This document shows, in pieces, positions 1-61,936 of a stretch of 61,936 nucleotides of DNA (position 1 is its first letter; every line of letters starts with the position of its first letter). A program made the translations under genes and the position numbers. This DNA comes from a virus. Lineage: Duplodnaviria > Caudoviricetes. A model generated the notes under the pieces. The model ran no database searches. It worked only from the letters and a program-made list of their open reading frames with translations, and was not told where the DNA came from. The DNA lies in IMG/VR virus record IMGVR_UViG_3300031974_003128, positions 1 to 61,936 of that record; one strand, written 5' to 3'.

Positions 1-91
1 TCTTCTAAACTTACATCTTCTAAAAATTACCTTAAAAGATATAGAGGTCAAGGCAGGTAAATAATTTATATCTTTGTATTAATTAAATTTA
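1..91. repeat. 91-bp terminal direct repeat, left copy (circular assembly overlap)
   Basis: 1-91 is identical to 61846-61936; an ORF starting at 61771 reads through it. Confidence 0.95.
69..76 (+). promoter_or_regulatory. Bacteroidota-type -7 promoter element (TATCTTTG)
   Basis: Matches TAnnTTTG; intergenic, 20 nt upstream of ATG 97, followed by an AT-rich leader without SD. Confidence 0.7.
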
Positions 92-96
92 ATCTA

Positions 97-321
97 ATGG
101 ATATAAGAAAGATTTCTATAGGTCAAGACTATAAGTCAAGCTCTATGCATTACATAGTTGGCCAAGAAGTTTTGGGAGGTAAATATTTTATCCATCTCAT
201 TCAGTATGTTGAACATTCAGATAGTTATAAGATTTGGATTCAACAAGAAGACGAAGTGCTACTTTGGAAAGAATTTAATTCCAATATGCCAGTGTCAGTA
301 GAATATAATATAAACTTTTAA
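97..321 (+). CDS. hypothetical protein, first gene of packaging operon
   Basis: 74-aa ORF behind a promoter; TAATG overlap with next gene. Confidence 0.8.
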   Translation: MDIRKISIGQDYKSSSMHYIVGQEVLGGKYFIHLIQYVEHSDSYKIWIQQEDEVLLWKEFNSNMPVSVEYNINF

Positions 322-884
322 TGAGGTCACCTTTTTATTTTATTGTAAAACCACTAGGTGATAAAAGATACACCAATACTAAAAATATTGAGGGTGTTGA
401 ATTTGTTACCAATACATCTGAGGAAAACCATAAAGCTTCAAACAGGCATGGTGTTGTTATATCAACTCCTCTTGGTTATGATGGCCCTATTAAAGTTGGT
501 GATATACTTTTAGTACATCATAATGTATTTAAGTTCTACAATGATATGAAAGGTAGACAGAAAAGTAGCAAGAGTTATTTTATGGATGGTATGTTCTTTA
601 TTGAGAACGACCAGTTCTTTATGTTTAAACAAGATGATGTATGGCATTGTCATGACAGATATTGTTTTGTAAAGCCAGTTCCAAAAGAAGAATCATTTAT
701 ATCTAAACTAGGAACAGAAGAACCTCTTATTGGTGAGATGAAATATCCAAATGATTATTTAAAATCTAAAGGAGTAAAACAAGGTGATAGAATATGTTTC
801 AAACCAGAGAGTGAATATGAATTTACTGTAGATGATGAGAAACTATACAGAATGTATGACCACCAAATAACTTTAATTTTATGA
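321..884 (+). CDS. GroES-like protein with two tandem Cpn10-like domains
   Basis: Two GroES-like segments: FIVKP...GVVIST...IKVGDILLV and CFVKP...GVKQGDRICF...EFTVDDEKLYRM..HQI. Confidence 0.6.
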   Translation: MRSPFYFIVKPLGDKRYTNTKNIEGVEFVTNTSEENHKASNRHGVVISTPLGYDGPIKVGDILLVHHNVFKFYNDMKGRQKSSKSYFMDGMFFIENDQFFMFKQDDVWHCHDRYCFVKPVPKEESFISKLGTEEPLIGEMKYPNDYLKSKGVKQGDRICFKPESEYEFTVDDEKLYRMYDHQITLIL

Positions 885-1159
885 AATCAGAAGAACTTAA
901 AAAACAAATTATACAAGCAGGGCGTAGAGCAGTAGAGCAACTTATTAAAGTAGCAAAAGAAGATATTATAAAACCTGATCCTGAAGATGAACTAGCTGCA
1001 GATAGATTAAAGAATGCAGCAGCCACAAAAAAGCTAGCTATTTTTGATGCTTTTGATATTTTAAATAAAATAGATTTAGAAGAAGAAGTACTTGAAAGTG
1101 GAGGAACAATAGATAAAACAAATACAAAACAAGGGTTTGCAGAACGAAGATCAAAATAG
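881..1159 (+). CDS. putative terminase small subunit
   Basis: Helical 92-aa ORF immediately upstream of and overlapping the large terminase; positional inference. Confidence 0.5.
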   Translation: MKSEELKKQIIQAGRRAVEQLIKVAKEDIIKPDPEDELAADRLKNAAATKKLAIFDAFDILNKIDLEEEVLESGGTIDKTNTKQGFAERRSK

Positions 1160-3383
1160 TTTATATCAAGAATTAAGAGATTATATTCCTAAAACTGTTC
1201 TTAGTAAAAAGAATACGGCTAAAACTTGGGTGTATGGATATAACGAAAAGTATGATGTGGTTGTTATATCTAGATCAGGTCAAATAGGTCAGGTAATAAA
1301 TATTAATGGTTTATGTATTGCACTGCCAAAAAAGCCAGAAGATATTTTTTCCAGACATAAAAGTAAAGAAAAACAATATTGGGAAAGACATGAGCTTCCA
1401 AAAGATTTAACTAGAATAAATTCTATATTTCAGTGGAACGAAAGACCACCTCAGTTTAAAAACAAATGGGTAGATTATATCGAGGGAGAGTTTGATAAAA
1501 GAGAACTAGGTTATTGGTTTTATAATAATGGTAAACCTACGTATATAACAGGCTCTCATTATATGTACTTGCAATGGACAAGTATTGATGTTGGTTATCC
1601 TGATTACAGAGAAGCAAACAGAATATTCTTTTTATACTGGGAGGCTTGTAAAGCAGATAATAGATGTTTTGGAATGGATTATTTAAAAATAAGACGTTCA
1701 GGTTTTTCTTTTATGGGGTCATCAGAATGTGTAAATACAGGAACATTGGCTAGAGATTCTAGGGTTGGTATTTTATCAAAGACAGGTTCTGATGCTAAAA
1801 AAATGTTTACAGATAAAGTTGTACCTATTGCAAACAGACTACCATTTTTTTTCAAACCGATACAAGATGGTATGGATAAACCAAAAACAGAATTAGCATT
1901 TAGAATACCAGCTTCTAAGATTACAAAGAAAAATATGTATGATGATGTTGATGAAGAGCTGACAGGACTTGATACAACTATTGACTGGAAAAATACAGAT
2001 GACAACTCTTATGATGGTGAAAAACTTTTACTGCTTGTACATGATGAATCTGGTAAATGGATAAAGCCAAATAATATTTTAAATAACTGGCGTGTAACTA
2101 AAACTTGTCTCAGACTAGGAAGCAAAGTTATTGGTAAATGTATGATGGGTTCTACATCAAATGCTCTTGATAAAGGGGGTGATAATTTTAAAAAGTTATT
2201 TGAAGATTCAAATGTAAATACTAGAAACGCAAACGGTCAAACTAAATCTGGATTATATTCTTTATTTATTCCCATGGAATGGAATATGGAAGGTTTTATA
2301 GATAGATATGGTATGCCTGTATTTAGAAAACCTGAGAAACCCGTAGCTGGAGTTGATGGAGAATGGATTACAAATGGAGCAATAGATTATTGGGAAGCTG
2401 AAGTAGATTCATTGAAGAATGATGCTGATGCATTAAATGAATTTTACAGACAGTTTCCAAGAACAGAGTCTCACGCATTTAGAGATGAGAGTAAATCATC
2501 ACTATTTAATCTAACTAAAATATATCAGCAGATTGATTATAATGATTCTTTAATTATGGAGCATCACGTAACTCGTGGTAGATTCTATTGGAAGGATGGT
2601 ATAAAAGATTCTGAGGTTATATGGACTCCAGATTCCAGAGGTAGATTCAAAGTGTCTTGGACACCTAACAAAGGATTAAATAATAAAAAGATTCAAAAGC
2701 ATGGCGTATACTTTCCTCTGAATGAACATATCGGTGCATTTGGTTGTGATAGTTATGATATATCTGGAACTGTTGGAGGTGGTGGATCAAATGGAGCTTT
2801 GCATGGTTTAACTAAGTTTAATATGGAAGAAGCTCCGAGTAATGAGTTCTTTCTAGAATATGTTGCTAGACCACAAACAGCAGAGATATTTTTTGAAGAA
2901 GTATTAATGGCTTGTGTATTTTATAGTATGCCAATACTTGTAGAGAATAACAAACCTAGATTATTATATCATTTTAAAAACAGAGGATATAGGGGATATT
3001 GTATGAATAGGCCAGATAAACATTATAATAAATTATCAAAGACTGAAAAAGAACTGGGTGGTATTCCTAATACATCTGAAGATGTAAAGCAATCACACGC
3101 TGCAGCTATAGAATCATATATAGAAAAGTATGTTGGTATTGATTTAGATGGCACATATAGGTCTATGGATGAAATGGGGTCAATGTATTTTACAAGGACA
3201 CTAGAAGACTGGGCAAGGTTTGATATTAGCAGTAGAACAAAGTTTGATGCCAGTATTAGTTCTGGGCTTGCAATAATGGCAAATCAAAAGAATGTTTACC
3301 TTCCTGAGAAAAAACAATCAAAAATAAGTCTTAACTTTGCACAATATAATAATAAAGGAATTTTAAGTGAATTAATTAGATGA
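1137..3383 (+). CDS. terL: terminase large subunit
   Basis: Walker A-like LKIRRSGFS, Walker B LLLVHDESGK, coupling motif GSTSN, nuclease acidic motif GCDSYD; precedes portal; TTG start uncertain. Confidence 0.9.
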   Translation: MQNEDQNSLYQELRDYIPKTVLSKKNTAKTWVYGYNEKYDVVVISRSGQIGQVININGLCIALPKKPEDIFSRHKSKEKQYWERHELPKDLTRINSIFQWNERPPQFKNKWVDYIEGEFDKRELGYWFYNNGKPTYITGSHYMYLQWTSIDVGYPDYREANRIFFLYWEACKADNRCFGMDYLKIRRSGFSFMGSSECVNTGTLARDSRVGILSKTGSDAKKMFTDKVVPIANRLPFFFKPIQDGMDKPKTELAFRIPASKITKKNMYDDVDEELTGLDTTIDWKNTDDNSYDGEKLLLLVHDESGKWIKPNNILNNWRVTKTCLRLGSKVIGKCMMGSTSNALDKGGDNFKKLFEDSNVNTRNANGQTKSGLYSLFIPMEWNMEGFIDRYGMPVFRKPEKPVAGVDGEWITNGAIDYWEAEVDSLKNDADALNEFYRQFPRTESHAFRDESKSSLFNLTKIYQQIDYNDSLIMEHHVTRGRFYWKDGIKDSEVIWTPDSRGRFKVSWTPNKGLNNKKIQKHGVYFPLNEHIGAFGCDSYDISGTVGGGGSNGALHGLTKFNMEEAPSNEFFLEYVARPQTAEIFFEEVLMACVFYSMPILVENNKPRLLYHFKNRGYRGYCMNRPDKHYNKLSKTEKELGGIPNTSEDVKQSHAAAIESYIEKYVGIDLDGTYRSMDEMGSMYFTRTLEDWARFDISSRTKFDASISSGLAIMANQKNVYLPEKKQSKISLNFAQYNNKGILSELIR

Positions 3384-5815
3384 AAGATGTAAACATAAAT
3401 ATTTCATCTGTAGGATTCCCTAGTCAGTTTGTATCTGATGCTGAGAAGGCAACTGATGAGTTTGGATTACAAATAGGGCAAGCTATACAATACGAATGGT
3501 TTCGTAAAGATTCTACCGGATGCAGATACTATAATCAGTGGAGGGATTTTAATAGATTAAGATTATACGCAAGAGGTGAACAATCAGTAGCAAAATATAA
3601 AAATGAATTAGCTGTTGATGGTGATTTATCTTACTTAAATTTAGATTGGACACCAGTTCCAATCATTCCTAAATTTGTTGATATAGTAGTAAACGGAATG
3701 TCTGATAGATTATTCAAAGTAAAAGCGTATGCTCAAGATGCTTTGTCTCAATCTAAAAGAAGCAAGTATCAAGAAATGATTGAAGGGCAGATGGCTGCTA
3801 AAGATGTACTTGATATTGTACAAAAGAATACAGGGTTCGATCCATTCATTATGAATCCTGATGAACTTCCTGCAAGTGATGAGGAGCTTTCATTATACAT
3901 GAACTTAAATTACAAACCAGCTATTGAGATTGCTGAAGAAGAAGCTATCAATACAATGTTTGAAGAAAACCATTATAATGATATTCGTAAAAGATTAGAT
4001 TACGATATTATGGTTACTGGTATGGCTGTTGCAAAGCATGAGTTTTTAAAAGGAGCTGGAGTAGAAATTAAATATGTAGATCCAGCAAATGTAGTTTATA
4101 GTTATACAGAAGATCCTCATTTTAAAGATTGTTTTTATTGGGGTGAAATTAAAACAGTTCCAATCACTGAACTAGTGAAGATTGATCCTACGCTAACTAA
4201 GGAAGATTTAGAAAAAATATCTCAGTATAGTCAAAGCTGGTATGATTATTACAACACAGCTCAATATTATGAGAACGATATATTTTATAGAGACACAGCT
4301 ACTTTAATGTACTTTAATTATAAAACCACTAAGAAGATGGTTTATAAAAAGAAGATTAAAGAGAATGGTAATATCTCTATGATAGAAAAGGACGATACTT
4401 TTAACCCTCCTAATGAAATGATGGAAGAGGGTAATTTTGAAAAAGTAGAAAAAACAATTGACGTATGGTATGATGGTGTAATGGTTATGGGTACTAACTT
4501 TATTTTAAAGTGGGAGCTTGCAAAGAATATGGTTAGACCAAAATCATCTTCACAGCACGCTATACCAAATTATGTAGCAGTTGCTCCAAGAATGTATAAA
4601 GGTGTGATTGAATCTCTTGTTAGAAGAATGATTCCTTATGCTGACCTTATACAGATGACTCATTTAAAACTACAACAGGTAATTGCTAGAACAGTTCCTG
4701 ATGGTGTATATATAGATGCAGATGGATTGAATGAGGTTGATCTTGGAACAGGATCAGCTTATAACCCAGAAGATGCACTTAGATTGTATTTCCAAACAGG
4801 TTCTGTAATTGGTAGAAGTTATACGCAAGAAGGTGATTATAATCAGGGTAAAGTTCCTATACAGCAGCTCACAAGCAATTCTGGCGCTTCTAAGGCACAA
4901 ATGCTTATAGGTAACCTTAACCACTACTTAGACATGATTCGAGCTGTAACGGGCTTAAATGAAGCGAGAGACGGTACTATAGCAAATTCAGATGCTTTAG
5001 TAGGTGTTCAAAAGCTAGCTGCGCTTAGTTCAAATACAGCAACAAGACATATTCTTGATGGAAGTTTATATATATACAGAACATTATCAGAAGCATTAAC
5101 TTATAGAATAGCTGATATATTAGAGTATTCTGACTTTAAGGATGACTTTATTAATAAAATCGGTAAATACAATGTTAGCATTCTTGGAGAAATTTCTGAC
5201 CTATATATATATGACTTTGGAATCTTTATTGAGTTGTCTCCAGATGAAGAACAAAAAGCAATGCTTGAGCAAAATATTCAAATGGCATTATCTAAGGGTG
5301 ATATTAATTTGGAAGACGCTATTGACATACGTGAAATAAAGAATTTAAAATTAGCTAATCAACTTTTAAAAGTTAAAAGAAAAGCTAAGCAAGAGCAAGA
5401 CCAAAAGCAAGAAATGCAAAAGCAGGCTATGATTGCTCAACAACAATTAAAATCTCAAGAACTTGCAGCTCAAGTAGCAATGCAAAAAATAGAAGCTGAA
5501 ACTCAGTCTAAAATTAGATACAGACAAGCTGATATTGCATTTGAAATTGAAAAGCAAAAACAAGAAGCTGCTCTTAAATCACAACTGATGGAGCAAGAGT
5601 TTCAATATAATATGCAAGTTAAAGGATTAGATGCTGCTACGCTAGCAGAGAGAGAGCAATCAAGAGAGAAAGCTAAAAGTGATAGAATTAGTCAGCAGAA
5701 TACAGAACAATCAAAACTTATAACGCAGAGGAAAAATAATTTACCTCCTCAAAATTTTGAGTCTAATGAAGATACGTTAGATGGTTTTGATTTAGCAGAG
5801 TTTGAGCCAAGATAA
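3380..5815 (+). CDS. portal protein
   Basis: 811 aa after terL; PIIPKFVDIVVNG segment, Q/E/K-rich C-terminal coiled coil typical of podovirus portals. Confidence 0.85.
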   Translation: MKDVNINISSVGFPSQFVSDAEKATDEFGLQIGQAIQYEWFRKDSTGCRYYNQWRDFNRLRLYARGEQSVAKYKNELAVDGDLSYLNLDWTPVPIIPKFVDIVVNGMSDRLFKVKAYAQDALSQSKRSKYQEMIEGQMAAKDVLDIVQKNTGFDPFIMNPDELPASDEELSLYMNLNYKPAIEIAEEEAINTMFEENHYNDIRKRLDYDIMVTGMAVAKHEFLKGAGVEIKYVDPANVVYSYTEDPHFKDCFYWGEIKTVPITELVKIDPTLTKEDLEKISQYSQSWYDYYNTAQYYENDIFYRDTATLMYFNYKTTKKMVYKKKIKENGNISMIEKDDTFNPPNEMMEEGNFEKVEKTIDVWYDGVMVMGTNFILKWELAKNMVRPKSSSQHAIPNYVAVAPRMYKGVIESLVRRMIPYADLIQMTHLKLQQVIARTVPDGVYIDADGLNEVDLGTGSAYNPEDALRLYFQTGSVIGRSYTQEGDYNQGKVPIQQLTSNSGASKAQMLIGNLNHYLDMIRAVTGLNEARDGTIANSDALVGVQKLAALSSNTATRHILDGSLYIYRTLSEALTYRIADILEYSDFKDDFINKIGKYNVSILGEISDLYIYDFGIFIELSPDEEQKAMLEQNIQMALSKGDINLEDAIDIREIKNLKLANQLLKVKRKAKQEQDQKQEMQKQAMIAQQQLKSQELAAQVAMQKIEAETQSKIRYRQADIAFEIEKQKQEAALKSQLMEQEFQYNMQVKGLDAATLAEREQSREKAKSDRISQQNTEQSKLITQRKNNLPPQNFESNEDTLDGFDLAEFEPR

Positions 5816-5832
5816 TGCGTTTAAATTTTGCG

Positions 5833-5840
5833 TAAATTTG
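5833..5840 (+). promoter_or_regulatory. TAnnTTTG promoter element (TAAATTTG) for scaffold-capsid operon
   Basis: Intergenic consensus match upstream of ATG 5863. Confidence 0.65.
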
Positions 5841-5862
5841 CAAATAAATTAAATTAAATTAA

Positions 5863-7032
5863 ATGGATATAAAAGTTAGAGAAGTAACTGATGTTGAGTC
5901 TAAATCAACACAGGAAGTAGAAAAAGAATTGCTTGAAAAACACGAGCAGGAACAACAACAGAAAGAAGAAACGGTTGTTGAAGAACAAAGTACTCAAGAA
6001 CCTGTTGCTGAAAATGAAACTTCAGAAGAAGTTGTAGCGCAGGAGACAGAGGTTAGTGAGCCAGAAGAAGTTAAAGAAGTTGAAGCTCCACCAGTAAAAC
6101 CCTCAGAATTAAATGAGGATGAAGTTCTTTCATATATTGGTAAAAGATATGGTAAGGAAATTAAATCTATTGATGATTTAGTTAATGCAAGACAAGAATC
6201 AGAAGAATTACCTTCTGATGTTGCAGCTTACCTAAAGTATAAAAAGGAAACAGGTCGTGGTATAGACGATTATGCAAAATTGCAAAAAGATTATTCCGAC
6301 ATGGATTCCGATTCTTTGCTTAGAGAATATTATTCAATAACAGAAGAAGGTTTAGATTCTGATGATATTGATATGTTAATGGAAGAGTTTGTTTATGATG
6401 AAGAAATAAACGAACCAGCTGAAATTAAAAAAATAAAACTAGCAAAGAAGAAAGAGATTGCTAAAGCAAAAAAGTTTCTTAGAGAACAGCAGGAGTTATA
6501 CAAACAGCCTCTTGAGTCAAGGGAAAGTTCTGCCACTGCTAACAACGAGGAACTTATTGAGTATAGGCAATATTTAGAGTCAGCTAAAGCTCAACAAGAA
6601 GATGCTAATCAAAAAAGAGAATGGTTTGTCAAAAAAAGTGACGAAGTATTCAGCTCCGAATTTAAAGGTTTTAAGTTCAACATAGGAGAGAATGATATAG
6701 TGTATTCTCCAGGTAGCGCTTCTGAACTTAAAAAAGCTCAAGAGACTCCACTTAACTTTGTAAATAAGTATTTGGATTCTAATGGTTTTATTAAAGATGC
6801 AGAAGGTTATCACAAAGCTCTAGCTATAGCTATGAATCCTGATAAATTTGCTCAGTTCTTTTACGAGCAGGGTAAATCACAGGCTACTGATGATGTAATT
6901 CGTAAAACTAAAAACGTTGATATGACGGAACGAAGTGCACCACAAGTATCTGCTAAATCTGGATTCCAAGTTAAATCAGTTTCTCAGCCATCAAGCCGAG
7001 GACTGAAAATTAGAAGTATAAAAAAAAGTTAA
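5863..7032 (+). CDS. capsid scaffolding protein (putative)
   Basis: Acidic, coiled-coil, between portal and capsid genes; basic C-terminus. Confidence 0.7.
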   Translation: MDIKVREVTDVESKSTQEVEKELLEKHEQEQQQKEETVVEEQSTQEPVAENETSEEVVAQETEVSEPEEVKEVEAPPVKPSELNEDEVLSYIGKRYGKEIKSIDDLVNARQESEELPSDVAAYLKYKKETGRGIDDYAKLQKDYSDMDSDSLLREYYSITEEGLDSDDIDMLMEEFVYDEEINEPAEIKKIKLAKKKEIAKAKKFLREQQELYKQPLESRESSATANNEELIEYRQYLESAKAQQEDANQKREWFVKKSDEVFSSEFKGFKFNIGENDIVYSPGSASELKKAQETPLNFVNKYLDSNGFIKDAEGYHKALAIAMNPDKFAQFFYEQGKSQATDDVIRKTKNVDMTERSAPQVSAKSGFQVKSVSQPSSRGLKIRSIKKS

Positions 7033-7052
7033 TAACATAAAAATTTAAAACA

Positions 7053-8510
7053 ATGGCAGGACAAGTTTTAGCGTCACCTACTTATGCGTTGACGCCGAGT
7101 TCAGAAAGAACTCCAACAGCCCAAAACTATATCGTTAACTTCGACTTTTTAAACCAGTATCTACCTGATACTTACGAAAAAGAGTTCGAAAGATACGGTA
7201 ATAGAACTATCTCATCTTTCTTAAGAATGGTGGGAGCAGAAATGCCTACTAACTCTGACTTAATTAAATGGGCAGAGCAAGGTAGATTACACACGAAATA
7301 TACGTCAGTTGGTACTGCAGCTTTAGTAAACGCAGACACTGCAACATTTCAGGTAAACGACACATTAGACCCAACAACAGCTGAGCAAGTAATTAGAATT
7401 GGTCAGACAGTTGTAATCGTACAAAACGATGGTTCAGGTGTAAACAAAGCAGTTGTTACTGCAGTTAATAACGCAGCTGGTGGTGCAGGTCAATTTACTG
7501 TTGCTTTTTACGAAGCAGGTGGTTTAGTGACTGCAGGTACAGGTGCTGGTAACGCAGATGTAACTGTATTTATTTATGGTTCAGAGTTCAAAAAAGGAAC
7601 TGCTGGTATGGTAGGTTCTCTTGAAGCTAATGACTTCATTTTTGAAAACAAACCAATTATTTTAAAAGATACATATACTGTAAATGGTTCAGATATGGCA
7701 CAAATCGGATGGGTAGAAGTTACTACTGAAGATGGTGCTACTGGATACCTTTGGTATTTAAAATCTGAGCATGAAACAAGATTAAGATTTGATGACTATT
7801 TAGAAACAGCTATGATTGAAGCTGTACCTGCTGAGACTAACTCAGGTGCTGCTGCTGCATTAGGTAGCTCAGGTGCTGCTGCAAATCCAGGTGCTGGTTC
7901 TGATGGTATATTCTACGCAGTAACTCAAAGAGGAAATATCTGGGATGGTGGTAACCCTACTACACTTGCAGATTTTGACTCTATTATTAGTAGATTAGAC
8001 AAACAAGGTGCAATTGAAGAAAACGTACTGTTTATTGACAGACAATTCTCATTTGATATTGACGATATGTTAGCTGCTCAAAACTCTTACGGAGCTGGTG
8101 GTACTTCATACGGTCTATTTGACAATGACGAAGAAATGGCATTAAACTTAGGATTCTCTGGATTCAGAAGAGGATACGATTTCTACAAAACTGATTGGAA
8201 ATACTTAAACGACCCTACAATGAGAGGTGGTTTACCATCAGGAGCTAACTCTGGTAAAATCAATGGACTATTAGTTCCAGCTGGTTCTACTACAGTGTAT
8301 GACCAAATTCTTGGTAAAAATGCAAAAAGACCTTTCTTACATGTAAGATATAGAGCTTCAGAAACTGAAGACAGAAGATATAAAACTTGGATCACTGGTT
8401 CAGCTGGTGGTGCAGCAACTTCTGATATCGATAACATGCAAGTTAACTTTTTATCAGAAAGAGCTGTATGTACTTTAGGTGCAAACAACTTCTTCTTATT
8501 CCAAGATTAA
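7053..8510 (+). CDS. major capsid protein
   Basis: 485 aa after scaffold, followed by strong terminator; WAEQGRLH segment as in Bacteroidota podovirus capsids; biased codon usage. Confidence 0.85.
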   Translation: MAGQVLASPTYALTPSSERTPTAQNYIVNFDFLNQYLPDTYEKEFERYGNRTISSFLRMVGAEMPTNSDLIKWAEQGRLHTKYTSVGTAALVNADTATFQVNDTLDPTTAEQVIRIGQTVVIVQNDGSGVNKAVVTAVNNAAGGAGQFTVAFYEAGGLVTAGTGAGNADVTVFIYGSEFKKGTAGMVGSLEANDFIFENKPIILKDTYTVNGSDMAQIGWVEVTTEDGATGYLWYLKSEHETRLRFDDYLETAMIEAVPAETNSGAAAALGSSGAAANPGAGSDGIFYAVTQRGNIWDGGNPTTLADFDSIISRLDKQGAIEENVLFIDRQFSFDIDDMLAAQNSYGAGGTSYGLFDNDEEMALNLGFSGFRRGYDFYKTDWKYLNDPTMRGGLPSGANSGKINGLLVPAGSTTVYDQILGKNAKRPFLHVRYRASETEDRRYKTWITGSAGGAATSDIDNMQVNFLSERAVCTLGANNFFLFQD

Positions 8511-8520
8511 TATTAAATTC

Positions 8521-8549
8521 AAAGGGGTGCAGCAATGTGCCCCTTTTTT
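8521..8549 (+). terminator. intrinsic terminator after capsid gene
   Basis: aaaggggtgca-gcaa-tgtgcccc followed by T run. Confidence 0.85.
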
Positions 8550-8573
8550 AAATTATAAATTAAATTAAATCAA

Positions 8574-9401
8574 ATGTCAAAAGAAACTAAAACTACAGAA
8601 ACAGTAGAAGAGACTACTGAAATTGTGCAAAAAAAGAAAAGCACACCTAAAAAATCTCAACCAAAATTTGTTGATAAAACATATAAGCTAACTAAAGAAG
8701 TAGCTCCATTATCATTAATACTTTCATCAAGACACACATCAAGATTTCCTTTATTATGGTTTGATGAAGAAACTGGTATCAATAGACCACTTAGATATGC
8801 AAGAAACCAGAACAGCCCATTTCAAGATGAGCAAGATGATAATGCGATATTAGAACCTATTGTATTTGAGAATGGTTTTTTATACGTTCCAAAAAACAAT
8901 CAAGTATTACAAAAGTTTTTACAATACCATCCTGGTAACGGAAGAACTTTTATTGAAGTAAATAAAGAAAAAGAAGCAGAAGTATTAGTAGAAGATTTAA
9001 ATGCTGAAGTAGATGCATTAATCGAAGCTAGACAATTAGATGTAGAGCAAGTAGAAAATGTAGCTAGAGTATTATTTCAAAGAGATGTTACTAAAGTTTC
9101 AACTTCAGAGCTTAGAAGAGATATATTAATATTTGCTAAACAAAATCCTAAAGACTTTTTGAATTTACTTAAAGATCCTATGCTAAAATTAAATGCTACA
9201 ATTCAAAACTTTTTTGATAAAGGTTTAGTTGTACTTAGAAACAGCAACAAGGAGATATGGTTTAATACACCATCAAATAAAAAGAAAATGTGTAATGTTC
9301 CTTATGGTGAAGACCCTATGTATATTGCAGCGTCATTCTTTCAAAGTGATGATGGTATTGACCTATTTAAACATTTAAAAAGCATATCAAAAAATTCGTA
9401 A
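8574..9401 (+). CDS. hypothetical, probably virion-associated protein
   Basis: 275-aa ORF between capsid and tail genes. Confidence 0.7.
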   Translation: MSKETKTTETVEETTEIVQKKKSTPKKSQPKFVDKTYKLTKEVAPLSLILSSRHTSRFPLLWFDEETGINRPLRYARNQNSPFQDEQDDNAILEPIVFENGFLYVPKNNQVLQKFLQYHPGNGRTFIEVNKEKEAEVLVEDLNAEVDALIEARQLDVEQVENVARVLFQRDVTKVSTSELRRDILIFAKQNPKDFLNLLKDPMLKLNATIQNFFDKGLVVLRNSNKEIWFNTPSNKKKMCNVPYGEDPMYIAASFFQSDDGIDLFKHLKSISKNS

Positions 9402-9435
9402 CTTTGCCTAAAGTTTAACTATTAATTTTTTAACA

Positions 9436-9717
9436 ATGCAAAAATTTTTAAATATTCCAGTAACTAATGAGCAATACCAATTAGTTGCTATTAATGATAT
9501 TGTTTTAATAGAGCAAGCATCTACTACTACAGTAACAATTACTTATGGTGGTGGTAAAGTAACTACTATCACTCACGCAACAGCAGGTGCGGGAGATGAA
9601 ACACAAAGAGACACAATTGAAGGTGCAGTTGTAGCTGCACTAGCTACATCATGGACAAACGTAGCATACAACGTAGATAACCTACCGTATGCTGTGAGTG
9701 GAATTGGAGTAGCATAA
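9436..9717 (+). CDS. small Thr/Ala-rich protein, possible capsid decoration; monocistronic
   Basis: Own TAACTTTG element at 9399-9406 and own terminator at 9749-9780. Confidence 0.65.
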   Translation: MQKFLNIPVTNEQYQLVAINDIVLIEQASTTTVTITYGGGKVTTITHATAGAGDETQRDTIEGAVVAALATSWTNVAYNVDNLPYAVSGIGVA

Positions 9718-9748
9718 CGATTATCCTTCCTTTACTATCGACAGCGAG

Positions 9749-9780
9749 AAAGCACCCAATTTCAGGGTGCTTTTTTATTT
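9749..9780 (+). terminator. intrinsic terminator
   Basis: aaagcaccc-aatttca-gggtgc followed by T run. Confidence 0.85.
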
Positions 9781-9807
9781 TGTTTATCTTTGTATAAACA
9801 TTTTCAA

Positions 9808-10533
9808 ATGATAAATTCTGTAAGAAATACTGTGCTTGCAATAATAAATAAAAATAACTATGGGTATATATCTCCTAGTGATTTTAACTTATTTGCAAAG
9901 CAAGCTCAGCTTGATATATTTGACGAATACTTTACAAATTATAATCAGCAAATAAACGAAGAGAATGCAAGAGTTTCTGGGACAGGTTATGCTGATATCA
10001 AAAAAGGATATGAAGAAGTAATAGATAGTTTTTCTGTTACAAACTATTTATCTCAAAGCGCTGCTAATGTTTACTTTTTACCTTCAACAGCTACAACTGG
10101 AGACGAATATTATTTATTAAATAAAGTTTTATGTTTTAGTTCAGGTATTTATCAAGGAGAAGCAGAGCAGGTTAGTCACTCAAAAATAACAATGTTAAGA
10201 AACTCTTTACTGACTGCTCCATCAAATCAATTTCCAGCATATACAATACAAGGAGACACTATATCAGTATTTCCTAGTTCATTTAATTCACCTAATGATG
10301 TTCAAGCGCAATACATAAGATATCCTAGAGATCCTAAATGGACTTATGTAACACTTTACGGAGGTGAGCCTTTGTTCGATCAATCTCAATCAGATTATCA
10401 AGACTTTGAACTTCCACCAGATGATGCTAATAATTTAGTAGCAAGGATATTACAATACGCTGGTATATCTATAAGAGAGGGAGATGTATATCAATTTGGA
10501 AATTTAGAAGAACAAAAAGAAAACCAAGAATAG
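9808..10533 (+). CDS. head-tail adaptor / tail ring protein
   Basis: Promoter TATCTTTG at 9785-9792 favours ATG 9808; FNLFAKQAQLDIF and QYIRYPRDPKW segments; position in podovirus tail operon. Confidence 0.65.
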   Translation: MINSVRNTVLAIINKNNYGYISPSDFNLFAKQAQLDIFDEYFTNYNQQINEENARVSGTGYADIKKGYEEVIDSFSVTNYLSQSAANVYFLPSTATTGDEYYLLNKVLCFSSGIYQGEAEQVSHSKITMLRNSLLTAPSNQFPAYTIQGDTISVFPSSFNSPNDVQAQYIRYPRDPKWTYVTLYGGEPLFDQSQSDYQDFELPPDDANNLVARILQYAGISIREGDVYQFGNLEEQKENQE

Positions 10534-10534
10534 T

Positions 10535-11455
10535 ATGGCATATATGAATCAAAATAAGTACTACACTAACAACGGGATAACTCCTACAGATACTAATTGG
10601 GGATCTTATCAATATGTTAGTTTGACAGACATTGTAAATAATTTTTTATTGATGTATGATGGCAACCATTCTCTTATTAATAATGAGCCTAGATATAAGA
10701 TATTATTTCATGCTAAGCGTGGTATACAAGAATTAAACTACGATGCTTTTAAAGAAATAAAAGCTTTAGAGTTAACTGTCTATGATGACTTAAGGTTTGT
10801 TTTACCTTCTGATTATGTCAACTGGGTAAAGCTATATCTTTTAAAAGACAATGTGTTAAGAGAGCTTGTTGAAAATATTCAAGTACAATCTGCTACACAA
10901 TACATACAATCTGCAACTGCTACATTTACTTATGATGGAGATAATAATGTAAACACTCAAGAATCTACATTAGATACTGAAAGAAAAAATGGATCATTAA
11001 AAAGTATTTATTTGAATGATGAGATAGATGAGAATGTAAATCCAAATGTTTATTACTTTGATAGTGATATTTATAATTACAAAATAGGAGCTAGATATGG
11101 ATTAAATACTGAAACAGCAAATATTAATCCTACATTTACAATTGATAAAAAAGCTGGTGTAATTAATTTTGATTCAACAATGGCAAATCAGCAGTGTGTA
11201 TTACAATATATATCTGATGGTATGGAAAATGGAGACAATACTCAGATTAGTGTCAATAAATTATTTGAAGAATATATATATGCATATATTAAATATGCCA
11301 TTTTAAATAGTAAATTTGGTGTTCAAGAATATATAGTGAACAGAGCTAAGAGAGATAAACAAGCTTTATTGAGAAACGCAAAGATCAGATTAAGTAACAT
11401 TCATCCAAGTAGATTGCTTATGAATCTTAGGGGTGAGAATAAGTGGCTAAAATAA
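10535..11455 (+). CDS. tail ring/adaptor protein 2
   Basis: 306 aa between adaptor and tail stabilisation gene; LPSDYVNWVK and LQYISDG segments. Confidence 0.6.
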   Translation: MAYMNQNKYYTNNGITPTDTNWGSYQYVSLTDIVNNFLLMYDGNHSLINNEPRYKILFHAKRGIQELNYDAFKEIKALELTVYDDLRFVLPSDYVNWVKLYLLKDNVLRELVENIQVQSATQYIQSATATFTYDGDNNVNTQESTLDTERKNGSLKSIYLNDEIDENVNPNVYYFDSDIYNYKIGARYGLNTETANINPTFTIDKKAGVINFDSTMANQQCVLQYISDGMENGDNTQISVNKLFEEYIYAYIKYAILNSKFGVQEYIVNRAKRDKQALLRNAKIRLSNIHPSRLLMNLRGENKWLK

Positions 11456-11456
11456 A

Positions 11457-14400
11457 ATGGCAAACATTCAAAGAAATTTTATAGCGGGCCGTATGAACAA
11501 AAGCCTTGATGAAAGGCTTGTTCCTAATGGAGAGTATATAGATGCTTTGAATGTTAGATTGGGTTCTACTGAAGAATCTGAGATAGGTGCAGTTGAAAAT
11601 ACAAAAGGTAACATACAGGTTACTACTTTACAGTATACAGACGGAACTCCACTGAGCACTTCTGCTAGATGTATTGGAGCTTATGAAGATGGAGCAAATG
11701 AAACCATTTATTGGTTTGTACACGATCCAGCTTTTACAGTTGGAGCTACAGGTAAACTAGATTTAATTGTTTCATACAATGTAGTTACAGGTTCTCTTAT
11801 ATACCACGTTGTTAGCATCAATGATGGTTTCGGGGGTAGCACTGTATTAAATTTCAATCCAGATTATTTAATAACAGGTATAGATAAGGTAGATGATTTA
11901 TTATTCTTTACAGATAATTTTAATCCACCAAGAGTAATTAATATAGGAAGAAACTACCCTAACCCTGTATCTAATATAGACCAGGTTACAAATGAACAAT
12001 TAAATGTAATTAAAAAACCACCAACACAATCGCCAAGTATTACATTAATTCAAACTTCTTTACAAGATTCATATTTAGAAGAAAACTTTATTTGTTTTGC
12101 ATACAGATATAAATATGCCAACGGAGAATATTCTGCTATATCACAGTTTTCTGAAGCAGCTTTTTTCCCTCAATCATTTCAATTTTCTGCAAATAGTTTT
12201 TTAAATGAAGGAATGATTAATAATAGTAACGGAGTTACTATAACTTATAATTCTGGAAGTTCTTTAGTTACAGGTATTGATTTATTATTTAAAGAAGCCA
12301 CTGATCCTACTATTAAAGTTATAGAAAGAATTGATAAAGCTAAAAATGGTTTAGCAAATAATGTTAATTACACTTTTACATTTACAAATAGCAAAATATT
12401 TACTGTTCTTCCTGAATATGAAATATTAAGATTATATGACAATGTTCCAAAGCTAGCTAAAGCTCAAACTGTAATGAACAATAGACTAGTTTATGGTAAC
12501 TATGTAGAAGGATATAATTTAATTGATATTAATAATACTGATGTTAACATTGATTTTTCAACAACATTAAATTCTACGTCTGTAGATTTAACAGACTTAA
12601 CAACAACTTTTGCTAATTCTCAATATCAAGCTTTTGGTAATACATATCCTGGTGTTAATAACAGATTACAGGTAGACTTTAATGGTAATACAGATAAGTT
12701 AAAACAGGGGGCTCAAATTAATTTTTTATTTAGATTTGAGTTTGATTCTGCATTTGATTCAAGTGGAGGTGGTTTACCTAATACAGATCAAGGTAGTACG
12801 ACAATAAGTTTTTCTTATGTTTTAACTCAAGATTATTATCAATCTGCTACACCTATATTAGATTTAGTCGCAAATGCTGATTTTAAAGCAAGAATAGGTA
12901 CTGCTACTTCTATTCAAACTGTAGCTAATGCTCAAGCTGGAAATGGTTCTACAATGACAGATCAGTTTAATGCTTCATTGCTTGCTCAACTTGGAACTAC
13001 TAGCCCACAATATGATGTTTATCAAACAGGTATTTCAGCTAGTACAGCAACACCTCCAGCAAAAGGAGAGCCTATTGCTACATCTGGCCCTAATAATGTA
13101 TTACAATTAGTTATACCAGCTGCTCAGTACGAAGAAACAGGAGTTGGTACTAACACAATTATACAGTATTATCAAATTACAGAAGCTTCAGCTTCAATTC
13201 AAGATATATCAGATACACAAAGTTTACATTCAAACAGAGGTTATGAAATTGGTATAGTATATATGGATGCATACAATAGAGCTTCAACAGCTTTAGTAAG
13301 TGACACTAATACAGTTAACATTCCTTGTTCAGCTTCTACATCAAAGAATGAAATACAAGTTACTATACCTATTACACAAAGAGCTCCAAGCTGGGCAACT
13401 AGATATAAGTTTGTTATTAAACCAGATAGAGAAAATTATGAAACTATATACTCAAGTATATTTATAAATGATCCAAACTCATTAAATACTTATTTATTAT
13501 TAGAAGGTGATAATGTTTCTAAAGTAGAAGAAGGGGATAGATTAATAGTAAAGAGAGATGCTAATGGCCCTATGCAGTCTTGTGTATACGCAACTGTATT
13601 AGAAAAAAAATCACAAGCTCCTGACTTTATAACACCTACAAGTGGTAATCCAGTTCCTGGAGGTACTTATATGAAAATGAGTGCTGAAGATTTTTCAACT
13701 ATAGAAGGAACAGATGATGTAATTAACTTAGGAACATTTGAACAAACTGCTGATAATGCTGACGAAAATCCAGTGGCAGCAAATCCTTTCTTTACAACAA
13801 GTGGTGGTATAAACACGAATTATGATGTACCTGTAGGATCAAGAATTGTAATGAAGATTGAGCAAGTAAGAAATGGAACAGGTAGTTTATGTGAACAAAG
13901 AACAAGTGTATTAGAAGAAACATTTATTGCAAGCGATAGTTTCAATGATATGTATGATTGGTTTGTTAGTGATAATGTAGCTTATGTTATTGAAAACAAT
14001 GCTACTACTGTTTCTGGCGATCCATCAGACCCTGTAGGAAATGTAGTAATTCCAAACTTAGTACCTGGTTCACCAACAGGGACACCTGAATCAAATGGAT
14101 ATGCAGGGAATAATATTGGTGATGCTGCAATGTTTACAATGTTTGGTGGTGAAACTAACAGCCCTACTACTAGCAGTGATTTACTTCTAAACAACTATTA
14201 TAGATTTTATCAAGACGGAAACGATAACAGTTATTATTTATTAGTTAGCGGAACAGCAGCATGTGGTGGAGGATCAAATCAAAGATCACTGGTAAAAGTA
14301 TCATTTACAGTTTATAGAAGAGATACATTTATTGTATTTGAAACTGAACCAGAAGAAGCTTTACCAGATGTGTGGTATGAAAATAATTTATCTTTTGGTA

Positions 14401-17400
14401 TTGATTCTGTTGGTAATCATGATGGTAATGTAATAAATCAAGATATTGCAACATCTCAACCTGGTATTGTTAATACAGGTTTCTTTAACTGTTATGCTTT
14501 TGGTAATGGTGTTGAGAGTTATAAAATAAGAGACTCTATTTCAGGTAAAGCAATCAATTTAGGTAACAGAGTATTTACAACATCTAATGTAGAATACAAA
14601 GAATCACATAGATTTGCTGATTTAACATATAGTGGTGTTTATAATGATGAAACTAACGTAAATAAACTTAACGAATTTAACCTTGGTTTATTAAACTTTA
14701 AACCATTAGAAGATTCTTATGGAGATATTGAAATATTATATGGAAGAAAAACAGATATTCTTACTCTACAAGAAGATAAAATATCTTATGTATTAGCAGG
14801 TAAAAATATACTGACAGACGCAGGCGGTGCAAACCAATTAACATCTGTTCCAGAAGTATTAGGTCAACAAGTCGCTAGAATAGAAGAGTATGGTATAAGT
14901 AATAACCCAGAAAGTTTTGCAGTATGGGGGCAAAATAAATACTTTACAGATGTAAAAAGAAGTGCAGTTGTAGAATTAATTGGTAGTTCTGCATCTGATG
15001 AACAACTTAGAATAATATCTGAAGCAGGTATGAGAAGCTGGTTTAGAGATTTATTTACTTCTGCATTTACTACACAAAAATTAGGAGGTTATGATCCATA
15101 CATGAATGAGTATGTACTTACCTCTAATACAATATTAAAACCTGAAGTAGCAGTATGTCTAGCTTGTGGTGTTTCTAAAAACATTACAGTTCCAGCAGGA
15201 GCTGAGTTTATTTATTGTGTTGATGTTACGCAAGCTGTAGGCACAGTAACAGTTGATTATGTAATACCAAGAGAAGGTGAATTAGATATAAACACTGAAT
15301 TAGCTGATGCTATGGTTTCAGAATCAGGAGTTCAATTAATTACAGAAGGAAATCTATCTACTACTTTTTACACTGTTCAGGTTATATACAATGGTATTAT
15401 ATATACATCAGGATCAGTAAACCAATCTGGATCAATTACATTTGCAAAAGATGTGCCTTCTCAAACACAAGCTACAGTTATTGTTACACAAGATTCTTCA
15501 GCTAATGATACAATAGAAATTACAGTTGGATGTCCATCTGCAGAAGAGCTAACTATTTATAGTGTATGTGTTACTGAACCAGCAGACGCAGGAAAATTTA
15601 TACACAATGAATTTGACTGGACTGACGGAACAACTACATCAGCTACACAATCAGATTTAGTTACATTTGGATCAGGAACTACTACATTTATTGTGTCACA
15701 ATATACTGTAAAAGTAGGAAGTCAAGGCACTGGTTTAATACCACCTGATTACGCTACGGTTACAATGTACTCAAACAAAATCGGATTTGATGATTTTGTA
15801 TTTAATCCTGCTACAGATAGATTTGGTTATTTAAGAACAAACACATTCTATGACAACAACATAGTTGATATTACTAGTTTATTAGCAGCCGCTGCTACTA
15901 TACCAACAAATGGAACTTTTGCTCCAACAAAATATTACTCAGACTTTACAATGCCTGCAACAACAGGTAATAAACTGTATTTAATCTGGGATTACACAGG
16001 AACTTTATCACCAACACCTCCTACTGCGCCAGTTGCTCCAACAGCACCTACACCAGTAGCACCAACTCCACCTACTCCAATAGCACCAACTCCTGTGCCA
16101 GTTCCTATTCCAACTCCTGTGCCAGCGCCAGTTCCTATTCCAACTCCGCCAACTCCGCCAACTCCGCCAACTCCAGTTGCTCCTACCCCAACACCTGTTC
16201 CGGTAGCACCAACTCCAGTTGCGCCAGTTGCTCCAACAGCACCTACTCCTACAGCTTTATACTATAGATTAAACCCTTGTGTTGGAACAGCTCAATTCTG
16301 TTACTATCAAGCAGCTGCACAGCCTGCTCCTAATCAGAGATATATTGATGGTACTACAGGTGTTTATTATTATTATAGTGGTGACGCTGGTTTAGTGAGT
16401 CCTGGTGGAACAGTTTGTTCAAACATACAAATTATTAGTGGTCAAACAGGATGTCCAGGAGCGCCTACTGCGCCTACTGCACCAACTCCAACTGCAACAT
16501 TCCAAGATGTAGAAATTAGAGAATGTTACACAACAGGAACAACATACCTTGTAAGATTACAAGGAGGGGTATTAACATCACCTACTTTATCAAGTGGGAC
16601 TGCTGTAAAAATTACTGGCTCAGCTTTCTTCCCTAATCCTGAGTTTACAGGAACTAAATGTTGGGAAATTATAGACGCATCGGCATCAAGCTATGATTCA
16701 GTCGTTTCAGTTGATGCAATAGAAAGTAGTTGTGGAAGTACAAATTGTCCTGTTACTTATGAATACAGAGAATATACAGAATGTCACACAAGTTTAACTC
16801 AAATATTTAGAAACTTTGCAGGAAGTACTTGGCCAAGTGTAATACAATACAATATAGGTGGAAATGATTTATGTTTCTCAAGCGGTGTTACAACAAGTAC
16901 AACATCGACAGTAGATATAGCAGGATTAACAACATTTAATAATTGTTATGATTGTGAAAGTCCAAACACTTGGAGTACTGCTATAGCAGGTAGTGGTGAT
17001 GGATCTGATTCAACGGCTTGTCCAAAAAGAACTGACTATGCTATATTTACAACAAGAGCTGATGTTTCATTAATACAAGCAGGAGATATAATGTATGCAA
17101 ACTCATCATTATCAACTGTATTTAATGGTGGTACATTATGGTATGGAGTATCAAATACTCAAGGATTATTAGGAGCTGATTACGCATTATTAATATTAGC
17201 AACAGGGGTTGTTCAAACTGTTGTGAATTGTAATCCTCCAACACCAAACCCTGTAGCGCCTATACCGACACCTCCATTCCCACCTACGCCTCCAACACCA
17301 CCATCGCCACCGACACCGGTTGCGCCAACTCAAGAAATTTCAGTTGTTAGATGTGGTACTGCTTCTCCAACTTATCATGTAGAAGTTATAGGAGCATCAG

Positions 17401-18368
17401 GATTAACAACAGGATTAGGTATTCAGTTTAGTTCTGGTGGATCAACTGGTGGTTGTCCAACTTTTGACACCACTCAATGTTATGAGATTACAGCTGTTAA
17501 CATTGGTTTCCATAACTGTCAAGGTAACTGGTATTTTACTAGTAGTAATTGTGGTGGATTAAGTGGATGTGTAGCGCCTACACCTCCGACTCCTCCAACA
17601 CCTACAGCGCCTACACCGACGCCTACTGCGCCTACACCCACACCGACTCCAACTCCTCCAACACCAGGGCCTACGCCTACGCCTACGCCTACACCGACGC
17701 CTACGCCTACGCCGACTCCGGTAGCACCAACACCTGTTCCGGTAGCATCGACTTATTACGCTACATTTGTTGAATGTGGTGATCCAACAGGAGCAGTGTT
17801 ACAAGTATTTGATTCTAGTCCAATTTCTAGTATATGGGTTATTGATGACGGTATATTATGTTATGAATATGTAAATAGTAGTGGAACAGGAGCTGATGGA
17901 AATATAAATAGTTATAATTTATTTACGAGCTGTATAGATTGTCAGAATCCTCCAACGCCTACGCCAGTACCTGTACCAGTACCAGTGCCTGTGCCTGTGC
18001 CTGTGCCTGTGCCTACTCCAGTGCCGACACCTACGCCGCCGACACCTACTCCGCCGACACCTACTCCAGTGCCTGTGCCTACTCCAGTGCCTGTGCCGAT
18101 ACCTACACCTACTCCAGTAGCGCCTAGCCCAAGTTGTATAGGATTAACGGGAAGTAGAAGCTCAATATCTGCGGCAGATGCTTGTAGTTCAACAAGAGTT
18201 GAAACTCATTACTATAATAGCGGAAGTTTCTGTTCAGCAACAGCATACTATGGAACAACAGCAGGATGTTCAAGCTTATATGCATCAGCAGTATATGTTA
18301 CTGTAGGGGGTAATGTTAGATTCTGGAATGGATCAGCATTTACTACATCTTGTCAAGGATGTCCATAA
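11457..18368 (+). CDS. tail stabilisation (nozzle, P22 gp10-like) protein, N-terminal part, with long Pro-rich/Cys-rich C-terminal extension
   Basis: N-terminus FIAGRMNKSLDERLVPNGEYIDALN, FAYRYKY, LGGYDPYMNEY typical of Bacteroidota podovirus stabilisation proteins; after about aa 1515 alternating Pro-rich tracts and Cys-rich modules. Confidence 0.75.
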   Translation: MANIQRNFIAGRMNKSLDERLVPNGEYIDALNVRLGSTEESEIGAVENTKGNIQVTTLQYTDGTPLSTSARCIGAYEDGANETIYWFVHDPAFTVGATGKLDLIVSYNVVTGSLIYHVVSINDGFGGSTVLNFNPDYLITGIDKVDDLLFFTDNFNPPRVINIGRNYPNPVSNIDQVTNEQLNVIKKPPTQSPSITLIQTSLQDSYLEENFICFAYRYKYANGEYSAISQFSEAAFFPQSFQFSANSFLNEGMINNSNGVTITYNSGSSLVTGIDLLFKEATDPTIKVIERIDKAKNGLANNVNYTFTFTNSKIFTVLPEYEILRLYDNVPKLAKAQTVMNNRLVYGNYVEGYNLIDINNTDVNIDFSTTLNSTSVDLTDLTTTFANSQYQAFGNTYPGVNNRLQVDFNGNTDKLKQGAQINFLFRFEFDSAFDSSGGGLPNTDQGSTTISFSYVLTQDYYQSATPILDLVANADFKARIGTATSIQTVANAQAGNGSTMTDQFNASLLAQLGTTSPQYDVYQTGISASTATPPAKGEPIATSGPNNVLQLVIPAAQYEETGVGTNTIIQYYQITEASASIQDISDTQSLHSNRGYEIGIVYMDAYNRASTALVSDTNTVNIPCSASTSKNEIQVTIPITQRAPSWATRYKFVIKPDRENYETIYSSIFINDPNSLNTYLLLEGDNVSKVEEGDRLIVKRDANGPMQSCVYATVLEKKSQAPDFITPTSGNPVPGGTYMKMSAEDFSTIEGTDDVINLGTFEQTADNADENPVAANPFFTTSGGINTNYDVPVGSRIVMKIEQVRNGTGSLCEQRTSVLEETFIASDSFNDMYDWFVSDNVAYVIENNATTVSGDPSDPVGNVVIPNLVPGSPTGTPESNGYAGNNIGDAAMFTMFGGETNSPTTSSDLLLNNYYRFYQDGNDNSYYLLVSGTAACGGGSNQRSLVKVSFTVYRRDTFIVFETEPEEALPDVWYENNLSFGIDSVGNHDGNVINQDIATSQPGIVNTGFFNCYAFGNGVESYKIRDSISGKAINLGNRVFTTSNVEYKESHRFADLTYSGVYNDETNVNKLNEFNLGLLNFKPLEDSYGDIEILYGRKTDILTLQEDKISYVLAGKNILTDAGGANQLTSVPEVLGQQVARIEEYGISNNPESFAVWGQNKYFTDVKRSAVVELIGSSASDEQLRIISEAGMRSWFRDLFTSAFTTQKLGGYDPYMNEYVLTSNTILKPEVAVCLACGVSKNITVPAGAEFIYCVDVTQAVGTVTVDYVIPREGELDINTELADAMVSESGVQLITEGNLSTTFYTVQVIYNGIIYTSGSVNQSGSITFAKDVPSQTQATVIVTQDSSANDTIEITVGCPSAEELTIYSVCVTEPADAGKFIHNEFDWTDGTTTSATQSDLVTFGSGTTTFIVSQYTVKVGSQGTGLIPPDYATVTMYSNKIGFDDFVFNPATDRFGYLRTNTFYDNNIVDITSLLAAAATIPTNGTFAPTKYYSDFTMPATTGNKLYLIWDYTGTLSPTPPTAPVAPTAPTPVAPTPPTPIAPTPVPVPIPTPVPAPVPIPTPPTPPTPPTPVAPTPTPVPVAPTPVAPVAPTAPTPTALYYRLNPCVGTAQFCYYQAAAQPAPNQRYIDGTTGVYYYYSGDAGLVSPGGTVCSNIQIISGQTGCPGAPTAPTAPTPTATFQDVEIRECYTTGTTYLVRLQGGVLTSPTLSSGTAVKITGSAFFPNPEFTGTKCWEIIDASASSYDSVVSVDAIESSCGSTNCPVTYEYREYTECHTSLTQIFRNFAGSTWPSVIQYNIGGNDLCFSSGVTTSTTSTVDIAGLTTFNNCYDCESPNTWSTAIAGSGDGSDSTACPKRTDYAIFTTRADVSLIQAGDIMYANSSLSTVFNGGTLWYGVSNTQGLLGADYALLILATGVVQTVVNCNPPTPNPVAPIPTPPFPPTPPTPPSPPTPVAPTQEISVVRCGTASPTYHVEVIGASGLTTGLGIQFSSGGSTGGCPTFDTTQCYEITAVNIGFHNCQGNWYFTSSNCGGLSGCVAPTPPTPPTPTAPTPTPTAPTPTPTPTPPTPGPTPTPTPTPTPTPTPTPVAPTPVPVASTYYATFVECGDPTGAVLQVFDSSPISSIWVIDDGILCYEYVNSSGTGADGNINSYNLFTSCIDCQNPPTPTPVPVPVPVPVPVPVPVPTPVPTPTPPTPTPPTPTPVPVPTPVPVPIPTPTPVAPSPSCIGLTGSRSSISAADACSSTRVETHYYNSGSFCSATAYYGTTAGCSSLYASAVYVTVGGNVRFWNGSAFTTSCQGCP
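16008..18131 (+). repeat. five Pro-rich coding tracts (about 16008-16253, 16456-16495, 17235-17330, 17571-17745, 17949-18131)
   Basis: Tandem units such as (ccaactccg)n, (acgcct)n, (gtgcct)n encoding PTP, PT, PV. Confidence 0.95.
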
Positions 18369-18427
18369 AATAATATTTGCACCCTTTAAATATAATTTTT
18401 AACTTTATTAAAATTTAATTTAATATA

Positions 18428-19717
18428 ATGGAGGAAATAAAAGATTTTTTGACTCAAGAAGAGTGTCAAGAATTAATAAAATTAATAGATGCCGACCACC
18501 AAAGATCACAAGTTGTGGAAGGTGGAACTGATAGATCAGCAGTATCAGAAGTAAGAACATCAAGCACTTGTAATCTTAGTAACGAAAACCCACTTGTTTT
18601 AAAAGTACATAAAAAAATATCTGAACACCTTGGTTTAGATATAAAATATGGTGAGTCACTTCAAGGACAACTATACGAAGTTGGTCAGTTTTTTAAACCA
18701 CACCAAGATTTCTTTAGTGGTATTGCATACGATAAACATTGCAAAGCTTCAGGTAATAGAACGCATACATTTATGATTTATTTAAATGATGATTTTGAGG
18801 GCGGAGGAACACACTTTCCAACATTGAAAAAAACAATAGAGCCTGAAACAGGGAAAGGTTTATGGTGGTATAATATGGTAGATGGTGAAGTACAGAATCA
18901 ATATATGCACGAAGGTGTATCAGTTGACAGTGGTAAAAAATATATTATAACTTCTTGGTGGAGAGAGAAAGTTTGGGATGGAGCAGCTGATCAAAATCTT
19001 TATGAGCAATCTGCCAAAGAAGATATTGAAGATGCTGTAGTAGTAGAAGAGCCACAATCATATATTGTTAAAGCATCAGAGTTAATTAAAACCACTGAGG
19101 TAATTGAGTCATCAGCTAAAACATTTTCAAGCAAAGATGATTTTCCCAAGTTTACTGAACAAGGTTTTGCATTACAAAAATGTCCTGCAAATGTGTGGGG
19201 AGTTATTCAGGATGCATATAACTTATTGAAAGAAAAACTTGTAGAAGAAAACTTCGAAGGCAAAGAACAATTTATAGTAGGTGGTGGTAGTGATATATTA
19301 TCTTTTGACCACGCTCCTAATATAAGATCTTATATTCATAATGAGTTGATTGGTATACACGAAGAGTTTTCAAAAGAAAACCTTGAGCCATCTTTTGTAT
19401 ATGGTATAAGATCATATACTAAAAATGCAACTTTAACACCTCATACCGATAGAATAGCAACCCATCATATATCGTCAATTATAATTGTAGATAAAGACTT
19501 AGCTTGCGGTTGTTCAAATAAACCAAACGCTGATGATTGGCCACTAGATATTCAGGGTCATGATGGTGAATGGTATAAAGTATATGCACAACCAGGAGAT
19601 ATGATACTGTATGAATCTGCTAAATGTGAACACGGAAGAGTAGAACCTTTTGGAGGAACATTCTTTAGGAACTTTTATGTGCATTATAAATTAAAAGACT
19701 GGGAGTATAAACCATGA
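18428..19717 (+). CDS. prolyl 4-hydroxylase-like 2OG-Fe(II) oxygenase fused to a second 2OG-Fe(II) oxygenase domain
   Basis: Domain 1: FLTQEEC, RTSS, ESLQ..YEVGQFFKPHQD, TFMIYLND.EGGGTHFP, YMHEG..V.SGKKY...W; domain 2: YGIRSY..LTPHTDR, PGDMILYESAKCEHGR. Confidence 0.9.
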   Translation: MEEIKDFLTQEECQELIKLIDADHQRSQVVEGGTDRSAVSEVRTSSTCNLSNENPLVLKVHKKISEHLGLDIKYGESLQGQLYEVGQFFKPHQDFFSGIAYDKHCKASGNRTHTFMIYLNDDFEGGGTHFPTLKKTIEPETGKGLWWYNMVDGEVQNQYMHEGVSVDSGKKYIITSWWREKVWDGAADQNLYEQSAKEDIEDAVVVEEPQSYIVKASELIKTTEVIESSAKTFSSKDDFPKFTEQGFALQKCPANVWGVIQDAYNLLKEKLVEENFEGKEQFIVGGGSDILSFDHAPNIRSYIHNELIGIHEEFSKENLEPSFVYGIRSYTKNATLTPHTDRIATHHISSIIIVDKDLACGCSNKPNADDWPLDIQGHDGEWYKVYAQPGDMILYESAKCEHGRVEPFGGTFFRNFYVHYKLKDWEYKP

Positions 19718-20730
19718 GTAAAACAATACTTGTAACAGGTGGCGCTGGTTTTATAGCTCATCACGTTATAGAAGAAATACTGGATAATACTGACTGGAAT
19801 ATAGTTAGTCTAGATAGATTAGATTTTAGTGGTAATCTAAATAGACTGCAAGAAGTAGTAGGTAGTAGAAAAGATAAGAAAAGAGTTAAAGTTATACATC
19901 ACGATTTAAAAGCTCCTCTTAATCCTCAGATTACTTCTTCTATTGGTAAGGTAAATTATGTAGCTCATTTAGCTGCAGGATCTCACGTAGATAGAAGTAT
20001 TGACTATCCAATGGAGTTTGTTCTTGATAATGTGGTTGGGACAGCAAACATATTAGAGTATGCTAAAACATTAGATATGCTAGATAAGTTTGTTTATTTT
20101 AGTACGGATGAAGTATTTGGCCCAGCTCCAGGAGAAGTTAAGTATAAGGAGAATGATAGATATAATTCTACTAATCCATATAGCGCATCTAAAGCTGGGG
20201 CAGAAGAGTTAGTTGTGGCTTTTGAAAACACTTATCAAATGCCAAACATAATAACCCATACTATGAATGTCTTTGGCGAAAGACAACATCCCGAAAAGTT
20301 TATACCAATGTGTATTAATAAAGTGTTAAAAGGTGAAAAGATTTGGATACACGGTAACAAAGAAAAAACAGAAGCCGGTAGCAGACACTACATACACGCT
20401 AAAGATGTAGCTAGTGCTTTATTGTTTTTACTAAATAATGACACACCATCTGTGCCTGATGAAACAGGAATTAAGTGTCCTAAGTATAATATTGTAGGTT
20501 CAGAAGAAATAGATAATTTATCATTAGCATTATATATATCAGCAGTGTTAAAGAAAAAATTAAAATATGAAATTATAGACTTTCATTCATCAAGACCAGG
20601 GCATGATTTACGTTATGCTTTATGTGGTGATAAAATGAAAAGTATTGGATGGACACCTAGTGAAGTTTATGATAAACTAAAACAAACTGTAAACTGGACT
20701 GTAGAAAATAAAAGATGGTTGATAGATTAA
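19714..20730 (+). CDS. NDP-glucose 4,6-dehydratase (RmlB-like extended SDR)
   Basis: VTGGAGFIA, HLAAGSHVDRSI, STDEVFG, YSASK, RPGHDLRYA. Confidence 0.9.
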   Translation: MSKTILVTGGAGFIAHHVIEEILDNTDWNIVSLDRLDFSGNLNRLQEVVGSRKDKKRVKVIHHDLKAPLNPQITSSIGKVNYVAHLAAGSHVDRSIDYPMEFVLDNVVGTANILEYAKTLDMLDKFVYFSTDEVFGPAPGEVKYKENDRYNSTNPYSASKAGAEELVVAFENTYQMPNIITHTMNVFGERQHPEKFIPMCINKVLKGEKIWIHGNKEKTEAGSRHYIHAKDVASALLFLLNNDTPSVPDETGIKCPKYNIVGSEEIDNLSLALYISAVLKKKLKYEIIDFHSSRPGHDLRYALCGDKMKSIGWTPSEVYDKLKQTVNWTVENKRWLID

Positions 20731-21552
20731 ATGAACAATTTCAACTTTCTAATTACTGCTCACTCTGATAATCCTACCAGATTAAATTTACTTTTACAAT
20801 GTATTGAATCAATAAAAAGATTTGGATATAAAGCCATAGTCGTTGATCATTTTTTTAACTACGAAGCATTTAAAGAAGCTGATGGTTTTGTATGGGTAGA
20901 AGATAATGCTATAGTAAAGCCTCAAGAGTGGAGTAAATATGATTTGTATCATGTGTGTCAAACCAATTATGAAAAGGTAGATACATTTACACCTTACGAT
21001 AGCTTTGCTCCATTTGCAATCATAGATCAATTCAACAAAGGTTATAGACTAGTTGAAGGTGATGGTGTATTTAGTATACATTATGATTGGCAACTTAAAA
21101 AAGATGTAAAAGAACTAGTAGAAAAATATCCTAACAGAGAAGGTATATTCTTTAAATATCCTCCAGATAATATGTCTTTATTTAGCAGTTGTTTTTATTT
21201 AAAGAAGTCACTTTGGAAAAAGTTTGAAAGAATACAATCTTTAGATCAGTATATGCATGAAATTAAAAAATATATGGAGTGGTTTTTTTATGATGAGTTC
21301 AAAGATGAAAATGTAGAAATATTAAAATCACACCCTAACGAATATTTTATTAATGATTTATATTATAGATCATCTTATTTAAATTTTAAATGCAATCTAT
21401 ATGGTTTAGATGATGAGGTTATATTTAATTTTAATAATTCATTTGAAACATTAGACAAAAAATTAGATTACTATTTTGTAAAAGAAGACAAGCCTCTTAA
21501 TATTCATTTACATAAAGACCATTTTAAATTTCATACATTTAGAAAAAAATGA
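20731..21552 (+). CDS. putative glycosyltransferase (GT-A-like)
   Basis: N-terminal LITAH..LLQCIESIK..AIVVDH resembles a GT-A start; IHYD candidate metal motif; cassette context. Confidence 0.5.
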   Translation: MNNFNFLITAHSDNPTRLNLLLQCIESIKRFGYKAIVVDHFFNYEAFKEADGFVWVEDNAIVKPQEWSKYDLYHVCQTNYEKVDTFTPYDSFAPFAIIDQFNKGYRLVEGDGVFSIHYDWQLKKDVKELVEKYPNREGIFFKYPPDNMSLFSSCFYLKKSLWKKFERIQSLDQYMHEIKKYMEWFFYDEFKDENVEILKSHPNEYFINDLYYRSSYLNFKCNLYGLDDEVIFNFNNSFETLDKKLDYYFVKEDKPLNIHLHKDHFKFHTFRKK

Positions 21553-22382
21553 TACGATTTATTCCCAGTGCAATAGTAGATGATAGATACAGATGGATGG
21601 CTAACTTCTGGGCGTATTGTCAAAAAAAAGCTTATGGTTTACAATCATATAATAATAGTCTTGTAACTGTAGTAAAACAAAACAATACATTTAGTCCTGT
21701 ATATAATAATGTTGATTGGGATTTAAAAGGATTACCTTATTATATGTCACCTCCAATATGGGATTATGTAACTTGTCGAAACGAAAACTGTGTAGTTATA
21801 AATGTATTCTCTTCTATAAAACCACTGCTTGATTTATATGATGATGAGGACACAATAGTCTTGTGTGATATGGATATTGTTTCACTAAAAAAATATAATC
21901 ATATAATGCCAGGTGATAGTAATGTTATATGCTATGATGGCTATGAAGAATGGCATATGTTTATAGCAGATGAGTCAAAGAAAAACTATAATAAAATTAA
22001 AAAGTATTTAACTCATGAATCTGGTAAGTTTATGAACGGTGGTTTTGTTCCTATACTTGTAAAGAATAAAACTTTAAAACTTATCATTGATGATGTTATA
22101 TCTATAGCAGAACAAATTATAGAATCAGACTCAGAAGTAAACTGGAAATGGTGGGCTTGTATGACTGCATTTTCTATTGCTTGTCATAATAATAGAATTA
22201 AAATGATAGGGCAGAATAATACTTATATACCTAGTTTTAATCAGTTTGATGAACACGATCATTACTTCGCTCACTATAGTGTTGATTCTCAGTTTAATAA
22301 AGCTACATTTCCTAATCATAATATAGCAGAATATCCAAATAATTCTTTTTATGCTTTAGTTAAGGAATGGATGGCAAATTAA
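21549..22382 (+). CDS. glycosyltransferase resembling hydroxyproline O-arabinosyltransferase / peptidyl-serine galactosyltransferase (GT95/GT96-like)
   Basis: DxD motif (LCDMD) plus colinear blocks resembling recalled HPAT motifs (see findings). Confidence 0.6.
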   Translation: MIRFIPSAIVDDRYRWMANFWAYCQKKAYGLQSYNNSLVTVVKQNNTFSPVYNNVDWDLKGLPYYMSPPIWDYVTCRNENCVVINVFSSIKPLLDLYDDEDTIVLCDMDIVSLKKYNHIMPGDSNVICYDGYEEWHMFIADESKKNYNKIKKYLTHESGKFMNGGFVPILVKNKTLKLIIDDVISIAEQIIESDSEVNWKWWACMTAFSIACHNNRIKMIGQNNTYIPSFNQFDEHDHYFAHYSVDSQFNKATFPNHNIAEYPNNSFYALVKEWMAN

Positions 22383-22403
22383 AACACTTAACTTTTTAAT
22401 TTG

Positions 22404-22411
22404 TAAATTTG
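22404..22411 (+). promoter_or_regulatory. TAnnTTTG promoter element (TAAATTTG)
   Basis: Intergenic, 18 nt upstream of ATG 22430. Confidence 0.65.
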
Positions 22412-22429
22412 TACAATATTAATTGATTT

Positions 22430-23635
22430 ATGGATTGTTTAACCTATGTAATAGTTTGTCCAGTAGGAGCAGATGGTGGTGAGTGTTCTTGGAATATACT
22501 TTGTTGTGATGGTGTTAAAAGATCAGTAACAATTCCAGAGGAAGATGAGCGAGAAGTATGTTTAGGTTACCCCTACAATATAGGTAAAACTTCTATATCA
22601 GGTTCTTCATATAGAAAAGAACCGGCAGAATCTTGTAATACTACTTGTGGTTATGCCGATCCTAGCCCACTACCTCCACCTAGTCCACCAACTCCGGTTG
22701 CACCGACACCAAGTCCTGCACCGAGTCCAACTCCAACTCCAACTCCAACTCCAACTCCTATACCTACTCCAACTCCTATACCTACTCCAACTCCAGTTCC
22801 TGCGAGTATAGTTCCACCTATACCTTCGCCAGTAACTACAGAGTATACATTAACTTATTCTCAAGCAGCTCAAGGTTGGCCATCTTTTTATTCTTTCATA
22901 CCTGAGATTATGATTGGTATGAATCAATACTTTTATTCATTTAGTGGTGGTAATTTATATCAACATAATAGTGATCTATCAAGAAATAATTTTTATGGAA
23001 CTCAATACAACTCATATATAACTACAGTGTTTAATGAGAGACCTCTTGAAAACAAACTATTTAAAACAATTAATTTAGAATCAGATCAAGCTTGGGATGT
23101 TACAATGGAAACAGATATACAAACTAATGGGTATATAGATTCAGAATGGTTTGAGAAAAAAGAAAACGCATTCTTTGCATTTATTAGACAAAGAGGAGAG
23201 ATACCTGCATTAACAGGTGAGTATGCCATGAGATCAGTAAATGGTATAGGTAAAGCATTATCTTGGAGTTTAGTCACCACTACCTTGACAGTAAACTTTT
23301 CAATCACGCCTCTAGTTAGTATAGGTAGTGAGGTGTCAGTAGGAGACTATTTATATTTCTCTGTTCCTTCATATACCACAGTAGAATTAGCAGGTCAGAT
23401 TACAAACATTGAAGTAAATCTTCCAGCAGGTATAAACAGAATTACAGTTGACGCATCCGTATCAGGAGCACAGCCTATTACAGTAGCAGATCCTTATATC
23501 TTATTTATTAAAAGTGCTGAAGCAGAATCTAATGGTTTACTTGGTCACTATGGTATATTTACCCTTACAAACAAAAGCACGCAATCAACTGAATTATTTG
23601 CCGTTGAATCGGAAATCATGAAAAGCTATCCGTAA
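22430..23635 (+). CDS. tail stabilisation protein C-terminal part, preceded by a Cys-rich module and Pro-rich tract
   Basis: TLTYS..GWPSFYSFIPE.MIGMN..FYSF.GG.LYQHN...RNNFYG...KLFKTINLE, recalled as the C-terminal region of single-chain stabilisation proteins; PSPLPPPSPP(TP)n at about 22661-22832. Confidence 0.7.
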   Translation: MDCLTYVIVCPVGADGGECSWNILCCDGVKRSVTIPEEDEREVCLGYPYNIGKTSISGSSYRKEPAESCNTTCGYADPSPLPPPSPPTPVAPTPSPAPSPTPTPTPTPTPIPTPTPIPTPTPVPASIVPPIPSPVTTEYTLTYSQAAQGWPSFYSFIPEIMIGMNQYFYSFSGGNLYQHNSDLSRNNFYGTQYNSYITTVFNERPLENKLFKTINLESDQAWDVTMETDIQTNGYIDSEWFEKKENAFFAFIRQRGEIPALTGEYAMRSVNGIGKALSWSLVTTTLTVNFSITPLVSIGSEVSVGDYLYFSVPSYTTVELAGQITNIEVNLPAGINRITVDASVSGAQPITVADPYILFIKSAEAESNGLLGHYGIFTLTNKSTQSTELFAVESEIMKSYP

Positions 23636-23655
23636 AATTAGTATCTTTGCATAGA

Positions 23656-24054
23656 ATGGAATTTAATATACGAAAATTAAATCCATCTGATTATGAAGAG
23701 GTATTGGTAGGTTGGTGGAAAGATTGGGGTTGGAAAGCTCCAGCTAAAGATTTTCTACCAGAAAACGGAGAAGGTGGATTAATGGTTTTAGATGATATTA
23801 AACCAGTTTGCGCTGGTTTTTTGTACATTTCAAACTCTAAAGTTGCTTGGGTTGAGTGGATAATATCAGATAAGAACTATAAAAACAAAGATAAAGCTTT
23901 GAATTTATTATTGGATACATTAATATTAACAAGCAAAAATTTAAATATGAAATATATATTTGCTACAAATGACAATAAAAGTTTAATTAAAAGATTTGTA
24001 GGCAAAGGTTTTCAAAAAGGTAGTATAACAACTGAATTAATTAAAGTATTATAA
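23656..24054 (+). CDS. GNAT-like protein between tail and ejection genes
   Basis: Promoter TATCTTTG at 23642-23649 favours ATG 23656; acetyltransferase-like pattern (VCAGFLY, WVEWIISD, KGF). Confidence 0.55.
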   Translation: MEFNIRKLNPSDYEEVLVGWWKDWGWKAPAKDFLPENGEGGLMVLDDIKPVCAGFLYISNSKVAWVEWIISDKNYKNKDKALNLLLDTLILTSKNLNMKYIFATNDNKSLIKRFVGKGFQKGSITTELIKVL

Positions 24055-24055
24055 T

Positions 24056-24808
24056 ATGGGACTAGGAACAGCAGAAACCGCAAATGCACCACAAAGTGGA
24101 GGAATTTATACACCATCAATAACAGCTCCTTCTAAAGCAGCAGTAGGTCAAACTTTGCAGAATCAACTAATGAATAGATCTTCGGCTCCTACAACAACAC
24201 CCTCATCTACAGGTAATTTTTTACAAGGATTAGGCAACGCATTTGCTGCTGTTTCAGGGCCTTTAGGTTTAGCAATGGGTGTGGCGGGTAGTATAATGAG
24301 TTTTGCAGACGCAAAAAAACAACGAGAGTTACAAGTTGAAGCTCAACTTGAAGCAGATAAAGCATTTGAGGAAGCTGGTCGTATACTACAAGAACAATAT
24401 ATGTCTGGTGTAAGCATACCTCTTGGAGCTTATGAGCTTGAAAGAGAAGGGATTGCACAGGCAGGAGCTCAAGCAATACAAGCTTTAACTGAAGGTGAAG
24501 CTAGAGGAGCTGCAGGTGGAGTAGGTAGAGTAGTAGCTTTACAACAAGAAGCTCTTGCAAAACAAAGAGCTGATCTTGAGGAAAGACAGTTTCAACTAGA
24601 AAAAGCTCAGGCAGAAGAATTAATGGCTCTACAACAAGGAAGACTTGGGTTAAAAATGGGAGAAGTTGCAGGTCAACAAGAATATTTAGCAGATCTAAGA
24701 GCACAAGAAGCTGCATCTAGATTAGCTGGCGTGCAAGGTGTAGCACAAACATCTGCAGATTTATTTAAAGCTTTTACACCTTTGTTTAAGAAAGACAAAG
24801 AAGATTAA
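24056..24808 (+). CDS. internal virion/ejection protein (small)
   Basis: Gly/Ala hydrophobic segment followed by A/Q-rich coiled coil; position. Confidence 0.6.
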   Translation: MGLGTAETANAPQSGGIYTPSITAPSKAAVGQTLQNQLMNRSSAPTTTPSSTGNFLQGLGNAFAAVSGPLGLAMGVAGSIMSFADAKKQRELQVEAQLEADKAFEEAGRILQEQYMSGVSIPLGAYELEREGIAQAGAQAIQALTEGEARGAAGGVGRVVALQQEALAKQRADLEERQFQLEKAQAEELMALQQGRLGLKMGEVAGQQEYLADLRAQEAASRLAGVQGVAQTSADLFKAFTPLFKKDKED

Positions 24809-24814
24809 AATATT

Positions 24815-26317
24815 ATGGCTACAAAGTTTGGTTATGTAAGAGATAAACAGCCCTTAAGTATTAACTGGGCAGAAATATCTAAAAGTTTTAATGACAGGTT
24901 AGCTGCTGATGAAGCAGAGAGACAAAGCAAAAGAGAGGATATACAGAAGCAATATGATGATTTATCTAAAGAATTAATTAATAGGCCTGTCGGATATAAT
25001 ACAGATTTAAATGATGTTATTGCGTCATACTCCACGCAAGCTTCTCAATCAGCCCTAACAAATCTTAACAAATTAAAAAGTGGTGAAATTACTGAACAAG
25101 AATACTACAATCGTAGAGCTAATTTAAAAAGCAGTACAGAAAATTTCTTTTTATATGCAAATAATTTTAATCAAAAGTTAAATGAAAATATGAAGCTAAT
25201 TCAATCACAAGACCCTAACAATAAAGGCTCTGATAGAATGGCTTTTCAATTAGCTTTGGCTCAGGATATGCTTAACTTTAAAAACACAAAAGCTATAATA
25301 GATCCTGCAACTGATGAGCTTATACTTGTTAAAACAGATGCAGAAGGAAATCCTACAAATGAAATTATTGATGTAACACAATTAGGATATTTATCTTCAT
25401 TACAAGAAAAATCTTATAACTACAAGCAAAAAGTTAATCAAATAATTGAAGGAAAAGGCACTAAGAAATATAGAGATTCTACAGGAAAAGAAGTAATAAC
25501 AATATTAGGTGCTGAAATTAATAGCGAACAAGCAGCTAAAACCATTGATTCAATTGCTGAAAGTTTACTAGGAGGTGAACCAGAGATATTAAGTATTTTA
25601 TCTCAGAACGGATATAAGTATACTCAAGATGAAAGTTTAAAAGGCAAAGATGGTTTTATATATTATGATATAAAAAATAATACCTATGACTATGACAAAT
25701 CTAAAGCTAAAGATATTTTAGTTGAGGATATAAAATCTGCTATACCTGAGACAATTTTAGAACCAAAAGCTAAAACTGAAAACGAACTTGAGATAGAAAG
25801 ATTACAAATAGAAAACTTACAAAATCAAGTAGAACTTGGTAAAGTAAAAGTAAATGAAGCAAGAGCTAGAGATATTGATACATCAAACCTTCAACCTCAA
25901 TTAAATGCAGATATACAAAAAACCATTGGCCCTGCTGTAGTAGATTTATATAAAAATAATTTTACAGGTTTGAGAGAAAGTAAAAAATATAAAAATGCTA
26001 TTGACGCAACTCTTGAATTATTAAATAGATATGGAGCAGGATTTGCAACTACCATTGAAAGAGATGGTGATGTAATTAGATTTACAACACCAGCTTACGA
26101 TGCTTCAGGAAAAGAATTAAAAACACCTCAAGAGGAAATTTATTCTATAGAAAATATAAAAAGCGGTGAAACTTTAAATGCTTTATTAGAAGCGTTTATT
26201 ATAAATTATACTGCCCCACAATTTATAAACAATGCTTACCAAACAGGTAAGTTTAAACAACCTTTATCTGAAGAAACTGTTGTTTCAGAAGAAACAGAAA
26301 CTCTTGAATTAGACTAG
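24815..26317 (+). CDS. internal virion/ejection protein (medium)
   Basis: 500-aa helical protein; position in podovirus core gene triad. Confidence 0.55.
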   Translation: MATKFGYVRDKQPLSINWAEISKSFNDRLAADEAERQSKREDIQKQYDDLSKELINRPVGYNTDLNDVIASYSTQASQSALTNLNKLKSGEITEQEYYNRRANLKSSTENFFLYANNFNQKLNENMKLIQSQDPNNKGSDRMAFQLALAQDMLNFKNTKAIIDPATDELILVKTDAEGNPTNEIIDVTQLGYLSSLQEKSYNYKQKVNQIIEGKGTKKYRDSTGKEVITILGAEINSEQAAKTIDSIAESLLGGEPEILSILSQNGYKYTQDESLKGKDGFIYYDIKNNTYDYDKSKAKDILVEDIKSAIPETILEPKAKTENELEIERLQIENLQNQVELGKVKVNEARARDIDTSNLQPQLNADIQKTIGPAVVDLYKNNFTGLRESKKYKNAIDATLELLNRYGAGFATTIERDGDVIRFTTPAYDASGKELKTPQEEIYSIENIKSGETLNALLEAFIINYTAPQFINNAYQTGKFKQPLSEETVVSEETETLELD

Positions 26318-26318
26318 T

Positions 26319-29300
26319 ATGGATGAAATCAAAAAACTTTATGACGTTTTAATTAGAGATGGATACTATTCAAAATCATTTGATGATTTTCAATTACAAT
26401 TTTCAAATCCAGAATATGTTGATAAAGTATATAATGTTGTAACAAGAGATGGGTTATACTCAAAGGATAAAAATAGTTTTGTTGAAAAATATTCTTTAAA
26501 AAAAAAAGATTTATCAGAAATTCCTACGGTATCAGGATTGGAAACTGGCACATTGGATTTACCAGAACCTGAAGTTTATCAAGAACCCCTTGGTTTTTTT
26601 GAAGGAAACTTTGGTAAAGGAATGTTTTTTGATTTATTAGATGATACAATTCTAGATATTAGAAGAGGTTTTGCTCAAGGCGCAAGTCTTAAACAAGCTC
26701 TTAAATTACAAAGAAAAGGCTCTAAGGCTACTCCTGAAGATATAGACAGATATGTTGATGTTGTAAATAAAATGCAGTCTATACCTATTACAGATGAAAT
26801 GCGAAATTTTCAAAAAATTTATGAAGAAAATGACAGGTCATGGCTGGGATTTGTAAAAGGCGCATTAAATAATCCATCTGTTTTAACTGGAGTTGTTGCT
26901 CAATCTGTAGCAAGTATGTTAAATCCCCAAGTTGCTTTTGGAGCTATAAAAGGAGGTGTAGGAGGTGGGATTGTAGGAGGAGCTGGTGGATTATCAGTAG
27001 GCGGCCCGTTAGTAGGTTTAGCAGGTTTAACAAAAGGTGCGCAGTATGGAGCTATTGCAGGTCTCACTAACACATTAGAAGCAGGGCTTGCTTTTACAGA
27101 ATTTTTACAAGAGGAAATAGAAAAAAACCCTGATTTAAAATTTGATGACGAAGGTATTGCTGCGGTATTAAATGATGATGAAGCTTTTAAAAGAATTAAA
27201 TCAAGAACAAAAGCAAGAGGGTATTCAATTGCAACAGTAAATGCTATAACTTATGGTGTTGCTAACCAGTTAGCAAGAGCTGGTAGAAATATAAAAAGAT
27301 TAAAATATTTACCATCACCACAAACTGCATTAAGAAAAGGTACTGAATTTGTTGGAGGAGGTTTAGGTGAAGTTGCGGGTAGAGCTGCAGCAGGTCAAGA
27401 AATGGATGTAGCTGAAGTGGGTTTCGAAGCTTTTGGTGAAGTATTAGCTCCTGAAAGTGTTATACCTACATTTCAAAATGCTGTTTATAGTATAGATGGC
27501 GAAAGGGTAAATAAAGTAGATGTTATGGATATGCTTGAAGGGGATCCTGAAGCTTTATTAAAAACTGAGATTACTATTAAGAATGACGAAAGTTTTGATG
27601 CAGAAGTACAAGCTGCAGTAAAAAAAGCTATAACAGTAAGAAATGTTAAAAATGGATTAACTCCTGAGCAAAGAGAAAATATAACTGATGAGCAGTTAAA
27701 TAATTTAGTTGATTTACAATTAGAATTAGATAATGAAAAAAGTAGCGAATCTCAGGTGGGAGAAGATAATGCTATAGAAACAAAACAAAAAATAAAACAA
27801 ATTACAGATGCCATTCAAAAGCCAAGCCCAGAGAAGGTGGATGTACAAAAACCTGCCCCAGATAGCGAAGCAGTGGGAGAGAGAGACATCCAACAACAGC
27901 CAGTTACCGGAAAGGTTACACCCGAGCCAGTCGAACCAGAAGCAAAACCAGCCGAAGAAGTCACGCCTGAGGTTGAGACTAAGGAGAGCCAGGTAGAACC
28001 CGCTCTTACCCAGGAAAATTTATTAGAAAATGAAACACTAGAGGAGGGGGAACACTCAGAAAACAAAGGCAGAGTGTTTACTAAAATTGCACAGGTGACA
28101 GAAAAGGATGGGGTTACTACTACTAAGTTTTTCTTTAATAAAAGTGATAAAGATAAATCCCAAAGAGCCAAAGGTAAAGTGTCAGAAAAAGCATTAGAAA
28201 AAAGAGGGTATCAGATTTCCAAAGAAGATAAAGAAACTTTTGAAGATGACTTTGCAGAAGGAGTAACGGTAAATTATGAGGTTACAGAAATAAGAGAATC
28301 AGAAAGTGGAGCAGCAGCAGATGTTACAGTAACCTATACTAGGCCAGATGGAACTCAGGATACGATAACTGGTAGTGTAACATTAGAACCTTTTGTAGAA
28401 ACTGAACAAGTAGAAGAAACATACACTCTTCCAGAAAATCCTATAGAAGCTAAAAAAGATTTTGAGATTATTGATAACAGAAATCAAAAAGCAGGTCTGG
28501 AAATAGATGAAGATGGTAATGGTAAATACTATGTAGAGAATATTAAAACAGGAAAAATAGTTGCTGTTAAAACAAAAAAAGAAGCACAGGAAACAATACA
28601 AAATCCTAAAAGTTTTGATTACGGAGAAGGTCAACCTGTGCTTGAAGAGTTTAGAACTAAAGTTATAGAAGAAGTTGTAGAAGCTCCTATTGAAGCTGCG
28701 CCTACTGATAAAGTAAGAAAGATTGGAAACTTTGAAGTTATAATTACTGAGGATAATAAAATAAAAAGTATTAAAAAAGATGGGAAAGAAGTTTCTGCTC
28801 AAGGTAGAAGAAATGCTGAGAAACTTATTATGCAATCTGGTGAAATTGATGTAACTAAAGGAGAAGATGCTCAGCTTGATAAAGGAATGTCAGAACTTGA
28901 AGTATCTGAAAAAATTGCTAGAGAAAGTAACAACCCCTCACAAATTGCTAAAGAAATACAGTTTATAAAAGAGAAAAAGAAAAATCAAAAACAAGAGTTA
29001 AAAAATTCTAAAGAATCTGGTTTACCTTCTATGTTTACTAAAAATAAAAAATTTACTCCTGAATCAATTGAAGAAAGATTAGGAACTAAAATATCTGAAT
29101 TAGGAAAAGGTTTTAAAGAAACATGGGTTAGTGAGACTGGTGATAATATTAGGGAAGGTTATCTTGAGGAAGTTTCTGATGATTTAAAAATTGATCACAG
29201 TGAAGCAGATGTTACTGATTTTATTAAATTGTATCCTAATGTTACTAAATATAATCAAGAATTTTTAAGTAAATTAACACAGCTGCAAAAAGATCTTGAG

Positions 29301-31949
29301 AATAAATTTGAAGAAACCACAGGTATCACTCCTACTGAAGGTAACATAAAATTAGCATCATCTCCAGAACTAATAGCTGAAGTTGCAGAGAAATCTATAT
29401 TTGAAGCTGAAAGAAAAGCAGAAGAAAAACCTATTGTAGAAAAGGAAAAAGTAGTAAAGAAAAAAGAATCACCAGAGGAAATAAAATCTATTCAGGATGA
29501 TATAAATGAATTATCAAAACCTGTAAATAAAATTACTTCTAAAATATTAAGATTAAATTTTGGTAACGCTTATGCATATATTAAAAATACTTTAGCAAAA
29601 GGAAAAGGTGTAATTAATGTGATACAGGAACAGCTTCGTAGTATACCTACTACTAAAATAGATTTTATTTTAGGTAACGAAAACAGTACTTTGTTTTATA
29701 GAAAATTATTTTTACCCCTTGTAAAATCATATCAACAATATGCAGATAGATTCAAACAAAAAGAAAAAATTATTTTAGAAGCACAAGATCAATTATTAAG
29801 AGAAGCAAAAGGCGATAGAAATAAAGCAAAAATAAATGGATTTAAAATTGCTATTGCTCAAAAAGCAAAGATACATGAATCAAATCCAGATAGTAATGTA
29901 ACTCCTCCTGTAATTGAGTTATTAGATTTTACTATAAAGCTAGCTAATTCAGGCAGGCTGGCTGGTGTTAACAAAAGAACTGCAAAAGAGCTTGAAAAAT
30001 TAAAAAACCAATATCAAAAAAATGGTGAAATAACTTTTGAAAATGTTTACAATTCTTTAACACCAACTCAAAAAAAGGTTTACAATACTCTTCAAGAAGA
30101 AAATAAAAAGCTTGAGCCTTTTGCACAAAAAGCTGCAGAGAGAAGAGGTATTGAATTAGAAATGTTAAATGATTATTCTCACCGTGTAGTGTTAAGCACA
30201 AGAAATGAAGAAATAGATATTATAGAAAAAAAAGCAAATGATTTTTCTAATGAATCTTTAAGAGGTAAAAATTTATTAGAAAGAACTGAAGGCGTTAAAG
30301 CTGTTAGCTTTGACCCTTTTTTATCTTCATTAAGAGGTACGCAAGAAGTTTATCTTGATTACTATATGTCTCCTGATGTAAGTAAAGTACAAAAAATAGC
30401 AGCAGGATTATTAAAAAAATATGAAAATGGTAATGAGGGTCAGGTAGCGGCAACAATTGGTTTAGAAGAAACACTAAGAGAGTTATTAAGAGTAACATAC
30501 TTGCGTTCATTTGTTCCTTCTGGTTATGGAACAAATATTGCTACAGAAGCAAAAAGAATTGGTTATAGATTATTATTAGGATCAGCTCCTAGATTTGTCG
30601 CAGAACTTGCTGGAAACTCAGCTATGTTATTAGCAGAAAAACCATCAGTAGTAAGAGATGCTGTAACTAAGTATGGTTCTTTTTCTTTAAAAACAGGTAG
30701 TGAAGCAAATAATAATTACATTAATTTGTTAACTGAATTAGGTTCTGGTGAAACTGATAAAATGGGAGGAAGACTTCAAGCTGATTCTAAATATTCTGAT
30801 AGAAATGGAATATTAAACATAAGCAGAGAACAGAGAAGTTTATATAATCCTATTTTAAATAAACTTGATAAATTAAGTAGGCTTCCAAAAAAATTAACTT
30901 ATGATAAAGTAGCGTCTGTATCTGATTTTTTAATGTCAGGAGGTGATAGGGTAATATCAAGACCTATATGGGTTTCAAAATTTGCAGATCAATTTAAACA
31001 AAATGTTAAAAAAGAATTGGGAGAAGATATAGATATATCTGTAAAAGATTTGAATGAAATATCAAAAGGAGAATCTAAATATTTAAAAGATTCAAAGTAT
31101 AAAAATGCTATTGATAAAGCTGTGTTTGAGGCAGACAAAACTGTTATAAACATTTCTACTTCAGCAAACCCATTTAATGCCATAGCTAAAAATGTAAAGA
31201 GAGGTGATGTTAAAGATTATTATAGAACAATAAACTCTTTTATGGCAAACTTTACATTAAATGAATATGCTACAGCGAGGATGGCTATAGGAGCTTTAGT
31301 TAATAGTGGAGAAATGTCTCCAAGACAAGCTGGTTTTTTACTTACAGGAGTTTTAGCCAGAATGTCTTCGTATGTAATTGCTTATGGTTTATTAGCTGAT
31401 CTGATGGATGAAGAGATCTTTGGCGCACCAGAAGAAGAAGATGAAGAACTAGATTCATTAATAAAAAGACAGCTTATAGGTTCAGTATTGACATTGATGT
31501 TCAGACAAAACCTAGGAAACATTCCATCTCTTCCCGTAAATCTAGCAATAGAAGAATTTAATAAACAATATTTAGATGAATTAAGAGATGGCAAACCTTA
31601 TAACTCTTATGATAATTCTATTGTTTACAGTTTGATTACTCTTGACAGGCTTGATAAAGGATTAGAAAAACAAATAATACCTATTCTTACAGGGCCTTAT
31701 GTTGAATATTATAAATCTGCTATGAGAGCTATAGAGTTATATAATAGAAGTAAAACAAGAAAAACTAAGGAAGCGAGAGATAGAGCTGTAAAAGAACTTG
31801 AAGAAGTGATTGGTCTTCAACTTATAGGTCAACTACAAATGATACCTCTATACAAAGATTTCTTAAGAGCTAAAAGAAAAAAATTCTATAAAGAAAATTA
31901 TGAGTCTCAAGGAGGTGGAGGAGGAAGCTCTACACCTGTTGTAAGATAA
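26319..31949 (+). CDS. large internal virion/ejection protein
   Basis: 1876 aa, Gly-rich hydrophobic helices near aa 200-250, acidic middle region, last gene of the late arm. Confidence 0.7.
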   Translation: MDEIKKLYDVLIRDGYYSKSFDDFQLQFSNPEYVDKVYNVVTRDGLYSKDKNSFVEKYSLKKKDLSEIPTVSGLETGTLDLPEPEVYQEPLGFFEGNFGKGMFFDLLDDTILDIRRGFAQGASLKQALKLQRKGSKATPEDIDRYVDVVNKMQSIPITDEMRNFQKIYEENDRSWLGFVKGALNNPSVLTGVVAQSVASMLNPQVAFGAIKGGVGGGIVGGAGGLSVGGPLVGLAGLTKGAQYGAIAGLTNTLEAGLAFTEFLQEEIEKNPDLKFDDEGIAAVLNDDEAFKRIKSRTKARGYSIATVNAITYGVANQLARAGRNIKRLKYLPSPQTALRKGTEFVGGGLGEVAGRAAAGQEMDVAEVGFEAFGEVLAPESVIPTFQNAVYSIDGERVNKVDVMDMLEGDPEALLKTEITIKNDESFDAEVQAAVKKAITVRNVKNGLTPEQRENITDEQLNNLVDLQLELDNEKSSESQVGEDNAIETKQKIKQITDAIQKPSPEKVDVQKPAPDSEAVGERDIQQQPVTGKVTPEPVEPEAKPAEEVTPEVETKESQVEPALTQENLLENETLEEGEHSENKGRVFTKIAQVTEKDGVTTTKFFFNKSDKDKSQRAKGKVSEKALEKRGYQISKEDKETFEDDFAEGVTVNYEVTEIRESESGAAADVTVTYTRPDGTQDTITGSVTLEPFVETEQVEETYTLPENPIEAKKDFEIIDNRNQKAGLEIDEDGNGKYYVENIKTGKIVAVKTKKEAQETIQNPKSFDYGEGQPVLEEFRTKVIEEVVEAPIEAAPTDKVRKIGNFEVIITEDNKIKSIKKDGKEVSAQGRRNAEKLIMQSGEIDVTKGEDAQLDKGMSELEVSEKIARESNNPSQIAKEIQFIKEKKKNQKQELKNSKESGLPSMFTKNKKFTPESIEERLGTKISELGKGFKETWVSETGDNIREGYLEEVSDDLKIDHSEADVTDFIKLYPNVTKYNQEFLSKLTQLQKDLENKFEETTGITPTEGNIKLASSPELIAEVAEKSIFEAERKAEEKPIVEKEKVVKKKESPEEIKSIQDDINELSKPVNKITSKILRLNFGNAYAYIKNTLAKGKGVINVIQEQLRSIPTTKIDFILGNENSTLFYRKLFLPLVKSYQQYADRFKQKEKIILEAQDQLLREAKGDRNKAKINGFKIAIAQKAKIHESNPDSNVTPPVIELLDFTIKLANSGRLAGVNKRTAKELEKLKNQYQKNGEITFENVYNSLTPTQKKVYNTLQEENKKLEPFAQKAAERRGIELEMLNDYSHRVVLSTRNEEIDIIEKKANDFSNESLRGKNLLERTEGVKAVSFDPFLSSLRGTQEVYLDYYMSPDVSKVQKIAAGLLKKYENGNEGQVAATIGLEETLRELLRVTYLRSFVPSGYGTNIATEAKRIGYRLLLGSAPRFVAELAGNSAMLLAEKPSVVRDAVTKYGSFSLKTGSEANNNYINLLTELGSGETDKMGGRLQADSKYSDRNGILNISREQRSLYNPILNKLDKLSRLPKKLTYDKVASVSDFLMSGGDRVISRPIWVSKFADQFKQNVKKELGEDIDISVKDLNEISKGESKYLKDSKYKNAIDKAVFEADKTVINISTSANPFNAIAKNVKRGDVKDYYRTINSFMANFTLNEYATARMAIGALVNSGEMSPRQAGFLLTGVLARMSSYVIAYGLLADLMDEEIFGAPEEEDEELDSLIKRQLIGSVLTLMFRQNLGNIPSLPVNLAIEEFNKQYLDELRDGKPYNSYDNSIVYSLITLDRLDKGLEKQIIPILTGPYVEYYKSAMRAIELYNRSKTRKTKEARDRAVKELEEVIGLQLIGQLQMIPLYKDFLRAKRKKFYKENYESQGGGGGSSTPVVR
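27808..27996 (+). CDS. overprinted small basic protein (MPFKSQAQRRWMY...)
   Basis: Alternative-frame ORF inside 26319..31949 resembling a recalled small phage protein family MPFKS.AQRR.M....P.IAK.WE.ET. Confidence 0.55.
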   Translation: MPFKSQAQRRWMYKNLPQIAKQWERETSNNSQLPERLHPSQSNQKQNQPKKSRLRLRLRRAR

Positions 31950-32033
31950 TTAATTAAATATATACCAGAACAACGCATACAATAATACTGCGTTGATAAT
32001 AAATACTAATGCAAAATTTAGTTGAGGGTTCAT
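31950..32033 (-). CDS. 27-aa single-TM peptide
   Basis: MNPQLNFALVFIINAVLLYALFWYIFN; TAATG coupling to upstream gene; fills the gap between convergent arms. Confidence 0.45.
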   Translation of the reverse strand: MNPQLNFALVFIINAVLLYALFWYIFN

Positions 32034-32749
32034 TATAATTCCATTAAACAATTAATAGCAGTGTGCCCTCCCAGAACTACACCACATCCGATAGCTTGCT
32101 TTTTAAAATGCTTTGCGTAGGCAGCTGCGTATGATGTAGTATCTATACCACAACCTACTTGCATTCCAAAAATTCTAAAGTTTCTTCCAACCATCCACTC
32201 AATATAAGCCTGCGTGTGTATGTGTCCTTGTACTGTAGACATCATATCATTCTTAGCTTTTGTTCTGGCTGTTCCACCTTCTCCGTGTATGTATTGAACA
32301 TTATCATAGACAACTCTCTCTACCCAGTTCCATTTAGTTCCAAGTACTTCGTTGTAGGATTTAATCCACATTGTAGGTATTGCTGAGGTCTGAGCTTTAC
32401 GCATAACCATACGGTCGTGGTTTCCAATAATAACATCTGCCTTTGGAAAAGCTTTTTTCCATCCAGCTACTGCTTCTATTGCGTACTCTAACTCATCAGC
32501 TCCACCCATTGCGTCACTAGATGTTTCGTGGTATGATGAATAATGGTTGTCTATTATATCTCCAATAAATATTACTTGATTGCAAAGGTATCTTGCATAA
32601 GTCTCTTGACAAAATTCTAGGTAACCGTCAAGTTCAAATGGTGTGTGTAAATCTCCTATCACTAGTATCCTGCGCTCATCTTTTGTTAGGTGATCGTATG
32701 CTATTTTTTTATCGCCTTTTAACCTAGGGCGAAAGTCTTTATATGTCAT
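32033..32749 (-). CDS. calcineurin-like metallophosphoesterase
   Basis: GDLH, GDIID, GNHD, HG, GHIH motifs. Confidence 0.9.
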   Translation of the reverse strand: MTYKDFRPRLKGDKKIAYDHLTKDERRILVIGDLHTPFELDGYLEFCQETYARYLCNQVIFIGDIIDNHYSSYHETSSDAMGGADELEYAIEAVAGWKKAFPKADVIIGNHDRMVMRKAQTSAIPTMWIKSYNEVLGTKWNWVERVVYDNVQYIHGEGGTARTKAKNDMMSTVQGHIHTQAYIEWMVGRNFRIFGMQVGCGIDTTSYAAAYAKHFKKQAIGCGVVLGGHTAINCLMEL

Positions 32750-32927
32750 CTTCTAGGGAGTCAGTTATGGTTTTTAGTTTAGAAACTATTTTTGAAACCT
32801 CTCCTTTAAGTTCTGAGTATTCTTGGTCAACAAGCAGTTCGTATATATTATTTACAGAGTCATGAAGATCATCCATAATATAATTTATGTTACGAATACG
32901 CTTCTGTTCTAGCGGAGAGATGTTCAT
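32739..32927 (-). CDS. hypothetical protein
   Basis: 62-aa ORF tiled in operon. Confidence 0.65.
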   Translation of the reverse strand: MNISPLEQKRIRNINYIMDDLHDSVNNIYELLVDQEYSELKGEVSKIVSKLKTITDSLEDDI

Positions 32928-32931
32928 TTTT

Positions 32932-33162
32932 CTATTGTGTTTCTCTTAACATCATTCCTCCCCAATACTTATCGATAGACTTTATTGCTCTATATATTTT
33001 TCTGGATTGTTTTTTAGCGTTTTCAATGTCGGTTTTAGTTGATTCCTTTCCTAGATTACAATATAAATCTGCATCTATTTCTAACAATTTATCTATTTTT
33101 TTTCGATTAGACCAAGACGTAAATCCTATTATCTTGTCTATGTCATCAATAGAATATGCCAT
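32932..33162 (-). CDS. hypothetical protein
   Basis: 76-aa ORF tiled in operon. Confidence 0.7.
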   Translation of the reverse strand: MAYSIDDIDKIIGFTSWSNRKKIDKLLEIDADLYCNLGKESTKTDIENAKKQSRKIYRAIKSIDKYWGGMMLRETQ

Positions 33163-33186
33163 AATTTATATTCAATCTAATTAAAG

Positions 33187-33708
33187 TTATAAAATTTTTT
33201 CCAATTTACGATTTAATATTTCATATTTTTCTTTTGCATAATGTGGATCATATCCATAATTTTTCTTAGCAAGCTCAAAAAAATCCTTGTATTCCTTTAA
33301 CAAACCATTAACAATAAACTCTTTCAAGACTGTACATTGATCTAGTAATTTTTTATTTTGTTCTATCAAATCATCAATGGTATAATACTTTTCTTCTGAT
33401 ACTAAAACTTTTAGTTTATCTACAAGATCTTCTCTAAGCTCATGGTATGGATCAAGATATTCTCTATCATTTGTAAAGACTAAATCTTCAAACTTTTTTA
33501 AACCATGCAGTACAGTGGCATGATCTCTGTTTACTAAACTTCCTATTTGAGTTAGCGAACAGAATGTAAAGTCTTTAGCAAGTCTGTAGTATATATATCT
33601 AGCATAAACTATATAAGGTATTCTTGATTTAATATTTATTTTAGTTTCGAATTTAACCTCAACTATATTTTTAATTATTTCTAGGGATTTGTTTGTTCTA
33701 ATTTTCAT
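33187..33708 (-). CDS. DnaA domain IV-like HTH protein
   Basis: SR...VYAR.IYY.LA....SLTQIG..VNRDHATVLHG matches the DnaA C-terminal signature (RDHTTV). Confidence 0.8.
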   Translation of the reverse strand: MKIRTNKSLEIIKNIVEVKFETKINIKSRIPYIVYARYIYYRLAKDFTFCSLTQIGSLVNRDHATVLHGLKKFEDLVFTNDREYLDPYHELREDLVDKLKVLVSEEKYYTIDDLIEQNKKLLDQCTVLKEFIVNGLLKEYKDFFELAKKNYGYDPHYAKEKYEILNRKLEKIL

Positions 33709-34043
33709 TTGTGGTAATCTATTACTTGGTTTAAATTAATGTAATCTAAAAAATCATCACTATCTATAAAGTTTAGTTTATAAAATAATGGGTGATCATT
33801 TTTTTTAATGTATTGAACACTATAGTATAATGGATTTGATAAGGGGACAACCCCACCAAGTGTACCATAATGTTTTAATTTTAATTCACTTAGGTTTTGA
33901 ATGTATATATCATAAGCTAAATTATCTAGCTGCATAAGAATAGCTGCGCTATATAAAGACGGGATGCTTTCTAGAGCTTCTACAAAATCATCATCCATTT
34001 CGTAGTAGTACTCACCCTCTGTAGACTTCGGCTTTAAATCCAT
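33705..34043 (-). CDS. hypothetical protein
   Basis: Tiled ORF; start chosen to reduce overlap, uncertain. Confidence 0.55.
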   Translation of the reverse strand: MDLKPKSTEGEYYYEMDDDFVEALESIPSLYSAAILMQLDNLAYDIYIQNLSELKLKHYGTLGGVVPLSNPLYYSVQYIKKNDHPLFYKLNFIDSDDFLDYINLNQVIDYHK

Positions 34044-34251
34044 ACTCTCTAAGTTCTTTAATTCTGTATTCCTGTAGCTTAGATGTTTTGCCTTTTGAGT
34101 TTTTAATTTCATAAAATTCTATTCCTTTAGTAGGATGTAGGGCTAAGATGTCAGGGATACCGTTCTTGTTTGTTTTAATTAATTTAATCACATAATAACC
34201 TAAGTCTTCCAGTTCGTTTATTTTCTTTTTTTGAATCTGTTGCTCGGTCAT
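34012..34251 (-). CDS. VRR-NUC domain nuclease
   Basis: EQQIQ, GIPDI, FYEIK...GK.SKLQ; promoter element at 34256-34263 (-). Confidence 0.85.
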   Translation of the reverse strand: MTEQQIQKKKINELEDLGYYVIKLIKTNKNGIPDILALHPTKGIEFYEIKNSKGKTSKLQEYRIKELREYGFKAEVYRG

Positions 34252-34268
34252 TATACAAATTTAAAAAA

Positions 34269-34481
34269 CTATTCTTTGTTTTTCTCTGCTTCCTGTTTTT
34301 GTTTCTCTGATTCTTCTTTTAATTTCTCCAGAGCTTGATCATAATCTGGCATACGCTTTATAGTTTCCAGCGTACCTACTGACAAGCTTTTTAAGTTATA
34401 CATCTCTTGTATAATTTGTTGCACTGTTATCTCTAACTGCTCTACTTTATTTTTAATTTGAATTAATGTTTGTTCTTTCAT
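34269..34481 (-). CDS. hypothetical coiled-coil protein
   Basis: 70-aa tiled ORF. Confidence 0.65.
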   Translation of the reverse strand: MKEQTLIQIKNKVEQLEITVQQIIQEMYNLKSLSVGTLETIKRMPDYDQALEKLKEESEKQKQEAEKNKE

Positions 34482-34483
34482 AT

Positions 34484-35710
34484 CTATAAACTTAATAAAT
34501 CTTTTTTGAAATGAGATAGTGTGTAGTCTTTTTTCTTTATTACTGCATCATAAATCTTGTCTTCTATACCACCCTCTGAGAAAATCCAATACACATCATT
34601 CTCCAATCTATCTTTGGTAGTCATACGATCTCTAGATTGCCAGTAACTTGTCGCACTAAAATCTATGTTATAATATACCAAACATTTAGCCTGTTTTAAA
34701 CTGATTCCTTCTCTTCCAGATACGATCTGAAGAGCAATAGATTTATCTGTATCAACAAACTCTTCTAAAGTAGTACACAAATCATCCCCGTAGACTTGTT
34801 TTAAGGCATCTAATTCGGCTTTAAATTTATAAAATATTCCTATCTTCATTTTAGAAAATTTCTCTCGTATAAACGAAGCTTTTGAGGTGTCTATAACCTG
34901 AGCATTTCCACTCTCAAACTTAACAGTCCCTGAATACATCTGATGAAGCTTGCTCATAAGCTTAACAGCAGTGTCAGCAAGTAGGACTTCATCCTTTCCT
35001 TCGATTACCAAATCATTCTTTAGCTTCTTAGTTAGCTTGTATGTTAGATCACTCATCTTTACATGCAGTACATTCTCTGTGGTCTTTACTTTGAAGCCAG
35101 CTTCTTTCTGTGAATAGCTAATCATATATGGTTTCATCTCATCTATAATAGATTGCTTGCCTCTGGAGTAGTCTCTTATTGTCAGTGCATTTATTTTTTT
35201 CTCAAACACATCCACATATACTTTAGAGAATTTATAAAAGCTTATGTAGTTTCTAAATGGATTCATTGGACAGAAGTAAACCTGATGGTATATCTGGCTA
35301 TAAGATTCTGGAGTTGGAGTTCCAGACATCTGTATCACATAAGGGTTTTGCTTTCTGACAATTTGTTTTACTTGCTTAGCTCTCTTGCTAGGTTTAGGAT
35401 ATGCTCCCATACTATGAGCTTCATCCAGTACTATTGACTCATAAAAGCCAGTGACCTTATGTAGGCTCTCGTAGTTAACTACATTAATATGAAACTTTGG
35501 TTTTAGTTTATTGTAGTCATCTTGTATAGAGCTAATAGCTTTTTTCTTAGTAACAAATAGCATATTAGATACACCTAGTTTTTCTGCTATACCTAATGAT
35601 GTTAAAGTTTTACCTGTTCTAACCTCCATTGCAAGGTACACAAACCTATGCTCCTGGAGTACATCAACAGCTTTATCTATAATATCTTCTTGGTAATCTC
35701 TAAATTTCAA
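34484..35710 (-). CDS. SF2 (SNF2-like) helicase
   Basis: FRDYQ, EVRTGKT, LDEAH, MSGTP, SGREGISL, QSRDR. Confidence 0.9.
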   Translation of the reverse strand: MKFRDYQEDIIDKAVDVLQEHRFVYLAMEVRTGKTLTSLGIAEKLGVSNMLFVTKKKAISSIQDDYNKLKPKFHINVVNYESLHKVTGFYESIVLDEAHSMGAYPKPSKRAKQVKQIVRKQNPYVIQMSGTPTPESYSQIYHQVYFCPMNPFRNYISFYKFSKVYVDVFEKKINALTIRDYSRGKQSIIDEMKPYMISYSQKEAGFKVKTTENVLHVKMSDLTYKLTKKLKNDLVIEGKDEVLLADTAVKLMSKLHQMYSGTVKFESGNAQVIDTSKASFIREKFSKMKIGIFYKFKAELDALKQVYGDDLCTTLEEFVDTDKSIALQIVSGREGISLKQAKCLVYYNIDFSATSYWQSRDRMTTKDRLENDVYWIFSEGGIEDKIYDAVIKKKDYTLSHFKKDLLSL

Positions 35711-38121
35711 AATGGTATAACTTCTTGATCATCTGTCTCATCTTTCTCTGTCATTTCTATCCATTTGCCTATTTCACTTTTACCCTCAATAGGTTTTAAA
35801 CCTGTTTTAAATACTGCATATGCATATACCCATTTATAAAACCTCTGTCTACTTATAGTTAGCTTTGATTTAGGCCCATAATCTGGGTACTCATTTATAA
35901 AATCAAAATACAAATCGTTTAAATTATTTCTGATTCCAGGGACTAACTTGTCATTAGTATTAGCACTATCAAGTAAACCACACCACTCAATAAAATCGTG
36001 AGAAGTTTCAGCAGATAGTTGTCTAATCTTAAGGTTTACAAATTTACTTCTAATCAATCCTTTTCTTAGATATAATTGAAGACATCCAATCATGTAATTA
36101 TCAAAGTTGCACCACTCATCATCATCCCAATCTCCAAAGAATAATCTACCAAACTCATCCTGAGGTGTGTATTCTTTACTATAATGTTGATGAAGCTCTA
36201 ACTCCCACTTCCTTCTAGCAAAACTATTCCCAGCCCCTTTTATTGCATAATTTGTAGTGATCGCAATTTTTGGACTCTTGCTAAATGGTATCTTTATAGC
36301 ATCTTTATTTTTCTTTTCAAGAGTTAATCCCTCTGTTACTACACTAAACAATCTTTCAAAGTCAAAGTATTTTTTTACATCATCAAAACAAAGTATCTGA
36401 GTATCTGCTGATACCAACTGATAAGCAAATGATCTTTCAAATGTAAAAGCTTTCCCATCTATTGTGACTAACTTTTTCATGTGAGATAGTGCATTCATAA
36501 AGATACCTTTACCTGTTCCTCCCTCTGGGTTGTCTGATATTACCTCATCATTTAGTATAACTGCCGGACAATAAGATAAATTTTTATGCCCATGCATTAA
36601 GAATCCAATCGTTGACTCCATTGATGTAATCCTTGTGTCATCTCTTGCACAAATGTTTTCAATAAAAGTTTTGTAGTCACACTGCATTGGCTCGCAATCT
36701 TTAAATGTTCTATCAATGACATGATCTTTCCAAACATATCCTCCAAGATCTACATAGTCAATCGCAACCACCTCATCCTTAGTTATTTGCACAGCACAGT
36801 TTCTAAAATATAAATAAGATGTACTCTTTGTATCATTGATAAAGTATATGTCAATCGTAGATAATAAAGTTAAAAACTCTTCTCTGAAGAATCTTGTTTG
36901 GTCTGCAAAGTAATTATATATAGACATATCATCTAGATCAATTAAGTAATCAAGAATAAAATCTTTGATCTCTTTCTCGCTAGTGTGGTCTATTAAATTA
37001 TTAGTTACCTTAACAAAGACATAGTTCTTTCCTCCCTCTGGACAATACTTATAAAACCCATTGTCTTCTAAAAACTTTTTAAATAGAATAGGTATAATCT
37101 TTATTGTTCCTTTCTCATTCTTGCTCCAGAACTTATCAGTGGTTTCCTCTTCTGCTTTTTCAATCACATTCTCTATTACATCAAGCTCAATGTTTGTGTC
37201 CTGAAGATCTCTTCTAATCTCTGACTTTGAATCACCTCTTTTTAATCTAAGTCTCACATCATTGATAGTCTCTGTATCCTCATAAAACTTAGTAGCAAAG
37301 TTTTGTGTATTAGAATATGCTGAATTAATTGTAGTCTCAATCTCTCTCTGACTAAAATCTGATGAAGCATATTGGTTACAAACAAATGAAGCTAGTGTCT
37401 TGCTAATTCCAAAGTCATTAAAAGCCATAGCAAGTATATAAACATTATGGTTTCTTTGACCCTCTACCATTGGGTACTTTTGTTGCCACCACTTTATTAA
37501 TATGTCTACTATTTTATTCTCATCTGTAATTTTAAGTACAGGTATATCTTTGAATGTACTCTTCTCTTCATAAGTTTCCTCCTCTATTGTATCCCAAACT
37601 GATGAAGTTTCATTTAAATATAGTAGTGGATCATAAGACTCATAACATACTCTACTTATATTTTTTGAGGTGCTATCAAAGTACTGAGAATCAAACTCTT
37701 TCTTAAGTGCATTAAAATATTTTACATGGTTGTCTGCCTCTGGAGGTATCTTAACTAATACCTTGAGTCCATTTCCTGATGGAGAAACAAATACAGAGAA
37801 CACAAACTTGTTGTTTTGAAAGTTCTCTTTGTCCTCCAGTAAATCTTTTTGTTTTTCGTAGCCATCAAAGTCAAGACATATTAGCCCACTGTGTTCTACT
37901 ATTGAAGTGTCAGCTCTTTTATTAAATTGCCCTGAGAAACAAACTGCCGGTAGTTCTTTCTTGAGTTCGTTACGAATGGTTTTATTCTTTTCACTTCTGA
38001 TATTTTTTACAAGTTCTTTAGATTTTCCCTCTTTAATTCTTTGGAGAATGTAGGTTACATCCTTGAAGAATGGGGCTTCTGTTTCTCGTATGTTTTTAAA
38101 TATCGTTACTACCTGAGGCAT
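35707..38121 (-). CDS. primase-helicase (BT4734/VirE-N AEP domain, PriCT-like domain, SF3-like helicase)
   Basis: LKKELP, SGLICLDFD, SPSGNGLK, EGQRN, GGTGKG Walker A, CFDD Walker B, ITTN. Confidence 0.85.
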   Translation of the reverse strand: MPQVVTIFKNIRETEAPFFKDVTYILQRIKEGKSKELVKNIRSEKNKTIRNELKKELPAVCFSGQFNKRADTSIVEHSGLICLDFDGYEKQKDLLEDKENFQNNKFVFSVFVSPSGNGLKVLVKIPPEADNHVKYFNALKKEFDSQYFDSTSKNISRVCYESYDPLLYLNETSSVWDTIEEETYEEKSTFKDIPVLKITDENKIVDILIKWWQQKYPMVEGQRNHNVYILAMAFNDFGISKTLASFVCNQYASSDFSQREIETTINSAYSNTQNFATKFYEDTETINDVRLRLKRGDSKSEIRRDLQDTNIELDVIENVIEKAEEETTDKFWSKNEKGTIKIIPILFKKFLEDNGFYKYCPEGGKNYVFVKVTNNLIDHTSEKEIKDFILDYLIDLDDMSIYNYFADQTRFFREEFLTLLSTIDIYFINDTKSTSYLYFRNCAVQITKDEVVAIDYVDLGGYVWKDHVIDRTFKDCEPMQCDYKTFIENICARDDTRITSMESTIGFLMHGHKNLSYCPAVILNDEVISDNPEGGTGKGIFMNALSHMKKLVTIDGKAFTFERSFAYQLVSADTQILCFDDVKKYFDFERLFSVVTEGLTLEKKNKDAIKIPFSKSPKIAITTNYAIKGAGNSFARRKWELELHQHYSKEYTPQDEFGRLFFGDWDDDEWCNFDNYMIGCLQLYLRKGLIRSKFVNLKIRQLSAETSHDFIEWCGLLDSANTNDKLVPGIRNNLNDLYFDFINEYPDYGPKSKLTISRQRFYKWVYAYAVFKTGLKPIEGKSEIGKWIEMTEKDETDDQEVIPF

Positions 38122-38236
38122 TATTAAATTAAATTAAAAAAGGGGAGAGAAAGACTTAATAAAGAAAAAGAAAAAAGCCAAAGAAAAAGCCAAGCCTCTC
38201 CCCTCCATAAACAAAACTAATTAATATGAATCTGCT

Positions 38237-38485
38237 TTAGAAAGGTAGCCCATCGGACTCCTCTTTCTTGTTGTCAGAATCATTCTTTACATAAGGTTTA
38301 CTGATCTGAATAGAAATTTTCTCTTCGCCATTCTGGGTTTGACCTTTCCAGCCAGCTATTTCAAATTCATTTCCACTTAGATCTGTCATTGATCCTTTCA
38401 TATCGGGTTGAGTTTCTTTTTCTTTGTATTTATTTACAAATAAACTTGCTCTTCCCTCAGGGTGTTTGTATTTATTATCACTCAT
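38237..38485 (-). CDS. putative single-stranded DNA-binding protein
   Basis: LFVN.YKE...QPD.KG...IAGW pattern; acidic C-terminal tail ending DGLPF. Confidence 0.65.
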   Translation of the reverse strand: MSDNKYKHPEGRASLFVNKYKEKETQPDMKGSMTDLSGNEFEIAGWKGQTQNGEEKISIQISKPYVKNDSDNKKEESDGLPF

Positions 38486-39276
38486 AATGTTGCTTTTAAA
38501 ACTATTTCATCTATACTCTTTTTAGCATTCTTGCTAAAGTAATCTTGATAGTGGACAAGTGCATGTTCCACTGCTTCCCTTCCTCTATCTATAAATTCAG
38601 GGCTGACATTGAAGATTCCTACATCATAGTAATCTCCACTTATCGTACCATATTGCTTTCTTTCTTTTCCAATAACAAAGAAAACCATTGGCATTTCAAA
38701 TAGTGCATTGTATATATATGCTTGAGTATGGTATCCAAAAAATGGAGCATTCTTAGCAAATTTATATACATCACTACTTGTTTTAAGATCTATTATCATA
38801 CCTCTGCTGATAACATCTGCTTTACCTTTGAAGTTTATACCTTCGTATAACTCTTTGACCATTGGCTCTTCATACTTAGCACCAAGATCGAAAAGGTATT
38901 CTTTAATTCCTATTGTTTTTTTATTGTCTTTCTCCATAAACCATTCAACCATTAACTCCACATCTTTAGCCTCTGAAGTCTTAAGAGCAAAGTCTAAGTT
39001 ATTCTCAGCAAGAAACTCTTTGTATTCCTTGCTCCTAACTTTCACATCACAAATAGGAAAGTCCTTTGCTTTTTCAGGTTCAAGTAATAACTGATGAAAG
39101 TATCTACCCTTAGCAAGATTTTCATTCTCTATTACCTTTTGCCCAAATTGTTCTATATTACTAAGCAAAGTTTTTATATCTGAATTAGATATAAATTGTC
39201 TTCCAAAGTCTCCATAGTACTGCTCATCATCACGAAGCTTATCAATGATTTGCTCTTTTGATAACTGCTTAGGCAT
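38482..39276 (-). CDS. RecE/exonuclease VIII-like PD-(D/E)XK nuclease
   Basis: ISNSDIK, G..FH..LLEP, KGKAD, IDLKT, YHTQAYIY. Confidence 0.85.
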   Translation of the reverse strand: MPKQLSKEQIIDKLRDDEQYYGDFGRQFISNSDIKTLLSNIEQFGQKVIENENLAKGRYFHQLLLEPEKAKDFPICDVKVRSKEYKEFLAENNLDFALKTSEAKDVELMVEWFMEKDNKKTIGIKEYLFDLGAKYEEPMVKELYEGINFKGKADVISRGMIIDLKTSSDVYKFAKNAPFFGYHTQAYIYNALFEMPMVFFVIGKERKQYGTISGDYYDVGIFNVSPEFIDRGREAVEHALVHYQDYFSKNAKKSIDEIVLKATL

Positions 39277-39796
39277 TGGCTTGTGATTTAAGTTTGTCTA
39301 TTTGCTCTTCTGTTACCTTGTACTGAAGTTTTAACTCATTGACAATATCATCCCATGTCTCGCCATTATCTAGCTTTCTTTTGATATTTAAAATGACTGT
39401 CGGAGCATCTTTTACCCCTAGTACTTTTAATGATCTAGGTTTTGTTGGTTTGTCTTGATTAAGTATTGCATTAGCAACCTCTTCGTATGAAGCTACTTGC
39501 GAATCAATACCTATTCCAAAGTTACCTAATGCTCTACCCCATGCAGAAGTTTCGCAGTTTTCTACATAGCTTGTCTTATTAATATAAGTTGAACCCTCTT
39601 TTTCTTCAGCAACCCCAGTTGCTATTGGTCTATCTTCTTCATTGTAGATAGTAGCTTTGATAAGTATAGATGTAGGTGTCTTCTCTATCACCTCACTTAT
39701 CAAGCTATAATTAGGATAGTTTGATCTGAAATACTTAAGTCTTTCATTGACCTCAACATATTCCTTTCCTTTTATATTAGTTGTTTTTAGTGTCAT
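39269..39796 (-). CDS. Rad52/Sak-like ssDNA annealing protein
   Basis: YVEVNER, ATG.AEE, ENCETSAWGRAL; adjacent to exonuclease and SSB. Confidence 0.7.
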   Translation of the reverse strand: MTLKTTNIKGKEYVEVNERLKYFRSNYPNYSLISEVIEKTPTSILIKATIYNEEDRPIATGVAEEKEGSTYINKTSYVENCETSAWGRALGNFGIGIDSQVASYEEVANAILNQDKPTKPRSLKVLGVKDAPTVILNIKRKLDNGETWDDIVNELKLQYKVTEEQIDKLKSQANA

Positions 39797-40190
39797 GTTG
39801 TAGTTTTTGTGTTATTAAATAGTATTTTTTAAGGATTTGTTCTCTTGAATCCTTAAAATAGTTTAATCTCTTTTTACTTTTACCTCCATTGAGTTCTTTT
39901 TTTATACTCTCTTTTATTCTTTCAAGCTTGTCTTTGTATTTATCTAGTGTTAATGTTAATACTCCTTTATACCAACCAAGATCATCTACTACTGCTTTAT
40001 TTTTGTCTTTCATCTCAACATAATAATCTGATTTTGAGTGGTCGTATATAACTACTTCATTGGTCTCTAAATCTCTTGTTATCTTTACTCCTAATTTCAT
40101 TCTTGCTTCGTACCCATTATCCGATAAATCTGCTGAGCCATAATCATTTATAGCTTCTTGAAATATTTCTTGCAATCTTTTAGAGTTCAA
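39777..40190 (-). CDS. hypothetical protein
   Basis: 137-aa tiled ORF, TTG start. Confidence 0.6.
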   Translation of the reverse strand: MNSKRLQEIFQEAINDYGSADLSDNGYEARMKLGVKITRDLETNEVVIYDHSKSDYYVEMKDKNKAVVDDLGWYKGVLTLTLDKYKDKLERIKESIKKELNGGKSKKRLNYFKDSREQILKKYYLITQKLQHDTKNN

Positions 40191-40479
40191 TGTTTTCTAG
40201 TTTTCTAACAATATACTTATAATCGGGGTCATTATCAACAATTTCTTTTGCTTTTTCTACTCCCCTTGTCATAGTAGATAAAGCCACATCAAAGCCTTGT
40301 GCTTTCATATATGATTGTATCTCAGCTATTTGCATACCTCTCTGCTGACATAAATAATATAAAATATATCGAGCTTCAGTAATCCTTCTCTCTTTAGTGT
40401 CATCAAGAAGTTCTTCCAATGATATACCTAAATGATTCAAAATATTATCTAGGTATTGTTTAAAAATATACTCTTTCAT
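40180..40479 (-). CDS. second DnaA domain IV-like HTH protein
   Basis: ISLEELL..TKERRITEARYILYYLC...IAEI...STMTRG; degenerate signature. Confidence 0.6.
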   Translation of the reverse strand: MKEYIFKQYLDNILNHLGISLEELLDDTKERRITEARYILYYLCQQRGMQIAEIQSYMKAQGFDVALSTMTRGVEKAKEIVDNDPDYKYIVRKLENIEL

Positions 40480-40646
40480 TTTATGTTCTTTATTGAATTA
40501 ATAATCTTATTAATAAAAATAAACTGCTCTCCCTCTGATAATCCAGATCTCATCTCTTGATAAGTTGATAAAGCATTATGTATTTCTACTATCTTGTCTC
40601 TCAGAGCATTGTTACTCTGGACAAGAAACGAATGTTGATCTTCCAT
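40476..40646 (-). CDS. hypothetical protein (56 aa, not in ORF track)
   Basis: MEDQHSFLVQSNNALRDK...; ATGA overlap with next gene. Confidence 0.55.
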   Translation of the reverse strand: MEDQHSFLVQSNNALRDKIVEIHNALSTYQEMRSGLSEGEQFIFINKIINSIKNIK

Positions 40647-40647
40647 T

Positions 40648-40845
40648 TTAAAAATTTAATAGTTGTAATCTTTTACTATACTTTTTTTGAAGTTTTGTTT
40701 TGAATATAATCTTTTTGATAATTGTCTTATCATTTACAGATTTTAAACTTCTTCTCAGCTTTTCGCACTCAAAGTCAAGTGCTAAGATATAATTAGATAT
40801 ATATCTTTTATGTTGTTTTTTCCTTACGATCTTCCTTATTTTCAT
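40648..40845 (-). CDS. basic hypothetical protein
   Basis: 65-aa tiled ORF. Confidence 0.55.
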   Translation of the reverse strand: MKIRKIVRKKQHKRYISNYILALDFECEKLRRSLKSVNDKTIIKKIIFKTKLQKKYSKRLQLLNF

Positions 40846-41011
40846 TTTTGATAAAGTGTTTGTTGGTTATATTATAAGTTACATCATAGTAGAATATCCC
40901 ACTCTGACCACAATCTTGACAAGCATATCCAAGCGAAGCATACTCTCCGGCATAATCGAAGTTGCCGAAGATTAAGTTATCGCTTTCACATTTATTGCAA
41001 AATTGTTCCAT
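40808..41011 (-). CDS. zinc-ribbon protein
   Basis: CNKC and CQDC; TAAATTTG element at 41020-41027 (-). Confidence 0.6.
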   Translation of the reverse strand: MEQFCNKCESDNLIFGNFDYAGEYASLGYACQDCGQSGIFYYDVTYNITNKHFIKNENKEDRKEKTT

Positions 41012-41029
41012 AATTAGTGCAAATTTAGT

Positions 41030-41644
41030 TTAATTTGAAATACTATCCAAATATTTTTTAGCTTCATCTAAATTTTTTCCTAAATATTCATGTAAACTCC
41101 AATGATAGTAGTATCCACTCCTAAAATTACCATAAGGAGATTCATAATCATCAGCTAAAAACTGAATTTCTTCATCATCAGTTTCTTCCCAGTTAGGTAT
41201 ATCATATTCTTTATGATATACTCTTTTTCCATTTTCATATTCATAAACTGCACCATACCCTTGTTCTTCTTCCCACGAATAATGAAAAGTCGGTATGTAT
41301 TTAGCTAACATTTCGATAATCTCATCAAGAAGTGGACTCCATGCAGTAGTGTACCTATATGTATTGTCGGTTTTACTAAACTCATTATCATAAGTTCCCC
41401 ATTTTGTACCCCAATTTATATAAGCCCATTCGTACCAATTCTCTGCACCATATATGGCCCTAAGATTCAGTTGAATAATATATTGGTTTTCATCTTCCTC
41501 CTTTTTAGGTGTAGGCGAAGTTGTACCCTCAAATATTTTTGGTCGAGGTCTAAAAAATTCTGCTAATCCTACTTTAGATATAGCTTCAAGTTTATCGGCA
41601 TACTCTTGTTCAACCGATATGTTATTAAATACATGATTTGGCAT
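41030..41644 (-). CDS. YubB/DUF1281-like ferredoxin-fold protein
   Basis: MPNHV.N, NWYEW...NWGTKW, TAWSP. Confidence 0.75.
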   Translation of the reverse strand: MPNHVFNNISVEQEYADKLEAISKVGLAEFFRPRPKIFEGTTSPTPKKEEDENQYIIQLNLRAIYGAENWYEWAYINWGTKWGTYDNEFSKTDNTYRYTTAWSPLLDEIIEMLAKYIPTFHYSWEEEQGYGAVYEYENGKRVYHKEYDIPNWEETDDEEIQFLADDYESPYGNFRSGYYYHWSLHEYLGKNLDEAKKYLDSISN

Positions 41645-41988
41645 TATATTATTGATTTTATGTACATATATAAATGTGAAGCTGAATACTTCTTTAAGTA
41701 TTTTTTAAGTGCTAATTCAGTAGCATAGGCATAATTACTCAACCCCTCTTTTTCATTTGTTAAAAATGACAAATGATTTTTAATTCTCATTTTTAAAGAA
41801 TTTTCATCTACTCCTATTTCCTGAGATACTCTTACCAAGAAATCTCTTTTAGTTTCCATAAAGTCTAAGTCGTACTTTTCTGTTTTATGTTTAAGTATAG
41901 AGCAACGATTAATAATTTCATAAAGAATATACATATCATCTGCTATTGTCCAGTGTTTAAAATTTTTTCTATCTATTTTATTTTCCAT
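41644..41988 (-). CDS. hypothetical early protein
   Basis: 114-aa ORF with TAATG coupling. Confidence 0.65.
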   Translation of the reverse strand: MENKIDRKNFKHWTIADDMYILYEIINRCSILKHKTEKYDLDFMETKRDFLVRVSQEIGVDENSLKMRIKNHLSFLTNEKEGLSNYAYATELALKKYLKKYSASHLYMYIKSII

Positions 41989-42142
41989 TTTTATTTAGTT
42001 TTAGTTATTGTGCATTCTATTTTTATATTATCATAATGATAATTTAAAGGATTCTCTCCCCTTTCTTTTAGTTCAGCACGAAATTCATCAAGTAAATTAT
42101 AATAAGTTTCGTACCTAATTTTATTTGTATTAAGTTTTATTT

Positions 42143-42436
42143 TTACCATTGTACTTTTGATTCATCAATATGAAATTCCTCTCTGAAGTATTGTCTTACT
42201 ATTTCGTATAGTTCATCAAATAAAGGTGGTTGTATATCGTTTCTACTATTTAATTCATAGATACCAATATCACAAATACCTCTACCCTCTACTTCATAGG
42301 TGCAGTATGCCCCATAGTTCTTGCCTTTGTAATCAAAGTGCATTTCAAGTTCAAATGATTTTACCAAAGCTAATTCGCTATTTACATTTATCATTTGATC
42401 TTCCCTTTGTTTTAGTTCGTAGTCATGTCGTTCCAT
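42143..42436 (-). CDS. hypothetical early protein
   Basis: 97-aa tiled ORF. Confidence 0.65.
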   Translation of the reverse strand: MERHDYELKQREDQMINVNSELALVKSFELEMHFDYKGKNYGAYCTYEVEGRGICDIGIYELNSRNDIQPPLFDELYEIVRQYFREEFHIDESKVQW

Positions 42437-42440
42437 AGTT

Positions 42441-42686
42441 TTATTGTTCTAAATAAGATTTAGGTATTGGATAACCTAGTTCATCTAATCTTGTTTCAGG
42501 GTGTTGCCAATCAATATCTTCAAATATTTTCCTAGCAAGCGTTTCATTACCCTTACACATACTTAAAAAATCTTGATAAGTATATTCTTGATCTGATAAT
42601 TCGGGTATATAACATACCCCCTTTTTATTGTTAAAAGCATTTATATCTTTATAACAATATCCATTATATGTTTCTTGTCTTTCCAT
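42441..42686 (-). CDS. hypothetical early protein
   Basis: VCYIPE...DWQHPET 81-aa ORF. Confidence 0.7.
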   Translation of the reverse strand: MERQETYNGYCYKDINAFNNKKGVCYIPELSDQEYTYQDFLSMCKGNETLARKIFEDIDWQHPETRLDELGYPIPKSYLEQ

Positions 42687-42690
42687 AGTT

Positions 42691-42960
42691 TTAGTTGTTT
42701 ATTGGTGTTGTTTTTTTTGTTACAATTTTATTTAAAGATTCTCCAATTCTCTTTAAACTTTTATTATCGAACCAATTTATCCAATCATAAGCAGATAGCT
42801 GAATAATAATTTCTTTATTATCCCAATCTAACATTTGAATAGTTAAATAATCTGATTCTTTTGTTGGGTATGATAGCCCAATTATTTCTTTGATTTCGCT
42901 TTGAATTACCTTAGCTTTTCTAAGGCATTTCGTTGTTTGTTCGTTGTCGGTTAGTGTCAT
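42691..42960 (-). CDS. hypothetical early protein
   Basis: 89-aa tiled ORF. Confidence 0.6.
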   Translation of the reverse strand: MTLTDNEQTTKCLRKAKVIQSEIKEIIGLSYPTKESDYLTIQMLDWDNKEIIIQLSAYDWINWFDNKSLKRIGESLNKIVTKKTTPINN

Positions 42961-43081
42961 AAGTTGTTTTTAAATTGTTGGTTTAGTTTTAAATATTCTT
43001 GCCATACCTCATCAAAAGTTCCTTTGAAGTGGTATACCTTTTGCCCTTTGTTTGTTCTATCTCTATTTTGTTTTTTGTTCT

Positions 43082-43339
43082 TCATAGTAGTTGTATTAAA
43101 ATGTTTGTTATTTTTATTTGAGTGTCTAAGCAATTTTCTTTTGCATATTCTAAACATACCCACCTATCATCATTAACATCAACAAGTATTGGGTTGTCCC
43201 ATAGATCAGTTTGTTCTATTATATGGTTTCCAAAAAATTTATCATATCCCAATTTATCTTCTTTCATATAAGAAGTTTTAAATATTATTGGTTTATCAAT
43301 AAACTTTTTTAATTCTTTTATTTTTTCTTTAGTTGTCAT
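43082..43339 (-). CDS. hypothetical early protein
   Basis: 85-aa tiled ORF. Confidence 0.6.
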   Translation of the reverse strand: MTTKEKIKELKKFIDKPIIFKTSYMKEDKLGYDKFFGNHIIEQTDLWDNPILVDVNDDRWVCLEYAKENCLDTQIKITNILIQLL

Positions 43340-43836
43340 AATCTAAATATTTCTCCATTCCAAGTAAAGTTATAGTCATTAGCTTCAATAGTTTCTATTA
43401 TAGCTTCATCACTAGTTTGATAATCATATTCATCTCTTAGATAAGATAATATGTCGATCTCAAATTCTCTTTGATATATTTCATCAAGTATTTCAAGATT
43501 TCTTTCAATATCTTCATCCTCTTTATAATTAGCTTGTATCTTATTAAATTCATCTATATAATTTTTTGCAGTTTGTTTGATAGGCACTCTATCTCCAAAT
43601 TCATCAATGATATTTTTACTGGTATGTTCAAAATCATCAATATGTATTTCGGCAAAGCTTCCTCTATCAAGATCAAAGCTTCTGATCTCTAATCCTAATC
43701 TTATAAAATCTTCTTTTATAAAGTCATACCAAAATGTATCTTCTACATTTATGTATCTATTATTATCTATTACTTTTTCTTTTGTTTGTTTATCTAGTTC
43801 CTCGAACTTATAAACATTAATTTCTATTGTTTTCAT
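43336..43836 (-). CDS. hypothetical acidic early protein
   Basis: VYKFEEL...EYDYQTSDEAI.ETIEANDY.F, a pattern seen in phage/ICE leading-region proteins. Confidence 0.7.
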   Translation of the reverse strand: MKTIEINVYKFEELDKQTKEKVIDNNRYINVEDTFWYDFIKEDFIRLGLEIRSFDLDRGSFAEIHIDDFEHTSKNIIDEFGDRVPIKQTAKNYIDEFNKIQANYKEDEDIERNLEILDEIYQREFEIDILSYLRDEYDYQTSDEAIIETIEANDYNFTWNGEIFRL

Positions 43837-44136
43837 ATTAGTTGTTTGTTTACTTTTTTAGCTAGAAAAGAGATCATCTTATCTTTCTTTTCTATATCCT
43901 TGTTAAGAGTATTTATTTGTCTTCTTAACATATAAATCTCGTGTTGGTTTATTTGATTAAGTTCTTTTAGCTGGTGTGTTGTCATAATTAATAAGTGTTT
44001 AAAATAAATTCAGTTAATTGATCTTCGGTTAAAGTGTTTAGATCAATATTATTACTTTGTAAATCTTCCTTAACTAAATAAGGGTTTATTTCATACTCTT
44101 GGCATATCCAGTTGAAGTTTAAATTTTTATTCATAA

Positions 44137-44400
44137 TTAATAAATTAAAGTTTCGTATTTTTTCGGTAGCTTATTATACATTCTAATCTTATGGGTACAT
44201 GACCAATGAGTCTCAAATATTTCCTCAATGATAATCGATTTTTTACCCTTTGCACCATATAAAATAAGTTTACCTAATCCTAAACTTCCCTCTTGTATTT
44301 GGTGCAAATGTCCATGATATTTATTGATATAAATGTCAATTACTTCTTCGCAAGTTTTTAATCTATATGTTTTCGGTTTGTAACTAAATAATCTTTTCAT
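44137..44400 (-). CDS. hypothetical early protein
   Basis: ATG 44400 follows an A-rich leader; the upstream in-frame extension is a hairpin. Confidence 0.6.
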   Translation of the reverse strand: MKRLFSYKPKTYRLKTCEEVIDIYINKYHGHLHQIQEGSLGLGKLILYGAKGKKSIIIEEIFETHWSCTHKIRMYNKLPKKYETLIY

Positions 44401-44466
44401 AATGTTATTTTTAAGTTGGTTAAAAAGGGGGAAAACTAGTCCATTTCCCCCCATACATAAACTAAA

Positions 44467-44748
44467 TTAATTAAGGTTTGATAATTTATAAATCCCCTCT
44501 TTAATGTCTTCCTCTAGTTCTTTTTTACTTTTACTAGTTCCTAAAAATACTTTTAGATATCTTAAGGTTGTCGCTGAATAGTCCCACGAGTTTTTGTCTA
44601 GTGTTATTTTGTTCGTGTTTTTATCTTCTTTGGCTATAATTGTTTCATAAGATTTGAAAATATTATATTTATCGGTACTTATCAAAAATTGATTTGCTAC
44701 AGGGTTGCCACTTCGTGGGCTTTGTAAATTTGTAATTTGTGTTGTCAT
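44467..44748 (-). CDS. hypothetical early protein
   Basis: VANQF...FKSYETIIA...WDYSATTLRY. Confidence 0.7.
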   Translation of the reverse strand: MTTQITNLQSPRSGNPVANQFLISTDKYNIFKSYETIIAKEDKNTNKITLDKNSWDYSATTLRYLKVFLGTSKSKKELEEDIKEGIYKLSNLN

Positions 44749-45080
44749 AGTGTTTTAATTTGGTTATTATAAAGGGTTTCAATTTCCTTTAATTCTCTTT
44801 TTTTACATTTATCAATTATCGAAGATCTATAAATAATATTGTTTTCTCTACAATGTTGTTTAAGGCTTTCGAACCATTTAAGGCTTATTAAATTGAATTC
44901 AGTTAATATGGCTTTTGCTTCTTGCTCGTAGCTAGAGCCATAACCATACTGAAAAGGCATTAAAAAAGTTTTTTCATTTTTCATGCCATAATTTAAGGTA
45001 ATAGTTCCGGCAAAATAAGAGTTACCGTTTATTTTATCAAACCATTCTTTAGCGTTTATGTCTATTGTTTTTATTTTCAT
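44745..45080 (-). CDS. hypothetical early protein
   Basis: WFDKINGNSYF, PFQYGYG; ATG 45080 after A-rich leader. Confidence 0.7.
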   Translation of the reverse strand: MKIKTIDINAKEWFDKINGNSYFAGTITLNYGMKNEKTFLMPFQYGYGSSYEQEAKAILTEFNLISLKWFESLKQHCRENNIIYRSSIIDKCKKRELKEIETLYNNQIKTL

Positions 45081-45133
45081 ATTAATTAAGTTTAAGTTTA
45101 TATAAGGGGGGAAAATTAATCCCCCCATTGTTT

Positions 45134-45301
45134 TTATACTTCTTCAAGTATTCCCTTTTTAAATTGAATTATAGCACCTAGTAAATAAAAGGCTAGGCTT
45201 GTCGCTTCGTTTAATTCTTGTTGATCGCACTCCGATACACTTTTATTATAAAGTTCTTGAGTTGCGAAGTTCATAAATCTTTTAATTTGTTTATCGTTCA
45301 T
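45134..45301 (-). CDS. hypothetical early protein (55 aa, not in track)
   Basis: MNDKQIKRFMNFATQEL...; tiled. Confidence 0.5.
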   Translation of the reverse strand: MNDKQIKRFMNFATQELYNKSVSECDQQELNEATSLAFYLLGAIIQFKKGILEEV

Positions 45302-45302
45302 A

Positions 45303-45482
45303 TTAATTTAGTTTTATGTTAAGTTTTTTCAGTTCTGGAGTGTTCTCCAGTTGGTTCAAAGAGTGTGCGACTACTTTAACCAATAATTTTAAAGTTTGAG
45401 GGTCTAACCCTCTAAACTGTTTTAAATCTTCTAAGGCGTTAAGCGTTAAAGATTCAGCGTTATTAAATAGTTTTACTTTCAT
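45303..45482 (-). CDS. hypothetical early protein (59 aa, not in track)
   Basis: MKVKLFNNAESLTL...; tiled. Confidence 0.5.
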   Translation of the reverse strand: MKVKLFNNAESLTLNALEDLKQFRGLDPQTLKLLVKVVAHSLNQLENTPELKKLNIKLN

Positions 45483-45492
45483 ATTAATTAAT

Positions 45493-45711
45493 TTAGTTTA
45501 AATTTAAAATTGATCTTTTAGAAATGATCTTAAAATTGTTTTTCATCTCTTTTTGCTCTTCTCTGGAAAGTTCATCTCCGATTAAGTCGTTAATAAAAAA
45601 CTTACAGTCGTCTTTGTCATCATACGCTTGTATAATTGTGTTTTCCTCAATGTCTAGAATATAAAATTTATAGTCGGTTTCATTGTAGTAAAATTCATTT
45701 TGTTTGTTCAT
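45493..45711 (-). CDS. first gene of early arm, hypothetical
   Basis: 72-aa ORF next to the divergent non-coding region. Confidence 0.6.
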   Translation of the reverse strand: MNKQNEFYYNETDYKFYILDIEENTIIQAYDDKDDCKFFINDLIGDELSREEQKEMKNNFKIISKRSILNLN

Positions 45712-45874
45712 ATTATTTTTAATTTAGTTATATATTACTTGCAATTTAGTCATTTTAAATTAAATAATATCATTTTTTTAGTATTATTTTGCTAAATAGC
45801 TGAAATTTAGAATGATTCTAAATAATTTTAGTGTTTTATGTTTGGTTTCTTTTGGGTTTTGGCTGGTATAAATG

Positions 45875-46060
45875 AAGGGGTCTTTCCCCCTTATCCCCAA
45901 AAAAATTTAAGGGAAGGGACAAAGCGTGGACCAAGGGGTCGATGGGTTCGGGGTCGAGGGTCTAGGAAAAAACGGCAAAAAATCGGGCAAAGGGGTTTGG
46001 ATTTGACCCCCCTACTAGCTTAAAAAAAATGATTTCCGGTTTGGCAGGGTCGGGGCAAAA
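45875..46060. other. GC-rich non-coding island at the strand switch (candidate genome end / packaging site)
   Basis: G-runs and hairpins in an otherwise AT-rich genome, between divergent arms. Confidence 0.45.
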
Positions 46061-46114
46061 TGTATATATTATCCAAACACTCTAAGTGTGTAATAAAATT
46101 TATTACCTTTGTAT

Positions 46115-46255
46115 ATGAATTGGGAACTAGAGATTCACAATAGAATCAATTTAGGATTCGCTTTAGGTTGGAGCTACTACAGTAAAGACGAAGAGCATGA
46201 CTGGGTTGAATTAAATTTGTATCTTGGTTTAATCGGTTTAACAATAAAATATTAG
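46115..46255 (+). CDS. hypothetical protein (46 aa, not in track)
   Basis: MNWELEIHNRINLGFALGWSYY...; TACCTTTG element at 46104-46111. Confidence 0.6.
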   Translation: MNWELEIHNRINLGFALGWSYYSKDEEHDWVELNLYLGLIGLTIKY

Positions 46256-46257
46256 TC

Positions 46258-46440
46258 ATGAAAAATTTTGTAGACGGGCTATATGTGAAAGACGGAAGGT
46301 TGATTAACGATCGACCTGATGGTATGACAGGAATTGCTAAAGCAGCAATGATGAAGAAGGCTTTAAAAAAACAAGAGAAAGCACAGATGATCGAAGATGG
46401 TATTCTTCGTGCTAAGATGATGGAAAAGTATATGGATTAG
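46258..46440 (+). CDS. hypothetical protein
   Basis: 60-aa ORF followed by terminator. Confidence 0.65.
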   Translation: MKNFVDGLYVKDGRLINDRPDGMTGIAKAAMMKKALKKQEKAQMIEDGILRAKMMEKYMD

Positions 46441-46470
46441 GTTTCATAATTAGTTGGTAATAGTGTTGGT

Positions 46471-46506
46471 AAAGCTATCCTATCTAGGGGTAGCTTTTCT
46501 TTTTTT
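46471..46506 (+). terminator. intrinsic terminator
   Basis: aaagctatcc-tatctag-gggtagcttt followed by T run. Confidence 0.75.
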
Positions 46507-46514
46507 ATAAATAT

Positions 46515-46738
46515 CCTGACGAAAATGACAAAAAAATGACGAACCTGACGAAAAACTGACGAAAATAAAAAATTTCGTCAGCCACTTAACTTATTGATTT
46601 CTAATATATTATATTCTTTTTTTTATTATTTCTGACGAAATGATGAAAATAAAAGAGAAATAGAGAAGAAAAAAAAAGAAAAAAAATATTTTTTTTTATT
46701 GAAGAGAAAAAAACAAAAAATTTCGTCAGTTCGTCAGG
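46515..46738. repeat. iteron-like TGACGAA array, candidate replication origin
   Basis: Direct copies at 46517, 46537, 46546, 46557, 46633; variants at 46526, 46641; inverted copies at 46574, 46722, 46730; A/T tracts between. Confidence 0.7.
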
Positions 46739-46967
46739 ATTATATTTAGGTAAATTTATCTTAATTGTTGATTATCAGTGGTTTATATAAAATGGGACAT
46801 TTTTGTCCCCTAATGAGACAATTTTATTTTGTATGAAAACATTGGAATTCTTGGAACACATTGGAAAATTCCAATCTTTTTTTGGTCAGATTAAAAATTA
46901 ATTATATATTTACATAGCACACGAGCCATTAGATAAGTAGCTTCAAAGCTTTTCTTTTGGAAAAAAG

Positions 46968-46994
46968 AACCAACTGTAATAGGTTGGTTTTTTT
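46968..46994 (+). terminator. intrinsic terminator
   Basis: aaccaac-tgtaatag-gttggtt followed by T run. Confidence 0.75.
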
Positions 46995-47025
46995 GTTTTA
47001 TATAAAATAATATTATATTAGCATT

Positions 47026-47112
47026 ATGAAATTAAAAGACAGACCTAAATGCGGTTGTGGTAACACAAATGATCCTGAGGGATACTGCGATGGGTCTCAT
47101 AATAAAATTTAA
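47026..47112 (+). CDS. minimal CDGSH iron-sulfur peptide (28 aa, not in track)
   Basis: MKLKDRPKCGCGNTNDPEGYCDGSHNKI contains CxC..T...CDGSH. Confidence 0.75.
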   Translation: MKLKDRPKCGCGNTNDPEGYCDGSHNKI

Positions 47113-47116
47113 TTAA

Positions 47117-48712
47117 ATGGAAACATCTGGGGGGTACTCACCAAAAGATTTGCATTTTGCAGAAGATGCACGCTCAAAACTAATTAGTGGTATATCTAAA
47201 ATGGCTAAGGCTGTTAAGTCAACGCTTGGGCCAATGGGTAACACTGTACTGATAGAATCAAATCAGCATACACACGGAATCACCGTGACAAAAGATGGGG
47301 TGACAGTAGCTAAGTCTATTCAACTCCTAGACCCTGTGGAAAATTTAGCCGTACAGATGATGAGAGAGGCGGCCTCTCGAACAGCCGCCAACGCAGGGGA
47401 CGGTACAACAACTGCTATAGTTCTAACAGAAGCTTTGGTTGAGAAAGGTAGTGAGCTACTAGAAAATGCAGATAACAAACCACAGGTTCTGCGTGATATG
47501 GTCAGCGTAACTAATGAGATCGTGGCTAATCTAAAAAAGAGAAGCAAGGCTGTCTCTAAAAATAAATTACTAGATGTAGCTACTATATCAGCCAATAATG
47601 ACGCAGGGGTGGGTAAAGTAATAGCAGACACTTACAATGCAGTTGGAAAGAATGGGATAGTGACCGTTGAGAAATCACAAGGTAGTGAAACAAACTTTGA
47701 GACCACTAATGGTTTAAAAATAGATAGAGGGTACTCATCACCTCTATTTATAAATAATCAAAAGAAAGATGAGTGTATACTAGAAGATGTGTATGTGCTA
47801 GTATCCGATGCAGAGATAAATAATATACTGACAATCGAGAATGTACTAAAACCAATCATCTCAGATAATAAAAAATTACTAATAGTAGCGCCTTGTTCAC
47901 AAAACGTCATAAACACCCTAGCGGCGAATGTGATGAAGAACAACTTGAAGCTTTGCGCCATAATTCCACCCTCCTTTGGCTATAAGCAACATGAACTGAT
48001 GCAAGACATAGCTCTGTCGGTTGGTGCTACTTATTTTTCAGAAAAGACAGGAGACGACCTTAGCCTAATTACATTTGAGGATCTAGGGCGTGCTCAGAAA
48101 ATTATTGTTGGAAAGGATAGTTCTATTATTCTTAAAGACGATGACCATGTAGACAAATCCGCTATTGATGATAGAGTGAAGCAACTTAAGGATGCTCACT
48201 CTATTGCCACTAGCAAAGTGGATAAAGATTTTATCATGTCTAGAATCGCATCACTAACCGGTGGTGTAGGGGTTATCTATGTTGGGGGTAATACTGACCT
48301 TGAACAAAAAGAACTGTTCGATAGAGTTGATGATGCTGTGTGTGCTGTCCGTAGTGCCCTGGAGGAAGGAATACTTCCGGGGGGAGGACTGGCACTGTAT
48401 CAGGAGGGACTAAAACTATTGAGCTCTAAAAATTCTTCCAAAAAAATCGCTAAAGCGATTTTAGGGGGGGCGCTTAAAGAACCGCTCCTACAGATACAAT
48501 ATAACGCAGGGATTGAGTTTGTAAAAAAATATGACAAAGACAATATAGGTCTTGATGTAAAAAACAACAAAGAGGGTGATCTAATAAATATGGGGATTAT
48601 TGATCCTATGAAAGTAACAAAGCAAGCTCTGCAGAATGCTGTGAGTGTAGCGGTGACTATACTATCTACTAACGCCATAGTAACCATGGCAAGAACTTAC
48701 GAGACGCAATGA
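47117..48712 (+). CDS. groEL: chaperonin GroEL (Cpn60)
   Basis: STLGPMG, VTKDGVTVAK, AGDGTTTA, DRGY.SP.F, EEGILPGGG, GIIDP.KV; no GGM tail. Confidence 0.97.
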   Translation: METSGGYSPKDLHFAEDARSKLISGISKMAKAVKSTLGPMGNTVLIESNQHTHGITVTKDGVTVAKSIQLLDPVENLAVQMMREAASRTAANAGDGTTTAIVLTEALVEKGSELLENADNKPQVLRDMVSVTNEIVANLKKRSKAVSKNKLLDVATISANNDAGVGKVIADTYNAVGKNGIVTVEKSQGSETNFETTNGLKIDRGYSSPLFINNQKKDECILEDVYVLVSDAEINNILTIENVLKPIISDNKKLLIVAPCSQNVINTLAANVMKNNLKLCAIIPPSFGYKQHELMQDIALSVGATYFSEKTGDDLSLITFEDLGRAQKIIVGKDSSIILKDDDHVDKSAIDDRVKQLKDAHSIATSKVDKDFIMSRIASLTGGVGVIYVGGNTDLEQKELFDRVDDAVCAVRSALEEGILPGGGLALYQEGLKLLSSKNSSKKIAKAILGGALKEPLLQIQYNAGIEFVKKYDKDNIGLDVKNNKEGDLINMGIIDPMKVTKQALQNAVSVAVTILSTNAIVTMARTYETQ

Positions 48713-48909
48713 GATTTATAGACTACATTATGTTCTTTGCAATTGTTGCACTTTTTCTAACTATAGCTGGTTGTAGTAAATCAGATGATAGATGTATTAA
48801 TTATTACGTTGATCAGTATAAACTAGGAGAAACTGTCTGTGAGGATGGTATATGTGAAGATATTTATATAACTGAAATATTTTGTTCGTACTATGAAACC
48901 AATAGGTAA
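48709..48909 (+). CDS. small Cys-containing lipoprotein
   Basis: Hydrophobic signal ending IAGC lipobox; four further Cys. Confidence 0.65.
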   Translation: MRFIDYIMFFAIVALFLTIAGCSKSDDRCINYYVDQYKLGETVCEDGICEDIYITEIFCSYYETNR

Positions 48910-49150
48910 GAATATAGTTTTAAAAATGATTGAAGAAGAAATTAAAACTTCTTCAGGACTTCTTCTTAGTTCGGAAGACGCAAACCAACTAAGATACAAA
49001 AAAGGAGTGATAATAAAAAGCGGAACTGATGTGGAGGTAATAGATGAGGGTGATATAGTATATTTTGATAAAAGAGCAGGGTATACTATGATGATTAATG
49101 ACGAGCCGTATACTATTATTCAGGAGAAAGACGTCGTTGTTGTCTTATAG
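48893..49150 (+). CDS. groES: co-chaperonin GroES (Cpn10)
   Basis: MKPIG, KTSSGLLL mobile loop, GDIVYF, IIQEKDVVVVL. Confidence 0.9.
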   Translation: MKPIGKNIVLKMIEEEIKTSSGLLLSSEDANQLRYKKGVIIKSGTDVEVIDEGDIVYFDKRAGYTMMINDEPYTIIQEKDVVVVL

Positions 49151-49562
49151 CCGCATTCATTTCTTTTATCATATTCCTGTATACTTCATCACTAAAGCTT
49201 ACATTTTTTGCAAACATAGGATTGGATGTTTGAGACATTGGGATTTCTTCTCCTGATAATTTTTTATAGAGTGAATCTATCATCCTTTGTGTTTTATAAG
49301 TAACACTGTATAGAGTTTTAATTCTTTTTGTTTTAGGTCTAAAGATTTCAATCCAATCTTGATCTAGCAATCTTTTAAATCTATGTCTATCCCATGATAG
49401 TAAATTATCATAATCTAAAAATTGTTGTTTAGAAAATATATCTTCGCTATATAAAAAAAGAAGCATATCTAGGTCTGCAGTGCTTAGACCATATTTACGT
49501 TTTATAAAGTATCTGATCACACGCCAGTACTTAAGGCAGTCGTGAATACCCTGGGATTGCAT
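49116..49562 (-). CDS. winged-helix-like protein (putative regulator)
   Basis: KYGLSTADLDMLLFLY...RLLDQDWI...LYSVT; lone antisense gene in the late arm; start at ATG 49562. Confidence 0.55.
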   Translation of the reverse strand: MQSQGIHDCLKYWRVIRYFIKRKYGLSTADLDMLLFLYSEDIFSKQQFLDYDNLLSWDRHRFKRLLDQDWIEIFRPKTKRIKTLYSVTYKTQRMIDSLYKKLSGEEIPMSQTSNPMFAKNVSFSDEVYRNMIKEMNAAIRQQRRLSPE

Positions 49563-49593
49563 TTTATTAGATTTATTATCTTTGTACAAATAT

Positions 49594-49848
49594 ATGAAAA
49601 GGATTCTTTTTTTAGCGTTTATGTTAGCTTCTTGTTCATCAACTAAGGTGGTAAGCGAAAAAGATATTACCAGTACAACCGGTTGGTTAGAAAGTTCAAA
49701 AGACAATCCCATAATAAATGTAATACAGAAGGTTTACAAAAATGATGACATTGTAATTGTCATTAAAAAAAAACTAACAACTGATTATGTTAAGCTAACG
49801 TTAAGAAACAAAAAAAGGATCATATCTAAAGAAACTAAAAAAAATTAA
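49594..49848 (+). CDS. lipoprotein
   Basis: MKRILFLAFMLASC lipobox; TATCTTTG at 49577-49584. Confidence 0.7.
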   Translation: MKRILFLAFMLASCSSTKVVSEKDITSTTGWLESSKDNPIINVIQKVYKNDDIVIVIKKKLTTDYVKLTLRNKKRIISKETKKN

Positions 49849-49849
49849 A

Positions 49850-50047
49850 ATGTCTAGACATAACCCTATACAGAAAATAAAAGATTCTACTAATATGCGT
49901 AATAAAGCTATTGATAAGTTTCTTAAAAATAGAAAACCAGCTGAGATAAAAGACGTGGAAGTTTATAATCCAAAAACTGGTCAATCAAAAATGATTAGTT
50001 TACCAGGAGATTCAATTCCAAAAAAGAAAAAAAAATACAGTAGATAA
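49850..50047 (+). CDS. small basic protein
   Basis: 65-aa Lys-rich ORF. Confidence 0.6.
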   Translation: MSRHNPIQKIKDSTNMRNKAIDKFLKNRKPAEIKDVEVYNPKTGQSKMISLPGDSIPKKKKKYSR

Positions 50048-50146
50048 TGTATAAGAGTTCTCTAGATAAGAATAAATATAATTATACGTGTCCAAAGGGT
50101 AACACGAAAGACTACCCTAATATGTTAATTTATAAAAAACAAGGTT

Positions 50147-50290
50147 ATGCCAACAGTAAAGTATAAAGGCGGAGAAAAAAAATTTCCATATAACGCCTGT
50201 GGAAAAGCACAAGCAGCTTCGTTTGCAAAAATGATGAAAGGTACAATGAAAAATAACCCCGGCTACGGCATGGAAAAAAAGTCTTACTAA
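50147..50290 (+). CDS. small basic protein (47 aa, not in track)
   Basis: MPTVKYKGGEKKFPYNACGKAQA... Confidence 0.6.
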   Translation: MPTVKYKGGEKKFPYNACGKAQAASFAKMMKGTMKNNPGYGMEKKSY

Positions 50291-50291
50291 G

Positions 50292-50585
50292 ATGGATGAG
50301 CTAGATATTGAAAAAATAAAAAAACAAAAATTCAACATATCAATTGAAAACTTAATTACAATAGGGTTTGTAGTTGTTACAGTAACCGGTATGTGGTATT
50401 CACTGAAAGAAGACATAGAGCTTGCAAAACAATTACCAGAGCCAGAAGTATCTAGAACTGAGTATGACCTAAAAGACCAACTTATTAGAGAAACTATAAT
50501 CACAACGCAGAAGCAAGTAGAAGAGAATGGAGATAAGTTGAAAGATATAGATGAAAAATTATTTGAAATTATAACAAAAGACTAA
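50292..50585 (+). CDS. single-TM coiled-coil membrane protein
   Basis: LITIGFVVVTVTGMWY TM followed by coiled coil. Confidence 0.7.
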   Translation: MDELDIEKIKKQKFNISIENLITIGFVVVTVTGMWYSLKEDIELAKQLPEPEVSRTEYDLKDQLIRETIITTQKQVEENGDKLKDIDEKLFEIITKD

Positions 50586-50896
50586 TGAGAGTATTAATAT
50601 TAGTATTATTTTTTAGCGTGTTTAGTTACGGTCAAGATATAACTACTATACATTTTAATTATAAATGGAATAGTAATAGCGAATACAAAGGTCTTAATAA
50701 ATTAAAACACACAAAAGTTCAATATGCTTATGTAGAAGACCAACATGAATCAATTAAAAATTCAATAAAGTCTGTTCCTACTATTGTAATTTATAAAGGA
50801 CAAAAACCTGTTGCAAGATTTGAAGCAGGTTTGGTTTTAAAAATTACGGTTAAATTAGACAGTATACAAAGTGTTATTGATAAACATTTAGACTAA
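50585..50896 (+). CDS. exported thioredoxin-fold protein lacking CxxC
   Basis: Signal peptide; IKSVPTIVIYKGQKPVARF cis-Pro loop; no Cys. Confidence 0.6.
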   Translation: MRVLILVLFFSVFSYGQDITTIHFNYKWNSNSEYKGLNKLKHTKVQYAYVEDQHESIKNSIKSVPTIVIYKGQKPVARFEAGLVLKITVKLDSIQSVIDKHLD

Positions 50897-51051
50897 TGGC
50901 AAGAAAAAGAACAGGTCGTAAAAATAAAATATGCGCAGCTGGTATAGCTTGGGCAAAAAGAACGTTTGATACGTATCCTTCTGCTTATGCTAATATGGCT
51001 GCTAGTAAATATTGTAAAGACCCTAACTACGCAAAAAAAAGTAAGAAATGA
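50896..51051 (+). CDS. small basic protein (51 aa, not in track)
   Basis: MARKRTGRKNKIC...YPSAYANMAASKYC. Confidence 0.65.
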   Translation: MARKRTGRKNKICAAGIAWAKRTFDTYPSAYANMAASKYCKDPNYAKKSKK

Positions 51052-51194
51052 GTAAACATAGTAAAATGAGCAAAAAGGGTCGTAATGGAAAAAGACCTAG
51101 CCTAGGAATGCAAAGTGTTATATATGGTATTGATAATAATCCAAATATAACTGCTGCTGACCCTAAAGCTAAATTCATTGCAAAAAATAAATAG
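51048..51194 (+). CDS. small basic protein (48 aa, not in track)
   Basis: MSKHSKMSKKGRNGKRPSLG...; ATGA overlap. Confidence 0.55.
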   Translation: MSKHSKMSKKGRNGKRPSLGMQSVIYGIDNNPNITAADPKAKFIAKNK

Positions 51195-51196
51195 TA

Positions 51197-51439
51197 ATGG
51201 GTGAGTTAAAAAAGTGGAGAGACCAGAAATGGGTACGCATAGGAACTGATGGTAAAATCAAAGGTGAATGCGGAACTAGTAAGGATAAGAAAAATCCAGA
51301 TAGATGTCTGCCACTTGCTAAAGCTAGAAGGCTTTCTAAAAGACAACTAGCAGCAACAGCTCGTAAAAAGAAAAAGGAAGGAAGAAAAGGAAAAACAGTA
51401 GTGTCTAACACTGCAGCAGCAAAAGTTAGAAATGCCTAA
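51197..51439 (+). CDS. small basic protein
   Basis: LKKWRDQKWV..CG..CLP..KA pattern; Lys/Arg-rich. Confidence 0.7.
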   Translation: MGELKKWRDQKWVRIGTDGKIKGECGTSKDKKNPDRCLPLAKARRLSKRQLAATARKKKKEGRKGKTVVSNTAAAKVRNA

Positions 51440-51527
51440 TAAATATGTATTTTGGATAGGTATACCGCTTTGGCTTATTGTAATTATGTTAGTTGTACTG
51501 TGTTTAACAATAGAAAATTTATTTTAA

Positions 51528-52115
51528 ATGGCAATACCAGCAGGAACTAAATTTCACGGAGTAGCACCAGGAGTTGACACAATCAACAAAGGTTCTGCTA
51601 CAGCAAACGCAAACAGAGACGCATATACTCTGGAACAAATCCAAGAAGCTACATCTCCAGGCTGGGCTAGATATATAGACACCCAATACACAGAAGCCTC
51701 TCCTTTAAATTTAACTGACCAAGTTAAAGTGACCCTGCCTAATAATGCAGGCACAATCACTAAAAGTAGAATAACTTCAGATTTTTATGATTTAGCAACA
51801 CAAAAAATCATAGGTCTACAAATTAATGAAGTTCAAATTATAAGTATTGAATTTAAAGCTCAAGCGCCCAATGCGAATCAAACTCATTTAGATTTGTCTA
51901 TTGAAGACGGCGGCGCTAATATTCAAAATTTAGAAAAAGCTATAGGCTTTATAAAGGGTAATGCAACAACTGAAGTGTTTCATAATATGTTTCAGTATTA
52001 TATTGACCAACAATTTATAGACAATGGAGCTACAATTAAAATTCAAGCTCACGGCGGAACTGCTACAATATGGGATATAGAATATTTTATACAAAGAACT
52101 CAATATGGCGAATAA
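51528..52115 (+). CDS. hypothetical beta-rich, possibly structural protein
   Basis: 195-aa ORF. Confidence 0.7.
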   Translation: MAIPAGTKFHGVAPGVDTINKGSATANANRDAYTLEQIQEATSPGWARYIDTQYTEASPLNLTDQVKVTLPNNAGTITKSRITSDFYDLATQKIIGLQINEVQIISIEFKAQAPNANQTHLDLSIEDGGANIQNLEKAIGFIKGNATTEVFHNMFQYYIDQQFIDNGATIKIQAHGGTATIWDIEYFIQRTQYGE

Positions 52116-52395
52116 AAGTAAAATGGCTTGTAACAAGCCTATGAAATCAGATAGAGCAGGTAAAAAGAAAATGGTAAAAGCCTGCGCAGGAGGTAAGGAA
52201 AAATTAATACACTTTGGAGCAACAGGTTATGGTCATAACTATTCTGCTGCTGCACGTAAAAGTTTTAAGGCAAGACACAAGTGTAGTACTGCTACATCTA
52301 AGCTAACTGCTAGATACTGGGCGTGTAAAAATTTATGGGCAGGCAAGGGTGGTTCAACTAAGTCTTCTCCAAAAAATAGACAAGGAAAATATTAG
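52105..52395 (+). CDS. small basic protein
   Basis: LIHFGA.GY...RKSFKARHKC...TARYWAC..LW. Confidence 0.75.
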   Translation: MANKSKMACNKPMKSDRAGKKKMVKACAGGKEKLIHFGATGYGHNYSAAARKSFKARHKCSTATSKLTARYWACKNLWAGKGGSTKSSPKNRQGKY

Positions 52396-52423
52396 TATCT
52401 TTGTATCAATTAAAAATATTAAA

Positions 52424-52639
52424 ATGAAAAAACAAGGTTATAACGACAGATTAGACGACTCACTAGGAGCAAAACATGGTAAGAAATCTCAGTCTATGAA
52501 AGACAGAAGAGATGAAAGCGAAGCAATGGCTAAGAAAATATATAAGCACAAATACGGTGGTGACCACTCAATGGCTTATGTAACTCATGGTGAGAAAGGA
52601 AGCGTTAAGCAACACCTTGGGAAACTCATAAAAAAATAA
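52424..52639 (+). CDS. small basic protein
   Basis: TATCTTTG at 52396-52403 favours ATG 52424. Confidence 0.65.
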   Translation: MKKQGYNDRLDDSLGAKHGKKSQSMKDRRDESEAMAKKIYKHKYGGDHSMAYVTHGEKGSVKQHLGKLIKK

Positions 52640-52645
52640 AACACT

Positions 52646-52813
52646 ATGAAAAAATTAGGAGCATGGCTCATTAAAACTTCTCACGACATCGCAAGATGGT
52701 GGGGTAAACTAACAAAAAATATAAAGTGCGCTTGGAATAAAATGTTGTACAAAATGACATTCAACATTAAGGAATGCGCACATACCGAGTCTATATGTAT
52801 TTGCAAGAAATGA
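52646..52813 (+). CDS. small Trp/Cys-containing protein (55 aa, not in track)
   Basis: MKKLGAWLIK...CICKK; ATGA overlap with next gene. Confidence 0.5.
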   Translation: MKKLGAWLIKTSHDIARWWGKLTKNIKCAWNKMLYKMTFNIKECAHTESICICKK

Positions 52814-52971
52814 AATCAAGAGGACTCGGAGATGATATAGAAAAATTTACTAAGTTCACTGGAATAAAAAGAGCAGTGGACGTAGTAGCACAAAAATTTA
52901 ATAAAGACTGTGGATGCAGCGGTAGAAGAGATTCTTTAAATCGTATGTTTCCATATAATAGAGATAATTAA
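52810..52971 (+). CDS. small protein (GLGD...CGC family)
   Basis: MKSRGLGDDIEKFTKFTGIK...DCGC..RRDSLN. Confidence 0.7.
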   Translation: MKSRGLGDDIEKFTKFTGIKRAVDVVAQKFNKDCGCSGRRDSLNRMFPYNRDN

Positions 52972-52973
52972 TT

Positions 52974-53444
52974 ATGGCATATCAAAAATTACAAGCAGGA
53001 AGAGCGTGGAAAGTTTATCCAAGTGATAACACGGATATTCCTGATATAGGAACAGGTGGCCCAACAGGCACAACGACGTCTGGTGGTACGAGTCAACTAA
53101 TCGACAATACAAAAGATTTTGTCACCGCTGGTGTTAAAAAAGGTATGATTGTAGTAAACACGACTGATGGAACTCAGACAACTGTTACTAGCATTGAGAA
53201 TGCCACAACACTAAACGTAAAAGATAATATATTTTCAGTAACATCAAAAGCATATCAGATATATGGCGGAAACCAAGAAGGTGCGGTATTATATATTGGA
53301 ACTGCTGGAGATTTAAAAGTAGAGACTGTTGCTGGAGATGAGGTAACATTTGTAGGAATTAACACAGGAGCTTTTTTCCCGGTGCATGTTAAAAAGGTGT
53401 TTGCAACAGGAACAAGTGCTTCTAATATTATAGCTCTTTGGTAG
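52974..53444 (+). CDS. putative spike/fibre base structural protein
   Basis: LYIGTAGDLKV...FFPVHVKKVFATGT.A.NIIALW; precedes fibre genes. Confidence 0.6.
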   Translation: MAYQKLQAGRAWKVYPSDNTDIPDIGTGGPTGTTTSGGTSQLIDNTKDFVTAGVKKGMIVVNTTDGTQTTVTSIENATTLNVKDNIFSVTSKAYQIYGGNQEGAVLYIGTAGDLKVETVAGDEVTFVGINTGAFFPVHVKKVFATGTSASNIIALW

Positions 53445-53445
53445 T

Positions 53446-53598
53446 ATGTCTTTATTAATCGCCATAGGTAATTTTATTGGAACAAATCAAGGTTCAGTAA
53501 ACCCACCTTATGGAGGAGAAGATATAGTAACAGAGCTTGGAATACAAATGGTATCAGAATTAACAAGTCAAGATATTATAACAGAACAAGCACCTTAA
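53446..53598 (+). CDS. 50-aa putative fibre-adaptor peptide (not in track)
   Basis: Contains DIVTELGIQMVSELTSQDIITE, matching a motif in the tail protein. Confidence 0.6.
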   Translation: MSLLIAIGNFIGTNQGSVNPPYGGEDIVTELGIQMVSELTSQDIITEQAP

Positions 53599-53609
53599 AA
53601 ATTTAAATA

Positions 53610-54275
53610 ATGGCAGTAAAATTTTCACAATTTACAACAGGAGCGACACTAGCGGACATAGATTATTTCGTTGGTTATCAAGGTACAGATAACGTACAGA
53701 TACCGAAAGCTCTTCTGACTGGAACAACATATACGGTAGATGTTCCAGCAGCAACTACAAATATAAACCTAGCAGGTAGTGATGGTAGCAATGATGCTAT
53801 TACGCTAACAGCCGGAACAGATATTGCTCTAACAAGAGTGAGTGATAGCGAGATTTCAATTGCATCAACTGCAACTGGAGATACATATACGCTTCAAGCT
53901 GGAACTAAAGTTGGTTCTAGTGTTCCATTACAATTAGATGCTGCCGTAGGAACTGATTCTACTGTTAATCTTACTGAAGGTGCAGGAATAACTATAACAC
54001 AAAACTCAGCAACAGAAATAACAGTAGCTGCCACTGCCACAGGAACTACAGTTGTTAAAGACCAATTTACAGGAGATAATTCAACAACTGGATTCACATT
54101 ATCAACTACTCCGAGTAGTGCAGACAATATTAACATTTATATAAGCGGTGTATATCAGAACTCACTTGATTCAGCTGGTGTAGCTAATTACAGCGTAGCA
54201 GGTACAACATTAACGTTTGTAACTGCGCCACCGGTAACCGCAACAAATGGTATAGAAGTAGTAATAACACAATAA
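53610..54275 (+). CDS. tail/head fibre protein
   Basis: MAVKFSQF start, Thr/Ala/Gly-rich beta repeats, C-terminal FTGD..TT.FTL..TP...YISGVYQ module. Confidence 0.7.
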   Translation: MAVKFSQFTTGATLADIDYFVGYQGTDNVQIPKALLTGTTYTVDVPAATTNINLAGSDGSNDAITLTAGTDIALTRVSDSEISIASTATGDTYTLQAGTKVGSSVPLQLDAAVGTDSTVNLTEGAGITITQNSATEITVAATATGTTVVKDQFTGDNSTTGFTLSTTPSSADNINIYISGVYQNSLDSAGVANYSVAGTTLTFVTAPPVTATNGIEVVITQ

Positions 54276-54285
54276 CGCTTAGCTC

Positions 54286-55332
54286 ATGGCAACAAACAAA
54301 GTAACTACAAACGTAATTGACATGAGTGGTAACACTGGAGGACTAGTGTGGGCGCAGGGCACAAAAGCCCAAAGACCCGCAGGAGTTGCTGGTGATTTAC
54401 GTTTGAATACTACAGATTCCAGATTAGAGCTTTACAACGGAACAGATTGGAAAAGATTATCCGAAACAGCATCACCTACACCTGATTTTCAAGCAGACTT
54501 TTTGGTACTTGCCGGAGGTGGAGCTGGAGGTACTGCTAATGGTGCTGGGGGTGGTGGAGCTGGAGGGCTTCGTACTTCTTACGGTTCTACTTCTGGAGGT
54601 GGTTCTTCTGCTGAGTCTATATTAAATATGAATTTAGCAACAAACTATACAGTAACTGTTGGAGCAGGAGGAACAGCTGTTTATGGTGCAGGTGCAGGTG
54701 CATCTGGAAATAATGGGGGAGATTCAGTGTTTAGCACAATAACATCTTTAGGAGGAGGTGGTGGAGCTCACGAGACTAGTACTTCAAAAAGTGGAGGTTG
54801 TGGTGGAGGAGCAGGAACTCTAAATGTAAATTCACCTGTAGCGGGTGGAGCAGGTACTGCAAATCAAGGATTTGACGGAGGTTCAGGAGACTTTACTGGA
54901 AGCGTTAGACATGGTGGTGGAGGTGGAGGTACTGCAGCAGTTGGAGAAGACGGTAGAACAAGCAACTCAAATGGAGGTGCGGGATTAGCTGTATCTATAA
55001 CTGGTTCATCTGTCACTTATGGAGGTGGTGGAGGAGGAAATGGAAATACCAATGGAAGTGGAGCTCCTGGTGCAGGAGGAGGTGGAAATGGATACCAATA
55101 TCCTTCAACTAATTCAGGAGGCACAGCTGGAACTAATAACCTCGGTGGAGGTGGTGGTGGAGGAGCTTATCAGCAAACTGGTAAAAATGGTGGTTCTGGA
55201 GTTGTAATAGTTAGATATCCTAACACCTATACTATATCAGTAGGAGCAGGTTTAACAAGTTCAACTACTACAGATGGTAGTGATAAAGTAACAACATTCA
55301 CTGCAGGCAGTGATACAGTAAGTTTTAGTTAA
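54286..55332 (+). CDS. glycine-rich fibre/receptor-binding protein 1
   Basis: GT.AQRP..G.LR.NT..LE.YNGTDW N-module and poly-Gly C-domain. Confidence 0.8.
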   Translation: MATNKVTTNVIDMSGNTGGLVWAQGTKAQRPAGVAGDLRLNTTDSRLELYNGTDWKRLSETASPTPDFQADFLVLAGGGAGGTANGAGGGGAGGLRTSYGSTSGGGSSAESILNMNLATNYTVTVGAGGTAVYGAGAGASGNNGGDSVFSTITSLGGGGGAHETSTSKSGGCGGGAGTLNVNSPVAGGAGTANQGFDGGSGDFTGSVRHGGGGGGTAAVGEDGRTSNSNGGAGLAVSITGSSVTYGGGGGGNGNTNGSGAPGAGGGGNGYQYPSTNSGGTAGTNNLGGGGGGGAYQQTGKNGGSGVVIVRYPNTYTISVGAGLTSSTTTDGSDKVTTFTAGSDTVSFS

Positions 55333-55333
55333 T

Positions 55334-56161
55334 ATGGCACATTACGCATTTTTAAATAACGACTCTACAACACAAACTCTAAGAGAGGAGCTTTCTCTTT
55401 TAATGATTGATATGGGTAATCTTACTTCTATTGAAGAGCCAGATACAGCTGCCATTGAAGCTAAGCAAGTAGAGATAGACGCAAAGCAGCAAGAAATAGA
55501 TAATGCACTTTGTGTAGTAACAGGAGTTATAACAGGAGTGCCTGAGACTTATATGGAGGCTGCAAGCGATGAAACGATAGAGCAGGAAATAAAAGATTTA
55601 GAAGCTAGTAGGGTTGACCCTGAAACACACGAAGCTTTACCAATAGAAGAGGTTGCAGTAATAGATGCGCAGATTCAAGCTAAGGTTGAAGAGCTTAACG
55701 CTTTACCACCAGTAGAAGTAGATAATACAGAATACTGGGAAGGGTATTATGGAAAAAGCGGACTATGTAAAAGAACTTCTTATAACACATTAGGTGGTGT
55801 TCACCAAAACGGAGGCACACCTTTTAGAAAAAATTATGCAGGCATTGGTATGATATACGACCCTGTAAGAGATGCGTTTTATGCACCGCAGCCATTTGCA
55901 AGTTGGACTTTAAATGAAGATACTTGTTTATGGGAATGCCCTGTAGAAAAACCTGAGGGTGAATACTGGTGGAAAGATGATACTGGGGAGTGGGTAGATT
56001 ATAAATACTACTCTCAGCCTTTATATGAAACATCACCATCACCAAGTGCAAACTGGAATACAAATATAGGTCAATGGGAGTACCCTAAGCCAGTTCCAGA
56101 TATTGAAAATTCGTATCTTTGGAGATGGGATGAAGAAACACAAGATTGGATAGTTATTTAA
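55334..56161 (+). CDS. fibre-associated protein (MAHYA family) with coiled-coil insertions
   Basis: RTSYN...FRKNYAGIG..YD...DAF.APQPFASW.L; paralog of 60334..60699. Confidence 0.7.
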   Translation: MAHYAFLNNDSTTQTLREELSLLMIDMGNLTSIEEPDTAAIEAKQVEIDAKQQEIDNALCVVTGVITGVPETYMEAASDETIEQEIKDLEASRVDPETHEALPIEEVAVIDAQIQAKVEELNALPPVEVDNTEYWEGYYGKSGLCKRTSYNTLGGVHQNGGTPFRKNYAGIGMIYDPVRDAFYAPQPFASWTLNEDTCLWECPVEKPEGEYWWKDDTGEWVDYKYYSQPLYETSPSPSANWNTNIGQWEYPKPVPDIENSYLWRWDEETQDWIVI

Positions 56162-56162
56162 T

Positions 56163-57188
56163 ATGGCAACAACAAAAATAATACCTGAAGTACTTGATTT
56201 AAACTCAGCAACGTCTGATAAAGGTTTAAAAATGCCTAGCGGCACTATCTTTAATAGGCCTACTGGCGTCACAGGTTCTATGAGAAACAATACGAGTGAA
56301 TCTTCAAATGGAGGAGCTTCAGCAATGGAATATTATAATGGAACTGAATGGCAAAAAATTTCTAATGATGCTCCGCCTGTTTTTATGGATTACCTTGTAG
56401 TTGCTGGTGGGGGAACTGGAGGAAGTTATTATAATGGTAATGCTGGTCAAGAAGCTGGAGGTGGGGGTGCAGGAGGAGTGCGTACATCTTATGGTAGTAT
56501 ATCAGGAGGTGGATGTTCAGCAGAAACAATTTTACAAATATTTCCAGGAACATACACAATTACAGTAGGTGCAGGAGGTGCGGTTACTAATACTGAGGCA
56601 AGAAGCGGAAACCCTTCATCTATTGCTGACGCAACAACTACATTAGTATCTTGTACTGGCGGTGGAAGAGGTGGAGGAAATAGGTCATCTACACATCAAG
56701 TAGATTCTCAGGGCGGTGGTTCTGGTGGAGGTGGAGGTTGTGTAAATTTAACAGGAAAAGCTGGAACAGCATGTGAGGGGTTTGCTGGTTCAAATAAAAC
56801 AGGGTCATCTGGTGGTGCTGGAGGTGGAGCAGGAGAAGCTCCAACAAGTTATAATGGAGGAGATGGAATTGAAGTGTCTATAACAGGTACAGCAACATAC
56901 TACGGTGGAGGTGGTGGAGGTTCAGATAATGCTGGAATAGATGTAGGTACTGGAGGTCAAGGTGGAGGTGGTGCTGGAAACGGTGGTTCAGCAACTGCAA
57001 ATACTGGAGGTGGTAGTGGTGGTGCAGCGCCAGGTGCAGTTGCAGCAAGCGGAGGTTCAGGAGTAGTAATATTAAGATTACCTACAAGTAAATACTCTGG
57101 AAACACTACAGGTTCGCCAACTGTAACTACCGATGGAACAGATACAATATTAAAATTTACAGGAAGCGGAACATACGTACATTCATAA
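56163..57188 (+). CDS. glycine-rich fibre/receptor-binding protein 2
   Basis: Same N-module and poly-Gly domain as 54286..55332. Confidence 0.8.
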   Translation: MATTKIIPEVLDLNSATSDKGLKMPSGTIFNRPTGVTGSMRNNTSESSNGGASAMEYYNGTEWQKISNDAPPVFMDYLVVAGGGTGGSYYNGNAGQEAGGGGAGGVRTSYGSISGGGCSAETILQIFPGTYTITVGAGGAVTNTEARSGNPSSIADATTTLVSCTGGGRGGGNRSSTHQVDSQGGGSGGGGGCVNLTGKAGTACEGFAGSNKTGSSGGAGGGAGEAPTSYNGGDGIEVSITGTATYYGGGGGGSDNAGIDVGTGGQGGGGAGNGGSATANTGGGSGGAAPGAVAASGGSGVVILRLPTSKYSGNTTGSPTVTTDGTDTILKFTGSGTYVHS

Positions 57189-57191
57189 ATT

Positions 57192-60100
57192 ATGGCAACA
57201 ACAAAAATTACATCACCGGAATTATTTGACTTAGCAAGTTTAGACTCAGCTTTACAGCTACCTAGTGGTACAACTGCACAAAGACCTACGAGTCCTTCTA
57301 CAGGAGAATGGAGATATAATACGGATGATAACAAAATTGAATTTTATGATGGTGCTGATTGGTTAACTATACAAGACGAAGATATACCACCAGTACCAAG
57401 TGAGAATTTTAGTATTGTTACATACACGGGTAATGGGGGCACACAATCTATTACAGGAGTTGGATTTCAACCAGATTTTGTTTGGATAAAAGATTACAGT
57501 CAAGCAAGGAATCACATTGTATTTGATTCAAATAGAGGGGTTCAAAAAAGACTTCATACTAATACAACTGATACAGAATCAACACTTACAAATGGGTTAA
57601 GTAGTTTTGATGCAGATGGCTTTAGTATAGGAAGTAATGTTAATGTAAATGCGAATGCAGCTGGATATGTGGCGTGGTGTTGGAAAGTGAATGGAGGAAC
57701 AACAGTTACAAACACAGACGGTTCTGTAAACTCTACAGTACAAGTAAATCAAAAAACTGGAACAAGTATAATACAATATTCTGCAAGCGGTAGTGATTTA
57801 ACTTATGGGCACGGTTTAAGCCAAGAACCAAATTTTATTTTAGTAAAAGCTAGAACATGGGCAAGTGCGTGGTTTGCTTGGCATAAAGAATCTGGGGGTG
57901 CTCAGTATGGAGGTTATTTTAATGACACTTCAGCTGTTTCTGCTGGAAATTCACAAGTTGGAACACCTAACGCTACAACCATCGGAGCTAATCACCCTGG
58001 AACAAGAAATAGTGGAGATTATATAGTTTATGCTTTTCATGATGTAGCTGGGTATTCAAAATTTGGTACATATACAGGAAGTAGTACTAACCAATATGCT
58101 AGTGTATTTGTTTCAACAGGATTTAAACCAGCTTTTTTAATTATAAGAAAAGTAACAGGAACAGGTGTTGAATGGGTAATGTTTGACAACAAAAGAGCGA
58201 ATGGAGGATTTCTTGGAGAGTTTCAATTACATAATAGTAGCTCATCTGAACAATATAAAAATAGTGGTAACCCAGCTTATGTATTATTTACTGAAGATGG
58301 TTTTGAAATAAACGGGAATCCACAGTCTGTTAATGGTAATGGTGTGACATATATTTACATGGCATTTGCCGCTGACCCAACTACAACATCTCCTACATTA
58401 TCAGACTCATTTAATATAGTAACTTATAATGGTGATTCAAATACTTATAGAGATATTACAGGGTATGAGTTTGCCCCTACGCTTGTGTGGGCAAAAAACA
58501 GAAACTCTGGTAACTGGCATACATGGAAAGATAGAATAAGAAGTACTACACCATATAGTTTTTTATCTTCTAATCTTAGTGATGCAAGTAATGGTTCTGG
58601 CGCTAATGATGCTATTAGTGAGTTTTTACCAGATGGATGGGAATCTAGTACAAATTGGAATGGTAGCTCTGCTGGTTTGACAAATCAACCAGGTCTTACT
58701 TATGTTGGATGGGGATGGAAAGCTAATAATGATTCAACAACCAGAGATACTTCAGGAACAATACCTGCAATTATAACAGCAAATCAAGCAGCTGGGTTTT
58801 CTATCGTTAAGTATACTGGTACTGGAACAAACTCTCAAACTCTTCCACATGGATTAGGTGCAAAGCCAGATTTTGTTGTTATAAAACAAAGAAACGCAAT
58901 ATCGCAATGGGTTGGATTTACAGACGCTACAGGTACTTTTAGTTTCTTTTATATGAATAGTTCGCAAGCTTTAACAGCTTATCCGTCTATGTCGTGGGAT
59001 GCTACGTATTTAAATTTAAATAGTGGTGGAGACCAAAATGGTGCTGGTGACCAGCACGTTGCATATTTCTTTCGTTCTATAGCAGGTTTTAGTAAAATAG
59101 GAAGTTATACAGGTAATGGCGCAAATCAATCTATAACGGGATTAGGATTCCAACCTGATTATGTTATGATAAAAGGAGCAACAAGTGCTGATAACTGGTT
59201 TGTTAATGATTCTTTAAGAGGCCCTTCTTATACAGTTTATCCAAATTTAGCAAACACTGAAACTAATCCTAGTGCAGACCTTAACTTAACATCATTTGAT
59301 TCAGATGGTTTTTCAGTTTCTAGTTCACCTGGAGTTAATAGAAATGGAGATACATTTATGTATATGGCATTTAAAGCCACAGACCAACCAGCTCAAAGTA
59401 TTGCGGCAGGTGAAATGGCATTTTTAGGAGTTGGTGGTGGAGGAGCAGCAGGTATTTATTATGGGCCAGGTGGAGGTGCAGGAGGTTTAAGAACATCTTA
59501 TGGTACTGTATCTGGTAGAAATTCTGCTCCGGAGTCTAATATAACTTTAGCTGCAGGAACATATACTATAACAGTAGGAGCTGGAGGTGGCCCAAGTCAA
59601 ACTACCGCTACATCTCCGTCATCAAGAAGTGGTGTTAACACAACTATTGCAGGCCCAAGTATGACAACAATAACTTGTAATGGAGGTGGTGGAGGTGCTT
59701 CGGGTGGAGGTGCAGGTACTGCTTTTCTTACAGGGGCAACTGGTGGTTCTGGGGGTGGAGGTTGGACTACTTTTGGTGCAGGTGCTGGGACAGCTAATCA
59801 AGGTTACCAAGGTGGTGATGGAACAAATTTAGGTGGTTACTCTGAAGTTAACGGAGGTGGTGGAGGAGCAGGTCAAGCAGGTGAAACAGGTACTTCAGCA
59901 GTTGGAGCAGGTAATGGAGGTAATGGATTATTAAATACAATTACTGCAAGGATTGCTTATTACGCTGGCGGGGGTGGTGCTGGTGGGCCAGAGTCAGGCG
60001 CTGGTGATGGAACATTCGGAATTGGTGGACTTGGTGGTGGTGGTAACGGTGGATATTCTACACCAGGTTTTGAAAATGGTCAAAACGCAGCTCCTAACAC

Positions 60101-60302
60101 CGGAGGTGGTGGTGGAGGAGGTTCTGCAGGTATTTTAGCAGGTTCAGTAGGAACAAATGGTTTAGGTGGTTCAGGTATTGTTGTTTTAAGAATGAATACA
60201 TCAGATTATTCAGGAACTACAACAGGTTCACCAACCGTAACTACTGACGGAGATTATACAATACTAACATATACAGGTAGTGGAACTTACGTACATTCGT
60301 AA
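57192..60302 (+). CDS. glycine-rich fibre/receptor-binding protein 3 with internal repeated beta modules
   Basis: Repeats of YTGNG..QSITG.GFQPD.V.IK ... SFD.DGFS; C-terminal poly-Gly domain. Confidence 0.8.
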   Translation: MATTKITSPELFDLASLDSALQLPSGTTAQRPTSPSTGEWRYNTDDNKIEFYDGADWLTIQDEDIPPVPSENFSIVTYTGNGGTQSITGVGFQPDFVWIKDYSQARNHIVFDSNRGVQKRLHTNTTDTESTLTNGLSSFDADGFSIGSNVNVNANAAGYVAWCWKVNGGTTVTNTDGSVNSTVQVNQKTGTSIIQYSASGSDLTYGHGLSQEPNFILVKARTWASAWFAWHKESGGAQYGGYFNDTSAVSAGNSQVGTPNATTIGANHPGTRNSGDYIVYAFHDVAGYSKFGTYTGSSTNQYASVFVSTGFKPAFLIIRKVTGTGVEWVMFDNKRANGGFLGEFQLHNSSSSEQYKNSGNPAYVLFTEDGFEINGNPQSVNGNGVTYIYMAFAADPTTTSPTLSDSFNIVTYNGDSNTYRDITGYEFAPTLVWAKNRNSGNWHTWKDRIRSTTPYSFLSSNLSDASNGSGANDAISEFLPDGWESSTNWNGSSAGLTNQPGLTYVGWGWKANNDSTTRDTSGTIPAIITANQAAGFSIVKYTGTGTNSQTLPHGLGAKPDFVVIKQRNAISQWVGFTDATGTFSFFYMNSSQALTAYPSMSWDATYLNLNSGGDQNGAGDQHVAYFFRSIAGFSKIGSYTGNGANQSITGLGFQPDYVMIKGATSADNWFVNDSLRGPSYTVYPNLANTETNPSADLNLTSFDSDGFSVSSSPGVNRNGDTFMYMAFKATDQPAQSIAAGEMAFLGVGGGGAAGIYYGPGGGAGGLRTSYGTVSGRNSAPESNITLAAGTYTITVGAGGGPSQTTATSPSSRSGVNTTIAGPSMTTITCNGGGGGASGGGAGTAFLTGATGGSGGGGWTTFGAGAGTANQGYQGGDGTNLGGYSEVNGGGGGAGQAGETGTSAVGAGNGGNGLLNTITARIAYYAGGGGAGGPESGAGDGTFGIGGLGGGGNGGYSTPGFENGQNAAPNTGGGGGGGSAGILAGSVGTNGLGGSGIVVLRMNTSDYSGTTTGSPTVTTDGDYTILTYTGSGTYVHS

Positions 60303-60333
60303 ATAAAAAAATAGTATTTTTGTAAAAATAATT

Positions 60334-60699
60334 ATGGCACACTTTGCAGAACTTGATGAAAACAATGTAGTATTACAAGTAATTGTTGTACACAACAATG
60401 AGCTCAAAGGAGCTAACGGTGTTGAGTATGAAAACAAAGGCATAGAGTTTTGTAACTCTTTGTTTGGTCATACGAATTGGGTGCAAACCTCTTATAATCA
60501 CAATATGAGAAAACAATTCGCTGGAATAGGTTTTACTTATGATGATGTGAATGATGTTTTTGTAGCGCCACAACCTTATCCTAGTTGGTCTCTTGATGAA
60601 AACCACGATTGGCAAGCTCCTGTAGCAATGCCAGATGATGGTCAGTTGTATGGTTGGAACGAAGAAACGCAAAGCTGGGATTTAATAAATATAGAATAA
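60334..60699 (+). CDS. fibre-associated protein (MAHFAEL family)
   Basis: WVQTSYN..RKQFAGIG.TYD...F..PQPYPSW; TATTTTTG at 60315-60322. Confidence 0.75.
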   Translation: MAHFAELDENNVVLQVIVVHNNELKGANGVEYENKGIEFCNSLFGHTNWVQTSYNHNMRKQFAGIGFTYDDVNDVFVAPQPYPSWSLDENHDWQAPVAMPDDGQLYGWNEETQSWDLINIE

Positions 60700-60703
60700 T
60701 AAT

Positions 60704-60850
60704 ATGAACTTAGATTTCGAACCTACGATACTTGGTGTAGCAGTTTACATAATAACAATCGCAGAAATAAATGCGGTCTTGCAAGGTCTTTTAATAATTG
60801 CTACCTTAGTGTATACGATTATTAAAACGTACCAGTTATTAAAAAAATAA
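60704..60850 (+). CDS. putative holin (48 aa, not in track)
   Basis: Two hydrophobic segments, basic C-terminus, directly upstream of endolysin. Confidence 0.6.
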   Translation: MNLDFEPTILGVAVYIITIAEINAVLQGLLIIATLVYTIIKTYQLLKK

Positions 60851-61299
60851 GTTCACATATCTCCTACAAAGAAGCAGTAAAATCTAATACTGCACTTCGA
60901 CTTAATATCGACAATACTCCTGATGGTTATGCTCTTGCTAATATGGAAGCAATAGCTAAAGAAATATTTGAACCACTTAGAGAGTGGGTAGGAGGCCCAA
61001 TAAAAATAAATTCATTTTACAGATGCCCAGATTTAAATACTGCTATCGGGGGGAGTAAATCATCACAACATTGCCAAGGTAGAGCGATTGACCTGGATGA
61101 TACTTTTGGTCATAAAACAAATGCTGAGATGTATAATTACATAAAACAGAACTTAAACTTTGACCAGCTTATATGGGAGTTTGGTGATAATGATAATCCT
61201 GACTGGGTGCATGTATCATTTGTTAGTAATGAAGAGAATAGAGGAAGGTGCTTAAAAGCATATAAAGAAAATGGAAAATCTAAATACATGGTAATATGA
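60847..61299 (+). CDS. endolysin, peptidase M15A; start unresolved (first ATG 60943)
   Basis: INSFYRC..LN..IGG...SQHCQGRAID, WVHVS; in-frame upstream ISSHISYKEAVKSNTA.RL.IDNTP lacks a canonical start. Confidence 0.85.
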   Translation: MSSHISYKEAVKSNTALRLNIDNTPDGYALANMEAIAKEIFEPLREWVGGPIKINSFYRCPDLNTAIGGSKSSQHCQGRAIDLDDTFGHKTNAEMYNYIKQNLNFDQLIWEFGDNDNPDWVHVSFVSNEENRGRCLKAYKENGKSKYMVI

Positions 61300-61781
61300 G
61301 TAATAAAAAAAAGTTCGGACAAACAACTGTAGGTAAATTATTAAAAGGTGCAGTTGGTTTAATCAACCCAACACTTGGTTCATTAATTCAAGGAGAGATG
61401 AGTGTTGAGGAAGTAATTGCTTCTATTAAAGAATCAGACGCTCCAGTTGAAGATAAAATAAAAGCACAAGAAATGATACTTGAAGCTTATGAAGCTGAAG
61501 TAGCAGACAGAGCATCAGCAAGACAAAGAGAAATTGCAGCTATCCAATCTGGTTCTAATGATAGTTTATTTAAAACAGTTGGATGGGGTATTACACTTTC
61601 TTTTGTTGCAGTTGTAGCAGGAGCTATTGGTGTATGGCAAATACCAGAGGAATCTCAAAGATTATTTGATATGGGGTTCGGTGCAGTAGTTGCAGCATTT
61701 ACACAGGTTATTGGTTATTACTTTGGAAGTTCAGCTGGTTCAAAACAAAAAACAGATTTAATAAGTAAAAGTGGCTCGTAA
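61296..61781 (+). CDS. holin-like membrane protein
   Basis: DRASAR.RE followed by two TM helices and YYFGSS.GS; follows endolysin. Confidence 0.65.
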   Translation: MSNKKKFGQTTVGKLLKGAVGLINPTLGSLIQGEMSVEEVIASIKESDAPVEDKIKAQEMILEAYEAEVADRASARQREIAAIQSGSNDSLFKTVGWGITLSFVAVVAGAIGVWQIPEESQRLFDMGFGAVVAAFTQVIGYYFGSSAGSKQKTDLISKSGS

Positions 61782-61905
61782 CGTTTCCTTTGTTCATTTA
61801 GTAAAACCTAAAAAAAGAAGACCTGGTGTTCACGCCAAAACTAAATCTTCTAAACTTACATCTTCTAAAAATTACCTTAAAAGATATAGAGGTCAAGGCA
61901 GGTAA
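61771..61905 (+). CDS. small basic protein (44 aa) spanning the circular junction
   Basis: GTG start; KPKKRRPGVHAKTKSSK...YRGQGR. Confidence 0.6.
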   Translation: MARNVSFVHLVKPKKRRPGVHAKTKSSKLTSSKNYLKRYRGQGR

Positions 61906-61936
61906 ATAATTTATATCTTTGTATTAATTAAATTTA
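61846..61936. repeat. 91-bp terminal direct repeat, right copy
   Basis: Identical to 1-91. Confidence 0.95.

What the first reader, a model, noticed from the sequence alone, without database searches (positions are those of the whole stretch)
16008..22832. Candidate phage-encoded hydroxyproline O-glycosylation system with its Pro-rich virion substrates on both sides
Seen: four tightly coupled genes (P4H-like oxygenase, NDP-glucose 4,6-dehydratase, two putative glycosyltransferases) lie between two tail-protein genes. Those two genes carry the only long Pro-Thr/Pro-Val/Ala-Pro/Ser-Pro tracts in the genome, facing the cassette from either side. Known: plants and green algae build extensins and arabinogalactan proteins by P4H hydroxylation of Pro-rich repeats followed by Hyp O-glycosylation, and chlorovirus PBCV-1 encodes a P4H. 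Inference: this phage hydroxylates and glycosylates Pro-rich stalks on its tail, producing stiff, protease-resistant glyco-linkers that display Cys-rich domains. I know of no such pathway described in a bacteriophage, but cannot check the literature.
Basis: partly seen in the sequence, partly recalled or inferred. Interest (0 to 1): 0.95.

Follow-up and report, generated by a model that had tools for sequence, protein, structure and literature searches.

The report
Phage tail hydroxyproline glycosylation cassette
A marine phage carries, between its two proline-rich tail genes, a prolyl hydroxylase and a plant-type hydroxyproline sugar transferase, so it probably decorates its own tail linkers with sugars the way plants build cell-wall proteins, which has not been described for a phage.

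Summary
The window is a complete 61.9-kb podovirus genome. Four coupled genes (18428-22382) lie between two virion structural genes, and these hold every Pro-rich tract in the genome.

Gene 1 is a two-domain 2OG oxygenase. Its N-domain is a peptidyl prolyl 4-hydroxylase (VIA Z 20.0 to Chlamydomonas P4H-1, catalytic residues intact). Gene 2 is an NDP-hexose 4,6-dehydratase-like SDR. Gene 3 has no assignable family, so "glycosyltransferase" is unverified. Gene 4 passes Pfam's cut-off for HPAT, the plant hydroxyproline O-arabinosyltransferase family (GT95).

In 83 related contigs the same slot holds interchangeable cassettes: the oxygenase plus HPAT, GT60 (the Skp1 Hyp-GlcNAc transferase family), GT32-like or O-FucT-like enzymes. 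All 63 rows with the oxygenase have Pro tracts. The 19 without any cassette have none, but they form one clade, so this is about one evolutionary event. Elsewhere, HPAT-like genes are fused to a P4H-type domain, a JmjC domain or GT60.

The best reading (about 0.6) is hydroxylation and O-glycosylation of the tail linkers. No chemistry is shown. Two related loci have tracts and GTs but no oxygenase. I found no such phage system in four literature searches.

The parts
11457..18368 (+). Large virion structural (tail/muzzle N-part) protein, 2303 aa. From about nt 16005 its C-terminal third is small Cys-containing modules joined by four Pro-Thr/Pro-Val/Pro-Ala tracts (about nt 16005-16253, 17217-17348, 17559-17753, 17931-18143). 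Proposed substrate.
   Evidence: ORF. phrog_14478 virion structural protein, E 1.5e-220. Tracts. Modules of 59-72 aa with 3-7 Cys. In phi38:1 and elemoF this gene and 22430-23635 are one gene.
18428..19717 (+). Two-domain 2OG/Fe(II) oxygenase, 429 aa. The N-domain (aa 1-195, nt 18428-19012) is a peptidyl prolyl 4-hydroxylase. The C-domain (aa 240-429, nt 19145-19714) is a second DSBH oxygenase of unknown specificity with its own HxD...H.
   Evidence: Pfam PF13640, E 1.4e-14. PDB: B. anthracis P4H E 1.3e-24, human C-P4H alpha-2 4.5e-19, PBCV-1 vCPH 5.4e-13, Chlamydomonas P4H 7.5e-13. Model pLDDT 84. VIA: Z 20.0 to 2jij and 18.4 to 5c5t for aa 1-185; Z 13.8 to HalB for aa 240-429. H92/D94/H161/K171 and H339/D341/H402/R414 conserved.
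19714..20730 (+). NDP-hexose 4,6-dehydratase-like extended SDR, 338 aa (sugar-nucleotide supply).
   Evidence: Pfam GDP_Man_Dehyd 8.3e-48 and Epimerase 3.1e-46. TIGR01181 at 245 bits, below its 365-bit equivalog cut-off. Best PDB matches are dTDP-glucose 4,6-dehydratases (8du1, 3.3e-48). STDE at aa 130 and YSASK at aa 156.
20731..21552 (+). ORF3, 273 aa, family unknown. Possibly a GT-A-like enzyme (weak lead only).
   Evidence: No Pfam, PHROG or NCBIfam hit. Only 5 clusters in 5.8 billion proteins. AlphaFold model pLDDT 46.7, unusable. Atlas nearest named clusters are WavE and GT2, at 0.93. No profile match to HPAT or c15.
21549..22382 (+). HPAT-like (GT95 family) glycosyltransferase, 277 aa, soluble. 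Proposed initiating transferase on Hyp (or Ser/Thr) of the Pro-rich tracts.
   Evidence: Pfam PF23452 HPAT, E 5.5e-8, 33 bits against cut-off 23.9. 32.5 bits on six-frame search, 0 of 14 control genomes hit. Invariant D107-x-D109. No TM-like segment.
22430..23635 (+). Virion structural (muzzle C-part) protein, 401 aa. It has an N-terminal 70-aa Cys-rich module, a Pro-Ser/Pro-Thr tract (about nt 22637-22840), then the conserved crAss_MUZ_C-containing domain. Proposed substrate.
   Evidence: Pfam PF25729, E 1.4e-19. phrog_38031, 4.5e-103. Tract. Relatives without the cassette have only the roughly 265-aa C-domain.

Best explanation
This is a phage-encoded system that modifies the phage's own tail proteins after translation.

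Proposed steps, all in the host cytoplasm:
1. The N-domain of the oxygenase hydroxylates prolines in the (Pro-Thr/Val/Ser/Ala)n linkers. These linkers join small Cys-containing modules at the C-end of the 2303-aa tail protein and at the N-end of the 401-aa muzzle C-part.
2. The soluble HPAT-like GT-A enzyme attaches the first sugar to the new hydroxyl, as plant HPAT does on extensins.
3. The 4,6-dehydratase-like SDR feeds an NDP-4-keto-6-deoxyhexose into the host's deoxy-sugar route for the glycan.
4. ORF3 and the oxygenase C-domain are accessory, doing extension or a second oxidation. Their functions are unknown.

Shown here: gene identities, catalytic residues, gene coupling, co-occurrence and gene fusions.
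Inferred: the substrate, Hyp as the acceptor, the sugar, and the benefit (extended, protease-resistant linkers that display receptor-binding modules).
For: (1) Enzyme identity.
- P4H by sequence and by fold. The nine top VIA rows are all prolyl hydroxylases, with Z 20.0 to the algal cell-wall P4H-1.
- The Fe/2OG residues are intact.
- HPAT passes Pfam's curated cut-off. It is the only Pfam family hit for 10 of 18 distant family members.

(2) Interchangeable partners in one slot.
- In 63 of 84 rows the slot holds the oxygenase, and 60 of those also have a recognisable GT.
- The partners are HPAT, PF11397/GT60 (up to E 5.4e-76; the family of Gnt1, which glycosylates Hyp143 of Skp1, PMC3515798 passages), a GT32-like enzyme or an O-FucT-like enzyme.
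- Two GT families whose characterised founding members act on Hyp therefore sit next to a P4H.

(3) Gene fusions elsewhere.
- HPAT + P4H-type 2OG-FeII_Oxy_3 in one 720-aa protein (L121).
- HPAT + Cupin_8/JmjC (P0040), and HPAT + GT60 (P0049, P0058, P0062; L136).
- In 52 loci with distant HPAT homologues, 23 have the oxygenase and 18 have it directly adjacent.

(4) Substrate.
- Every Pro tract of the genome is in the two genes that flank the cassette.
- All 63 oxygenase-bearing rows have tracts. The 19 rows with no cassette have none, and their muzzle C-part is only about 265-300 aa.
- Whole genomes: the window and G001 have cassette and tracts. MW202828.1 (complete), phi38:1 (67.6 of 72.5 kb scanned) and elemoF (50 of 59.8 kb scanned) have neither.
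- Other lineages place a Pro-rich, Cys-module protein beside the cassette: L136/137 adjacent, L121/122 two genes away, L098 three genes away.
- (Pro-Val)n stretches have no Ser or Thr, so only Hyp could carry an O-glycan there (sequence).

(5) Location. All four enzymes lack a membrane segment and lie inside the TerL-portal-virion module.
Against: - No chemistry is shown: no Hyp, no glycan, no virion data.
- On the muzzle-domain tree, tract presence changes once and oxygenase presence twice. The 19 negatives are one clade, so the 63/0 against 0/19 split is not 82 independent observations. The independent-pairs test had only 2 pairs.
- L018 and L019 keep long tracts with GT60+GT32x2 but have no oxygenase in 10 kb upstream. 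Thr/Ser glycosylation therefore suffices at least there.
- L055 and L089 have only the C-domain type of oxygenase.
- L088 and L091 have the oxygenase but no recognised GT.
- 29 of 52 distant HPAT loci show no oxygenase in the fetched stretch.
- In the TerL-portal-OXY-HPAT lineage no Pro tract of 40 residues or more lies within the fetched stretch (three of these loci carry only a 26-33-residue stretch in an unrelated ORF). In its one complete genome the tracts are in a 1789-aa ORF more than 10 kb from the cassette.
- GT95 is related to GT96, a Ser galactosyltransferase (PMC8012813 passage). From recall, GT60 also includes Thr/Ser GlcNAc transferases. The GT families therefore do not prove a Hyp acceptor.
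- The B. anthracis P4H, the best sequence match, also modifies EF-Tu (title of 5v7y).
- No plant HPAT sequence was retrieved for a direct comparison.
- No base rate of Pro tracts in random phage genomes was measured.
Confidence: 0.6

Rival explanations
1. The linkers are glycosylated on Thr/Ser, as in mucins or cellulase PT linkers. The oxygenase is not needed to make the acceptor. It either only stabilises the polyproline-II helix through Hyp or acts on something else.
For: L018 and L019 have long tracts and GT60+GT32x2 but no oxygenase. Tracts are 16-26% Thr and 7-12% Ser in most cassette types (OFucT-only: 9% each). GT95 is related to the Ser-galactosyltransferase family GT96. From recall, GT60 includes polypeptide Thr/Ser GlcNAc transferases. 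L088 and L091 have the oxygenase without a recognised GT.
Against: The oxygenase is present in 63 of the 65 tract-bearing rows and sits first in the cassette. HPAT is fused to a P4H-type domain and to a JmjC hydroxylase domain elsewhere. Long (PV)n stretches offer no Ser or Thr.
Confidence: 0.2
2. The P4H hydroxylates a host protein, such as EF-Tu or a ribosomal protein, as a take-over function. The GTs act on that protein or independently. The Pro-rich linkers are plain unmodified spacers.
For: Bacterial P4Hs closest in sequence or fold modify EF-Tu (5v7y and 4iw3 titles). Tpa1/OGFOD1, two-DSBH prolyl hydroxylases of Rps23, also appear among the matches. Single-domain homologues occur in cyanophages and Erwinia jumbo phages outside structural modules.
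Against: The cassette lies inside the virion module between the only Pro-rich genes. The collagen/HRGP-type P4Hs score Z 17-20 against 14-15 for PHD/EF-Tu types. The relatives that lack the cassette also lack the tracts, and their flanking genes are shorter.
Confidence: 0.08
3. The cassette modifies a non-protein target: phage DNA bases (as with TET/JBP oxygenase plus GT) or host LPS/capsule.
For: Oxygenase-plus-GT cassettes for DNA hypermodification exist in phages (recalled). PHROG hits of the N-domain carry 'DNA endonuclease' labels. L121's oxygenase domain gave a sub-threshold Tet_JBP hit at E 0.0013. The dehydratase would equally suit polysaccharide synthesis.
Against: The window protein gives no Tet_JBP hit and folds as a P4H. 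The GT families found in the slot (HPAT, GT60, O-FucT) are protein O-glycosyltransferase families by Pfam description. There is no membrane segment for an LPS-modifying Gtr-type system. The cassette co-occurs with Pro tracts.
Confidence: 0.05

Closest known systems
Plant and green-algal hydroxyproline-rich glycoprotein (extensin) pathway: P4H followed by HPAT (GT95) and SGT1 (GT96)
   Same: A P4H whose best structural match is the algal cell-wall P4H-1. A GT in Pfam's HPAT family. Pro-rich repeat substrates, including SPPP-type motifs in relatives (APPPSPPPSPPPSPP in L004-L008).
   Different: The enzymes are soluble and have no type II membrane anchor. They would act in a bacterial cytoplasm. 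UDP-L-arabinofuranose is unlikely as donor, and a 6-deoxyhexose route is encoded instead. Repeats are mostly Pro-Thr/Pro-Val dipeptides. The oxygenase carries a second catalytic domain. No direct hit to a plant HPAT sequence was obtained.
Skp1 modification in Dictyostelium/Toxoplasma: PhyA (P4H) then Gnt1 (GT60)
   Same: It is cytoplasmic and soluble. A P4H is followed by a GT of Pfam PF11397, a pairing found in the same slot of related phages (21 rows carry GT60 in their cassette, 20 of them with the oxygenase; Pfam). 'Hydroxylated Skp1 is a substrate for Gnt1' (PMC3515798 passage).
   Different: That pathway modifies a single Pro on one regulatory protein and serves O2 sensing. The window itself has HPAT, not GT60.
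PBCV-1 (chlorovirus) viral prolyl 4-hydroxylase vCPH
   Same: A virus-encoded small P4H, Z 18.4. It hydroxylates Pro-rich repeat peptides in vitro (PMC7019647 passage).
   Different: It comes from a eukaryotic virus and has no adjacent Hyp-GT. Its role is unknown, and no Hyp was detected in virions (PMC7019647 passage).
Mycobacteriophage virion O-glycosylation by phage-encoded GTs (Freeman et al. 2023)
   Same: Phage GT genes lie beside structural genes and decorate virion proteins. Only the reference in PMC12582341 was seen; the details are recalled.
   Different: No hydroxylase is involved. The GT families and the host phylum differ. The targets there are capsid and tail-tube C-termini (recalled). 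The paper is not held.
Mimivirus collagen hydroxylysine hydroxylase/glycosyltransferase (L230)
   Same: A virus-encoded 2OG hydroxylase coupled to glycosylation of a repeat-rich structural protein. 6ax6 is in the match list at Z 11.6. The function is recalled.
   Different: It targets Lys, not Pro, in collagen Gly-X-Y repeats, and belongs to a eukaryotic giant virus.

Membership tests
Peptidyl prolyl 4-hydroxylase (2OG/Fe(II) oxygenase, Pfam PF13640 type) | DSBH fold closest to known P4Hs | tested here: met
   Model pLDDT 84. VIA ranks 1-9 are all prolyl hydroxylases: 2jij Z 20.0, rmsd 2.1, 165 aligned; 5c5t Z 18.4. Foldseek E 3e-12 to 5hv0.
Peptidyl prolyl 4-hydroxylase (2OG/Fe(II) oxygenase, Pfam PF13640 type) | His-x-Asp...His iron triad and the Lys that binds 2OG | tested here: met
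   H92-Q-D94, H161 and K171 align with the B. anthracis P4H motifs. They are nearly invariant in 19 full-length relatives and were printed.
Peptidyl prolyl 4-hydroxylase (2OG/Fe(II) oxygenase, Pfam PF13640 type) | Hydroxylates peptidyl proline at C4 | not testable with these tools
   Needs an enzyme assay or virion MS.
HPAT / CAZy GT95 | Matches the family profile above its curated threshold | tested here: met
   PF23452 at 33.0 bits against 23.9 and 32.5 bits on six-frame search. 0 of 14 control genomes hit. 10 of 18 distant homologues hit HPAT and no other family.
HPAT / CAZy GT95 | Metal-binding DxD of a GT-A enzyme (motif role recalled) | tested here: met
   D107 and D109 are invariant in 22 sequences down to 37% identity.
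HPAT / CAZy GT95 | Direct sequence link to characterised plant HPAT1-3 | tested here: inconclusive
   The profile search of 1.84 billion representatives gave 81 proteins, none identifiable as plant. A search from the most HPAT-like member found 2 metagenomic proteins. No plant sequence was available to align.
HPAT / CAZy GT95 | Golgi type II membrane anchor | tested here: not met
   Maximum 19-residue Kyte-Doolittle mean is 1.07, and the protein is 277 aa, catalytic-domain size. [quoted passage not shown] This is expected to differ in a phage.
HPAT / CAZy GT95 | Transfers L-Araf from UDP-beta-L-Araf to Hyp | not testable with these tools
   Neither donor nor acceptor can be read from the sequence.
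dTDP-glucose 4,6-dehydratase (RmlB, TIGR01181) | Equivalog score | tested here: not met
   245.4 bits against cut-off 365.1. It is the best-scoring family, and the best PDB hits are all 4,6-dehydratases.
dTDP-glucose 4,6-dehydratase (RmlB, TIGR01181) | Thr-Asp-Glu and Tyr-xxx-Lys active-site motifs (recalled from RmlB) | tested here: met
   STDE at aa 130 and YSASK at aa 156.
TET/JBP oxygenase + GT DNA hypermodification | Oxygenase of the TET/JBP family | tested here: not met
   No PF12851 hit for the window protein at E <= 0.01. Its fold neighbours are P4Hs.
Phage virion glycosylation systems | Glycan on virion proteins | not testable with these tools
   Only the genomic position inside the virion module could be shown.

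The most novel reading that the evidence does not exclude
Bacteriophages of marine and freshwater Bacteroidota make true hydroxyproline-O-glycoproteins. They would use a modular, swappable toolbox: a P4H fused to a second oxygenase, plus GT95-like, GT60, GT32-like or O-FucT-like transferases, a carbamoyltransferase and a radical-SAM/SPASM enzyme. With it they turn Pro-rich tail linkers into extensin-like glyco-rods that display small Cys-rich receptor-binding modules. If so, Hyp O-glycosylation, regarded as a plant and protist trait, also exists in prokaryotic viruses. The 'plant-specific' HPAT fold would then have a soluble viral branch.
Probability: 0.5. Interest if true: 0.88.

Novelty: new variant of a known kind. 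Interest (0 to 1): 0.8.

Why it matters
- Hydroxyproline O-glycosylation is textbook plant and green-algal cell-wall biology, with one cytoplasmic case (Skp1) in protists. A preprint abstract in my listing calls Hyp O-arabinosylation 'plant-specific' (10.1101/2022.10.26.513895).
- A phage version would be the first Hyp-glycoprotein system in a bacterial virus.
- It would give soluble, small (277 aa) relatives of HPAT that can be expressed in bacteria. No solved structure matched this protein by sequence.
- It would explain a hypervariable island in the tail module of an abundant aquatic phage group: 526 related stretches in IMG/VR.
- It would link linker chemistry to host recognition and virion stability.
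- It offers compact enzyme pairs, and natural fusions, for making Hyp-glycopeptides in bacteria.
- It is directly testable on virions of a cultured relative, if one with the cassette can be found, or with recombinant enzymes and (PT)n peptides.

Tried and rejected
- Nucleotide and protein searches of GenBank phages with the cassette found nothing close. The window's own record may be hidden.
- ORF3. There was no family in three libraries and only 5 homologue clusters. The AlphaFold model had pLDDT 46.7, so I ran no fold search on it. Atlas leads were weak. hhalign to HPAT and to c15 was negative. I therefore reject calling it a glycosyltransferase.
- Oxygenase C-domain. It had no Pfam hit even at E 10 and no PDB sequence hit. 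The fold is a generic 2OG oxygenase, so no specificity is assigned.
- Promoter and terminator scan: no excess over shuffles, uninformative.
- Cassette type against tract composition. GT32-like loci have (S/T)PP-rich tracts, GT60 loci have (TP)n and O-FucT loci are Ala/Val-rich. However, L056 (GT60) and L012/L014/L016 (HPAT/c15) share nearly the same tract. This is confounded by descent and not used as evidence.
- The C-terminal Cys module of L136 against that of the window gave BLASTP E 0.033 over 26 residues. Homology is not established.
- My interim reading that the TerL-portal-OXY-HPAT lineage lacks Pro tracts came from 10-kb flanks and a (Px)7 pattern. It was corrected by scanning 60,000 of the 60,858 nt of the complete genome G001.
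- Collagen-like (Gly-X-Y) substrates were considered and dropped. All tracts found in the window are Pro-Thr/Val/Ala/Ser repeats.
- Rows dropped before the counts: L020, L057, L061 and L062 (the same contigs as L013, L003, L008 and L004), and L006, L007, L015 and L018 (no clustered muzzle ORF in the stretch).
- Literature. Searches returned no paper describing a phage Hyp-glycosylation system, judged from listings and abstracts only. Supplements were closed and not consulted. Subscription journals are mostly not held.

Full report
**What is there**

The window is a complete phage genome of 61,936 bp with direct terminal repeats. Gene order on the + strand is:
- terminase large subunit (1137-3383)
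- portal (3380-5815)
- several virion structural proteins
- a 2303-aa virion structural protein (11457-18368)
- four tightly packed genes (18428-19717, 19714-20730, 20731-21552, 21549-22382; overlaps of 4, 0 and 4 nt)
- a 401-aa protein whose C-terminal part carries Pfam's crassvirus muzzle C-terminal domain (22430-23635)

The nearest named phages are podoviruses of Flavobacteriia: Cellulophaga phage phi38:1 (Pervagoviridae), the Flavobacterium 'elemo' phages, and an uncultured spring-water podovirus. In phi38:1 and elemoF the two flanking genes are one gene, annotated as a virion structural protein. In the window's lineage that gene is split, and the cassette sits at the split.

With a fixed rule (at least 40% Pro in 20 residues), Pro tracts occur only in the two flanking genes. 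There are four tracts in the last third of the 2303-aa protein and one near the start of the 401-aa protein. The other two hits are antisense frames inside longer ORFs. A codon pattern for (Pro-x)6-Pro has 35 matches, all in these two genes, against none in 100 shuffles. Between the tracts lie modules of 59-72 residues with 3-7 Cys each, plus one stretch of 321 residues with 13 Cys. Their mutual similarity is weak.

**The enzymes**

*Gene 1* has two domains.
- Residues 1-195 match solved prolyl 4-hydroxylases by sequence: B. anthracis 1.3e-24, human C-P4H alpha-2 4.5e-19, PBCV-1 5.4e-13, Chlamydomonas 7.5e-13.
- A model with pLDDT 84 aligns best to Chlamydomonas P4H-1 (Z 20.0, rmsd 2.1 over 165 residues) and PBCV-1 vCPH (Z 18.4). 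The nine best chains are all prolyl hydroxylases (Foldseek agrees).
- The iron triad and the 2OG lysine are present and conserved.
- Residues 240-429 form a second double-stranded beta-helix oxygenase with its own HxD...H and Arg. It has no Pfam or PDB sequence match and only generic fold neighbours: HalB Z 13.8, CurA halogenase, AviO1/EvdMO1, AspH. Its specificity is open.

*Gene 2* is an extended SDR. It scores best against dTDP-glucose 4,6-dehydratase, at 245 bits, under the 365-bit equivalog cut-off. It has the STDE and YxxxK motifs (their meaning is recalled).

*Gene 3* could not be assigned.

*Gene 4* matches Pfam HPAT, the hydroxyproline O-arabinosyltransferase family (GT95).
- It scores 33 bits against a gathering score of 23.9. 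The result repeated on the six-frame search, with no hit in 14 control genomes.
- D107-x-D109 is invariant across 22 homologues.
- The family is small: 81 representatives at E <= 0.001 among 1.84 billion proteins.
- Of 18 distant members, 10 hit HPAT and none hits another Pfam family.

None of the four proteins has a membrane-like segment.

**Relatives: one slot, many cassettes**

I fetched 16 loci through the HPAT-like protein and 80 through the conserved muzzle C-domain. That second search found 526 relatives and kept the best 80.

All 16 HPAT loci also have the oxygenase. Of these, 11 have the SDR and 5 have ORF3.

I dropped four duplicates of the same contigs and four loci without a clustered muzzle ORF. 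That left 83 loci plus the window, 84 rows in all:

| Rows | Oxygenase | Recognised GT | Pro tracts | Note |
|---|---|---|---|---|
| 60 | yes | yes | yes | |
| 3 | yes | no | yes | L016, where the HPAT reading frame is broken, and L088, L091 |
| 19 | no | no | no | each has at least 7.3 kb upstream; muzzle C-part is only about 265-300 aa |
| 1 | no | GT60 + double GT32-like | yes | L019; its near-twin L018 is the same |
| 1 | ? | ? | yes | L045 has too little upstream DNA |

The cassettes differ:

| Cassette | Rows |
|---|---|
| OXY-GT32-like | 18 |
| OXY-radical SAM/SPASM-GT60 | 8 |
| OXY-SDR-ORF3-HPAT (the window's type) | 7 |
| OXY-c15-HPAT | 7 |
| OXY-GT60 | 4 |
| OXY-SDR-c15-HPAT | 3 |
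| Three OXY-O-FucT-carbamoyltransferase variants | 9 |
| Others | |

Pfam supports the names: PF11397 'GlcNAc' up to 5.4e-76, PF04488, PF10250, carbamoyltransferase N and C domains, Radical_SAM plus SPASM. PF11397 is the family of Gnt1, and 'hydroxylated Skp1 is a substrate for Gnt1' (PMC3515798, passages). The family link is recalled from Pfam's description.

**How much the co-occurrence is worth**

On a tree of the muzzle C-domain, the 19 cassette-free rows form one clade (SH-aLRT 99). Tract presence needs one change and oxygenase presence two. Only two independent pairs exist, so no test is possible. The 63/0 against 0/19 table is therefore consistent with the hypothesis but counts as roughly one event.

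Evidence from further away adds to it.
- I fetched 52 loci with HPAT-like genes only 35-54% identical to their query. Of these, 23 have a homologue of the oxygenase and 18 have it directly adjacent. The other 29 show none in the fetched stretch.
- L121 encodes a single 720-aa protein with an HPAT domain and a P4H-type 2OG-FeII_Oxy_3 domain. Two genes upstream is an FN3 protein with a (Pro-Val-Val)n tract and a Cys-rich end.
- L136 and L137 have, in a row, a 210-aa protein that is 130 residues of Pro-Thr/Pro-Ala repeat plus a Cys module, then a two-domain oxygenase, then a GT60-HPAT fusion, then c15.
- L098 has an (Ala-Pro)n protein three genes from a 187-aa P4H that adjoins HPAT.
- Among library proteins, HPAT is fused to Cupin_8/JmjC (P0040), to GT60 (P0049, P0058, P0062; P0051 just under threshold) and to methyltransferases.

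One lineage places OXY-HPAT right after terminase and portal, and shows no Pro tract of 40 residues or more within the fetched stretch; three of these loci carry only a 26-33-residue stretch in an unrelated ORF. A (Px)7 pattern found nothing in five of its records. Scanning 60,000 of the 60,858 nt of its one complete genome showed a 1789-aa ORF with five tracts of other periodicity: (PAPASDPP)3, (TAPP)4, (VPTEP)n.

At whole-genome level, cassette-free relatives have no tract and no cassette enzyme:
- MW202828.1, complete: maximum 6 Pro in 20 residues.
- phi38:1, 67.6 of 72.5 kb scanned: maximum 7.
- elemoF, 50 of 59.8 kb scanned: maximum 6.

I did not measure a base rate in random phage genomes.

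**Best reading and its limits**

The cassette most likely modifies the phage's own tail linkers. The P4H domain makes Hyp, and the HPAT-like enzyme starts an O-glycan on it. The dehydratase points to a 6-deoxyhexose made with host enzymes, since no epimerase or reductase was found next to it in the cassette. Arguments for Hyp as the acceptor:
- Two GT families whose characterised founding members act on Hyp alternate next to a P4H.
- HPAT is fused to hydroxylase domains elsewhere.
- The (Pro-Val)n stretches offer no other hydroxyl.

Arguments against:
- L018 and L019 keep tracts and GTs without the oxygenase.
- L055 and L089 keep only the C-domain type.
- GT95's sister family GT96 glycosylates Ser (PMC8012813, passage). 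From recall, GT60 also has Thr/Ser-directed members.
- P4Hs close to this one also hydroxylate EF-Tu.

I put the main reading at 0.6, Thr/Ser glycosylation with a non-essential hydroxylase at 0.2, a host-protein target at 0.08, and DNA or polysaccharide targets at 0.05.

**Novelty**

Four full-text searches returned no phage system of this kind:
- hydroxyproline / bacteriophage / glycosyltransferase / P4H: 168 papers, 25 listed
- crAss-like + P4H: 0 papers
- phage virion O-linked glycosylation: 23 papers
- phage + P4H + proline-rich + tail: 4 papers, 3 listed

I saw listings and abstracts only.

Known neighbours:
- The plant HRGP pathway.
- The protist Skp1 pathway.
- The PBCV-1 P4H, whose role is unknown and for which no Hyp was found in virions (PMC7019647, passages).
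- Phage-encoded virion glycosylation in mycobacteriophages. Only the reference was seen, in PMC12582341. The paper itself is not held.

I file this as a new variant of a known kind. The chemistry is known and the enzyme families are recognisable. The setting is new: a bacteriophage, the host cytoplasm, tail linkers, and a swappable island.

Noticed in passing
window 19145-19714 (aa 240-429 of the oxygenase); L055:5273-5869, L089:5048-5644: The C-terminal half of the oxygenase is a second, apparently catalytic 2OG/Fe(II) domain (H339-x-D341, H402, R414). It has no Pfam or PDB sequence match. It stands alone as a 199-aa protein in two related loci that lack the P4H domain yet have Pro tracts. 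A PHROG family it hits is labelled 'ferrochelatase', which looks like a mislabel.
   Followed up: partly
L058:7224-8123 and 7 further loci (cluster 21): Some cassette variants carry a radical SAM/SPASM enzyme between the oxygenase and GT60. It lies beside tail proteins made of small Cys-rich modules, so it could form thioether or other cross-links in those modules.
   Followed up: no
L021:5896-8282, L055:5760-8370 and relatives: Other variants pair an O-FucT-like GT (PF10250) with a NodU/CmcH-type carbamoyltransferase. This suggests carbamoylated sugars on the same linkers. Their tracts are Ala/Val-rich rather than Thr-rich.
   Followed up: partly
window 11457-18368 + 22430-23635 versus phi38:1 gp097 (L145:5770-9744) and elemoF gp22: The tail/muzzle protein is one gene in the cultured relatives but is split in two in the window's lineage, including the cassette-free clade. 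The Pro/Cys modules and the cassette sit exactly at the split point.
   Followed up: partly
window 23647-24054: A conserved 135-aa gene follows the muzzle C-part in 62 loci (phrog_17252). It is annotated 'N-terminal acetyltransferase complex subunit' in MW202828.1 and 'structural protein' in phi38:1. It may be a virion-associated GNAT-like protein.
   Followed up: no
window 54000-60302: A block of higher G+C (0.39-0.42 against about 0.31-0.33 elsewhere) holds a 1036-aa tail-fibre-like protein (DUF7483 at 6e-154 plus a Gly-rich domain). It has no Pro tracts.
   Followed up: no
L016:10001-10816: The HPAT-like gene of this relative is readable only in three frames, so it is either frameshifted or an assembly error. 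The oxygenase there is also in two pieces.
   Followed up: no
L015:2501-3109; P0036: A GDSL/SGNH-type hydrolase or acyltransferase sits upstream of HPAT in one relative, and a weak sub-threshold GDSL-like match lies N-terminal to the HPAT domain in one library protein. This hints at O-acylated glycans.
   Followed up: no
window 35707-38121 (- strand): An 804-aa protein with a BT4734-like N-terminal domain and DUF5906 is probably the primase/helicase-type replication protein. The genome switches strand near 32 kb and again near 46 kb.
   Followed up: no

Follow-up and report, generated by a model that had tools for sequence, protein, structure and literature searches.

A candidate HPAT-family glycosyltransferase encoded beside a prolyl 4-hydroxylase in a marine phage whose particle probably bears a plant-like, phage-made sugar coat

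Hydroxyproline glycosylation and related viral systems

In plants and green algae, the hydroxyproline O-arabinosyltransferases HPAT1-3 (family GT95) and the related peptidyl-serine alpha-galactosyltransferase SGT1 (GT96) act after prolyl 4-hydroxylase (P4H) on extensins and small peptides. HPATs have been described as plant-specific (PMC4738400). In plants these enzymes are type II membrane proteins of the Golgi, whereas the phage enzyme analyzed here is predicted to be a soluble protein of 277 amino acids acting in the bacterial cytoplasm. It resembles HPAT1-3 in matching, above the cut-off, the Pfam family built on them, in having a model with a GT-A-type fold, as predicted for GT95 by a deep-learning study, and in being encoded together with a P4H and with proline-rich, extensin-like sequences. 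Differently from the HPAT system and its Ser-Hyp4 sequences, the prolines of the phage linkers are mostly non-contiguous (TP, VP, AP). Furthermore, the HPAT system uses UDP-beta-L-arabinofuranose as donor, whereas no UDP-arabinose synthesis genes were found in the complete phage genome, where a 4,6-dehydratase is the sole sugar-nucleotide enzyme; the donor could come from the host.

In the Skp1 pathway of Dictyostelium and Toxoplasma, the hydroxylase PhyA is followed by Gnt1 (GT60), which places GlcNAc on hydroxyproline, and then by further soluble transferases. Similarly to this pathway, the phage locus would combine a soluble cytoplasmic hydroxylase with soluble transferases. Relatives of the phage gene are fused to PF11397-type transferases, sister islands of related phages carry PF11397 genes (we take PF11397 to be the Gnt1/GT60 family), and the terminal Skp1 alpha-galactosyltransferase is among the best fold matches of the phage enzyme (6mw8, Z 14.0). 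However, the initiating enzyme would belong to the HPAT family in the phage and is of the PF11397 type in the Skp1 pathway, and while a single proline of Skp1 is modified, for signalling, the candidate sites in the phage are long repetitive linkers of structural proteins.

Chlorovirus PBCV-1, which also has proline-rich proteins, likewise encodes a P4H, and this enzyme matches that of the phage (see below). PBCV-1 is a virus of a eukaryote. We know of no HPAT-type transferase beside its P4H. Judging by the title of its description, the PBCV-1 enzyme was characterized with peptide substrates (Eriksson et al., 1999), and a chlorovirus review lists, as an unpublished observation, the failure to detect hydroxyproline in PBCV-1 particles; a viral P4H thus does not guarantee hydroxyproline in the virion. 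Mycobacteriophages are described as encoding glycosyltransferases that decorate their own virion proteins, as is proposed here for the phage transferase. In the literature searched, we found no paper reporting a phage P4H combined with HPAT-like linker glycosylation. To our knowledge, mycobacteriophage virion glycosylation involves neither a hydroxylase nor an HPAT-family enzyme, and it concerns other hosts and phage lineages.

Family and fold of the transferase

The window, i.e., the whole stretch of DNA analyzed, is a complete marine phage genome of 61.9 kb (61,936 nucleotides), whose terminase shares 46% identity with Flavobacterium phage terminases. The transferase ORF (277 amino acids) occupies exactly positions 21549-22382 of the + strand from ATG to stop, its ATG overlapping the TGA of the preceding gene (20731-21552) in the ATGA at 21549-21552. 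An earlier note on this DNA had likened six blocks of the protein to HPAT motifs, and all six were found, in the same order as claimed: RYRWMANFWAYCQKK starts at residue 13, CVVINV at 81, EDTIVLCDMD at 100, GGFVPILV at 164 with LKLI at 176, WWACMTAFSIA at 201 and FAHYS at 240. Blocks 2-6 are home to the conserved columns of the family. Across 20 homologues there is no variation at N85, D107, D109, G164-G165-F166, W201, W202, M205 or H242-Y243-S244; among 32 more distant and diverse ones D109, W135, W201, W202, M205 and H242 are still invariant, and D107 is nearly so. The position preceding M205 is variable across the phage family, being occupied by C, Q, S, A, N or G.

The resemblance to HPATs goes beyond chance. 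PF23452 (HPAT) is the sole Pfam family matched (E 5.5e-8, 33.0 bits), above its curated gathering cut-off of 23.9 bits for the whole-protein score, and the alignment pairs residues 63-253 of the transferase with profile positions 57-251 of 307; a six-frame search of the genome with the same profile gave 32.5 bits. PF23452 is also matched by 17 of the 20 homologues (E <= 0.1) and, at the stricter E <= 0.001, by 14 out of 20 representatives taken from farther away, ten of which exceed the cut-off. GT8 or other LPS/capsule enzymes as best matches, with HPAT/SGT signal absent, would have spoken against the earlier reading; HPAT was the only profile match, and no GT8 Pfam family appeared at E <= 0.1 among 20 members of the transferase family. 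Membership of the transferase in the HPAT family is shown at the level of the sequence profile, its link to plant HPATs resting on one profile with a modest score of 33 bits.

Word-indexed and exhaustive sequence searches returned no named plant proteins among the relatives, which are unnamed metagenomic or viral sequences. Used as a query, the relative nearest the HPAT profile (P0082) returned only itself, and the alignment of 32 sequences only unnamed metagenomic proteins. A tblastn search of 50,697 deposited phage genome records gave zero matches to the transferase, i.e., no cultured carrier in that collection, and in an atlas look-up its own viral clusters carry a partial HPAT label. Of nine long natural forms of the HPAT-like domain, four are fused to PF11397 (a GlcNAc transferase family) and one to a Cupin_8/JmjC oxygenase.

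The AlphaFold2 model of the transferase (pLDDT 94, pTM 0.91), in which residues 2-9 form the first strand, has a GT-A fold whose nearest solved structures are retaining enzymes of families GT8, GT6 and GT24. LgtC is the best match (Z 15.3, rmsd 3.8, 233 residues aligned), with glycogenin (Z 15.0), the UGGT catalytic domain (Z 14.0) and, in Foldseek, BoGT6a (E 1.1e-6) among the others. The structural likeness is thus greatest to GT8 retaining enzymes, from which the phage family nevertheless differs in its Pfam matches, and sequence identity in the GT8 structural alignments is only 8-9%. The DxD motif and a late histidine are presumably placed much as the Mn-binding residues are in LgtC. When the PDB was searched with sequence profiles built from 20 and 32 members, no credible relatives came up (best E 0.74 and 0.15, respectively); since solved-structure relatives are undetectable by sequence, an HPAT could not have appeared in the structure search. 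A search of viral structures in BFVD returned generic GT-A matches only (TM about 0.5). The GT-A-type fold and the metal-binding DxD (D107-x-D109) expected of a CAZy GT95 enzyme are present. The earlier note had also pointed to the absence of a transmembrane anchor, and this holds: the highest 19-residue Kyte-Doolittle mean is 1.07, the N-terminus is not signal-like, and the lack of a membrane segment supports a soluble, cytoplasmic enzyme. The model and the conserved residues suggest a soluble, metal-dependent GT-A glycosyltransferase that is probably retaining. A soluble phage homologue of 277 residues with a confident model would offer a first tractable way into the structure and biochemistry of the GT95/GT96 fold.

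The cassette and its flanking virion proteins

Four genes are packed tightly together in the order P4H, NDP-glucose 4,6-dehydratase, second GT-A-fold protein, transferase, and adjacent genes of this cassette abut or share four bases. The cassette lies within the structural module, on the same strand as its neighbours, while the replication module is on the opposite strand. No + strand terminator-like site was found inside or beside the cassette, the only one on that strand being at 15187, within the giant gene described below; promoter-like sites were uninformative (58 found, 64.9 expected). Contigs from oligo-dT RNA-seq of a sediment metagenome cover 30 of 30 bins of 11457-23635, with 31 of 35 contig pieces at >= 99% identity and one contig spanning the junction at 21549; these contigs do not show transcription, since DNA can be present in such libraries. 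One joint in a DNA contig skips 20057-21703, with only 20 letters on one side, and is not relied on.

The first cassette gene (18428-19717, + strand), assigned through Pfam, PDB and PHROG matches, encodes an oxygenase of two domains. The first, residues 1-195, is a peptidyl-prolyl 4-hydroxylase (Pfam 2OG-FeII_Oxy_3, E 1.4e-14), in which HQD, a later His and a Lys align with the His-x-Asp...His iron triad and distal Lys of a solved enzyme. All nine PDB sequence matches are prolyl 4-hydroxylases, the best being 3itq (E about 1.4e-24), followed by human collagen P4H alpha-2 (7zsc, 4.5e-19), PBCV-1 (5c5t, 5.4e-13) and Chlamydomonas (2jig, 7.5e-13) enzymes. We read residues of about 225-429 as a second, oxygenase-like domain, with HTD and a later His recognizable by eye. 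This half has no Pfam or PDB match even at E 10, but matches phrog_2954 (2.9e-17) and a gene of Synechococcus phage S-SCSM1 annotated as a "2OG-Fe(II) oxygenase superfamily protein." Against deposited phage genomes the two-domain P4H gave single-domain matches only, and in the 13 records concerned the coverage never reached 80%. Note also that oxygenases of the TET/JBP type and glycosyltransferases modify DNA bases in some phages, and the combination encoded here would likewise suit DNA hypermodification, for which weak oxygenase matches to PHROGs with DNA-enzyme names (phrog_2297, phrog_274) could be taken to speak. We regard such a role as highly improbable: every solved relative of the oxygenase is a protein prolyl 4-hydroxylase, its Pfam family is 2OG-FeII_Oxy_3, and the genes lie in the virion module and not in the replication module on the other strand.

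The two middle genes are best viewed as accessories. The dehydratase gene (19714-20730, + strand), whose start overlaps the P4H stop, encodes an extended SDR protein matching TIGR01181 (dTDP-glucose 4,6-dehydratase) at E 7.2e-73, under the equivalog cut-off; its PDB matches at E <= 1e-30 are dTDP-glucose 4,6-dehydratases without exception (best 8du1, 3.3e-48), and its translation contains the STDEVFG motif. The next protein (273 amino acids, 20731-21552, + strand) has no Pfam, NCBIfam or PHROG match, and its assignment to the GT-A/nucleotide-diphospho-sugar fold comes from an AlphaFold2 model (pLDDT 80). This model matches the fucosyltransferase WrtF (Z 14.3, 161 residues aligned), PBCV-1 A64R (Z 13.7) and SpsA (Z 13.4), and nearly equally the nucleotidyltransferases MobA (Z 13.0) and GlmU (Z 12.8). 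It is probably a second, chain-extending glycosyltransferase. An RmlA-type nucleotidyltransferase had also been considered and was dropped, as the Gly-rich N-terminal motif is missing by eye, the fold search alone being compatible with a nucleotidyltransferase. The window contains no PF11397 match.

The genes flanking the cassette on either side encode virion proteins whose Pro/Thr/Val/Ala linkers are 31-80 residues long. Upstream lies the proposed main substrate, a virion structural protein of 2303 amino acids (11457-18368, + strand), residues 5-775 of which match the virion structural protein family phrog_14478 (E 1.1e-220). Its C-terminal third consists of small Cys-containing modules with four Pro/Thr/Val/Ala-rich linkers between them, all on the + strand: 80 residues with 38 Pro (16011-16250), 31 with 18 Pro (17235-17327), 55 with 28 Pro, mostly (Thr-Pro)n (17577-17741), and 61 with 32 Pro, mostly (Pro-Val)n and (Pro-Thr)n (17949-18131). 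A GC peak of 0.426 and negative GC skew at 16001-18000 fit CCN codons. Downstream, the proposed second substrate is a protein of 401 amino acids (22430-23635, + strand) with a crAss_MUZ_C domain (crAss muzzle C-terminal domain, E 1.4e-19) and an N-proximal Pro-rich linker of 57 residues, 29 of them Pro (22661-22831, + strand).

Related loci and the proposed linker glycosylation

The gene order is conserved. A P4H homologue is found beside the transferase homologue in 52 of 56 viral contigs or loci, which supports the link between the two enzymes drawn in the earlier note; when the 56 loci are clustered at 90% identity into 30 non-redundant groups, P4H adjoins the transferase in 27 of these. 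The accessory genes are less constant, homologues of the dehydratase being present in 14 and of the 273-residue protein in 8 of the 56 loci. In loci such as L038-L055, the HPAT-like gene comes immediately after P4H, and homologues of the two accessory genes were not detected. A Pro-rich ORF lies <= 300 bases from the cassette in 26 of the 30 groups, against a background in which ORFs of >= 150 amino acids number 517 across those loci and 71 of these are Pro-rich, and such an ORF also adjoins the cassette in phages that lack any homologue of the giant protein (L031-L037). Related phages carry, at the same site, an island of P4H and/or glycosyltransferases in every locus that has Pro-rich linkers (16 of 16), while among the linker-free related loci scanned, P4H or an HPAT-like gene was found at the site in 0 of 4.

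These counts bear on the proposal that the target is not a linker but something else, be it a protein or envelope glycan of the host or a phage protein outside the virion structure, the position between structural genes being incidental. Three of the 30 groups do carry the transferase in other surroundings and without a nearby P4H, among them a giant-virus-like contig that has an Rpb2 gene (L056). Nevertheless, the tight same-strand coupling to neighbours inside the structural module, the recurrence of an adjacent Pro-rich ORF even where the giant protein is missing, the way in which islands track linkers, and a transferase devoid of membrane segment or signal-like N-terminus make a non-linker target distinctly unlikely.

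The choice of acceptor within the linkers is a finer question. Thr is the residue most commonly preceding Pro in the linkers of the window (50 cases in the giant protein) and is present in all 28 linker sets examined, at 6-48% of linker residues; Thr or Ser could therefore be the acceptor, and composition alone does not separate Thr from hydroxyproline, as Thr is in every set. Sister islands without any P4H (L071, L100, L117) pair glycosyltransferases with the same kind of linker, which indicates that such linkers can be served by glycosyltransferases without hydroxylation and is counted against hydroxyproline as acceptor. GT95 and GT96 are moreover related according to a review, and the enzyme might act like SGT1, glycosylating linker Thr/Ser in the way known for Pro-Thr linkers in secreted glycoside hydrolases, while P4H hydroxylates Pro separately, e.g., to stabilize the polyproline-II helix. 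However, P4H is kept beside the HPAT-like gene in the great majority of groups, whereas PF11397 transferases occupy the site both with and without P4H, and some linkers beside the cassette are almost pure (Pro-Val)n, such as those of L049 with 6% Thr and 5% Ser. We consider this SGT1-like action rather unlikely, though the strongest of the competing proposals.

The P4H neighbour and the flanking virion proteins with Pro-rich linkers suggest that the phage probably gives its own particle a plant-like coat of sugar, and hydroxylation of Pro followed by hydroxyproline O-glycosylation on virion linkers is, as a full explanation, the best available, with a probability that we place somewhat above even. 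Regarding acceptor, sugar, order of steps and benefit to the phage, we infer the following course. The transferase would be made late in infection in the host cytoplasm, alongside the phage's own P4H, which would turn linker prolines of the 2303- and 401-residue virion proteins into 4-hydroxyproline; the HPAT-like enzyme would then add the first sugar to the hydroxyproline oxygen, onto which, in this phage and its closest relatives, the dehydratase and second GT-A protein would probably add a 6-deoxyhexose-type sugar. The linkers would end up as stiff spacers, resistant to proteases and coated with sugar, that separate the small modules displayed at the particle's tail end.

If true, phages could make hydroxyproline-linked glycans in the bacterial cytoplasm, and the finding would bear on the protection or tuning of the adsorption apparatus of marine phages; P4H and transferase would also form a compact enzyme set for producing hydroxyproline-glycosylated peptides in bacteria. 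More broadly, and with a likelihood that we put just short of even, marine Bacteroidota tailed phages may build plant-like hydroxyproline-rich glycoproteins on their particles, P4H and a soluble HPAT-type enzyme starting O-glycans on hydroxyproline in polyproline-II linkers, and the site between the two linker-bearing virion genes may be a glycosylation island whose enzymes are swapped in and out, diversifying the sugar coat. In that case no earlier system for O-glycosylation of hydroxyproline would be known beyond eukaryotes and the viruses that infect them, and the phage family would be a plausible evolutionary relative, even a source or sink, of plant GT95/GT96 enzymes. The enzyme set proposed for these islands comprises HPAT-like, PF11397, O-FucT-like and GT32-like transferases, carbamoyl- and methyltransferases, and the dehydratase.

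The HPAT-like transferase

The 61,936-base marine phage genome carries direct terminal repeats and is rated 100% complete. Its open reading frame at 21549-22382 (+) runs from ATG to stop exactly within these bounds and encodes 277 residues. An earlier note had quoted six strings from this protein as resembling motifs of plant hydroxyproline O-arabinosyltransferases (HPATs); all six are found in the translation, in the order given, and five fall on the conserved core of the family. Invariant in 20 homologues (37-78% identity) are N85, D107, D109, Y132-E133, W135-H136-M137, H156, G164-G165-F166, W201-W202, M205, C212-H213-N214 and H242-Y243-S244. In 32 remoter members (18-65% identity) D109, W135, W201, W202, M205 and H242 are still invariant, and D107 nearly so. 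The sole Pfam match of the protein is PF23452 (hydroxyproline O-arabinosyltransferase; E = 5.5e-8; 33.0 bits, curated cut-off 23.9), residues 63-253 aligning with profile positions 57-251 of 307. PF23452 is also matched by 17 of the 20 homologues (best E = 8.2e-10), and neither GT8 nor any other transferase family in Pfam was matched by any of them at E <= 0.1. NCBIfam returned no match, and PHROGs two marginal ones alone, both to unknowns. The observation is thus confirmed and the HPAT reading supported: judged by its sequence, the protein belongs to Pfam's HPAT family.

The AlphaFold2 model, built from a 20-sequence alignment (pLDDT 94, pTM 0.91), predicts a GT-A fold. When it was searched all-against-representatives, retaining GT-A enzymes ranked highest: LgtC (Z 15.3; rmsd 3.8 over 233 aligned residues), glycogenin (15.0), WbbM (14.6), the UGGT catalytic domain (14.0), the Skp1-glycan alpha-galactosyltransferase 6mw8 (14.0), BoGT6a (13.6) and PBCV-1 A64R (13.5). 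Foldseek agreed (BoGT6a, E = 1.1e-6, TM about 0.5). Family profiles found no solved relative in the PDB by sequence, and the structure search was therefore unable to return an HPAT. These fold neighbours point to a retaining mechanism. The absence of a membrane anchor also held, the highest 19-residue hydropathy mean being 1.07 and the first strand of the modelled fold beginning at residue 2. Profile match, fold and lack of an anchor together indicate a soluble GT-A transferase of the HPAT family in which a DxD and a late His are conserved, the pattern expected of a metal-dependent enzyme.

As summarized in a review, HPAT1-3 founded CAZy family GT95, which is related to GT96 (SGT1), and enzymes of both families are Golgi type II membrane proteins; a deep-learning study predicts a GT-A-like fold for GT95. 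Whereas the anchor is a defining feature of plant GT95, the phage protein has none, and its chemistry is predicted.

The four-gene cassette and its virion neighbours

Terminase, portal and virion genes lie on the plus strand. For the terminase there are 87 matching records, one of them uncultured and sharing 77% identity, and others from Cellulophaga, Tenacibaculum and Maribacter phages; identity to Flavobacterium phages is 46% among the matches listed. From these relatives a marine Flavobacteriia host may fairly be inferred.

The transferase gene is the fourth and last of four close-packed genes, its start codon overlapping the preceding stop (ATGA). The first (18428-19717, +) encodes a two-domain oxygenase, whose residues 1-195 match exclusively prolyl 4-hydroxylases (P4Hs) in the PDB (3itq, 1.4e-24; human collagen P4H alpha-2, 4.5e-19; PBCV-1, 5.4e-13; Chlamydomonas, 7.5e-13). 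That oxygenase and transferase serve to modify DNA is contradicted by this P4H identity and is highly improbable. The C-terminal domain of the oxygenase (19103-19714) has no match in Pfam or the PDB; an HTD and a later His were spotted there by eye, and its relatives bear the PHROG label 'ferrochelatase'. It occurs in most related loci and is missing from the single-domain P4Hs of L034-L037. The second gene (19714-20730, +) encodes an NDP-glucose 4,6-dehydratase (TIGR01181, 7.2e-73, under the equivalog cut-off; PDB 8du1, 3.3e-48), besides which the genome has no further sugar-nucleotide gene. The third (20731-21552, +) encodes a 273-residue protein of no known family, with a predicted GT-A or nucleotide-sugar fold (pLDDT 80); its model matches the WrtF fucosyltransferase (Z 14.3) and A64R (Z 13.7), and nucleotidyltransferases score nearly as high. 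In a seawater DNA run one contig joins 20057 to 21703, omitting 1645 bases (dehydratase and 273-residue genes); the join has just 20 letters on one side and may reflect another strain or an artefact.

Upstream, the cassette adjoins the gene of a giant 2303-residue virion protein (11457-18368, +), which as a whole has no Pfam match and carries in its C-terminal third four linkers of 31-80 residues each. Proline makes up 116 of their 227 residues, and most of the remainder is Thr, Val and Ala. The linkers account for the local rise in GC and the negative GC skew found at 16-18 kb. Between them, from about residue 1600 to 2303 (16251-18368), lie several small Cys-containing modules of roughly 70-330 residues, a beads-on-string arrangement that may display binding domains. 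Immediately downstream lies the gene of a 401-residue protein (22430-23635, +) that ends in a crAss muzzle domain and has a linker of 57 residues, 29 of them proline. Candidate substrates thus flank the cassette on either side.

Relatives of the cassette and a variable island

The transferase family is small and mainly viral. A word-index search gave 29 matches, from sources including the JGI, ENA and Tara metagenome collections, and 66 relatives at E <= 0.001 emerged when 1.84 billion representatives were searched exhaustively; of 20 representatives scanned, 14 matched the HPAT profile (E <= 0.001), ten of them above the cut-off. Four of the nine long forms carry a fusion to PF11397 ("Glycosyltransferase (GlcNAc)"), which we take to be the Gnt1/GT60 family. 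One each has a Cupin_8/JmjC oxygenase fusion, a methyltransferase fusion, a weak GDSL-like region or no second family; another, P0090, is an Ig-repeat protein that probably matched HPAT by chance.

Fifty-six IMG/VR loci encode a relative (32-91% identity). With the window proteins as phmmer queries against all their ORFs, a P4H homologue was found beside the transferase in 52 (the exceptions being L027, L047, L052 and L056), as against a dehydratase homologue in 14 and a homologue of the 273-residue protein in eight; P4H and HPAT-like enzyme therefore form the core module, the other two being accessories. ORFs with at least 40% Pro across 30 residues occur in 48 of the 56 loci. After clustering of the transferases at 90% identity into 30 groups, P4H is present in 27, and a Pro-rich ORF lies within 300 bases of the cassette in 26 (23 upstream, 11 downstream), against a background of 71 Pro-rich among all 517 ORFs of at least 150 residues in these loci. 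This adjacency is kept in L031-L037, phages with no detectable giant-protein homologue. Action of the enzymes on a target outside the virion fits these statistics poorly, and we consider it distinctly unlikely.

Two distant HPAT-like genes (32-35% identity), L056:6269-10849 and L047:8717-10837, come from contigs of 159 kb and 300 kb, and no P4H was found near either; the first neighbours a gene for RNA polymerase Rpb2, pointing to a giant virus, the second a GT61-like gene. At L040:8014-10825 P4H and HPAT-like gene are each broken into several overlapping ORF pieces, through either decay of the cassette or frameshifts in the assembly.

The N-terminal 800 residues of the giant protein found homologues in at least 80 loci, 20 of which have 11 kb or more of sequence downstream from where the match starts (near-duplicates retained). 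Among the matches listed, 16 of these 20 have Pro-rich linkers: two hold the window's cassette (on contigs also numbered L002 and L004), P4H occurs without the HPAT-like gene in ten, and four have neither. Eight of these last 14 were scanned with Pfam; ORF lengths in the other six (L076, L086, L099, L111, L127, L131) agree with the scanned loci. L075 and L091 combine P4H with an O-FucT-like enzyme and a carbamoyltransferase, L091 adding a PF11397 transferase; L120 has P4H, radical-SAM/SPASM and PF11397; L125 and L126 have P4H and a GT32-type "Gly_transf_sug" enzyme; and L071, L100 and L117, devoid of P4H, carry PF11397 (E about 1e-75) and a double GT32-type enzyme, to which L100 and L117 add an FkbM methyltransferase. 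The cassette site thus holds at least five alternative enzyme sets in related phages. Neither P4H nor HPAT-like gene was matched in the four linkerless loci among the matches listed (L061, L132, L134, L136), and in the three scanned with Pfam a single ORF without a Pfam match separates the giant and muzzle-domain genes. Enzymes and linkers are therefore gained and lost together, and the site is a swappable glycosylation island that tracks the linkers.

The P4H-free islands, together with the occurrence of Thr in all linker sets examined, would suit SGT1-like glycosylation of linker Thr/Ser. We hold this most serious rival to be doubtful, as the HPAT-like family is strictly paired with P4H in those 27 groups and almost pure (Pro-Val)n linkers adjoin some cassettes.

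A putative hydroxyproline pathway and other genes of the window

We lean towards P4H action followed by HPAT-like glycosylation of linker hydroxyproline and extension of the sugar, a course of events that we place just on the probable side. What the analysis establishes are the identities and order of the genes, the fold and the conserved residues; from these we infer acceptor, donor, stereochemistry and benefit to the phage. P4H would hydroxylate linker prolines in the aerobic host cytoplasm late in infection, and the HPAT-like enzyme, with a metal bound by D107, D109 and H242, would move a first sugar onto the hydroxyproline oxygen. Many loci have both genes without a dehydratase or 273-residue homologue detectable by phmmer with the window proteins, which suggests that the HPAT-like enzyme starts the glycan. 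The two accessory proteins of the window phage, the dehydratase and the 273-residue GT-A-fold protein, would then probably attach a sugar of the 6-deoxyhexose type. The phage would likely gain stiff, protease-resistant spacers that keep apart its small modules with Cys residues at the tail end.

In the Skp1 pathway, as outlined in the literature, a cytoplasmic hydroxylase precedes the GT60 enzyme Gnt1, whose activity is hydroxylase-dependent. A chlorovirus review cites a paper on the PBCV-1 P4H, and according to an unpublished note in its reference list PBCV-1 particles had no detectable hydroxyproline; in another paper a P4H appears simply as an entry in the gene list of an archaeal virus. 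Full-text literature searches, in which subscription journals are thinly covered, found no published account of a phage P4H and HPAT-like system.

Elsewhere the window encodes a chaperonin pair, a GroEL-type Cpn60 (47117-48712, +; Pfam Cpn60_TCP1, E = 1.7e-51) and a GroES-like partner of 187 residues (321-884, +; phrog_13932, E = 2.2e-24). A four-gene block at 53610-60302 (+) with Gly_rich_2 domains, one gene also bearing DUF7483, probably encodes fibres; its G+C is 0.39-0.42, compared with about 0.27-0.36 elsewhere outside the two GC peaks.
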